A DNA stretch of 35,120 nt. Source: an uncultured bacterium. GTDB lineage: Bacteria; Hinthialibacterota; Hinthialibacteria; OLB16. A program made the position numbers and the translations under genes. The stretch spans positions 1-35,120 of the forward strand of contig CAZORO010000003.1 of assembly GCA_964581845.1 (NCBI GenBank). The letters run 5' to 3'. Positions 1-35,120 of this stretch are shown here, piece after piece; position 1 is the first letter of the stretch; each line of letters opens with the position of its first letter. The notes below the pieces were generated by a model, which was not told the DNA's origin, did not search any database, and worked only from the letters and a program-made list of their open reading frames with translations.

Positions 1-504
1 GGGTTTGTCCCTACCCTTCTGATCCGCTTCTGATCCATGTAAGGCGGTTTCCTTTGCCTTCCCAGCCCGTCCACAGACCACCGTACCAGCCAGCATGATG
101 ACAACACCCAAAACAATGAGCCCGCCAGCCATGGTAAAGAATGCATCCATGCCTTTCATGCAGAGCGGGATGAGAACACCCAGTGTGGTATTCAAACCCA
201 TGATGGTCGCGAGCCCCAATCCCACGCCGAGATAATCCACACCCATCCCGAAGGTTATCGCACCCACTCCCCATGCGCACCCCACGAGGAAGGTTTTCAT
301 CACCGAACCCTCCGGGCTTGTGCTCAGGACTCCAAGCAGGTCGGGAACGGTCAGCCAGGCGGCGAGCCAGGGCAAGATAATCAACGCCCAGACAGACCAG
401 GCAGCCCAGATGTGTTCCCATTTCCATTCCCGTACTTTTTTCATTGGGACCGGAAAGGATCCATTGATGAGACCCGACAGGAGCGCGGCAAGAAACCATT
501 TCAT
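1..504 (-). CDS. rhaT: L-rhamnose/H+ symporter family (RhaT-like), N-terminal 168 codons; the gene runs off the left edge
   Basis: Not in the supplied track because it is open to the window edge. My translation of the reverse strand from ATG at 504 gives MKWFLAALLSGLINGSFPVPMKKVREWKWEHIWAAWSVWALIILPWLAAWL...LVGCAWGVGAITFGMGVDYLGVGLGLATIMG...CGRAGKAKE with no stop. This is co-linear with E. coli RhaT as I remember it ([50 protein letters not shown]). GAGGAA lies 7 nt upstream of the ATG. Track ORF 11..499 is a wrong frame of the same DNA. Confidence 0.85.
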   Translation of the reverse strand, partial: MKWFLAALLSGLINGSFPVPMKKVREWKWEHIWAAWSVWALIILPWLAAWLTVPDLLGVLSTSPEGSVMKTFLVGCAWGVGAITFGMGVDYLGVGLGLATIMGLNTTLGVLIPLCMKGMDAFFTMAGGLIVLGVVIMLAGTVVCGRAGKAKETALHGSEADQKGRDKP

Positions 505-534
505 GGGATCATTCCTCGTTTCATGTGGTTATGG

Positions 535-3500
535 TCACAACAACCAGGTAATCTCCAGCTGATCAACGTTGTGTATATCCTCAAACCAGACCCACCATGC
601 GGCATCCTTCTGATAGGTTCCCGAGGATACAGTGTTCTTCTTGATTCCCTCGGGGGCTTGAGCTTTTTCCCGGACCAGAAGCGCCTGATCCTTAGTGAAA
701 GGTCCGATGCGCACGGCGAGATTGGGGAGCATGAGGTCCGATTTGAGTTGGAAACCGCTGGCTTTCTTGTAGGAATATGAGAGACGCGCATTCTGGAAAC
801 CTTTCCCAGACGGAACCAGGGTAGTGCACTTCTTCACTTCGATTCCAGTAAGCGGTTCTGGCACGCGAGGCAAAATCCTCAGATTCGACGGGTTGGTGTC
901 ATCCACCCCCGCGCAGATCTCCAGCGCGTGCATGGGTGGTCCCTCATTAGCGCCGTTACTCAGGTCGCCGATCCGGTGCCAGCGCCCATCAGGGAGGATA
1001 TTCGTCCCCTCCGGGAAAATGTAAAGCCAGCGCCGCCAATCGATGTCACGCGAGGGATCGGCATAGTCCATGTTTTTGTCGTAGGCATACTTCCCCATGT
1101 TCCAGAGGAGCGGGCCAGCATCATCCATTTCATCCAACATCAGCGCGGCTTTGGTGAGCCACCCCTGGCCATACCCATAACCAAGAACCGGCGCATGTCC
1201 ATAGGGCTGGCTGAGTTGCCGCCGAAGCGTATTCCGTGTCACATTGGTCAAGTTTGGATCCCACTTGAGTGGGTCATAACCATCATAGTAAAAGGCGAAC
1301 CAGGCGTGAACGAGAGAATCCTGCAGACTTGGGTAGACCGAGTGAGGACTCACACGCCATACTGGCTTGTTGTGGTCTCCATCGCGAAGCAGACGCAACA
1401 TTCCTGCCTGAAGCCGGCTGGCATAGGCCCGCCAACGCTCCGCATCCTCTGTCTTGCCCATGGCATCAGCCATCTGAGCTGAGCAACGCAGCCCCACGCA
1501 ACAGACCCAAGTGGGATAAGGTTCATACATATTGGAGTTGGCGTAGTTGGCCCTGCGTTTCATGGGATCCAACTCGGTGGCCATCCCCTTGGGGATCAGG
1601 CACCAGGGGGAATCATCCGGGCCGCCCGCCCAACCGGTCGTCTCGCCCTCGGAGAACATCACATCCATGCCTGAAAAGTCCATATACCAGCGAATGAATT
1701 CTGCGGCATCGAAGGTGGACTGCCAGCGGCTCTTGCCGAACACCTTATCACGCGGATCGGTCATCCATCCATCCGTGGGCGCTCCGGAAAGACGCCATGA
1801 GAGCCACCGCGCCACTACGGTTGCCCCATGGCCGCAAGTCTCCTGGCCGCCCGGAACCGGGTCGATATCGCGGTTCATGCCTAGCGGGCCATTGATCACG
1901 AAAGACCAGTTCGGGTAGGCATCCGAGGGGTAACGGCTCAGGTCCAATCCTTCATTGGGCGGACCATTCTTGGGATCATGGTCATGGCGGTAGAAATAGA
2001 GCCAGTGATCGACATAGTCCACAAAGCTGTCACGGCGCTGCTGGTTATTCAAATGCCGCAAGGGGACAGTGGCGTAGTGATCAGTGCAGCGCGCAAAAGC
2101 GAGATCCTGGCCCCAATAAACTCCAACCGGCGCCCAGGTTCCAAAACCGTTATAACCTCCATACCAGGGGCCAATCTTGGGAACTGACTCCCAGAAAACA
2201 CCGGTCTGGGGGTCAAATTTCTCGTGGAACAATTGAAGGTTCGCGGTCCACATGTTGGTGAGCATTTCCCCTTCAACACCACCCCCCAGGAATTGAATCT
2301 GGGTGCCATCCAGCCATTCCGGGAAGGGCAGGAGGTCCAGATGCTCCGGAATATCCTTGTCACTCATGTATAGGGCATTCCCCAAGCGGTCCGCCTCCTC
2401 CTGGAGGGGTGGCAGAGAGGATAAATCCAATGCGGCCTTAAGGTCCTTCCTGTCGGCCAGCCAGCTGGAGAAGGATTTGAGATCCTTTTTATTATCGGGA
2501 TTCAATAAAGTGACTGCGGTAACAATGGGACGTCCCCGCAACGCTGGATCATCCTTCACGACCAAGGACTGGATTGTTTTAGCCCGCGGTTTAATTGGGA
2601 GGAAATAACGCGCCTCTGGCCGGCTGGCCTCCTCGCTCTCTTTAAGACGGAGGGTCTCACTCAGGAGCTTGCCCATTGCCGGGTTGGAGAAGAAAGGCTC
2701 TTGACAGCCTTTTTGAACAATGTGAGAAGGTCCTTCCACCCAGAAATTATAGAAGAAAGCCGTGGATCCCATGATTAATGGGATTTCATCCTTGGACCCA
2801 TCGGTATACACAATATCGAGCGTGCCGATTTGTCTCCCGATGTAGACCTGGTCATCACGATTTTCACGCAGTTCGGGATGCTCTCCCCAGTGAGCCACAC
2901 CGTTATCCCAGCCATGGTTAATCAACCCCAGGACGAAGAGTGTCTCACATTGGGAATTGACCGGGATTGTCTCCTGATGGCCCGCTCTCACCCGCGTGGT
3001 TTGTCCCGTACCCTCCGGCTTGCTGATCAGGAATGGGAGGCTCCGGCAACAGACAATCTCGTTGTTGGAATCGATGCTTAATCCAAACAGGTCCTCCGTC
3101 TTCACCGGATCCTCATAGGAGGGTGTGAATTGTCTGTAATCGCCGAAACCGATCCAGGCAAATCCTTCGGGACGGATCTTGGGATTACCATCCACCAACT
3201 CCAGGTTAACCTGACGCCCCATCAGGTCCGCGGTGTTCCAGTTCGCCGGACAGAGAAGATGCGTGCCGGGCGGACGCATTTCGCGCAAAACCTCTCCATC
3301 GGGATGGGACTTGAGGAGCAGGAAGGTCGAATGTCCATCGTTCGTTCCGGTCGCCGTTCCATCCGCGCCCGCAATGAAGAATCTCTGGAATGGGGCCTCA
3401 ATGGTGAAGACGGGCGAGGTGATCTTTCCCACCTTTTCCTCGCCTTTTCTCTGACTGTCGAGGAAAAGGGGACGGCTCTCGGCTCCACGTTGGTGGGTTT

Positions 3501-3657
3501 CAGGGGTTAGTCCCAGGGTCCAGATATCTTCTCCCTGGATGGTCCATTCCTTAAGCGAATCTTCGTGGAAAAAAACCAGATTGCCGGTCTGCTCCGATCC
3601 GGCGGTGGAAACGGTAAAAAACATGGCAAGCACTGAAAGCAGATGAATGTGAGTCAT
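535..3657 (-). CDS. secreted 1040-aa multidomain putative glycan-active enzyme, family unassigned
   Basis: Long track ORF. The N-terminus MTHIHLLSVLAMFFTVSTAGSEQ looks like a Sec signal peptide, and AAGGAA lies upstream of the ATG. Residues ~25-175 (nt 3133..3585) carry the ~150-aa beta-sandwich module shared with 7048..9399 and the C-terminus of 11090..15049 (EWTIQGEDIW, GKITSPVFTI, FFIAGADG, LELVDGNP, FAWIGFGDY). The rest is Trp/Tyr-rich with helix-pair-like segments (ETCGHGATVVARWLSW, GKTEDAERWRAYASRLQAGM). That suggests a hydrolase toroid, but I cannot place it by eye. Confidence 0.75.
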   Translation of the reverse strand: MTHIHLLSVLAMFFTVSTAGSEQTGNLVFFHEDSLKEWTIQGEDIWTLGLTPETHQRGAESRPLFLDSQRKGEEKVGKITSPVFTIEAPFQRFFIAGADGTATGTNDGHSTFLLLKSHPDGEVLREMRPPGTHLLCPANWNTADLMGRQVNLELVDGNPKIRPEGFAWIGFGDYRQFTPSYEDPVKTEDLFGLSIDSNNEIVCCRSLPFLISKPEGTGQTTRVRAGHQETIPVNSQCETLFVLGLINHGWDNGVAHWGEHPELRENRDDQVYIGRQIGTLDIVYTDGSKDEIPLIMGSTAFFYNFWVEGPSHIVQKGCQEPFFSNPAMGKLLSETLRLKESEEASRPEARYFLPIKPRAKTIQSLVVKDDPALRGRPIVTAVTLLNPDNKKDLKSFSSWLADRKDLKAALDLSSLPPLQEEADRLGNALYMSDKDIPEHLDLLPFPEWLDGTQIQFLGGGVEGEMLTNMWTANLQLFHEKFDPQTGVFWESVPKIGPWYGGYNGFGTWAPVGVYWGQDLAFARCTDHYATVPLRHLNNQQRRDSFVDYVDHWLYFYRHDHDPKNGPPNEGLDLSRYPSDAYPNWSFVINGPLGMNRDIDPVPGGQETCGHGATVVARWLSWRLSGAPTDGWMTDPRDKVFGKSRWQSTFDAAEFIRWYMDFSGMDVMFSEGETTGWAGGPDDSPWCLIPKGMATELDPMKRRANYANSNMYEPYPTWVCCVGLRCSAQMADAMGKTEDAERWRAYASRLQAGMLRLLRDGDHNKPVWRVSPHSVYPSLQDSLVHAWFAFYYDGYDPLKWDPNLTNVTRNTLRRQLSQPYGHAPVLGYGYGQGWLTKAALMLDEMDDAGPLLWNMGKYAYDKNMDYADPSRDIDWRRWLYIFPEGTNILPDGRWHRIGDLSNGANEGPPMHALEICAGVDDTNPSNLRILPRVPEPLTGIEVKKCTTLVPSGKGFQNARLSYSYKKASGFQLKSDLMLPNLAVRIGPFTKDQALLVREKAQAPEGIKKNTVSSGTYQKDAAWWVWFEDIHNVDQLEITWLL

Positions 3658-3690
3658 GGGATCCTGTTCCTTTCATTTAATCAACTGGAT

Positions 3691-4959
3691 TCAGTCAGCC
3701 GGAGCCTTCGGCATCTCCGGGTGGTTGGGACCGAAATGCTGCAAGATGACCATGGGTTCGCAAATACTTCTATTTGTGATGGTCACTCCATGGCGGGCGG
3801 CGGTCTCACTGACAAAGAACTCATCGGCGCTGGGTTGTCCATACCGCAACATAGTGGCGCTCTCCGCCAGGTGGGGGCCAAACTGGCCATAACCCTGGAC
3901 CAGGATGCAACCATAGGCCACCGGTCCTTGAATCGTGGCCGTGGCTCCCGGTTGAATGGTCACTTCCTGTGCGCCGATATAGTCATTTCCATAGACAATC
4001 CACTTGCTGGTGTGACGATCATCCTCGAGTGCGGTCAGGGGCGGCCTGAAGTAGTGTTTCTTGTAATGCGGGTCGGTATTCTTTTCCCAGTCAAGCAAGC
4101 TCAAGACATAGTCAATGTCCAGTTTCTTGTCCTCTGGGCAGTTCTCAACCAGGAAATCGTAGGGATAAACCTCATTGCCACAGACATTCTCATAGACCGA
4201 GTTCACATCCGAGTTCCATTGCGGCTCATAGGTGAGACAGGAACCGGGCGCATGCACCACCCCGGGTGGCGTGTACCAGCCAGTTCCCAGGTCAATCCGG
4301 TAAGCTCGTGAAAGGCTGGTGATCCGGTTATCGGTAAGGCGGAATTGCAACAACCGCTCGCGGACTTGATCACGTGTCACATCCGGGTCAAAACCGAAAT
4401 AGGTGTGAGGAAAACGGCCTTCATGGTTGTTCAGCTGGGGTGGGTAGTAATAAGCCTCGGGTTTTCCCAGCTGTCCAACCCGCGCCGCGGCCTCGAAACT
4501 CAGGTGGAGGTGATGGAATAGTGGTTCACCATAGTCAAAAAATTTCGAGTACATCGGCCAACCGCCATATTCTTTCATCAAGAACTCACCGACCAGTTCC
4601 GAGCCGAGCTCCTTAACCGCATCACGGAGGGTAAAGCGAGCCTGTTCTCCTCCCCGCGCTGGTTGAACATAACTAAGGCCCTCATCCTCCGGCGCGAGTG
4701 GCCCATTCATGCAACGGATGACCGAGGAGAACCACCTTTCCTTGATTGCTCCCCGTTCGGTCCCAAGTGCATAGTAATCATAGGGATGCAGACGCAATCT
4801 CCTCCCAGCGGTGCTAAACCTTCTGGGTACAAAAACGGGCATCAGACGCAGAATCTGTTGGCCTGCCTGGTATGTTTCACGAATTACTTGACTGACACTC
4901 ATATAGATTTCCCTTCTGGAGAACAGATCCGCCGCTCTCCGTTTTTTTTTGATCATCAT
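3691..4959 (-). CDS. cupin-fold sugar isomerase-like protein (type I phosphomannose isomerase-like), putative
   Basis: Track ORF of 422 aa. WPMYSKFFDYGEPLFHHLHLSFEAAARVGQLGKPEAYYY aligns by eye to the PMI class I core (FPLLVKFLDA..LSIQVHP...GKTEMWYI) with an H-x-H metal motif. A second cupin-like barrel lies near the C-terminus (IGAQEVTIQPGATATIQGPVAYGCILVQGYGQF). The likelier start is ATG at 4902 (MSVSQVIRETY), which is preceded by GAAGGGA. It sits 33 nt upstream of the next gene on the same strand. Confidence 0.6.
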   Translation of the reverse strand: MMIKKKRRAADLFSRREIYMSVSQVIRETYQAGQQILRLMPVFVPRRFSTAGRRLRLHPYDYYALGTERGAIKERWFSSVIRCMNGPLAPEDEGLSYVQPARGGEQARFTLRDAVKELGSELVGEFLMKEYGGWPMYSKFFDYGEPLFHHLHLSFEAAARVGQLGKPEAYYYPPQLNNHEGRFPHTYFGFDPDVTRDQVRERLLQFRLTDNRITSLSRAYRIDLGTGWYTPPGVVHAPGSCLTYEPQWNSDVNSVYENVCGNEVYPYDFLVENCPEDKKLDIDYVLSLLDWEKNTDPHYKKHYFRPPLTALEDDRHTSKWIVYGNDYIGAQEVTIQPGATATIQGPVAYGCILVQGYGQFGPHLAESATMLRYGQPSADEFFVSETAARHGVTITNRSICEPMVILQHFGPNHPEMPKAPAD

Positions 4960-5101
4960 GTTCGAGTGGGCGTTGGGTTATTCCAGGAATGAAGAAGAAG
5001 TCTTGACTGATGGGAGACCTTGATGATACGAATGGCCGGGAATTCCTCCCCCCAGTACCCAGACTCCCATCCGAGCGAATGGATCTCTGGATTGAGACTT
5101 G

Positions 5102-5131
5102 TGAATCCACGAAAACGTTCACGTAGGTTCA
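5102..5131. promoter_or_regulatory. 30-bp imperfect palindrome centred on CG; candidate LacI-family operator
   Basis: TGAATCCACGAAAACGTTCACGTAGGTTCA matches its reverse complement at 22 of 30 positions by my count, with the centre at 5116/5117. It lies in the divergent intergenic region between the minus-strand operon and the LacI gene. Its core AACGTTCA recurs at 28570..28577 in front of the second LacI-controlled locus. Confidence 0.4.
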
Positions 5132-5467
5132 TTCTAAGCCTCCTTAAAGACCGAATGGGCAAGACGGAAGGTGGCGGAGGATATCCCCTTACCCGAAAAT
5201 TGAAACTGTGCTATTCTTATTTTGTCAAACTTCATTTGTCAAGATAAAGAATCACACAAGCCCGGAGAAGGTCATAAAAGAGATTAGAAGAGACAATACA
5301 AGGTCTGACCAATCCGTTCTTTACAAGGTTCTCGCTGAATCTGGTTATAAAAGCATGGGAACGGGAATCCTGGGAAAAGGATCAATGTTTAGCAGATGGG
5401 AAACAACACCTCTATAGACCTCAAACGCAATCTTTCCTATGATAGGGGAAAGCTGGATCTGCAATCC

Positions 5468-6490
5468 ATGAAAAATAACCGGCCTGTCACCATTAAAGAA
5501 ATCGCCGAAGCGGGAGGTGTCTCACGAGCCACGGTCTCGGCGGTCCTCCATGGAAAAGAGTGGGTGAGTGAAGAAACCCGTCGAAGGGTCCAGACCGTCC
5601 TGCGTGAGAAAGGTTATCAGCAACACCTGATCGCCAACTCCCTCTCCGAGCATTTCTCAAGAGTCATTGGGGTCGTCATCGGTAATATCAAGAATCCCTT
5701 CAACACCGAGTTACTGGGTGGACTTCAGGACGATCTAGAGCAGGCTGGATACTTCATGATTCTGCATGCCACGGATGAAACCTACGAGAGTGAAATCAAG
5801 GCATTCAACGCACTAAGTTCTTATGAATTGGGCGGTTATGTGGTCGCTCCTGTTCAGGAGGGACGTCCTCACGATCATATCCGCCGATTGGTTGATGCGG
5901 GGAAGTTGTTGATCTCCATCGGAGAATTGGCCGACATTGAGACTCACCAGGTGGATTTCGACGACCAGATTGGGAACAGGCTCGCCATGGACTATTTGAT
6001 CGAGCGGGGTCATCAACGGATTGGGTGTCTGGCAGGCGCGGAAACCTCGACCTTCGCCAAGCGGCGGATACTGGGGTATGTCGAAAGCCTGATGAACCAT
6101 GGCATACCGGTGGAGAGTTCTTTGCTCATCCGTGCAGGTGACACACTGGCGGGTGGTTTCCAGGCGGCGAAAGAGCTTCTGACACGCTGTCAACCACGTC
6201 CCACTGCAATTGTCTGTTTCAATGACCTGATCGCAATTGGGGCCTATCAAGCCGCGAAGGAGCTGGGAATCTCGATACCACGCGATTTGAGCGTGGTGGG
6301 CTTTGACGATTGTGAAATGGCGGCGGTGATGGGACCACCCCTGACGACGGTCGCAACCTGCCCCGCCGACCTGGGAAGACAGATCGCCGAAATCATCCTT
6401 TCCGTCCATCAAAGCCCTAATTTCAATGGGTTTTTGCATCGCCGTACCCATCCACGGTTGATAGAACGCGAATCAGTCCGCACCCTTTGA
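5468..6490 (+). CDS. LacI-family transcriptional regulator
   Basis: N-terminal helix-turn-helix VTIKEIAEAGGVSRATVSAVLHG, followed by a periplasmic-binding-protein-like sugar sensor body (VVIGNIKNPF, GYFMILHATDE, IVCFNDLIAIGAYQA, LSVVGFDD). The track ORF begins at 5396. ATG 5468 (MKNNRPVTIKEIA) gives the usual short N-terminus. Confidence 0.9.
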   Translation: MKNNRPVTIKEIAEAGGVSRATVSAVLHGKEWVSEETRRRVQTVLREKGYQQHLIANSLSEHFSRVIGVVIGNIKNPFNTELLGGLQDDLEQAGYFMILHATDETYESEIKAFNALSSYELGGYVVAPVQEGRPHDHIRRLVDAGKLLISIGELADIETHQVDFDDQIGNRLAMDYLIERGHQRIGCLAGAETSTFAKRRILGYVESLMNHGIPVESSLLIRAGDTLAGGFQAAKELLTRCQPRPTAIVCFNDLIAIGAYQAAKELGISIPRDLSVVGFDDCEMAAVMGPPLTTVATCPADLGRQIAEIILSVHQSPNFNGFLHRRTHPRLIERESVRTL

Positions 6491-6663
6491 TCCCTTTCCC
6501 GTTTCCTTAGTGAATCTGGTCCCTTGCCAGGGAGAAACAGGGTCTGGAGAGGATTCTCAAAGTGTAGAGAGCCTCTCACCATCATGACAGGAATGGGAGC
6601 CAGCTCTTTTCCCCCTATCTACCCCAGAAATCTTCCTGATGAGCCAATGAGAATCACCCCTTT

Positions 6664-6685
6664 GCTTCGGTCGAAGCTTTTTTTT
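6664..6685 (+). terminator. short hairpin plus T8 tract; candidate intrinsic terminator downstream of the LacI gene
   Basis: GCTTCGGTCGAAGC (5-6 bp stem) is followed directly by TTTTTTTT at 6678..6685. The stem is weak and the T-tract is strong. Confidence 0.4.
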
Positions 6686-6704
6686 AATGATCTCAATTTT
6701 ATAC

Positions 6705-6733
6705 TTGACAACTTCTTTTGTACAGTTTAATAA
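6705..6733 (+). promoter_or_regulatory. near-consensus sigma70-type promoter (TTGACA-N17-TAATAA) facing the 7048 operon
   Basis: TTGACA at 6705..6710, a 17-nt spacer, then TAATAA(T) at 6728..6733. A CG-centred partial palindrome AGTGATCGTGCACT at 6742..6755 sits just downstream. This assumes E. coli-like promoter rules, which may not hold for this taxon. Confidence 0.4.
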
Positions 6734-7047
6734 TTTCCAATAGTGATCGTGCACTTACGGATGCTGGCCAACCCGACTGGGGATTCGTAGATCTTTATGC
6801 ATGAATCATGTGGGTGGGTTGTCAGATGATGATCTTGTCCTCTCGAAGAGGACTTCAAAAACTCAGTGGGCAAAGGAGGGAGTCGAAGAAGCGCGTGGAC
6901 CTCGAAAGTGGATAGGACTCCACGCTCAGTGTGATAAGCTGGAAGGAGGGAAGGAGGAGCCTAAGTGCAAAAGGTATCCCCCCCTTATGTTTGGAAGCTT
7001 TTAACTCCACACACAATCAGTAAAAACATGATCAGGAGGAGAAAGGA

Positions 7048-9399
7048 ATGCTTAACAGAAGGACCTTTTTACCGGTATGTTTGGCGTTATGTGTTTTCGC
7101 GGGTGGTGTAATGGCGGATCCTGTGATCACAAAAGAACCCATCTTTCCAAACTGTGGCTTCGAGAATGGCAATTTGGATAACTGGACTCAAACTTTGGGA
7201 ATCGCCTGGCAAACAGCTTCGGGTGATGGCTTCCTTCCCTGGTTCAATGCAGCCCCGGAAGGCACTTATGCGGCCTCGACCATGTTCCCTGCAGGAAGTG
7301 TTTCAGAGTCGGAGCAGGCCACGCTTAAGTCGATCAATTTCACGGTTCCAGCCGGAAAAGATAAACTGGGATATTACATCGCGGGTTGGAATGATCCCTT
7401 TATCCACGTTGATATCAAGAAGGCCTCGGATGACTCCGTGGTCTGGTCTCAAGTGGTTCCCTCCACGAATGCATCTTTCGTTCTAGTCCAAAAAGACGGA
7501 TTCAGTGCCTATGCGGGCCAAGAACTCTATATTGAAGCAGTGGACATGAATCTGGGTGGTGATCCGGGTGCGGTCAATGGCTGGATTGGTATCGACGGCT
7601 TTGCGTGGATCACTTTCGCTACCTGTACACCTGACCCAAACCTCGCTTTTCCGAATGCTGATTTCGAAACCGGCGATTTCACCAACTGGACAGTGAATGG
7701 TGAATGCTTCGCGATCAGCACCGCGACATGGCCATCGGACGGATATCAGTGCAATTACCATTGCACCTCCTTTACTGATGAATCCTGGACCGGCTGGCTT
7801 GAATCAATTCCGTTCAAGATGACCGGAAACCTTGTGAAGTTCAAGATCGGTGGCTGGACAGAAATACCAGGCGAGGGGCAGAACTGGAATTATGTCACCC
7901 TGAACCTTGCGAGCAATGGGGCCGAATTGGACCGTGTTCTCGCCCCCAACATCACCGGGACCATGGCGACCGAGTACCTCGATGGCTCTGCGGCAAGAGA
8001 TCAGAATGTGTATATCATGGTGGTTGATGAAGGTGCCAATTACGGTTTTGCCTGGTTGACGGTAGATAATTTCACAATTGTCGAGGGTTTACCCCCATGC
8101 GATGAATATCCTGACCTCGCTTTTCCCAACGCGGATTTCGAAACGGGTGATCTCACTGGCTGGACCGTGACGGGTGATGCATTTTCGACACCTGGGACTA
8201 CCTGGCCTTCGAGTGGGTTCCACTGCAACTTCCTCGGGAGTTCATTCCCGACAGGGGAAGTCAGGACCGGAAGTATACAGTCTCCTCCATTCCTGCTCAC
8301 CAAAACAGGTGTGAGCTTCAAGATCGGTGGCTGGGCCAATACCCCCGGCAACGAAGAGAATTGGAACTATGTCACTCTTCACCGTGCCAGTGACGACGCC
8401 GAACTGGATCGTGTGCTCGCTCCCAACATCACGGGTGTGATGAAAAACGAGATGCTCAATGGTACGGCCGCGTTGAACCAGAATGTCTATGTCAAGGTAA
8501 CCGACGATGCCGCAGCCGGTGGATATGCCTGGTTGAGTGTCGATGCCTTCAGAATCACCGATTACTTCCCGCCAGAGAAACGCTCCTGGCCGGTCACGAT
8601 CTCCAAGGTTCCGGCCCCCCCCACCATCGATGGTAATATCAGTGCGGGTGAAATCTGGAGCTCTCTCCCCGCGGTGAGCATTGTGGACATGCGTCTTTCC
8701 ACACTCGAGATCGTGGATCCCAATGACCCGACATTCAAACACAATGGCGGAACGACGAATATAAGCGGGAATATTGGCAATGATGCCGATGGTTCCGGCT
8801 TGTATTACTTCGCCTGGGACAACAATGCTCTCTATATCGCTGCTGATGTGAAGGATGACAGCATCAATCCCAATACAGTTGCTAAGGCCGTAAATGGTGG
8901 TGATGCATTTCAAGTAGCCCTTGACTATGACCTGAGGAAGGTCACCGGGGCTGGAACAAACGGAGGCATCTTCATCCCCTCCGTGGCCGCAGCCGCGAAC
9001 ACGGGAACCGCCGGGACTGAAGATAATAGTCCTTACTTCAGCGCTTTCTGGCCGTCTTCAGCTCCCAATCCAATGACTGGAACCCAATGGGGTGTCACTG
9101 TCACGGAGGGAACTGGCTACAAGGTGGAGGTGGCGGTTCCATGGACTGCCTTTGAAGTCTCTGGCGCAACCTTCACCAATCCCTTCCCACCCACTGTGGG
9201 ACAAAAGATGGGCATGCTAATAGCGATCCTTGATCATGATGGCGGGGTTGGTCAAGGAATCACCTTTATGGCCGCTGCTGGCGGTGGCCAGGGTTTTGGG
9301 GCAGACGTCGGAACAGCAGTGGTGCAGCACGCCGAATTGTATCCTGAAGCCACTTTCGGGGATATCATCGTGAAAGTAGACGATTGGGCGCTTTATTGA
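7048..9399 (+). CDS. secreted carbohydrate-binding protein: three beta-sandwich modules plus a CBM9-like C-terminal domain
   Basis: Strong RBS (CAGGAGGAGAAAGGA) before the ATG. Signal peptide MLNRRTFLPVCLALCVFAGGVMADP. Three modules lie at aa ~33-190, 199-345 and 357-505 (FPNADFETGD.T.WTV.G..F, FKIGGW, NWNYVTL, ELDRVLAPNITG, AWL.VD.F.I). The C-terminal ~270 aa show CBM9-like marks (APPTIDGNISAGEIW, YYFAWDNNALYIAADVKDDSI, GDAFQVALDYD, VEVAVPW). Confidence 0.85.
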   Translation: MLNRRTFLPVCLALCVFAGGVMADPVITKEPIFPNCGFENGNLDNWTQTLGIAWQTASGDGFLPWFNAAPEGTYAASTMFPAGSVSESEQATLKSINFTVPAGKDKLGYYIAGWNDPFIHVDIKKASDDSVVWSQVVPSTNASFVLVQKDGFSAYAGQELYIEAVDMNLGGDPGAVNGWIGIDGFAWITFATCTPDPNLAFPNADFETGDFTNWTVNGECFAISTATWPSDGYQCNYHCTSFTDESWTGWLESIPFKMTGNLVKFKIGGWTEIPGEGQNWNYVTLNLASNGAELDRVLAPNITGTMATEYLDGSAARDQNVYIMVVDEGANYGFAWLTVDNFTIVEGLPPCDEYPDLAFPNADFETGDLTGWTVTGDAFSTPGTTWPSSGFHCNFLGSSFPTGEVRTGSIQSPPFLLTKTGVSFKIGGWANTPGNEENWNYVTLHRASDDAELDRVLAPNITGVMKNEMLNGTAALNQNVYVKVTDDAAAGGYAWLSVDAFRITDYFPPEKRSWPVTISKVPAPPTIDGNISAGEIWSSLPAVSIVDMRLSTLEIVDPNDPTFKHNGGTTNISGNIGNDADGSGLYYFAWDNNALYIAADVKDDSINPNTVAKAVNGGDAFQVALDYDLRKVTGAGTNGGIFIPSVAAAANTGTAGTEDNSPYFSAFWPSSAPNPMTGTQWGVTVTEGTGYKVEVAVPWTAFEVSGATFTNPFPPTVGQKMGMLIAILDHDGGVGQGITFMAAAGGGQGFGADVGTAVVQHAELYPEATFGDIIVKVDDWALY
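7642..8562 (+). repeat. intragenic tandem duplication, two ~147-149-codon units starting 158 codons apart
   Basis: Units at 7642..8082 and 8116..8562 are similar at protein and DNA level. For example, ctcgcttttccgaatgctgatttcgaaaccggcgatttcacc matches ctcgcttttcccaacgcggatttcgaaacgggtgatctcact. Likewise ttcaagatcggtggctgg and gaattggaccgtgttctcgcccccaacatcacc match gaactggatcgtgtgctcgctcccaacatcacg. A more diverged third unit lies at 7144..7617. Confidence 0.8.
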
Positions 9400-9457
9400 A
9401 ATCGACACTGGGAATTATCGTGTCAGGTTTCAAAATGTAAACCAAGAATCAGTAAAA

Positions 9458-9482
9458 GGGGGCTTCCTTAATGGAAGCCCCC
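9458..9482 (+). promoter_or_regulatory. perfect 10-bp GC-rich stem-loop between the 783-aa gene and the first pseudopilin gene
   Basis: GGGGGCTTCC-ttaat-GGAAGCCCCC. No T-tract follows, so it is more likely a partial terminator, attenuator or RNA-stability element than a classical terminator. Confidence 0.5.
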
Positions 9483-9512
9483 GGGTTCTCCAGGAAGGAG
9501 AGAAGGGCACAG

Positions 9513-10202
9513 ATGACTCAAAGATTTTGGCAAAGTGGTTTCACGTTGATTGAGCTTTTAATAGTGATTGCAATTATCCTCATCCTCATCGCCATCGCGC
9601 TTCCCAATTTCCTGGAGGCACAGATCCGTGCTAAGGTAGCCAAGGCCGCGGGAGAAACACGTTCCTTGGTCATCGCCACGGAGTCCTACAAGTCTGATTG
9701 GAAGGGTCATGAACCGATCCCGTACATCGCGAATCCTGGACCTGTGAGCAATGATCCCCCCAGTTGGAACTGGTGGGGATTCGCCAGCCGTGGCCTGACC
9801 ACGCCCATCAAGTACATCTCCTCTCTTCCGATTGATCCCTTCGGAGATAGCAACGAAACAATGAGCTGGTGGCGGAGCAACAGAATTTTTGAACCGCCCT
9901 ACACCGTCATCCGGATTATGCGGGGTTTCGCTAGCTTCAAAGTGGGGCAAGCGCTATCTCCGCCTCTCGCCTCCATCCGCGCAGCCGCCGGCGGGAATGT
10001 CATCATCGGTGAGGACTTTGTACGCAATGCAAAACACTGCGGTTATATATACTACAGCTCGGGTCCGGACGCGGTGGATTCCACCGCGTGGGTTTGTCCA
10101 CAAACCTACTCACCCACGAATGGCACCACCTCTTTTGGAGACATCTATGCTTTTGGACCTGGGGATCCATTCGAGGACGACAACAGGCACTTGCTGCATT
10201 GA
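9513..10202 (+). CDS. prepilin-type N-terminal cleavage/methylation domain protein (GspG-like pseudopilin), paralogue A
   Basis: MTQRFWQSG|FTLIELLIVIAIILILIAIALPNFLEAQIRAK is a class III signal with Gly at -1, Phe at +1 and Glu at +5. AGGAAGGAGAGAAGGG lies upstream of ATG 9513, whereas the track ORF starts at 9471. The C-terminal motif is YSPTNGTTSFGDI. Confidence 0.9.
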   Translation: MTQRFWQSGFTLIELLIVIAIILILIAIALPNFLEAQIRAKVAKAAGETRSLVIATESYKSDWKGHEPIPYIANPGPVSNDPPSWNWWGFASRGLTTPIKYISSLPIDPFGDSNETMSWWRSNRIFEPPYTVIRIMRGFASFKVGQALSPPLASIRAAAGGNVIIGEDFVRNAKHCGYIYYSSGPDAVDSTAWVCPQTYSPTNGTTSFGDIYAFGPGDPFEDDNRHLLH

Positions 10203-10330
10203 TAAGGCGTAATAAAAAAACACAAATTCATCAGGAGCTGAAATCCTTTTATAATGCATTTCATCCCTGATAAGACATAAGGGATTTGGGTATTTCCCAA
10301 TATCCATCCCACGACAAGGAGGCAACCAAC

Positions 10331-10978
10331 ATGAAATGGCATTTCAAGGTATCTCAGGGTGGTTTTACACTTATCGAACTCTTGATCGTCATCGCCATCA
10401 TCCTGATATTGATCTCTATCGCCTTGCCGAATTTCCTGGAAGCCAAGACCCGGGCGCATGTCACCAAAATCAAGGGTGAAATGCATACTCTCCATATCGC
10501 GCTTGAGTCCTACCGTCAGGATTACGAAAATAAGAGGACCTTCATTCCCTCAGTTCCGTATGTAGTCAACGCAGATGGAGTCTATACCGCCTACCCGCTC
10601 CCCTATGATTACATTGGCAGGATCGGGCGCACTCCAAGAGTTGAAGACATCACCGTCAGGTGGGGACTCACCGAGCTGACAAGTCCTATCCAGTACCTGA
10701 AAACCCTCCCCTATGCCTCTTTCACCACCCTCGGATCACGCGAAGGTGGAAACTACAACGCTAAACCTGATGCCGGTTCGGCTTATGAACCAGCTTGGTA
10801 TTTTTACAAACAATATCAGGTTGGATGGAGAGCGGCAAAGGAATGGATGCTACGTGACACAGGTCCAGACCAGATCTTCAACAATGCATGGATGTCAAGT
10901 ATTGCTGAATCCCCCATGCTCTACTCACCCACAAACGGCACAATTTCCCGCGGAGATATCATCTTGCTGGGGCCATAA
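10331..10978 (+). CDS. prepilin-type N-terminal cleavage/methylation domain protein (GspG-like pseudopilin), paralogue B
   Basis: MKWHFKVSQGG|FTLIELLIVIAIILILISIALPNFLEAKTRAH. AAGGAGG lies upstream of ATG 10331, whereas the track ORF starts at 10286. Blocks LESYRQDY, LTSPIQYLKTLP, GPD and YSPTNGTISRGDI are shared with the other two paralogues. Confidence 0.9.
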   Translation: MKWHFKVSQGGFTLIELLIVIAIILILISIALPNFLEAKTRAHVTKIKGEMHTLHIALESYRQDYENKRTFIPSVPYVVNADGVYTAYPLPYDYIGRIGRTPRVEDITVRWGLTELTSPIQYLKTLPYASFTTLGSREGGNYNAKPDAGSAYEPAWYFYKQYQVGWRAAKEWMLRDTGPDQIFNNAWMSSIAESPMLYSPTNGTISRGDIILLGP

Positions 10979-11089
10979 CATTTTCCAACGCAGCTCTCCT
11001 TTTTTGTAACGATCATTATCACAGAGGGATCCCCCAAAAAGGGCATAAACTTTTTTTCCTGTAGCCACAACCAGAGGAGGGACTTCGCC

Positions 11090-14000
11090 ATGAGGTTGAT
11101 TCAAATCACCGGAATTCTCGTCTCCACGGTTCTTTTAGGGGCAGTCACACCGTTGGAGGGACAATCAAAGCATTTCAATGACCGCATGGCCGGTTGGCAA
11201 TACACCCTGGTGGCAACCGACGAGCAGATCCCGAACTCTTGCCTCACCACTTATTTTACCGAGAAAGTCTCATGCACCGAGACCCACTTCCTGGCGAAGC
11301 TGGTAGTGGGAGCCGGAAGCGGGGAGAAAGTGGTTTGGACTGAGGCACCCGAGGTGGTTTCTGTTGAGGATTTCCCGGGTGGAGTGGAGGCTGTTTACAA
11401 GCTGGATGGACATGAGATCACGACCCGTATCATGCCAGTTATTCGATTTTATCCGCTTGGCGAACGCCATGGCGCGGCACTTTTCGAGGTGAAATGCAAT
11501 CCTCCAGGGCCGATCATGGTCAAGTGCGGCGAAAGTCATGAGATCTTCATGTCTGGAAGAATCCCTCTCCTACGCAAGGCCCAAGTTGGTATGGAAGGGG
11601 ACGAGGCATTTATTCAAGATGGAGTAGGAATCCTCAATAGCAAAAACCACGAGATCACAACCGCAGTCACAGCCACGGGAGAGTTAGTTCAGCGAGCGGG
11701 AGACCAAGGCGGAAGTATCCTCGAAGCCCATTTCCCTCAGGGAGAGGGAGCATTGGTGCTGGGATTCTCCAACGACAAGGGCAAAGCCATGGAGCTCGCG
11801 AGGACTGACCCCACCGAGGCAGCCATGGAAATTGTTGATCATTATGAGCAGCTGCTACGCAACCGGATTGAAACGCCCGAGAAGGTAATGAATGACGCTT
11901 TCAGGGGGGCGTTGACAACACTTGAATACAATTGGATCAAACCCTATGGCTGGACCGAGTGTATGCACCATTGGGTTTGTATGTGGCACTTGCAGGCGAC
12001 GGGTGGACTGACCTGGGTTGGCCAGGGGGACCGCGCCAGGGAAAGCATGCTCATCCATGCCGATAACCTTTTCCCCAATGGAGCTGTCCCTCAATTCTCG
12101 CCGGGTGAATTCTGGCGCAGGGACTTCGGTGGATCGGATCAATTCTATGCCTGGCAGGTGTCCCAATACTGGAATTACACCGGGGATAAGGATTTCGCCA
12201 GACAGATTGCTCCGGCTCTGGATCGAATCATTGAACACGCCTTTACGGAGAACGATCCCGATGGCAATGGCCTTCTCGGATGGGGGCAGCAGATCGGCAA
12301 CCAGGAAGATTATGTGGCCACACCCAATGATGGCACCACCCCTACCATCGAAGGGATCCGGATGCTGCAAACACGGGCGGATCTGGCTAAAGCCCTCGGC
12401 GATCAGGAGACTGTGGAGAGATGTGAACGGCGCATTGCTCTCATTACCCAACGGCTTAAAACTCATTTGTGGCAGGCGGATCTGGGACGGTTTCTTTTCT
12501 TCCGTGACCCACTTGGAGTGGGAAGGCTTGATGGGCAGTATCACACCTTCATTTATCCGCTCATCTGGGGTGTCGTGGATCCTCTCGATTCCTGGACCAC
12601 CATGCGTCATTTACGCGATCGTCTGACTGGAGAGAAGGGTGAGATATATTGCTCGAATAATTTTCCCAACCATGTAGGTGGTACCTGGGGGATGCAGGCG
12701 GGTGCGGCACAACAACCCTGGGGAGCATGGGGACTCTCCGCGATGGGATTACGCAATGAGACCTACCGTCCACTCAAAGCCGATGCGGAGTGGGCCATGA
12801 ACAGCGATCACCGTGGCTCCTGGATGGAAGTAGCGGAGGAAGACATTCCAGCCTACTTCACCCCTCCTGCGGGCCTCTACATCCAAGCGGTAATCGAGGC
12901 TCTTTTTGGTCTGCAGATGCACAAACCAGAGGAGACTCTCAGGATCTCCCCATCCTTTCCAGATTCCTGGAATGCAGCATCTGTAAATATAGCCGATGTC
13001 AGTGCTGTCTTTACCCGTCAAGGTGATAACCTCAAATATGTGATTTCGACACGTGAACCCTTAAAAAGGGATATCCGGTGGATGCTTCCTCCCTCGACCA
13101 TTCAGTCAGTCAAGGTAAATGGTAAAATGATTGACTACAAAACCGCTCCCGGTGTGGATTGCATCATTCTCAGCTTTGCAACCACCGCCCTGGAGGAGAG
13201 CATCATCGAAATTGACTTCAAGCCTGCGAGTGTCTCCGCAGAACATCCCGCTTCGATTGCTGAAGGTGATGAGCTCCGGGTGAAGTTCGCGGGTGCCAAA
13301 GTGCTTGATATTCAAGACCGGTCCGGGATTCTTTCAAGCAATCCTGTGACCGGCCCCTCGGAGATCCGTGGGACGATCTCCGAGGGGCTTCTTTCTCCCT
13401 ATTCGGGATTCGGGCGGCTTGGCCAAATGACCTTCGCCCGCAGGACCCTGTTCGCCCTCTGCAAGACCGATGGAGGGAGTGAGTTCTGGAAGCCCATTGA
13501 CCTGACCCTGCTTCCCGGATATGAGGCCGTGGTCAAGGGCGAACTCGAACTTACGGATGATGCAGCTCAGATTACTTTAATCCTACGCAACAACACCACT
13601 CATGCACTTGAAGGCAAATCCACCTTCATTATCGCACAGGAGGAGATCCCTATTCAGGTTCTGGTGGGATCACGGTCAGAGAGTAATCAGACTATTCCTG
13701 TTCCAAAAAGAGTCTTGGGCCTCCTCTCCCCCGGTGAAAATGACGCAACCCTCTTGCTTCCCAATGGAGCGGTTCTTGATATCAAGGTAGTGGCATCAAA
13801 AGTGTTCGCGCCGGATACTGAGCTGAGGCCGTTCCTCGATGGCCGTGTCGTCAAAATCGCTCTGCCACAAGATCAACTGATACCTGATGAACAATGGCCT
13901 CAATTGCGTAATTACTATGCCTTCGCGCATGGTCCCTGGAATGGCTCCAAAACGCCACTCACGGCGCTGGAAGGTCAAACCACTGTGGAGGTTCCCGGTT

Positions 14001-15049
14001 TGCCTGGGATCTCTTTCGATATTGTAAACCGGAAAATGGCGCCAGCGTCTTGGAAAGCAGGGACACCGTCTTTCAGGATTCCTCTCGATGACGCGGTCTA
14101 CTCCAAGTTATACCTCCTGGTAGTACCCCTTCTCGAGAATCACGATACATTCAGCATGGTGGGTAGGGTGTCCGTGGAGATCGCTAACAGCACAGGCCAT
14201 GCGAATCAATGGGGACCGGGATACATAGGCCGGGATCTGTATTTCCCGGGGGACCTGGATTGGTGGTGTCCCCAGGAAATTGTTGGAGACTTTTCCACTG
14301 CACGAAAGGAACGTCCGGAGCGGTTTGGCTTGCTCCCGCTCCTGGGCTTCAAGGATTCAGATTGGGCGATTGCCAAACCGCCTGCGATTCCCCAATCCGA
14401 GTTCTGGTCAACCTCGCTTCCACTCAAGACCGCTTCCTCGGTGATGAGTGTTATTGAAGTTGATCTGAATGGTCCTAAACCCATTCGCTCTCTCTCCCTC
14501 TCCTCGATAGGAATCGATCCTGCTTTTGGTTTGGTCGCGGTCACCGCGGTCCGTCCCCCAGATCCGGATCAGGCTGGTAAGTTCTCCGCTCTGCTTCCGT
14601 CGAATCCCTATACTCTTCCAAAGACCGTGTTCAGACTCGATAAGGTGGGAGACCTGGAGGGATGGCGGACAGAGGGAGAAGCATTCAGTGTTTCCACCAT
14701 TTACGGCCAAACGACACTCAACTCAGTTGGCCGTGCTGGTGAATCCGCCACCGGCAAGGCGGTCTCTCCCCCGTTTACCCTCAGCCAAGATTTCCTCGGT
14801 TTCCTTTTCCAGGGAGGAAATTCCCAGGCCGAGACGGGGAATGGAGCACTGACTTTATCATTGGTGGAACATGCAACAGGGAAGATCCTCAAACGAGCCC
14901 ATCCAAGTGGTACCCATGTCCTTTCCAATTACAGAATACCAGTCCGTGAGTGGCGAGGACAGGAGGTACACATCGAGCTCGAGGACTCCAACACCAATGC
15001 CAGCTATGCCTGGATTGGAATACAGGGTGTTTCTTTGTCAAGCCGATAG
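11090..15049 (+). CDS. secreted 1319-aa protein with an (alpha/alpha)6-barrel glycoside-hydrolase-like core and a C-terminal beta-sandwich module
   Basis: RBS GAGGAGGG and signal peptide MRLIQITGILVSTVLLGAVTPLEGQ. The core block FPNGAVPQFSPGEFWRRDFGGSDQFYAWQVSQYWNYTGDKDFARQIAPALDRIIEH, DPDGNGLLGWG and NQEDY resembles the six-hairpin pattern of GDE_C, GH63 and GH78-type enzymes. The last ~141 aa (14624..15046) are the shared module (LEGWRTEGEAFSV, GKAVSPPFTL, FLFQGGNS, HIELEDSN, YAWIGIQGVSL). Confidence 0.8.
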   Translation: MRLIQITGILVSTVLLGAVTPLEGQSKHFNDRMAGWQYTLVATDEQIPNSCLTTYFTEKVSCTETHFLAKLVVGAGSGEKVVWTEAPEVVSVEDFPGGVEAVYKLDGHEITTRIMPVIRFYPLGERHGAALFEVKCNPPGPIMVKCGESHEIFMSGRIPLLRKAQVGMEGDEAFIQDGVGILNSKNHEITTAVTATGELVQRAGDQGGSILEAHFPQGEGALVLGFSNDKGKAMELARTDPTEAAMEIVDHYEQLLRNRIETPEKVMNDAFRGALTTLEYNWIKPYGWTECMHHWVCMWHLQATGGLTWVGQGDRARESMLIHADNLFPNGAVPQFSPGEFWRRDFGGSDQFYAWQVSQYWNYTGDKDFARQIAPALDRIIEHAFTENDPDGNGLLGWGQQIGNQEDYVATPNDGTTPTIEGIRMLQTRADLAKALGDQETVERCERRIALITQRLKTHLWQADLGRFLFFRDPLGVGRLDGQYHTFIYPLIWGVVDPLDSWTTMRHLRDRLTGEKGEIYCSNNFPNHVGGTWGMQAGAAQQPWGAWGLSAMGLRNETYRPLKADAEWAMNSDHRGSWMEVAEEDIPAYFTPPAGLYIQAVIEALFGLQMHKPEETLRISPSFPDSWNAASVNIADVSAVFTRQGDNLKYVISTREPLKRDIRWMLPPSTIQSVKVNGKMIDYKTAPGVDCIILSFATTALEESIIEIDFKPASVSAEHPASIAEGDELRVKFAGAKVLDIQDRSGILSSNPVTGPSEIRGTISEGLLSPYSGFGRLGQMTFARRTLFALCKTDGGSEFWKPIDLTLLPGYEAVVKGELELTDDAAQITLILRNNTTHALEGKSTFIIAQEEIPIQVLVGSRSESNQTIPVPKRVLGLLSPGENDATLLLPNGAVLDIKVVASKVFAPDTELRPFLDGRVVKIALPQDQLIPDEQWPQLRNYYAFAHGPWNGSKTPLTALEGQTTVEVPGLPGISFDIVNRKMAPASWKAGTPSFRIPLDDAVYSKLYLLVVPLLENHDTFSMVGRVSVEIANSTGHANQWGPGYIGRDLYFPGDLDWWCPQEIVGDFSTARKERPERFGLLPLLGFKDSDWAIAKPPAIPQSEFWSTSLPLKTASSVMSVIEVDLNGPKPIRSLSLSSIGIDPAFGLVAVTAVRPPDPDQAGKFSALLPSNPYTLPKTVFRLDKVGDLEGWRTEGEAFSVSTIYGQTTLNSVGRAGESATGKAVSPPFTLSQDFLGFLFQGGNSQAETGNGALTLSLVEHATGKILKRAHPSGTHVLSNYRIPVREWRGQEVHIELEDSNTNASYAWIGIQGVSLSSR

Positions 15050-15173
15050 GTGATGCTCCCCCTGAGTAAAAAGATTTGTAGTGATGGAGATTTACGGAAA
15101 CAGATGATCAACGGGGATGGTATTCATTCCTCGGTGTGGTAGTTCGTGATGGAGGAGTTCCACAGCCACAGTT

Positions 15174-16580
15174 TTACTTCCGGGAGTAGTCCAAGTAATT
15201 TCTGTAAAGAGTGATTGTTTCCTCACCCCCAGGCTTTATTCTCGCCCAGGGTGCGTTCATTAGCCCTGTATACTGGTAACAGAGAATCTTCTCGAAGAAA
15301 GGAAATCGGGTCAGGTCATCCATCAGGCTCAATAAAGTGCGTGGAACAAAGGCATTGGCATCTCCAAACTTAAAGACCTCAAGGTCCATCCATAAGTGTG
15401 AACCGGACTCATCACACAATTGCTGTAGGAGCTGATAAGCCTCCTCACCTGAAATGTCTCCTGATGGCATCCGGTTGAAACCAAAGGGACACAAGATATC
15501 CAGGTTGGGGAGCAGTTCCCGGTATGCCTCCTCCGCGCCACGCACTCCATGACAGCTGCTGGCAAGCATGACCGGCTTTTCAGGAGCAAGGCTTGCAGCA
15601 TACGCTTTGAACTCACGGAAGAAAGTGGAGATTTCATCCCACCTCTGAGGTGTTCCTCCCAGATTTCCAAAAATTTCCTCAGGAATATACCAGCCATAAA
15701 ACGAGGAGTGATGGCCATAAAGCTGAAAGAGCTCCTTGGCAACCTGGAGATGCCAATGCAAAGATCCCGCGGAGAAGTCAAAGAAAGCATACATTCCAAC
15801 AGGAACAAAGACCAACATATTGAGCCTGTCCGCCTCGGAGAGGATCACCTCGATGGGATCTCTGGCTTCAATGTTCATTCTTCCCGGGAAGAGTTTCGAG
15901 GGATAGTATGCGCACCCTTGATAGCCCTCTTTTTCGATGGCGTGTTCTCCCCAGTAGGCTTGGTTACGGAAGCTCTCTTCAATGACCACAACGTGTAGCC
16001 TAAGTTCATGCATCCCCTGGATAGCTTCCGTCCAATCATCTTCGGTCATATTGACGATTTGATTATTCCAGGGATGTCCCTCTTCTTCGCTCCAGTGGAA
16101 AAATTCCACCCAAGCTCCATCGATTTTCCTGGGGAAAGGTTGGCTGGAATCAAGTATCTCAACCGGGGTTGTAATAGACACCACCTGATTAGCCGAGGAA
16201 GCAGAGAAACGGACTTTCCATTTTCCTCTACAACCATCCGGAAGCCAGTTGAACTCAATTCCTCTCAGAGTTGATGGCTCAATCTCGACTTCATCCATGA
16301 ATAACAATCTGGAGCTTTCATGATTCTCTAATGCTATGGTTACCCTATATGTCCGCTGTTCAGGGGATGGATTCGAGATAGAACCCCTGATCTGAACATA
16401 GACTTGCTCCCGGATAGGAGAGGGGGGAAGCAGAGCAAGCTTGAGAATCGGATCCGAATAAGCTGTGGACATGGCGGTCAATAAGATCATTGATAATAAG
16501 GTTCTTCTCACCACTACGTGCTCATTCTCCTCTCCTTTTCCAGTATGTCCAAAAGAAACCTTAACTGTCCCAGTCATCAT
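15174..16580 (-). CDS. DUF4434-like (glycoside-hydrolase-like TIM barrel) protein with an N-terminal Ig-like region
   Basis: IDGAWVEFFHWSEEEG..WTEAIQGMHELRLHVVVIEE..AYYPSKLF..DPIEVILSEADRLNMLVFVPVGMY..LFQLYGHHSSFYGWYIPEEI fits the DUF4434 pattern as I recall it. An alternative GTG start at 16514 would give M-VRRTLLSMILLTAMSTAYS|D, a plausible signal peptide. It would also remove the 4-nt overlap with the tam remnant. Confidence 0.65.
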   Translation of the reverse strand: MMTGTVKVSFGHTGKGEENEHVVVRRTLLSMILLTAMSTAYSDPILKLALLPPSPIREQVYVQIRGSISNPSPEQRTYRVTIALENHESSRLLFMDEVEIEPSTLRGIEFNWLPDGCRGKWKVRFSASSANQVVSITTPVEILDSSQPFPRKIDGAWVEFFHWSEEEGHPWNNQIVNMTEDDWTEAIQGMHELRLHVVVIEESFRNQAYWGEHAIEKEGYQGCAYYPSKLFPGRMNIEARDPIEVILSEADRLNMLVFVPVGMYAFFDFSAGSLHWHLQVAKELFQLYGHHSSFYGWYIPEEIFGNLGGTPQRWDEISTFFREFKAYAASLAPEKPVMLASSCHGVRGAEEAYRELLPNLDILCPFGFNRMPSGDISGEEAYQLLQQLCDESGSHLWMDLEVFKFGDANAFVPRTLLSLMDDLTRFPFFEKILCYQYTGLMNAPWARIKPGGEETITLYRNYLDYSRK

Positions 16581-16840
16581 TTATACGCAATCAAAAAGAA
16601 CCTCTTTAAGGGAAATAAGACGCAATTGTCCACGCCAGTCAATTTCGCTTCAGGCCATCGCTGTAAAAGCACCTGGCTGCTGTTACCTGGGCCGCAACCG
16701 ATATCCACTATATTTACAGGTGCCTGAGCCGTCTTGATCCGATTCACCAGATCAATCGATGGCTGTGTTCTCTCATTCCCATACTTGAGATAGTGGCCGG
16801 GATTCCAATCGTTTTGCTTTACCATATTGTTTACATTCAT
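16577..16840 (-). pseudogene. tam: 5' remnant of a trans-aconitate 2-methyltransferase-like (Tam) gene, ~70 of the expected ~250 codons
   Basis: DWNPGHYLKYGNERTQPSIDLVNRI..NIVDIGCGPGNSSQVLLQRWPEAKLTGVDN is co-linear with E. coli Tam ([56 protein letters not shown]). Homology stops right after VDN. The reading frame ends 16 codons later, and no other frame continues the match before the next gene. Confidence 0.6.
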
Positions 16841-17523
16841 TTCATTTGATCCCTTTTTCCTGGCCTCTTGGGCCAGAAGAAAGGAGTGGTCTTCTTATAC
16901 TCCAGATAAGATTCCCCAAACCGGATCTCCAGTTCACGCTCCTCATAAACCTTAAGGAAGAAGAGCCAGGCGGGACTCAGGATGACTAGAATCCAAACCA
17001 AGAACTGCATAGATTGAAAAAGGAGCGCCACGGAACAGAGACAAGAGAGAGTGCTCAGCACCATCGGATTCCTAGTCCAGGCATACATCCAACGATTAGC
17101 GAGCCTTCTGCTCAAGGCGATGGCAAAAGGCGCTCCCAAGCCACTCAGCGCAAGATTTAGGACTGTCAGTAATGTGAAGAACCCGGTTATCAATAGCAGC
17201 ACACTCCCGATCATCCTTGGTACTGGTAGAAACCAACGTGGAGATCGTGAGTATTCGACCAAGGTTTCAATGATGGCCACTCCGAATAGGACCATCAAAA
17301 GGATGTGTAGTATGGAGGTGAGCCATGCGCAACGTTCTTGAGTGGGAGATTTATCAAGCAACTTCCTGAACCAAAGAAGCGTGGGGAAAGTCAAAAGGAC
17401 GGATATCGTGGCAATGACAACCCGGTAAGGATGATCGTTGTGCTCGATTTCCATCCAGACGGCCAGGGTAAACATAAATCCAAGGACTCGTAACGCGGTC
17501 AAACCCGCGCGTGAGCCTCTCAT
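16837..17523 (-). CDS. isoprenylcysteine carboxyl / phospholipid methyltransferase family membrane protein
   Basis: Multi-pass hydrophobic protein. Its C-terminal signature is YAWTRNPMVLSTL...VYEERELEIRFGESYLEYKKTTPFFWP, which fits the family pattern R-[HN]-P-M-Y...EE..L...FG..Y..Y. Its stop overlaps the tam remnant start in ATGA. Confidence 0.75.
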   Translation of the reverse strand: MRGSRAGLTALRVLGFMFTLAVWMEIEHNDHPYRVVIATISVLLTFPTLLWFRKLLDKSPTQERCAWLTSILHILLMVLFGVAIIETLVEYSRSPRWFLPVPRMIGSVLLLITGFFTLLTVLNLALSGLGAPFAIALSRRLANRWMYAWTRNPMVLSTLSCLCSVALLFQSMQFLVWILVILSPAWLFFLKVYEERELEIRFGESYLEYKKTTPFFWPKRPGKRDQMK

Positions 17524-17559
17524 AACCCGCCTCCTACATCAAACAGGGGGTTTACATCC

Positions 17560-18789
17560 TTATTTTCCTAAAACACTCCGGATGAACTGGTCGCCGTGAA
17601 TCTCTCCATAATTCCCTTCACGGCAACTGTCCTCATCGAACTTCATCACTTTGTCAGGAGCGGGTGAGTTCATATCCCAAATGGCGAAGGGAACCGCGCC
17701 ACGCACATGGGTGCGTGTCTCCACCGGTGTCAGGTGATCTGGAAGGACTGCCACCGTAGCAGGGATGCCTTTTTTCTCGATACCCTCGAGGATGATCCTC
17801 ACCAGCCTTTGATCGAGGTCCTCGATGGTCCGGATCTTCAGATCGAGGTCTCCCTCATGCCCAGCTTCATCAGGCGCCTCGACATGGACATAGACAAAGT
17901 CCACCTCCTTGAGAGCCTCCAGACAGGCATTCGCCTTGCCCTCATAGTTGGTGTCGTATAGCCCAGTCGCTCCGGGAACCAGGATATTCTTAAAACCGGC
18001 ATACACTCCGATACCACGTACCAGGTCCACCGCCGAGATAACCGCCCCGGTGACGCCGAAGCGTTCCCCAAACGTCCTCATCGAGGGACGCCGTCCTGGC
18101 GACCAGAGCCAGATTGAGTTGCCAGGGTCTTTTCCCTGCTTACGGCGCGCCAAATTGACAGAATGATCGCGAAAAAGGTCCCATGAACGCCGTGTGAACT
18201 CATTTAATAGATCAGCAGTCACTTTCGCAGGTGAGTCCGCGCCTTGCGAATCCTGCGGACGGATCATCAAGTCCTCAGCACGCTCATTGGGGTGGTCATG
18301 TGGAGGAAAGCATTCCAAACTCGGATCAAGCCCCCTTCCGACAAACAGATGGCGGTAACTTACACCGGTATGGAAGCGGTAACGGGGATCATTGACGGAT
18401 TGATTAAGTGTATCGAGAAGGAGGCCCGATTCCTCACTGGAGATATGTCCGGCGGAGTGGTTCTTGATAAGGCCATCTTGGATGCAAATGACATTGCAAC
18501 GCATCCCAATCTCATCGGGAGCAATGTTCACTCCCATGCTGGCAGCCTCCAAGACACCACGCCCCTCAAAGCACTCATGCGGGTCATATCCCAGCACCAT
18601 CAAATTGGCAATCTCGCTGCCCGTCGGCAGATCTGGTTCAATCGAGTGGAACAGCCCACACCGCCCCTGAGCGGCAATCCGGTCGATGTAGGGCTTGTGC
18701 GCGGCCTGTAAGGGAGTCTTTCCATCAAGCCGCTGGATAGGAAAATCCGCCATTCCATCGCCAAGTATCACAATATACTTATGAGACAT
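17560..18789 (-). CDS. cofactor-independent phosphoglycerate mutase (ApgM) family protein; possible non-orthologous homoserine kinase
   Basis: MSHKYIVILGDGMADFPIQRLDGKTPLQAAHKPYIDRIAAQGRCGL..PTGSEIANLMVLGYDP matches the archaeal-type iPGM N-terminus (ILLIGDGMGD..LGNKTPLE..TPNMD..GSDTAHLSILGYDP). It also carries a metal-binding C-terminal VHVEAPDEAGHEGD. It lies 88 nt downstream of thrC on the same strand. Confidence 0.8.
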   Translation of the reverse strand: MSHKYIVILGDGMADFPIQRLDGKTPLQAAHKPYIDRIAAQGRCGLFHSIEPDLPTGSEIANLMVLGYDPHECFEGRGVLEAASMGVNIAPDEIGMRCNVICIQDGLIKNHSAGHISSEESGLLLDTLNQSVNDPRYRFHTGVSYRHLFVGRGLDPSLECFPPHDHPNERAEDLMIRPQDSQGADSPAKVTADLLNEFTRRSWDLFRDHSVNLARRKQGKDPGNSIWLWSPGRRPSMRTFGERFGVTGAVISAVDLVRGIGVYAGFKNILVPGATGLYDTNYEGKANACLEALKEVDFVYVHVEAPDEAGHEGDLDLKIRTIEDLDQRLVRIILEGIEKKGIPATVAVLPDHLTPVETRTHVRGAVPFAIWDMNSPAPDKVMKFDEDSCREGNYGEIHGDQFIRSVLGK

Positions 18790-18877
18790 GAGCTCGTTCC
18801 TTTGGGGGTATTCTCTTGCGGTTCACTTCAGGACCCCGCAAGCAGGGCTTCATGGTAGACTGCGTCTTTGACTCACA

Positions 18878-20242
18878 CTAGCAGGGGGAATACTTCTCTC
18901 GCAAGTAGTCCCTGAAGATTTCGTAATTGACCTCCATGCAGTCGTATCTCTCCGGAAGTTGATCCAATCCCGCTAAAGCCGATGGCGCCTCAGGCACAAA
19001 TCCCAACCTGCGTTGGCATTCCTCAGGGAACTTAGCTGGATGCGCTGTTTCGAGGCTAACCGCTGGTCCCTTCTCCTGGGGATGTCTTTCAAGAAAGACC
19101 TGGAGTCCTTTCCAACCCACTGCCCCATGAGGCTCCAAGAGGATGTGGTACTGATCCCAAGCCTCACGGATGGTCTCGCCTGTTTCCTCATCGTTGACCG
19201 AGATTGAGAAGAGGTCACGGCGCATAGCCTCAATATCGGGCGGATGGTGGATTGTTCCCTTCTCATCCATGTGGCCATTGTAAAGGGCCACCAGCCGGGC
19301 CAGATTGCTGGGGTGACCCACATTCATAGCGTTGGAGAGGCAGTTCCGGGAGGGTTCAATCCGGTGGTAATCACCCGTCGCCAGGAAGATGGGAAACTCA
19401 TCATTGGCATTGACCGGGATGACCAGGCGGCGGATGGGTAAACCCATGCGCCGCGCTAGAACTGCTCCCATCATATTGCCGAAGTTTCCGGAGGGTACAG
19501 AGAAGATGATCTCCTCTCCGGGAACGGCGGCACGCGAGGCAGCATAGAAATAATAGACCATTTGCGGCAGAAGACGTCCGATATTAATCGAATTGGCCGA
19601 GGAAAGCGGAATCGGCGAGAGAAGCGGGTCGGCGAAAGCTCGTTTCACCAAAGCCTGGCAGTCATCGAATTTTCCATTGACCGCAATCGTATGGATATTG
19701 TCCTCCAAAGTGGTCATCTGTTTCCGTTGACGGCCGCTGACCTCGGTGATGGGAAACAACACCAGGACACGGATACCCGGAACATGGTGAAAGGCACTGG
19801 CAACCGCCGAACCGGTGTCTCCACTTGTGGCGGTCAGAATAGTCAGCTCTCTTCCCGTCTCCTGGATAAACCGTCCCAGTAAACGTGCCATCATCCGGGC
19901 CGCGAAATCCTTGAAAGAGGCGGTAGGGCCACGGTCCAGACGGAGAATATGGTTGCGTGCGTATACCTTTTCTATTGGAACTGGATAGGTGTAAGCATCC
20001 TCGCAAAGTTGTTTCAGAACCGTGTCATCAAGGATGCCAGTGGTAAAACGCGAAAGGACTCGTGTGGCGATCTCTGGGTAGGAGAGCGAGGGGAAAACCA
20101 CGAGTTCATCGGGAGAAAAGGTGGGAATCCTTTCAGGGAGGTACAAGCCACGATCAGGGGCCTGTCCATTGATCAAGGCGGAACGCAGGTCCACCTTGGG
20201 GGCTTTCCCATTGGTACTGTAAAAGAGTAATGAGTTTGTCAT
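18878..20242 (-). CDS. thrC: threonine synthase
   Basis: The PLP-lysine motif GPTASFKDFAARMMARLL matches E. coli ThrC GPTLAFKDFGGRFMAQML. TATSGDTGSAV and SANSINIGRLLPQMVYYF are typical. The likely start is ATG 20242 (MTNSLLFYSTNGK); the track extends to 20320. Confidence 0.9.
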   Translation of the reverse strand: MTNSLLFYSTNGKAPKVDLRSALINGQAPDRGLYLPERIPTFSPDELVVFPSLSYPEIATRVLSRFTTGILDDTVLKQLCEDAYTYPVPIEKVYARNHILRLDRGPTASFKDFAARMMARLLGRFIQETGRELTILTATSGDTGSAVASAFHHVPGIRVLVLFPITEVSGRQRKQMTTLEDNIHTIAVNGKFDDCQALVKRAFADPLLSPIPLSSANSINIGRLLPQMVYYFYAASRAAVPGEEIIFSVPSGNFGNMMGAVLARRMGLPIRRLVIPVNANDEFPIFLATGDYHRIEPSRNCLSNAMNVGHPSNLARLVALYNGHMDEKGTIHHPPDIEAMRRDLFSISVNDEETGETIREAWDQYHILLEPHGAVGWKGLQVFLERHPQEKGPAVSLETAHPAKFPEECQRRLGFVPEAPSALAGLDQLPERYDCMEVNYEIFRDYLREKYSPC

Positions 20243-20428
20243 GTGTGTGGGTTTGTTTTTTGTCTGAGGTTCCCTCTCCTGTCTAGACCTTTGACATGTA
20301 AGTTTTCTCCCATCCAGCACTGGATCGAGTATAATATAATGGGTTGTGGCGGGTAAACCGAGCTCACCCCCCTACCCCCCTCTTCCACAGGAAGAAGGGG
20401 GCAACCGCCCGGAAAAGAGCAAAACGCG

Positions 20429-20605
20429 ATGCAATCTTCATGTGATCGTTGCCGGCTTCGCGCCTATGCGGAACGCAAGCCCAAGTCCATTCTCGGAAGG
20501 CTTTGGCGTTGGCACACCCAATGGTGTCCTGGCTGGAAAGCCTATCAAAAGGAACTGGAACAAGAAAACAGGGGTGTTTCCACTGAGAGAGACCCCCTGG
20601 CTTAG
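20429..20605 (+). CDS. 58-aa Cys-rich small protein (CxxC ... WRWHTQWCPGWKAY), uncharacterised
   Basis: Found by hand, below the 60-aa track cutoff: MQSSCDRCRLRAYAERKPKSILGRLWRWHTQWCPGWKAYQKELEQENRGVSTERDPLA, with stop TAG at 20603..20605. It ends 38 nt upstream of the YbaK-like gene on the same strand. The motif resembles small conserved hypothetical proteins I recall from anaerobes, but I cannot name the family. Confidence 0.5.
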   Translation: MQSSCDRCRLRAYAERKPKSILGRLWRWHTQWCPGWKAYQKELEQENRGVSTERDPLA

Positions 20606-20643
20606 GTTCGGTTCGGCTTTACGCCGAGGAAAGGAGAGCCGTC

Positions 20644-21099
20644 ATGCCCATGCAACAGCTGAAGGAGTTCCTGGACAAAGAGGGAGTCAGGTATGTCACC
20701 ATTCAGCACTCTCGAGCGTATACAGCGCAAGAGGTGGCCGCCTCCGCGCACATCCGTGGAAAAGAGATGGCCAAGACAGTCATCGTGAAGCTGGATGGTA
20801 AAATGGCCATGGTTGTATTACCGGCATCCATGAGGGTCAGCCCCAATGCTCTCAGGGTGGCTTCTGGAGCCACAAATGTCGAATTGGCCAGCGAAGCCGA
20901 ATTCAAGGATTTGTTTCCAAACTGCGAGGCGGGAGCCATGCCTCCCTTCGGACACCTTTTTGGGATGGATGTGTATGTCACCGAATCTTTGACTGCTGAT
21001 GAGGAGATTGCATTCAACGCCGGCAGTCACACTGAGTGCATCCGCCTTGCTTATCAAGACTTTGAACGGCTGGAGAAGCCGAACCTGGTTAAGGCTTGA
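20644..21099 (+). CDS. YbaK/EbsC/ProX-type aminoacyl-tRNA editing (deacylase) domain protein
   Basis: RBS AAGGAGAG lies 7 nt upstream. The ~150-aa size and the blocks AKTVIVKLDGKMAMVVLPASMRVS, AGAMPPFGHLFGMDVYV and IAFNAGSHTECI fit the YbaK-like fold pattern. Confidence 0.75.
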   Translation: MPMQQLKEFLDKEGVRYVTIQHSRAYTAQEVAASAHIRGKEMAKTVIVKLDGKMAMVVLPASMRVSPNALRVASGATNVELASEAEFKDLFPNCEAGAMPPFGHLFGMDVYVTESLTADEEIAFNAGSHTECIRLAYQDFERLEKPNLVKA

Positions 21100-21123
21100 A
21101 CGGAGTTACCCTCACTAGCTTTG

Positions 21124-21159
21124 CCTGGAGGGGGAGTCACCTCCCCCTCCAGGATCTTT
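21124..21159 (+). terminator. perfect 13-bp hairpin downstream of the YbaK-like gene; candidate intrinsic terminator
   Basis: CCTGGAGGGGGAG-tcac-CTCCCCCTCCAGG at 21124..21153, followed by ATCTTT. The T-tract is short. Confidence 0.5.
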
Positions 21160-21485
21160 AGAACAGCTGGTCCAAACCTCAACAACTGGCCCATGCCTCA
21201 CCAGCTGGTCCAGGAGTTGCACTGCTGGACCGGGCCCTTCTTGGAGAGTTGTACTCCCACGCCACGATACTTCGACGTGACCTCGCAGCGGAGTGCAAAT
21301 CGTGGGTGAGCTGAATGTCCCAATACGACGGTGGGGCAAGCCCCACCCTACAGGGGTATTTTCGAAGCAGTCCCCATTTTTTCTTCCGGATAGGGATGAA
21401 AACCTGATTGTTCCTGCTATTGTAGACCTTCATATCAGTACTGTTTTGTTAGTGTCTTCTTACCCACATCAAGCGAGGAGACTTC

Positions 21486-23078
21486 ATGGACGAGAACGCT
21501 GTTGTTTTGGAACAAGCCGCAACAACACTCCGAATGGGAGACATGATCACGCTTATTCTCTACTTCGGAGCCACCCTGGGAATTGGTTTCTGGTGCATGA
21601 GGAAAAACAAGACCACGGATGATTTTTTCGTAGGTGGACGGTCCGTGCCCGGATGGGCCATCGGAGTCTCGATGCTCGGGGCGGCGATCAGCTCGATCAC
21701 CTTTCTGGCATACCCCGGCAATGGATACGCTAAGGACTGGAGTTATCTGGTTCCCGGCCTGATGCTTCCCTTCGCCGCTGTACTGGGGGCCTTTGTGTTT
21801 ATTCCCTTTTACCGCGCGAGCCGTTTTACCAGCGCATATGAGTACCTGGAGGGCCGTTTTGGCCCAGGGGCGCGAATCTATGGAGCCATTCTCTTTACCA
21901 TCCAATCCGCTTGGCGTCTGGGAAGTGTGCTTTACCTCCTGTGTATCCCCATCACAAGCCTGACCGGTCTGGATCCCAATATAGTGATCTGGGCGGTGGG
22001 TATCACTACCACCATCTATTGCGTAGTGGGTGGACTGGAGGCGGTGATCTGGACCGATGTGATGCAGACCTTTGTGTTTCTCATTGGTGGCATTGGTTGT
22101 GTTCTAACCGTCTTCTTATGGCCTGGAGTGGGTCCCGCCTTTGTGTTTGAAACCGCTTTTGCCGATCAAAAGTTCAATATTACCGCCGATACCACCTTTT
22201 CCTTTGCCAAGGAAACTTTCTGGGTGCTGGTTTTGTGGGGATTGGTCTCCAACATTCAAGAACATGTCAGCGATCAGGGCAAGATCCAGCGTTATTGCGC
22301 CGCCGCCAGTGATGGCGAGGCCCGCCGTGCCGTGCTCTTCAATGGGGTCGCCTGTATCCCGGTGTGGTGCCTGTTCATGTTCATTGGAACCTGTCTGTAT
22401 GCATTCTACAAAGTGGTTCCCGACCCAGCCGTGGCGGGCATGAAGGCGGATGAAGTATTCCCCCGTTTCATTCTGACAAGGATGCCCCAAGGGCTTTCCG
22501 GATTAGTGATCGCCGCCATTCTGGCGGCCGCCATGTCCACTCTCAGCTCCGCGATCAGCGCAGCAGCCAGCGTAATCACGGTCGATCTCTATAAACGCCT
22601 AGCTGTCAAGGGACGTGATGACAAGCATTACTTGTATGCGGGGAAGGCATTCAGCCTATTGTGTGGCGCCTCGATGATCATCACGGCGTTATTGATCCAG
22701 AAAGCAGGCCAGAGTTCGTTCTTACCGATGAGCTTTTTCATCACATCGATTGTGGTGGGAGGCCTGGGAGGACTCTTCTGCCTAGGATTGTTTTCCACAC
22801 GCGCCAACTCACAGGGAGCGATGGTGGGGATCGGTTGTGCATTACTGGTCACGGCCTACCTGACCTTGAGCGCGGTGGACAGTAATCCCGACTGGGGGCT
22901 GAATGTGTTACCGGATATCCTGCGTAGCCCCACACACAAGTTCATGATCGGTGTGTTCTGCAACATCGCTGCTTTTGTGGTGGGATATTTCGCGAGTTTC
23001 TGCTTCGCGCCACCCTCCAACCAGCAGATCGACCGGGCAACCTGGTGGACCCGCCGGAAGGAACAAACGGAGGGATAA
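21486..23078 (+). CDS. sodium:solute symporter family (SSF/SLC5-like) transporter
   Basis: RBS GAGGAG. A 530-aa polytopic protein carrying the N-terminal SSF signature DDFFVGGRSVPGWAIGVSMLGAAISSITFLAYPG and a later SGLVIAAILAAAMSTLSSAI. Confidence 0.9.
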   Translation: MDENAVVLEQAATTLRMGDMITLILYFGATLGIGFWCMRKNKTTDDFFVGGRSVPGWAIGVSMLGAAISSITFLAYPGNGYAKDWSYLVPGLMLPFAAVLGAFVFIPFYRASRFTSAYEYLEGRFGPGARIYGAILFTIQSAWRLGSVLYLLCIPITSLTGLDPNIVIWAVGITTTIYCVVGGLEAVIWTDVMQTFVFLIGGIGCVLTVFLWPGVGPAFVFETAFADQKFNITADTTFSFAKETFWVLVLWGLVSNIQEHVSDQGKIQRYCAAASDGEARRAVLFNGVACIPVWCLFMFIGTCLYAFYKVVPDPAVAGMKADEVFPRFILTRMPQGLSGLVIAAILAAAMSTLSSAISAAASVITVDLYKRLAVKGRDDKHYLYAGKAFSLLCGASMIITALLIQKAGQSSFLPMSFFITSIVVGGLGGLFCLGLFSTRANSQGAMVGIGCALLVTAYLTLSAVDSNPDWGLNVLPDILRSPTHKFMIGVFCNIAAFVVGYFASFCFAPPSNQQIDRATWWTRRKEQTEG

Positions 23079-23561
23079 AACCTGGGTTCCCAAACTCATT
23101 TCCCGAAGGGGATAAGGAGAGGATTCATAAGACCTTCAGCTCATTTCGATTTCCCTCTGCTCATTCTTTGCCTGGCCGCTTTCTCCTGCCAGGCCCAAGA
23201 CTCAACGCCGACACCATTCCCATTCTGGGCGGCCTCAATGGTGACGGCACGGTTGATGCCAAAGATCACTTACTGCCCCTCAACAATTGGCACAAGAGAG
23301 CGCAACCGGCCACCAGCGAAATCGAAATCATCGCAATCATGTTTACCCATCTCGAGAGTGGCGCGCGGCCATGGCGCCTGACGCGGATTCCGTCTGGGGA
23401 TTTTCCTGATGGGTAACTGGGGGACTGAACGGAAGCGAAGGATGGCTTTGCGCGCGGGAGGTTGATGGAGTCGTTAATGGCATACCAATCTGATTGTGCA
23501 GCATGAAAAACAAAGGTCTGAAAAAAAAGTACCATCCAACACCCGTAGAGGAGAGCGGCCA

Positions 23562-26500
23562 ATGCCACTTGTAATTCGATTATTGTTCATGGGATGCTTG
23601 TCTGTTCAATTGGCGTTATTCGGAGTGCAGTCCGTGGAAGCGGAAGAGGAAGTACGGATCTGGGAGGAAGCATTAACACTTCCAACATATGAAGTTGGAC
23701 CCGCGGATATCAATCCGCGCTTCTATGAAACCCGCACCTATCAAGGAGCGAAGGGGCCTGTCTATCCCTACCCCATGCTCGACACCTTGACGCAGACCAA
23801 AGCGGACCACACTTACAAGGCACTGTATCTAGAAAACGAATATGTCCGCTTCTGTGTTCTTCCGGAGATTGGCGGGCGGATTTTCGAGGCCTACGACAAG
23901 ACTAATGACCACCACTTCTTCTATAGGCAGCACGTGATCAAGCCCGACCTGATCGGTATGTTGGGAGCATGGATTTCAGGTGGGGTCGAATGGTGCGTGT
24001 TCCATCACCATCGCAACACCACCTTCATGCCCGTTGACCATCTCCTGGCGGAAAATGAAGATGGGAGCAAGACCATTTGGATCGGCGAGACGGAACGCCG
24101 TCATCGAATGAAGTGGGTGATCGGAATGACTCTCCATCCAGGGCAATCGCGGCTGGATGTGACAGTGAAACTGTTTAATGGCACCCCTTATGTCCACACG
24201 ATTCTCTACTGGGCAAATGTGGCTGTCCACGCGACGCCTGGTTACCAGGTCTTTTTTCCTCCAAGCACGCAATTTGCCACCTTCCATGGCAAGAACGAAT
24301 TCACGCATTGGCCCATTTCCCATGAAATATTCAACCAGATGGATTACACCAAAGGCGTGGACATCAGTTGGTGGAAGAATCATCCCGGCCCAACCTCTTT
24401 TTTCGCATGGAATGTACAGGAAGGTTTTTTCGCGGGTTACGATCATGACAAACATGCCGGGGTGGTGTATATCGCGGACCATCATGTCGCCCCGGGTATG
24501 AAATTGTGGACTTGGGGTACGCAGTCCACGGGAGACCGCATCAAGCTGACGGATAGTGACGGTCCCTATGCGGAAATCATGGCCGGCGCATTTTCAGATA
24601 ATCAACCCGACTACAGCTGGATTCAGCCACATGAGGTTAAGGTTTTCACACAGAGTTGGTATCCACTGCGTGAGCTCGGTGGCCTCTGCAATGCAACCCA
24701 GGATGCCGCGATAAACCTAACGGTATCCCCGGACGGTAAGGCTCGTATCGCATTCAATTCAGCCGGGAAGCACACACATGCGCGGGTTGTGTTGAGGGCC
24801 AAGGGTGACACACTTCTTGAAAAGATCATCGCGATTGACCCGGCTACGCCATATTCCGAGGTTATAACCCTGCCCCGGGGGGTTGAGGAGGCTGATCTGC
24901 GTGGAGTGCTCTACGATGAAGATGGGAATGAGCTCGTGTCCTGGCAGCGCAAGACCTATGATCCAGAGCCGATGCCGGAAGTGGTCACACCTCCACCTCC
25001 TCCAAAGGATATCAAGACGGTTGAGGAACTGTATCTGGCGGGCCATAGATTGCAGCAATTCCACCATCCCACGCTTGATCCGTATCCATATTATGAAGAA
25101 GCACTGAGGCTTGATCCAGATGATGTGCGCACCAACACGGCACTGGGCATTGAGGACTGTAAACGCGGCCTGTATGACCGGGCGGAAGAACACCTACAGC
25201 GAGCCGTGGCCCGCCTTACCAGGAACCACACGCGCCCCAAGGATGGCGAGCCGCACTACTATCTGGGCGTATGTCTGGCGGCCCAGAGGAAATATGACCT
25301 CGCCTATGATGCATATAGCCGTGCAGCATGGAACTCGGCATGGTATTCGGCGGCCAATTATGCGCTCGCCGAACTTGATTGCCGGAAGGGTGATTTCAAA
25401 CGGGCGCTCAAACATTTGGACCAGGCTATTACAGCCAATGCATTGGACACAAAGTCGCTGAATTTACGCGCGTCGGTACTACGGCATTTGGGCTGGACCG
25501 GCGAAGCCAGACAACAAGTGGAAGCGAGTCTCAACATTGACCCACTCGATTTCTGGGCGGGCAACGAGTTATTCCTGGCGGACCAAGCCCAAGGGAAAAC
25601 ACAGTCTGGTGAACACGCACGTAAAACTCTCAAGGAACGGATGCGCAATGAAGCCGAGTCTTATCTTGAACTGGCTTCAAACTATGCCGCCAGCACCATG
25701 TTCAAAGAAGCGATCGATGTTCTATCCCGTCTCACCGGAGGAGAAGAATCAGAGACCTATCCAATGCTCTATTACGATCTCGGTTATTACACCGCGCAAA
25801 CTGGGGATGCAACGCACGCTGCTGAGTACTACCGCAAGGCCAGCAGCATGCCAGCCACTTATTGTTTTCCTTTCCGGTTGGAATCGATTGGAGTCTTACG
25901 GGATGCCATCGCCACACATCCGGATGAAGCGCGCCCTTACTACTTTCTCGGTAATCTGCTCTATGACCTGCAGCCGGAGGAAGCAGTGAAAGCGTGGGAA
26001 AAATCAAGAGACCTTGACCCCACTTTCCCCACCGTGCACCGCAACCTCGGCTATGCCTATTCAAAGATTAAAGATGACTATCCAAAGGCTTTGGCTGAAT
26101 ACGAGCAGTCGGTAGCCTGCGACAACCGCGATCCGCGAGTGTTTTACGAACTTGAGCGACTCTATGAGACCGCCGGGACCGCTCCGGATGTCCGTCTCGC
26201 GCTTCTGTGCCAGAACCAGACAACCACGGACAAACGGAGCGACTTGGTGGCACGTCAGATTCGCCTTTATGTGCAGACCAGACAATACGATACGGCCATC
26301 GAAAAACTCACCAACAAACGTTTTGACACGTGGGAGGGTGGTACTGAAATCCACGACACCTACGTCGAGGCATACATCTTACGGGGCATGGAATCATTGA
26401 AAGCCGGCCAGGCTCAGGATGCAGTGCACGATTTCCAGGCGGCCCTTGAGTATCCAGAGAATCTCGGCGTTGACCGTCCGGTCCAGGATCCTCCAGCCGC

Positions 26501-26909
26501 GCGTACATATCTCTTGCTCACCTCTGCGTACGAAAAACTCGGCGATATACAAAACGCACACAAGCATCTTGAAGAAGCCGTGAAGATCGAGGTGGCTGGC
26601 ACCGAGTTCAGGTATCACAAGGGACAAGCCCTGGCCAAATCTGGAAAAATTCAGGAAGCCAAGGCGCTTTTTGACGGACTCCTGGCGGATGGGATGGCTC
26701 AACTCGAAAGTGGTGGATCTGTCGATTTCTTTATGAAGTTCGGAGAGAAACAAGCTCGCGGAGTACAAAGGGCAAAAGCGTATTATCTCGCGGGTCTCGG
26801 CGCTCTCGGCAACGGGGATATCACGAGGGCCAAGGAACTCTTCGAGGACGCACTCAAAGAGAATCCAAACCATCTATGGGCGCGCATGACATTGGAGGAC
26901 CTGAAATAA
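23562..26909 (+). CDS. secreted DUF5107-like domain protein fused to a long TPR region
   Basis: ATG 23562 is preceded by GAGGAGAG and gives signal peptide MPLVIRLLFMGCLSVQLALFGVQSVEA. The N-terminal half (LPTYEVGP, YPYPMLD, LENEYVRFCVLPEIGGRIFEAYDK, WISGGVEWCVFHHH, KLWTWG, LTDSDGPYAEIMAG) fits DUF5107 as I remember it. From about 25.0 kb the sequence is TPR-like (YEEALRLDPDD, YALAELDCRKGDFKRALKHLDQAI). Confidence 0.75.
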   Translation: MPLVIRLLFMGCLSVQLALFGVQSVEAEEEVRIWEEALTLPTYEVGPADINPRFYETRTYQGAKGPVYPYPMLDTLTQTKADHTYKALYLENEYVRFCVLPEIGGRIFEAYDKTNDHHFFYRQHVIKPDLIGMLGAWISGGVEWCVFHHHRNTTFMPVDHLLAENEDGSKTIWIGETERRHRMKWVIGMTLHPGQSRLDVTVKLFNGTPYVHTILYWANVAVHATPGYQVFFPPSTQFATFHGKNEFTHWPISHEIFNQMDYTKGVDISWWKNHPGPTSFFAWNVQEGFFAGYDHDKHAGVVYIADHHVAPGMKLWTWGTQSTGDRIKLTDSDGPYAEIMAGAFSDNQPDYSWIQPHEVKVFTQSWYPLRELGGLCNATQDAAINLTVSPDGKARIAFNSAGKHTHARVVLRAKGDTLLEKIIAIDPATPYSEVITLPRGVEEADLRGVLYDEDGNELVSWQRKTYDPEPMPEVVTPPPPPKDIKTVEELYLAGHRLQQFHHPTLDPYPYYEEALRLDPDDVRTNTALGIEDCKRGLYDRAEEHLQRAVARLTRNHTRPKDGEPHYYLGVCLAAQRKYDLAYDAYSRAAWNSAWYSAANYALAELDCRKGDFKRALKHLDQAITANALDTKSLNLRASVLRHLGWTGEARQQVEASLNIDPLDFWAGNELFLADQAQGKTQSGEHARKTLKERMRNEAESYLELASNYAASTMFKEAIDVLSRLTGGEESETYPMLYYDLGYYTAQTGDATHAAEYYRKASSMPATYCFPFRLESIGVLRDAIATHPDEARPYYFLGNLLYDLQPEEAVKAWEKSRDLDPTFPTVHRNLGYAYSKIKDDYPKALAEYEQSVACDNRDPRVFYELERLYETAGTAPDVRLALLCQNQTTTDKRSDLVARQIRLYVQTRQYDTAIEKLTNKRFDTWEGGTEIHDTYVEAYILRGMESLKAGQAQDAVHDFQAALEYPENLGVDRPVQDPPAARTYLLLTSAYEKLGDIQNAHKHLEEAVKIEVAGTEFRYHKGQALAKSGKIQEAKALFDGLLADGMAQLESGGSVDFFMKFGEKQARGVQRAKAYYLAGLGALGNGDITRAKELFEDALKENPNHLWARMTLEDLK

Positions 26910-27065
26910 CCGCCTGTCAGTCTCCGGCTGTTTCTTGAAGATACCGGAGAGGTGATCTGGAACCAGACCGTCCCATAGAACAGCCGATCCCGCGTGGGGC
27001 AATCGATGGTGGGGATAGAGGGAACGCTTCGTTTATCTTTACAACTGGCCTTGCGAGGCAGGGAT

Positions 27066-28151
27066 TTACAGGGGCTTCGCCACGGAACTGGATACATACT
27101 GGGTGGATTTGCGCAGGATCAGCGTTGGTTCGAGGAAAACCTGCTGACGTACTTTATCCCAGTCTTCTTCCGGACCGAGCATCTGTAGGATAAGCATCGC
27201 TCCCAGACGGGCGATTCGTTCAGCATCCTGCCAGATCGTGGTGAGTGGTGGTGTAGAGAACTCGGCCATCTCAATGTTATCATAGCCGATAACCGAGACA
27301 TCCTCGGGCACACGGATCTTTTCCTCATAAAGTCTGTGCATCAGTCCCAGTGCAACTGCATCGCACACACAAAAGACAGCCTGGACTTCATTGGAACGGA
27401 TCCGTTCCACAAGTTCGCGTGAACAAGCATAACCAGCTTTCGCAGTGTCAGCATAAACATGGGGGAAAAGAAGAGGTTGGACTGCCCCATTCGATTCCTC
27501 GATGGCTCTCAGGAACCCCTGGCAGCGTGGTGTGCGGAACGACTCGGTCTCCCAGTTTCCTGTGAAATAGGCAATCCTCTTGTGCCCTATGTCGATCAGG
27601 TGCTTCGCTGCGAGGCGTCCTCCGACTTCATCATCATACCCAACAAAGTGCAATGGGAGTTCTTCTCCGTATACAACTAGATATAGAAGCGGTATCCGGT
27701 GATATCGAAGCATTTCAAGGGTCTGGGGAGTCAGAACCGTCATGGAAATCAATCCATCCACCCGTCTCTCCACAAGAGATTCGGCACATTTGTTGGACTG
27801 CTCGATGTTGTCGGATGTGGTCAGAACATAACTAAAGTAACCTTTATCCTGGAGGGCTTGCTGAAGAAAAGAGGTGATCTCTCCCAGATAAGGGATTCTC
27901 AGGTCGGGTACGAGAACACCAATGGACTGGGAGCTCTGGAGAACCAGGCTGCGGGCATCCCGGGATGGAACATAGTTAAATGTTTTGGCGAGTTGCTGGA
28001 TTCGCCGCCGGTTCTTCTCACTGACTCCCGGGAAACCCCGCAAAGCTCGAGAAACGGTATTCACTGAGAGGTTCACTTCATTAGCAATATCTTTAAGTGT
28101 TCTGCGCATGTTGTTTGAGCCGGACAATTCGGGCTTGGTTCGGCGAGACAT
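27066..28151 (-). CDS. LacI-family transcriptional regulator (second copy)
   Basis: Helix-turn-helix TLKDIANEVNLSVNTVSRALRG with a sugar-binding body (IGVLVPDLRIPY, VFCVCDAVALGLMHRL, VSVIGYDN). The start may instead be ATG 28109 (MRRTLKDIA). Confidence 0.9.
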   Translation of the reverse strand: MSRRTKPELSGSNNMRRTLKDIANEVNLSVNTVSRALRGFPGVSEKNRRRIQQLAKTFNYVPSRDARSLVLQSSQSIGVLVPDLRIPYLGEITSFLQQALQDKGYFSYVLTTSDNIEQSNKCAESLVERRVDGLISMTVLTPQTLEMLRYHRIPLLYLVVYGEELPLHFVGYDDEVGGRLAAKHLIDIGHKRIAYFTGNWETESFRTPRCQGFLRAIEESNGAVQPLLFPHVYADTAKAGYACSRELVERIRSNEVQAVFCVCDAVALGLMHRLYEEKIRVPEDVSVIGYDNIEMAEFSTPPLTTIWQDAERIARLGAMLILQMLGPEEDWDKVRQQVFLEPTLILRKSTQYVSSSVAKPL

Positions 28152-28186
28152 AGCCCGATTTCTGATCTATACATTACTTAATGGGG

Positions 28187-28195
28187 ATTAACGTT
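28187..28195. promoter_or_regulatory. ATTAACGTT site 1 of 3; candidate LacI operator overlapping a possible minus-strand promoter
   Basis: The core TTAACGTT is at 28188..28195. On the minus strand, TTGACA (28200..28195), an 18-nt spacer and TAATGT (28176..28171) would form a promoter for the LacI gene, with this site inside the spacer. Confidence 0.35.
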
Positions 28196-28345
28196 GTCAA
28201 CACACGGAAGTGATGGCCCGATAAGCGGGAAATCTTCCGAATATGGTTCCTGATTTCAAGAGATTTGCAGTCTTGTATTGGCAAAATATCTGAGATAAAG
28301 AGCTCCTGACACGATATAACTGAAAAGGCCCGAGAGAGTTTGCTA

Positions 28346-28353
28346 AACGTTAA
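28346..28353. promoter_or_regulatory. AACGTTAA site 2 of 3, the reverse complement of the TTAACGTT core
   Basis: TGCTAAACGTTAACTC, in the middle of the 517-bp divergent intergenic region. Confidence 0.3.
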
Positions 28354-28565
28354 CTCTGAAATGGCTCCATCAAGGAGGTCATTCATTTCTTTATAGTTAT
28401 AGTTTACAGGGCTTCTTCTTTCGATCTTGTTGGGTGCGCCTATCTCTTAACTCTATTTATGGTACTCATATTACTTGACTTATGTTATTCCTCGCTGATG
28501 ATGTGGGAAAATCTGAGGGTTTCATCTTGACATCCATTCAAAAAGCGATAGACAATAATCTCGAA

Positions 28566-28579
28566 CATTAACGTTCATG
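28566..28579. promoter_or_regulatory. CATTAACGTTCATG, a 14-bp near-palindrome (site 3 of 3); best LacI-type operator candidate
   Basis: 12 of 14 positions are self-complementary around a central CG. It lies about 90 nt upstream of the beta-helix gene ATG. It shares AACGTTCA with the palindrome at 5102..5131. Confidence 0.45.
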
Positions 28580-28668
28580 TTATGTAAACGAATTTGTTGG
28601 TTGAGTTGTCCATCGGAAATGGACCATATCCCGTGGGTCGGGAAAGGATCCTTGGCAAAGGAGTATGA

Positions 28669-30171
28669 ATGATGATCAGTCGAAAATCTGTTTGGGTATG
28701 TGTAGTGGTGTTAGCGTTAGCGTTTGGAGTTACACCTGGATTCGCGGCGACAGTGACAGTGGGGCCAGCCGGACCACCCACATACAACTTCGCGCTCATC
28801 TCAGAGGCGGTCACCGCCGCAGGCAATGGTGATACCATTGATATCGCCGCTGGCAATTATGACGATTGGGTCGGTATCATCGGAAGAAGCAATCTCACCC
28901 TTCAGGGACCGGCGTCGGGAACTCCCGCGGTGGTCAAGATTTCCGCCTCCAATGTGGTGAATCAGGGCATCTATATCGCTGGGCAATCAACCAATATCAT
29001 TCTTCGCAACTTGTCGGTGGACATGAGCGCGAATAATGGTATCGAATACCGTGCCTGCATTTCCGTCTATGAGGGGGCGGCGGCCACATTGGATCACCTG
29101 GACCTCTACGGGGCTGGAAGGATTGTCGATGTCTTCAATGGCGGACGTCCCACCATTACCAACTGCAATTTACATGATGCCACTCCGCGCGATTTCGGCA
29201 ATGGCGATGCCTCATCAGGGGTGGAAGTCCAGGGCGTGACAAGTACCTTCGGTTATGCAAACGCAACGATCCATAACTGCAGCTTTTCCAGCATCGGCCA
29301 CCCGATCCGAATTCTTGCAAATGAGACTGGAACGCCAAGTTTGGCCCAGAATTATATGGGCAACCTGACCGTTCAGCACTGCACCTTCAATCATTTTGGC
29401 GGCGAGTATGGGATTGCCCTCCGGTTTGATTCACCCAACTGGGCACCCGATAGCACGGTCCTCTTTGAGGATTGTACGTTTACAGATTGGACTGGACATG
29501 GTATTTTTACCAACGCCTATCCCGATACAAATACTGGACCTTCCAATTTCATCGTTCGCCGCTGCGAGATGATCAATGACCTGACGGCTTATCGCGCGGG
29601 GACCGGTCTTTTCCTTGGCTATAACTCAAATATTCTTCTTGAAAATGTCGCCATCGCAGCCTTTGCGAATGAGGCAGTTTACATCCACGAGCCTTGTGGA
29701 AATATTACTATGCACCAATGCAGTATCAACAATGTGAACGATTCAGTAATGGCTCAGCGTTTAACAATCCACAATCCAACAGCAACCATCCGCAACTCGA
29801 TTCTGAGAACTCCCAACGGTTTTTCATGGGAGGTCTCGCCGACATATGGTTCGGCTACGTCGATCTCCTATGATGTTGACTATTCCATTTTTAATTCTGC
29901 GAATGCAAAGGATTTCTCAAGTGATGTTCATACCGTGACTCGTGGCGCTCACTACACCTACAACACATCTCAAGTCAATTATCCCATGTTTGTGGATCCA
30001 GAGGCAACTGGAGATCTCCATCTCCAGGATGGTTCTCCCGCAATCAATGCGGGGATGAACCTTGGAATCGCCATTGACGTGGAGGGAAAACCACGCGATG
30101 CCACTCCTGACATTGGTGCATATCAGCAATCAGGTGTAGATTCATCCGTTAATAATTGGTCGTTGTATTGA
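28669..30171 (+). CDS. secreted right-handed parallel beta-helix (pectate-lyase-fold) repeat protein
   Basis: RBS AAAGGAG lies 5 nt upstream. Signal peptide MMISRKSVWVCVVVLALAFGVTPGFAA. Periodic PbH1-like turns are present (LRNLSVD, ITNCNLHD, IHNCSFS, VQHCTFN, FEDCTFT, VRRCEMI, MHQCSIN, IRNSIL). The typical C-terminal tail is DLHLQDGSPAINAG...DVEGKPRD..PDIGAYQ. Confidence 0.85.
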   Translation: MMISRKSVWVCVVVLALAFGVTPGFAATVTVGPAGPPTYNFALISEAVTAAGNGDTIDIAAGNYDDWVGIIGRSNLTLQGPASGTPAVVKISASNVVNQGIYIAGQSTNIILRNLSVDMSANNGIEYRACISVYEGAAATLDHLDLYGAGRIVDVFNGGRPTITNCNLHDATPRDFGNGDASSGVEVQGVTSTFGYANATIHNCSFSSIGHPIRILANETGTPSLAQNYMGNLTVQHCTFNHFGGEYGIALRFDSPNWAPDSTVLFEDCTFTDWTGHGIFTNAYPDTNTGPSNFIVRRCEMINDLTAYRAGTGLFLGYNSNILLENVAIAAFANEAVYIHEPCGNITMHQCSINNVNDSVMAQRLTIHNPTATIRNSILRTPNGFSWEVSPTYGSATSISYDVDYSIFNSANAKDFSSDVHTVTRGAHYTYNTSQVNYPMFVDPEATGDLHLQDGSPAINAGMNLGIAIDVEGKPRDATPDIGAYQQSGVDSSVNNWSLY

Positions 30172-30181
30172 TCTTTATAAT

Positions 30182-30232
30182 GGCTGGGAGTAAGCTGGAT
30201 TAATCGCTCTCCTTACTCCCAGCCAAATTTTT
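30182..30232 (+). terminator. perfect 13-bp hairpin plus T5; candidate terminator or attenuator between the beta-helix gene and the third pseudopilin
   Basis: GGCTGGGAGTAAG, a 17-nt loop, then CTTACTCCCAGCC (30182..30224), followed by AAATTTTT. It begins 11 nt after the upstream stop and ends 22 nt before ATG 30255. Confidence 0.6.
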
Positions 30233-30254
30233 GAAAGCAAGTATATTTAGAAGG

Positions 30255-30851
30255 ATGGAGGTATTTGCTGTGTCATCCAAGCGTGGCTTTACTTTGATAG
30301 AATTGTTGATAGTGATCGCCATCATCCTCATACTCATTGCGATCGCCCTTCCCAATTTCTTGAGCGCCCAAATCCGCGCCAAGATCACACGCAACTATGC
30401 CGACATGAGGTCCGTGGCGACAGCACTCGAGGCCTACCGTGGCGACTACCAAAAGTACATTTCGGGGGTGATCAATAAGACTCCGGGAAACTTCAAGAGC
30501 TATCTTCAACGCCTAGTGCCTTTGACAACACCCGTTAAATATATGACAACTGTTCCAGATGATATTTTCAACGGGAATGGGGAACAGCCACCCTATAATG
30601 AGTTCAAAACATTCGACTATTTCCTCTATGAAGACCTGAATCCAGGTTCATTGATTGAATTTTATGATATTCAGGGTAGACCCATCCGTGCTCCTTATCA
30701 AATGCGGGGTTGGGGTCCAGACCGGGATAATGACCGCTACAGTGGGGCCCGCCTGAGTCCCCCTCAGGGTCCCATTCCATATAATCCCACAAATGGTACG
30801 GACAGCAATGGCGACCTGAAATATTTCGGTGGAAGGGGCTACCAGTTCTGA
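30255..30851 (+). CDS. prepilin-type N-terminal cleavage/methylation domain protein (GspG-like pseudopilin), paralogue C
   Basis: MEVFAVSSKRG|FTLIELLIVIAIILILIAIALPNFLSAQIRAK, with the shared blocks LEAYRGDY, LTTPVKYMTTVPDDIF, GWGPD and YNPTNGTDSNGDL. The track start at 30231 is a TTG inside the terminator T-tract, so ATG 30255 is preferred. Confidence 0.9.
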   Translation: MEVFAVSSKRGFTLIELLIVIAIILILIAIALPNFLSAQIRAKITRNYADMRSVATALEAYRGDYQKYISGVINKTPGNFKSYLQRLVPLTTPVKYMTTVPDDIFNGNGEQPPYNEFKTFDYFLYEDLNPGSLIEFYDIQGRPIRAPYQMRGWGPDRDNDRYSGARLSPPQGPIPYNPTNGTDSNGDLKYFGGRGYQF

Positions 30852-30907
30852 TTCAACCGCCATGGAACGAGGACGTGATGCTTTTGCTCTAAGTTGCGCC
30901 TGTCAAT

Positions 30908-32719
30908 ATGGATATTCGATATACCGAGATGGGAAACCTTTTATACTCCATCCAAGAGGTATTAGATCCCGGGGGAGGGGAGAAATACCATCAGCCTGAA
31001 GGTATGTCCCCCTCACTAAAAGCCATCACACGGAAATTGAGGTGGTACATCGCCCTCGGGATTGTCCTACTGCAACTTGCTGTTTATGCAGTAGAACCTG
31101 TTCAAATTAACGATCACGATCTTCGTCTCGCGCTGCAATGGAGCATTCACTGCATGTCCAATGTACAGAACCCTCAGGACCGTTACATTCCTTATTTCGA
31201 CTGCTATGTTCTACAGAACCCGCCCTATATGCTATACAACGCTTACTACAGCGTACCGGTCAATGCGGCCAAAATTCTCGAGGCGCTGCTTAAGACCGAG
31301 GCTGCATCCGGTCTTGTGGTGGACCCCATTGTCATTCAAAGATATCGTCAAGTGGTTTTCGATTCCTTCACCCCTGTTCCAGGTGTCTGCGCTGCCCCAG
31401 ATAGCGTTGGTGCTCCATATAATACTTATTGGACGATCAATGGTCACGCCATGAGAGCCCTAGCGGCATTAGTGAAGTATCGTAATGATGGAGAAGCTCA
31501 GAATCTCATGGAACAAGGGATCTCAAACCTTAAAAATTATTTTGTCGATTTCGGCTATAGTTGGGCCGCTTTCAGGGAGCATTTCGGCCTCCCTCTCACA
31601 GGGGGAATTCTTGGAGTTGGATGGCCAAATGCGAATCCCGGTTATGGAGCGGATTCAACCTGTATCCTGGCTTTCCTTGAATATTACCAATGGACTGGAT
31701 ATGGTCCTGCGCTTGATATGTGTCTGAATTATTCAAGAAACCTAATGAACCTCCGGTTTCCCGTGGATGGAACTTTTCCTCCCAACACTTACTTCATGCT
31801 TGGACCAACACGTGAGATGAATGCCCTGGCACGGGTGGCTCTAGAGATTGGCGATGCAACCATGATGACACGAGCTCGCGCGCGTTACGAGAATGGACTT
31901 CACATGGTCCGCAATTCGACTGGATGGGTTCCCGAGAACACTCGTAGCCAAAGTGACACGGGAGAGATTAATACTACTGGAGAACTCGTGGAAACTGCCA
32001 TGATTTTCGGCGACTGGGGATGGACTGAATACTATGAGGATGCAGAACGGTTCACGCGAGCTCATCTTCTTCCATCGCAGCTGCTTGACAACTCCTTCGT
32101 GGCCGCGCACTCCGACCTGAGTGATTCCAAGAACGATATCAAAAACAGAACAAAAGGAGCCTTCGGTTTTCCGGCTCCCTATGGACATATCGCCACCAAG
32201 AACTCAAGACATCAGGGTGCCTTTCACATGGATATCGTCGCTGGAGGCGCATTATCACTCTCTGAAGTGGTCATTCATGCCTATGAATATGAAAACGGAG
32301 ATCATTATCTGTACATGCTCTTCGATCAGGATAATAACCATATCTGGGTAAAAAGTCCCTATCCCGATGGAGATACCCTTGAGATTAATCTAAGGACAGA
32401 GGGAGACCTACACATTCGAATGCCTTCTTGGATTGACCGTGACACAATTTCTTTACTAGTTTCTAAAAAGAATGGCTCTACTGAAGTGTCATTCGATGGG
32501 CCTTTCATGGTGTTGTCCAACCCGCCAGTAGGTGAGAATTTCTCAATCCGGATGGAAATTCCATTCAGAATGGAGACAGAAAATGTTAACGAAAGAGAAA
32601 TTTCGATTCTATGGCGGGGTGATTCCGTGGCCGCTATGAATCAGATGGGATGTCCTCTTCCCTTCTTTCTTGAGTTCTACATCCCATCGGAAGTGGATTC
32701 ATGGAGAAATTACCAATGA
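30908..32719 (+). CDS. membrane-anchored uncharacterised protein, helical-toroid-like; paralogue 1
   Basis: 603-aa track ORF. One hydrophobic span, LRWYIALGIVLLQLAVYAV, follows a ~43-aa leader. Blocks are shared with 32801..34390 (DTGEINTTGE, YYEDAERF, HLLPSQLLD, KGAFGFPAPYGH, DIVAGG). Helix-pair patterns (HAMRALAALVKYRNDGEAQNLMEQGISNL) recall DUF1680/GH127-type six-hairpin proteins, but without the ETC(A) Cys motif. The start is uncertain; ATG 31004 is an alternative. Confidence 0.7.
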   Translation: MDIRYTEMGNLLYSIQEVLDPGGGEKYHQPEGMSPSLKAITRKLRWYIALGIVLLQLAVYAVEPVQINDHDLRLALQWSIHCMSNVQNPQDRYIPYFDCYVLQNPPYMLYNAYYSVPVNAAKILEALLKTEAASGLVVDPIVIQRYRQVVFDSFTPVPGVCAAPDSVGAPYNTYWTINGHAMRALAALVKYRNDGEAQNLMEQGISNLKNYFVDFGYSWAAFREHFGLPLTGGILGVGWPNANPGYGADSTCILAFLEYYQWTGYGPALDMCLNYSRNLMNLRFPVDGTFPPNTYFMLGPTREMNALARVALEIGDATMMTRARARYENGLHMVRNSTGWVPENTRSQSDTGEINTTGELVETAMIFGDWGWTEYYEDAERFTRAHLLPSQLLDNSFVAAHSDLSDSKNDIKNRTKGAFGFPAPYGHIATKNSRHQGAFHMDIVAGGALSLSEVVIHAYEYENGDHYLYMLFDQDNNHIWVKSPYPDGDTLEINLRTEGDLHIRMPSWIDRDTISLLVSKKNGSTEVSFDGPFMVLSNPPVGENFSIRMEIPFRMETENVNEREISILWRGDSVAAMNQMGCPLPFFLEFYIPSEVDSWRNYQ

Positions 32720-32800
32720 AGATCTGTATTCATCTGATCCATACCGGTCCAAGTCATGTGGGCACCGTGCTCGTATAAAATCTAGAACAGGAAGATTTAC

Positions 32801-34390
32801 ATGTCAATCATCCGTCTTTCGGAAACCGTAAAGGCTGCTGTTGAGAATATCTGCCGGATATTCGATCCGGATATGGGCAAGGTCCCGTACTTTGGAGTCG
32901 CGCTCTTGGACCCACGCCCCCATTTCTATCATATCCCCTTCTTTGATATATCTCATATGCCGGGACGTGCGCTCGATGCACTTCTTCTGGCGGAACACAC
33001 TTTCTCCCTAGACCTTGATGAGGCCGTAGTTGAGTGTTACAGATCGGCACTCATGGAGTCCTTTGCCGGTGAGGACGCACTGAATGGATACTATGATGAG
33101 AAACTGAAGAGGAAGCGGGTGGCTTTTCACAACCTGCGTGAAGGCTTGCAGGGATTAAATGCTCTAGTCAAATTCCGGGATGACCAGAAGGCCCGTGCCT
33201 GCGCTGAAAGGATGGTACAGCGTCTATCCAGCCTTGTTAATGCGGATGGGACCTGGAATCCAGATAGGTGGCAAACTCACCCGGAGTACCTTCCACTCGG
33301 TGATGTGGTCCAGCATGACAAGTATTTGACATCCACCGCGGGGAGGCTGATCGGTTCACTTGTTAAATACTACACCACTACGGGCAACGCGCAGGCACTT
33401 GACCTCGCCACAAAGTTCAAGTCCGCTGTGTTGTGTGAGTGTTTCGATGAGGAAGGCAGGGCTACAGACAAGGCTGGCTGGCATGTTCATTCCATTACCT
33501 CAACGATCAGCTCTCTCGCTCTCCTGGCAGAGGCTCTAAATGACTCAAGCCTAAAAATACAGGTTGGAATACTCTACAGGAGCGCTTTTGATGGAAGGAT
33601 CATGACCACTCTGGGATGGTCTAAAGAGAATCTCGAAAATGATCTTGATGTCGGCGAGATTAACAACACCGGCGACATCATCCAGACAGGTCTTCATTTG
33701 GCTGAGTGGGAGTCCCCTCAATATTATGAGGATGTCGAACGGATGCTACGCTCGCATGTCATCCCTTCACAATTGCTTGACACGGAATGGATTCAACAAG
33801 TCAGGCAACCGGCGGGAGATTTTGAAAGAGATATTCCTTCCCGTGTCCGGGGAGCATTCGGGTTTCCGGCACCCTATGGCCATCAGGCAGCCAGTACAGA
33901 TTTCCTCAATTTTAATTTCGACATCACCTGTGGAGGGATACAGGCTCTGTGCATGGTTAGTAATAAAGTAGCCGGCATGAATCCGGATCTGCATGTCAAC
34001 CTGCTCATTGATCATACCTCCCCCGAAGTCGTGGTCCGATCCCGGTTTCCAGCCAGCAATGAGTTTACTCTCGAGGTTTTCACCAGCCAGTGTTGCGATG
34101 TTCGTATCCCTGAGTGGATTGAACAGAAGAGTATTCAAGTTCATAGATGTGAAAAACTGATTCCAGCTTGGGTCGATAATGGATACCTACACCTTGGAAA
34201 AGGCCCTGCGGTTTTCCAGATCAACTTTCATGCGGGCAACAAATGGACAGAGGAATGGATCAACGGAAGGTCGTATCATGTCAACTGGAAGGGAAATCAG
34301 GTGATCGCAATGGAACCCACATGCGATTTCCTGCCATTCTTCAACCGTGCTCATTTAAGAGAAGCTGTAATCCAAGGTAAACAATACTAG
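32801..34390 (+). CDS. uncharacterised protein, helical-toroid-like; paralogue 2, with no signal peptide or TM segment
   Basis: RBS AGGAAG lies 6 nt upstream. 529 aa, with blocks DVGEINNTGD, YYEDVERM, HVIPSQLLD, RGAFGFPAPYGH and DITCGG that are co-linear with the upstream gene. HNLREGLQGLNALVKFRDDQKARACAERMVQRL is a helix-pair pattern. Confidence 0.75.
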   Translation: MSIIRLSETVKAAVENICRIFDPDMGKVPYFGVALLDPRPHFYHIPFFDISHMPGRALDALLLAEHTFSLDLDEAVVECYRSALMESFAGEDALNGYYDEKLKRKRVAFHNLREGLQGLNALVKFRDDQKARACAERMVQRLSSLVNADGTWNPDRWQTHPEYLPLGDVVQHDKYLTSTAGRLIGSLVKYYTTTGNAQALDLATKFKSAVLCECFDEEGRATDKAGWHVHSITSTISSLALLAEALNDSSLKIQVGILYRSAFDGRIMTTLGWSKENLENDLDVGEINNTGDIIQTGLHLAEWESPQYYEDVERMLRSHVIPSQLLDTEWIQQVRQPAGDFERDIPSRVRGAFGFPAPYGHQAASTDFLNFNFDITCGGIQALCMVSNKVAGMNPDLHVNLLIDHTSPEVVVRSRFPASNEFTLEVFTSQCCDVRIPEWIEQKSIQVHRCEKLIPAWVDNGYLHLGKGPAVFQINFHAGNKWTEEWINGRSYHVNWKGNQVIAMEPTCDFLPFFNRAHLREAVIQGKQY

Positions 34391-34399
34391 AATTGTATC

Positions 34400-35120
34400 A
34401 TGAGAAGTCTTGTTGTGGATATTGGATCGGCAGGCCGGTTAGCCGCAACGCCGATGGCTGTTCCAATTATTGTCATCCTGGTGGTCTTCGGACTTTCGTG
34501 TTCACGGGATCCAATTGACCTTCTGTCCCATAATGAGAAAGTAACAATCAAATTCTCCACGTGGGGAAGCCCAGAGGAGATGACAATCAACAGGCGTATT
34601 GTTAAAGCTTTCATGGATTCACACCCGGGAATAAAAGTCGAGATTATGCATATTCCGGGCGCTCTATATAACACCAAGCTTCAGATCCTAAACGCCGCCG
34701 GGGTTGCACCCGATGTGATGTGGCTCTCGGCTTGGCAGGCTGTCGCCCTGTACGAGAACAAGCGTTTACTCAGCCTGCGTCCTTTTATCGAACTGGAAAG
34801 AGAGAAACAACCGGATTTTCTCCGTGAAGAGGACTCGTTGATCAAGTATTGCCAGGATTCTTTTACCTTCAAAGGTGAAATACTCATTTGTCCCTTAGGA
34901 CCGGTAACATTTCATCTTTACTACAACAAGGATCTGTTTGACAAGGCTGGAATTTCCTATCCTGATGAAACCTGGGATTGGGAAACTTTTAGAAGGGTTG
35001 CGATTCAGCTGACCTTATTTGAGGGGGAACGGCCGGTCCAATTTGGCACCAATATTATCCCTTGGTGGGGATTCTGGCTGAATTTTGTATGGCAGAATGA
35101 AGGAGAGCTATACGATAGAA
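34400..35120 (+). CDS. ABC transporter extracellular solute-binding lipoprotein (sugar type), 5' part; runs off the right edge
   Basis: Not in the track because it is open to the edge. My translation from ATG 34400 is MRSLVVDIGSAGRLAATPMAVPIIVILVVFGLSCSRD (lipobox-like GLSC), then KVTIKFSTWGSPEEMTINRRIVKAFMDSHPGIKVEIMHIPGALYNTKLQILNAAGVAPDVMWL...YYNKDLFDKAGISYPDETWDWETF. This is the classic family-1 SBP N-terminal pattern. Confidence 0.8.
   Translation, partial: MRSLVVDIGSAGRLAATPMAVPIIVILVVFGLSCSRDPIDLLSHNEKVTIKFSTWGSPEEMTINRRIVKAFMDSHPGIKVEIMHIPGALYNTKLQILNAAGVAPDVMWLSAWQAVALYENKRLLSLRPFIELEREKQPDFLREEDSLIKYCQDSFTFKGEILICPLGPVTFHLYYNKDLFDKAGISYPDETWDWETFRRVAIQLTLFEGERPVQFGTNIIPWWGFWLNFVWQNEGELYDR

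Follow-up and report, generated by a model that had tools for sequence, protein, structure and literature searches.

The 35,120-nucleotide stretch of DNA analyzed here (the window) carries two loci, A and B, in each of which a LacI-family regulator, a secreted protein, a hairpin and a prepilin-type gene lie together. Is this order a module or a chance adjacency, and what would a pilin do among sugar genes? At locus B, a divergent lacI gene (-) faces a co-directional run (+) of a beta-helix gene, a hairpin, the prepilin-type gene pilB, the genes for B603 and B529, and an ABC sugar-binding protein gene. All elements named in a preliminary description, this divergent arrangement included, were found at the positions it gave, with the hairpin length and the B603 anchor amended. 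The features of locus B are as follows (L089 and similar labels denote loci in relatives).

27066-28151 (-), LacI-B, a LacI-family repressor with a LacI HTH (PF00356) and Peripla_BP_3/1 (PF13377, PF00532)
28190-28195, AACGTT-core site beside the lacI start, a candidate auxiliary operator in an island conserved with L089
28346-28351, second AACGTT-core site, GCTAAACGTTAA, conserved in L089
28527-28556 (+), sigma-70-like promoter of the beta-helix gene (TTGACA, 18 nt, GACAAT; 10/12 positions)
28564-28581, 18-bp LacI-type palindrome, AACATTAACGTTCATGTT, candidate for the main operator, lying 8 bp past the -10 element
28669-30171 (+), secreted right-handed beta-helix protein (PF13229, E 9.7e-16; NF041518, 9e-9)
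30181-30225 (+), perfect stem-loop (arms 30181-30194 and 30212-30225; 14-bp stem, 17-nt loop) with a U-run
30270-30851 (+), pilB, prepilin-type and GspG-like (PF07963, TIGR02532), from its likely GTG start within ORF 30231-30851
30908-32719 (+), B603, exported (alpha/alpha)6 plus beta-sandwich protein (AlphaFold model and Foldseek)
32801-34390 (+), B529, cytoplasmic paralogue of B603, without a signal peptide, the typical family form
34400-35120 (+), ABC sugar-binding lipoprotein (SBP_bac_1, SBP_bac_8; lipobox-like GLSC), cut by the window end

Locus B is perhaps best read as a LacI-repressed glycan-utilization operon with a recruited, locus-specific GspG-like pilin, a tentative reading in which we infer both the regulation and the role of the pilin. 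LacI-B is 95%, 55% and 40% identical to the LacIs of the orthologous loci L089, L004 and L001, respectively. The TTGACA/GACAAT element is the best promoter-like match of the region, and L089 retains its -35 block, TCTTGACATCCA. The palindrome downstream of this promoter is the sole copy in the window, and shuffled sequences are expected to contain none; the equivalent position in L089 carries GAACATTAACGTTCACGTT. Three of the seven AACGTT copies in the window fall inside the 517-bp spacer between lacI and the beta-helix gene (P ~1e-4), and the spacer around the site at 28190 has otherwise diverged from that of L089. LacI-B would bind the palindrome, covering the transcription start, plus the two auxiliary AACGTT sites, and induction would lead to transcription of the secreted beta-helix enzyme gene. 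The product of this gene had been described as a secreted parallel beta-helix protein, in agreement with its PF13229 match and its N-terminal signal peptide, MMISRKSVWVCVVVLALAFGVTPGFA; a choice-of-anchor Q domain was found at the C-terminus. This putative glycanase or lyase gave no match against the PDB by sequence, and it is 84% identical to its counterpart in L089 and 45% to that in L004.

The stem-loop between the beta-helix gene and pilB is followed by AAATTTTTG and has a free energy of -37.7 kcal/mol (z -4.5 vs shuffles). Its presence and perfect pairing had been reported correctly, but the stem is 14 bp rather than 13 bp long. L089 keeps the stem-loop through three compensatory base-pair changes, together with TTTTTT; strong hairpins that are non-homologous to it occupy the equivalent position in L004, L001 and L007. 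No match was returned by an Rfam search with the stem-loop, and no structure was found downstream of pilB or B603. The element is a candidate terminator or attenuator-like element. Such a terminator-like hairpin would pass only part of transcription to pilB, B603, B529 and the ABC sugar importer. Alternatively, the hairpin and U-run could fully end the beta-helix transcript, so that the pilin would belong to another transcription unit; the stretch from the stem-loop to pilB showed no conserved promoter, though one may still be present.

B603 had been described as a membrane-anchored, toroid-like protein of 603 aa. The toroid was upheld by the AlphaFold model (pLDDT 94.2), whose best PDB matches in Foldseek were GH146/GH127 (E ~6e-14), whereas the anchor is doubtful: B603 may bear a cleavable signal peptide instead (internal start M33). 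No Pfam or NCBIfam model matches B603, and every one of its 102 homologues is named hypothetical. The 529-aa protein proved to be its paralogue (26% identity, E 1e-53), and showed a partial PF07944 match (30 bits). Both proteins share the (alpha/alpha)6 toroid and beta-sandwich of the GH127/GH146 beta-L-arabinofuranosidases (HypBA1, BT0349, BT1003) but just 10-15% sequence identity, and the model places B603 as a predicted distant structural relative of GH127/GH146. The invariant residues in the B603 family alignment are Glu, Asp, His and Asn; as no cysteine is invariant, the Zn-Cys3-Glu site and cysteine nucleophile of GH127/146 appear not to be retained. B603 and B529 are each 76% identical to their counterparts in L089, and B529 is 51% identical to that in L004. 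The ABC sugar-binding lipoprotein that had been placed at the end of the locus is likewise recognizable (SBP_bac_1, lipobox-like GLSC) and is 80% identical in L089.

The prepilin leader and the PF07963/TIGR02532 matches identify pilB as the one pseudopilin that locus B had been said to contain. Its likely start, GTG 30270, is preceded by GGAGG and gives the leader MSSKRG|FTLIELL. In the AlphaFold model (pLDDT 90.5), the N-terminal helix spans residues 8-59; the head of ~130 aa lacks Cys, and the C-terminal motif is GPD...YNPTNGTxSNGD. Foldseek matches to pilins or pseudopilins were weak (E >= 0.1), and the head showed no recognizable carbohydrate-binding fold. The locus A pilins, pilA1 and pilA2, and pilB share 34-36% mutual identity. 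Heads diverge quickly between paralogues: a search with the pilB head alone returned just 2 representatives at E<=1e-10. The pilB ortholog in L089 is 92% identical, compared with 76-84% for the flanking enzymes, pointing to tighter constraint on pilB than on its neighbors. No pilin assembly machinery was found within the 35-kb window; T2SS-F, T2SS-E and prepilin-peptidase genes adjoin some paralogues in relatives.

The similarity between the two loci had been taken as the mark of a modular system. Locus A (5396-15049, +) contains the following features.

5396-6490, LacI-A
7048-9399, CBM9 protein
9458-9482, hairpin
9513-10202, pilA1
10286-10978, pilA2
11090-15049, secreted six-hairpin-like 1319-aa protein (A1319)

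The order of regulator, secreted protein, hairpin, pilin and large protein is indeed common to both loci, but the match fails in the orientation of LacI-A, which is co-directional with its own run and not divergent as had been supposed, and in the number of pilins, of which locus A has two. Locus A has no transporter in the window. BLAST revealed no similarity between the payloads, as had been claimed. A1319 gave weak MGH1/rhamnosidase six-hairpin matches, and the "large helical" proteins of both loci look like six-hairpin glycosidase-type folds.

A synteny search in relatives, suggested along with the modular reading, recovered the gene order. L089 repeats locus B gene for gene (LacI (-), beta-helix, pilin, 595 aa, 529 aa, sugar-binding protein) and continues with two permeases and then a B603-like protein of 807 aa that has a Laminin_G_3 domain, while L004, L001 and L007 show the order in rearranged form, with pilins 50-63% identical. 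Among loci of the pilB orthogroup, the secreted protein encoded upstream is a beta-helix in three and an unrelated secreted protein in L001 and L007, and the downstream gene belongs to the GH127 superfamily in every case. The pilin at 50-63% identity stays between these two genes despite the swapped upstream partner. Locus A is syntenic in L174, the pilA1 clade accompanies CBM9 proteins, and the paralogous locus L175 has an AraC regulator instead of LacI; LacI is not obligatory, and the regulator is interchangeable. Because the pilB orthogroup keeps the GH127-superfamily gene and the pilA1 clade keeps CBM9, pilin clade tracks payload class. The window has three intergenic hairpins that are both strong and perfect, and two of these immediately precede a pilin gene; this, together with the recurrence in relatives, indicates an arrangement beyond chance. 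The claim of a general module fares less well, given the dispersed family and its heterogeneous neighbors: the recurrence is mostly orthologous synteny by descent, not repeated module assembly.

The pilin family is very large and dispersed, with thousands of clusters found chiefly in Sumerlaeota/"Omnitrophota" MAGs. The nearest named relatives of the host are Sumerlaeota/BRC1 and "Omnitrophota" MAGs. Paralogues 42-47% identical are flanked by molybdenum-cofactor, lipid, pseudouridine-synthase and ribosomal genes, and one of them shares a genome with L089; with many paralogues in such housekeeping contexts, the family as a whole is not glycan-specific. Neighbors were heterogeneous among 93 members at 83 loci, and LacI was almost never close by. 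Synteny around the pilin decays fast below ~50% pilin identity, and neighbor homology equals background below ~45%. Downstream neighbors are enriched family-wide for ConA-like lectin/glucanase domains (Laminin_G_3; 5/40 vs <=1/140 distant genes, Fisher P = 0.002, from small counts and our own crude ORF calls).

Pilin genes are sited or regulated together with glycan-degrading genes in polysaccharide-binding type IV pili, whose polysaccharide-adhering pilins include PilA of Caldicellulosiruptor bescii, beside a glucan degradation locus, CbpC/GP25 of Ruminococcus albus and the EPS-binding PilA of Myxococcus. In these cases a dedicated pilus operon encodes the pilin as its major subunit, in one or a few copies, whereas the pilB family comprises dozens of dispersed, head-variable paralogues. 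In Klebsiella pul, pullulanase and the T2SS are under MalT, and as proposed for locus B, a sugar regulon with divergent promoters puts pseudopilin genes under shared control with the gene of a secreted glycan-degrading enzyme. However, pul is a complete machine (pulC-O, one major and four minor pseudopilins), whereas locus B has a lone pilin gene and no machinery within 35 kb. The presence of a pseudopilin within a glycan-degradation cluster is already known from Verrucomicrobiota: Verruconatronum alginivorum, whose genome has 67 pseudopilin paralogues, has a gene for a PulG-like pseudopilin within a cluster induced by alginate, and a pseudopilin is over-expressed on alginate (PMC13274419). 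As at locus B, a single GspG/PulG-like gene sits in a cluster for polysaccharide breakdown that also encodes a regulator and secreted enzymes, but the payload there is PL-family alginate lyases, and a conserved hairpin or operator was not reported (PMC13274419). It belongs to another phylum and another pilin subfamily, and is compared with pilB here by description.

On the operon reading, pilB would be a locus-specific member of a massively expanded GspG-like prepilin family. A prepilin peptidase would cleave it at G|F, and a machine of the type II secretion/type IV pilus class, whose genes lie elsewhere, would assemble it. The head of pilB, fast-diverging yet conserved within each locus, would serve its own locus, most likely as a binding surface on a short fiber that keeps the target glycan, or else the secreted enzymes, attached to the cell surface, with oligosaccharides released beside the ABC importer. 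The kept position and unusually good conservation of the pilin in relatives suggest, but do not prove, that it works with the sugar enzymes; at the cell surface it may retain or capture glycan or enzymes, or it may help enzyme secretion. A dedicated secretion role, with pilB as a cargo-matched major pseudopilin that is co-induced, joins a shared type II secretion system and drives or specifies outer-membrane export of Sec-dependent exoenzymes (the beta-helix protein, B603 and the Laminin_G_3 paralogue), appears unlikely. It would fit the GspG-like features (the N-terminus matches TIGR01710, and some family members match PF08334), the Cys-free pilins with acidic C-terminal loops (GPD / TNGTxSxGD) and the Sec signal peptides on flanking proteins, and the Klebsiella pul secreton adjoins pullulanase and belongs to the maltose regulon. 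However, studied T2SS read cargo mainly via the minor-pseudopilin tip and GspC/GspD, not the major subunit; dozens of alternative major subunits would be needed for one machine, and paralogues adjoin cytoplasmic housekeeping genes with nothing to secrete. The pilB head, moreover, superposes unconvincingly on GspG (Foldseek E > 1, TM 0.45-0.54 on target). A secretion reading was given to the alginate-cluster pseudopilin by its own authors (PMC13274419).

The dispersal of the family over thousands of clusters in many contexts, the background-level homology of neighbors below ~45% identity, the scarcity of LacI near distant members and the strong hairpins that also end unrelated genes (e.g. 21124-21153) would all be expected if proliferating paralogues had landed in or near sugar loci without functional coupling, the synteny being by descent and the hairpins plain terminators. 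We nevertheless regard this as improbable. The L089 pilin is better conserved than its neighbors (92% vs 76-84%), the pilin slot is exact despite a swapped upstream gene and LacI identity down to 25-40%, and the gap between the pilin gene and the co-directional enzyme gene that follows it is short and free of structure. The association also arose independently in locus A, in L175 (AraC) and in the verrucomicrobial alginate cluster with its substrate-induced pseudopilin, and Laminin_G_3 is enriched downstream. It is very improbable that the prepilin N-terminus is an export or anchoring device alone, like the class III signal peptides of the sugar-binding proteins in the Sulfolobus "bindosome", with no fiber formed and the small head acting either as a sensor or, tethered to the membrane, as an accessory of the adjacent ABC importer. 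The heads are small and variable, the sugar-binding protein and permeases lie one gene from the pilin in L004 and two in the window and L089, and in Pfam DUF1559, a related pilin-like family of the PVC group, bears the name SBP_bac_10; but the pilB head lacks an SBP fold, a canonical lipoprotein SBP is already present in the operon, locus A has pilins without a transporter, and the invariant E5 and long hydrophobic helix are hallmarks of polymerizing pilins.

DUF1559/H-X9-DG (PF07596, TIGR04294) and the Verru_Chthon cassette proteins are, like the pilB family, large, scattered paralogous families with a prepilin leader in CAZyme-rich genomes, here of PVC type. None of pilB, pilA1 and pilA2 matched PF07596 or TIGR04294, and Verru_Chthon models aligned to the N-terminal helix only, at 12-22 bits against cut-offs of 70-256. 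The C-terminal signature YSPTNGTxSxGD sets the pilB/pilA1/pilA2 family apart from both.

The region of locus B (27066-35120) was mapped from an ORF listing combined with Pfam and NCBIfam scans, and was compared with locus A.

Features of loci B and A
Locus B
27066-28151, minus strand: LacI-B, a LacI-family regulator (ORF and Pfam/NCBIfam)
28152-28668: spacer of 517 bp
28669-30171, plus strand: 500-aa protein with a signal peptide, a right-handed beta-helix and a C-terminal choice-of-anchor Q domain
30172-30269: gap of 98 nt, with a hairpin at 30181-30225
30231-30851, plus strand: prepilin-type ORF (pilB)
30908-32719, plus strand: B603, 603 aa
32801-34390, plus strand: B529, 529 aa
34400 to the window end, plus strand: 5' part of the gene for a SBP_bac_1 sugar-binding lipoprotein (SBP)
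Locus A
5396-6490: LacI-A
7048-9399: secreted CBM9 protein
9458-9482: GC hairpin of 10 bp
9513-10202 and 10286-10978: two pilins (pilA1 and pilA2)
11090-15049: secreted 1319-aa protein with weak six-hairpin-glycosidase matches

Apart from small corrections, the gene order that a preliminary description had given for locus B was present in the window. Locus A has the same order, as claimed there (regulator, secreted protein, hairpin, one or more pilins, large protein), and the payloads of the two loci, that is, their secreted or large glycan-related proteins, are non-homologous, with no BLAST similarity detected between those of locus A and those of locus B. The three pilins of the window share 34-36% pairwise identity (BLAST), and LacI-A and LacI-B are 31% identical. 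A SusC/SusD pair, the mark of a Bacteroidota-type PUL, is absent from locus B; the uptake genes of this type of locus are an ABC SBP (in the window) and permeases (in L089, a relative's locus). With its regulator, transporter and CAZyme-like genes, locus B corresponds to the less strict notion of a "CAZyme gene cluster". A PDB sequence search with the beta-helix protein returned nothing useful.

The genomes closest to the window are GCA_964481775.1, which carries L089, and GCA_964422415.1; more distant matches with taxon names suggest a Sumerlaeota-like placement. Orthologues of pilB were found at L089 and at three further loci.

Gene order of loci with pilB orthologues, and identity to the window proteins
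L089 (GCA_964481775.1): LacI (minus strand), beta-helix, pilin, 595-aa protein, 529-aa protein, SBP, two permeases, 807-aa B603-like protein with Laminin_G_3; LacI 95%, beta-helix 84%, pilin 92%, B603 76%, B529 76%, SBP 80%
L004: LacI, cupin, oxidoreductase, beta-helix, pilin, B529-like, SBP, permeases, two or three B603-like genes; LacI 55%, beta-helix 45%, pilin 61%, B603 41%, B529 51%, SBP 60%
L001: LacI-like (minus strand), unrelated secreted 492-aa protein, pilin, canonical GH127 with Laminin_G_3, different ABC system; LacI 40%, pilin 63%; no homologue of the beta-helix protein, B603 or B529
L007: LacI, unrelated secreted 1076-aa protein, pilin, 854-aa B529-like protein; LacI 25%, pilin 50%, 854-aa protein 27% to B603 and 40% to B529; no beta-helix homologue and no SBP in the locus

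The order of locus B recurs in L089 and, rearranged, in L004, L001 and L007, and the whole locus-A neighbourhood is repeated at L174, where the pilin is 87% identical; as the preliminary description had inferred, the organization is therefore not due to chance. Within the pilB orthogroup, the pilin ranks among the best-conserved genes of its locus, and it keeps its slot despite exchange of the upstream partner, while the downstream partner always belongs to the GH127 superfamily. We conclude that locus B is a genuine, conserved and putatively repressor-controlled glycan-utilization operon, to which the pilin belongs as an integral component under selection. A paralogous locus in the L174 genome, L175 (pilin 68% identical), contains an AraC gene (minus strand), a CBM9 protein, an 844-aa protein and two pilins; the gene contents of locus A, L174 and L175 thus indicate that the pilA1 clade goes with CBM9 proteins and that the type of regulator is not fixed. 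Covariation of pilin clade and payload family, raised in the preliminary description, accordingly holds for the pilA1 clade; in the pilB orthogroup, the upstream secreted protein varies. A metagenome scan with pilA1 alone detected no relatives, and among the matches listed for a scan with the pilB-orthogroup alignment there were only distant paralogues (at most 41% over the full length).

LacI-B carries an N-terminal HTH domain (PF00356, 46 bits) and a periplasmic-binding-protein-like effector domain (PF13377, 117 bits). The top sigma-70-like promoter of the 517-bp spacer (TTGACA, 18 nt, GACAAT; 28527-28556) is followed, 8 bp past the -10 element, by an 18-bp palindrome, AACATTAACGTTCATGTT (28564-28581). 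This predicted candidate operator is unique in the window, is kept in L089 and has the form of a LacI/GalR operator, namely a palindrome of 16-20 bp with a central CG, located at a promoter. Alignment of the spacers of the window and L089 showed that they have largely diverged, and that conserved islands mark discrete sites: the -35 element, the palindrome, AACGTT-core sites at 28190 and 28346, and a 5'-UTR segment. Of the AACGTT copies in the window, seven in all, three fall within the spacer (binomial P ~1e-4). Judged from its sequence, the spacer has a classical LacI-type layout, with a putative main operator and auxiliary operators to which LacI-B would bind. The operator motif has no second copy 5' of pilB or elsewhere in the window, and so there is no sign that LacI controls the pilin separately. 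A TATATT at ~30243, in the gap between the hairpin and pilB, was considered as evidence for a conserved pilB promoter and discounted, as it is not conserved in L089. The conserved 5'-UTR segment (28600-28650), kept in L089 amid an otherwise diverged spacer, contains two small hairpins (GTCCAT...ATGGAC and CCCG...CGGG) and could be a leader element. One of the few AACGTT copies outside the locus-B spacer lies at 5114, in the divergent spacer (4960-5395) upstream of LacI-A; a palindrome of 16-20 bp is found in neither locus-A spacer.

The hairpin that precedes pilB (30181-30225) consists of a perfect 14-bp stem and a 17-nt loop, followed by AAATTTTTG, with a free energy of -37.7 kcal/mol (z -4.5). 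A run of five to six U begins 1-3 nt 3' of the conserved stem, and the 17-nt loop lies outside the rules of the terminator scanner. In L089, three stem pairs are altered on both sides (one G-C to A-U and two A-U to G-C) and the U-run is kept, and L004, L001 and L007 have unrelated strong hairpins in the same position (z -2.5, -3.0 and -6.3, respectively). No structure was detected in the gaps after pilB and after B603, and the window has no Rfam match. The compensatory changes, the recurring position and the unstructured state of the other gaps argue that the hairpin functions as RNA punctuation that sets the pilin apart from the first gene; it would most simply be a partial terminator or a 3'-end stabilizer.

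The most likely start of pilB is a GTG at 30270, 8 nt past a GGAGG, which gives the leader MSSKRG/FTLIELL (the slash marks the cleavage site). The sequence ...KRG/FTLIELLIVIAIILILIAIALP has every feature of a prepilin leader, being short and basic, ending in Gly, carrying F at +1 and E at +5, and continuing into a hydrophobic helix of ~20 aa; pilB scores 33.6 bits with PF07963 (cut-off 21.2) and 34.2 with TIGR02532 (cut-off 16.3). In an alignment of 123 pilin sequences, the N-terminus FTLIEL...PNF is invariant, including its F, T, L, I and E, as are GPD and (Y)xPTNGTxSxGD; the middle is variable and Cys is absent. The AlphaFold model of pilB (pLDDT 90.5) has the lollipop architecture of long helix and globular head, with an N-terminal helix of 52 residues (8-59) and a small, compact, strand-poor head. 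A Foldseek search against the PDB returned pilins and pseudopilins alone, all of them weak (best E 0.1, via the helix); EpsG, PulG and EHEC GspG gave E values of 1.1-5.7, with TM scores of 0.45-0.54 by target and 0.25-0.33 by query. A PDB profile search with the pilin gave helix-only matches to Geobacter PilA, Myxococcus PilA and GspG.

With the GspG model TIGR01710, pilB scores 46 bits, below the curated cut-off of 88.85, over residues 18-78 only, and the gene stands outside any gsp operon of ATPase, platform, secretin and minor-pseudopilin genes. PF08334 does not match the window pilins; it is precomputed for some other family members. The protein is safely described as a prepilin-class subunit with GspG-like traits. 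Its Cys-less sequence, with acidic GPD and TNGTxSxGD loops, is compatible with a Ca2+-stabilized C-terminal loop in place of a disulfide. The DUF1559/H-X9-DG family was set aside, since the window pilins match neither PF07596 nor TIGR04294 (Pfam E<=0.01, NCBIfam E<=0.1), and membership in the Verru_Chthon cassette was ruled out by model scores.

B603 and B529 are paralogues (26% identity, E 1e-53). B603 matches no Pfam model, neither PF07944 nor PF20736, and B529 matches PF07944 at 30 bits (cut-off 24.9) over ~105 residues only. PDB sequence searches with either protein yielded nothing useful, and a profile search reached E ~0.002-0.009 in the PDB, with alignments confined to flanking segments. 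Exact-sequence searches with B529 and with P0131 had no match on record. The 102 homologues of B603 found, all named "hypothetical", come from Sumerlaeota/BRC1, Poribacteria, Caldilineaceae, Latescibacterota and Pirellulaceae. The B603 model (pLDDT 94.2) combines an (alpha/alpha)6 toroid with a beta-sandwich, and its top 21 Foldseek matches in the PDB are all GH146, GH127 or BT_1003 (E 6e-14 to 7e-11). In a 96-sequence alignment of the family, Glu, Asp, His and Asn residues are invariant, among them E281, E291, D380 and H324 in the numbering of mature B603, and no Cys occurs in invariant or >=90% columns, which indicates that the cysteine/zinc chemistry of GH127/146 (Cys nucleophile, Zn(Cys3Glu)) is not retained. 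B603 and B529 represent an uncharacterized, Cys-less group related to GH127/GH146, which makes them candidates for a new family of glycoside hydrolases.

For its export, B603 has either a signal anchor or, if translated from an internal start, a canonical signal peptide. From the annotated start, the segment 30908-31004 gives a cytoplasmic tail of 40 aa and a TM segment; from an internal ATG (M33, nt 31004), the protein begins with a canonical Sec signal peptide that ends VYA/VEP (AHA/VD in the orthologue P0122). The earlier statement that B603 is membrane-anchored thus agrees with the annotated start, but the protein may be secreted, given the signal peptide at M33. A signal peptide is missing from B529 and from most members of the B603 family, and we infer that B603 and B529 form an outside/inside pair, for polymer and imported oligosaccharide, respectively. 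Some family members (P0127-P0135, P0136 and P0137-P0139) have C-terminal dockerin (PF00404), PKD or Laminin_G_3 domains, and these tails point to attachment to the cell surface or a scaffold in some lineages. A faint cohesin match was seen near a pilin at L176, a locus with a pilA1 relative.

The pilin family is large. With pilB as query, at least 1,914 clusters reached E<=1e-5 among the candidates scored, and with pilA1 as query at least 5,810 clusters reached E<=1e-10. A scan of species-representative genomes gave at least 391 confirmed relatives; the great majority of the best 80 came from Sumerlaeota/BRC1 and "Omnitrophota" MAGs, with several in a single genome. When 1.84 billion proteins were searched with the pilB head alone, the part after the N-terminal helix, only 2 50%-cluster representatives were found at E<=1e-10 and 58 at E<=1e-3, and pilin heads thus diverge rapidly from one paralogue to another and are strongly conserved among the orthologues of a given locus. 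Homologous downstream neighbours were shared by 29% of pilin pairs with >=60% identity (6/21), 5% of pairs at 45-60% (6/120) and about 0.1-0.3% of pairs below 45%.

The neighbourhoods of 93 pilin genes at 83 loci were surveyed with a simple ORF caller and the family HMM. Immediate co-directional neighbours were heterogeneous: upstream were T2SS-F, prepilin peptidase and FG-GAP proteins, besides numerous housekeeping genes, and downstream were Laminin_G_3 (5/40), GH127, 3-keto-disaccharide hydrolase, fucose isomerase, sulfatase, melibiase and an SSF transporter, together with LytB, MraZ and response regulators. The downstream frequency of Laminin_G_3 compares with at most 1 in 140 control genes lying >=4 genes from any pilin in the same loci (Fisher P 0.002; 0.007 without the orthogroup loci; small counts from simple ORF calls). 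Tandem arrays of 3-5 pilin-family genes were observed at L042:3700-9000, L033, L087 and L046, those at L046 and L087 resembling conventional pilus or T2SS minor-pilin sets.

The preliminary description had taken the two loci for a modular system. Their non-chance organization stands, but a general LacI/CAZyme/hairpin/pilin/large-protein module with a swappable payload finds little support, because the recurrence is mostly that of one inherited operon, LacI is dispensable and most members of the pilin family lie elsewhere. Four observations do speak for a genuine functional tie of some of the pilins to extracellular glycan processing: locus A, locus B and L175 are independent cases, upstream partners are swapped around a fixed pilin, and lectin domains (Laminin_G_3) are enriched downstream. 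The fourth is a 2026 paper that describes a PulG-like gene (pgaptmp_000050) within an induced alginate cluster of the verrucomicrobial Verruconatronum, where a pseudopilin is induced by alginate (PMC13274419). Literature searches on pseudopilins with CAZymes or PULs yielded that study alone, and those on DUF1559 and Sumerlaeota pili nothing relevant.

As to what the pilin does, we tentatively favour a mechanism in which locus-specific subunits would enter a shared T2SS/T4P-class machine and tether glycan or enzymes at the surface; no T2SS/T4P machinery genes were detected in the 35-kb window or the L089 locus. Cargo-matched secretion, ranked second, appears somewhat unlikely. The pilins might instead be hitchhiking paralogues without coupling to the sugar locus, which we consider unlikely against the evidence for a functional link; gene contexts clearly unrelated to glycans do surround paralogues at 42-47% identity (one of them in L089's genome) and L176 (56% identity to pilA1). 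A non-fibre anchoring role seems least probable of all. Beyond the favoured tethering mechanism, we would advance, as a rather doubtful generalization, that the dispersed, head-variable pilins (Sumerlaeota-like and, convergently, PVC) might be a surface-recognition repertoire, in which a common fibre machine would receive a dedicated subunit from every substrate-inducible operon. The resulting fibres, used for glycan-specific "fishing" or for enzyme tethering, would then suit the polysaccharide being degraded. If true, such a repertoire, built from pilins, would correspond in function to the SusD-type binding of glycans at the surface.

CAZyme clusters under LacI control are commonplace, and swarms of orphan prepilin genes, though odd, are already known; expansions of orphan prepilins in PVC, Sumerlaeota and related uncultured phyla have long been noticed, unexplained, in genomes rich in glycan-degrading enzymes. 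New here are the lineage and pilin subfamily, the conserved hairpin and candidate operator, the Cys-less GH127-like family, and a pilin more conserved than its enzymes and fixed in position while its partners change. Locus B offers a concrete, testable case: a single pilin in a fixed slot of a putatively repressor-controlled sugar operon, with a candidate operator and a conserved RNA hairpin. Should the pilin prove to bind substrate or to specify enzyme export, the role of the paralogue swarms would be explained, and models of polysaccharide capture outside Bacteroidota would gain a new component.

Several further features of the window were observed. An unidentified domain of ~130 aa is common to three secreted locus-A proteins (blastp), with three tandem copies in the CBM9 protein (7048-9399; aa 74-186, 190-344 and 365-504), a single, C-terminal copy in the 1319-aa protein (11090-15049; aa 1165-1317) and one match in the protein at 535-3657 on the minus strand (aa 70-171); this domain may serve across the locus as a module for binding or anchoring. 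The coding region of the 1319-aa protein contains a perfect 14-bp inverted repeat with an 8-nt loop (13353-13388). An 87-aa ORF (16577-16840, minus strand) overlaps each neighbour by 4 nt and has no part of a methyltransferase beyond the N-terminal SAM-binding motif; it is a gene that has been truncated or else a small fragment gene. Between loci A and B, a sodium:solute symporter gene (21486-23078, plus strand) adjoins a gene for a 1137-aa secreted DUF5107 and multi-TPR protein (23496-26909, plus strand), which is convergent on LacI-B, and the two may form a third sugar-related unit; a DUF5107 homologue also lies close to a pilin gene at L076, another locus.
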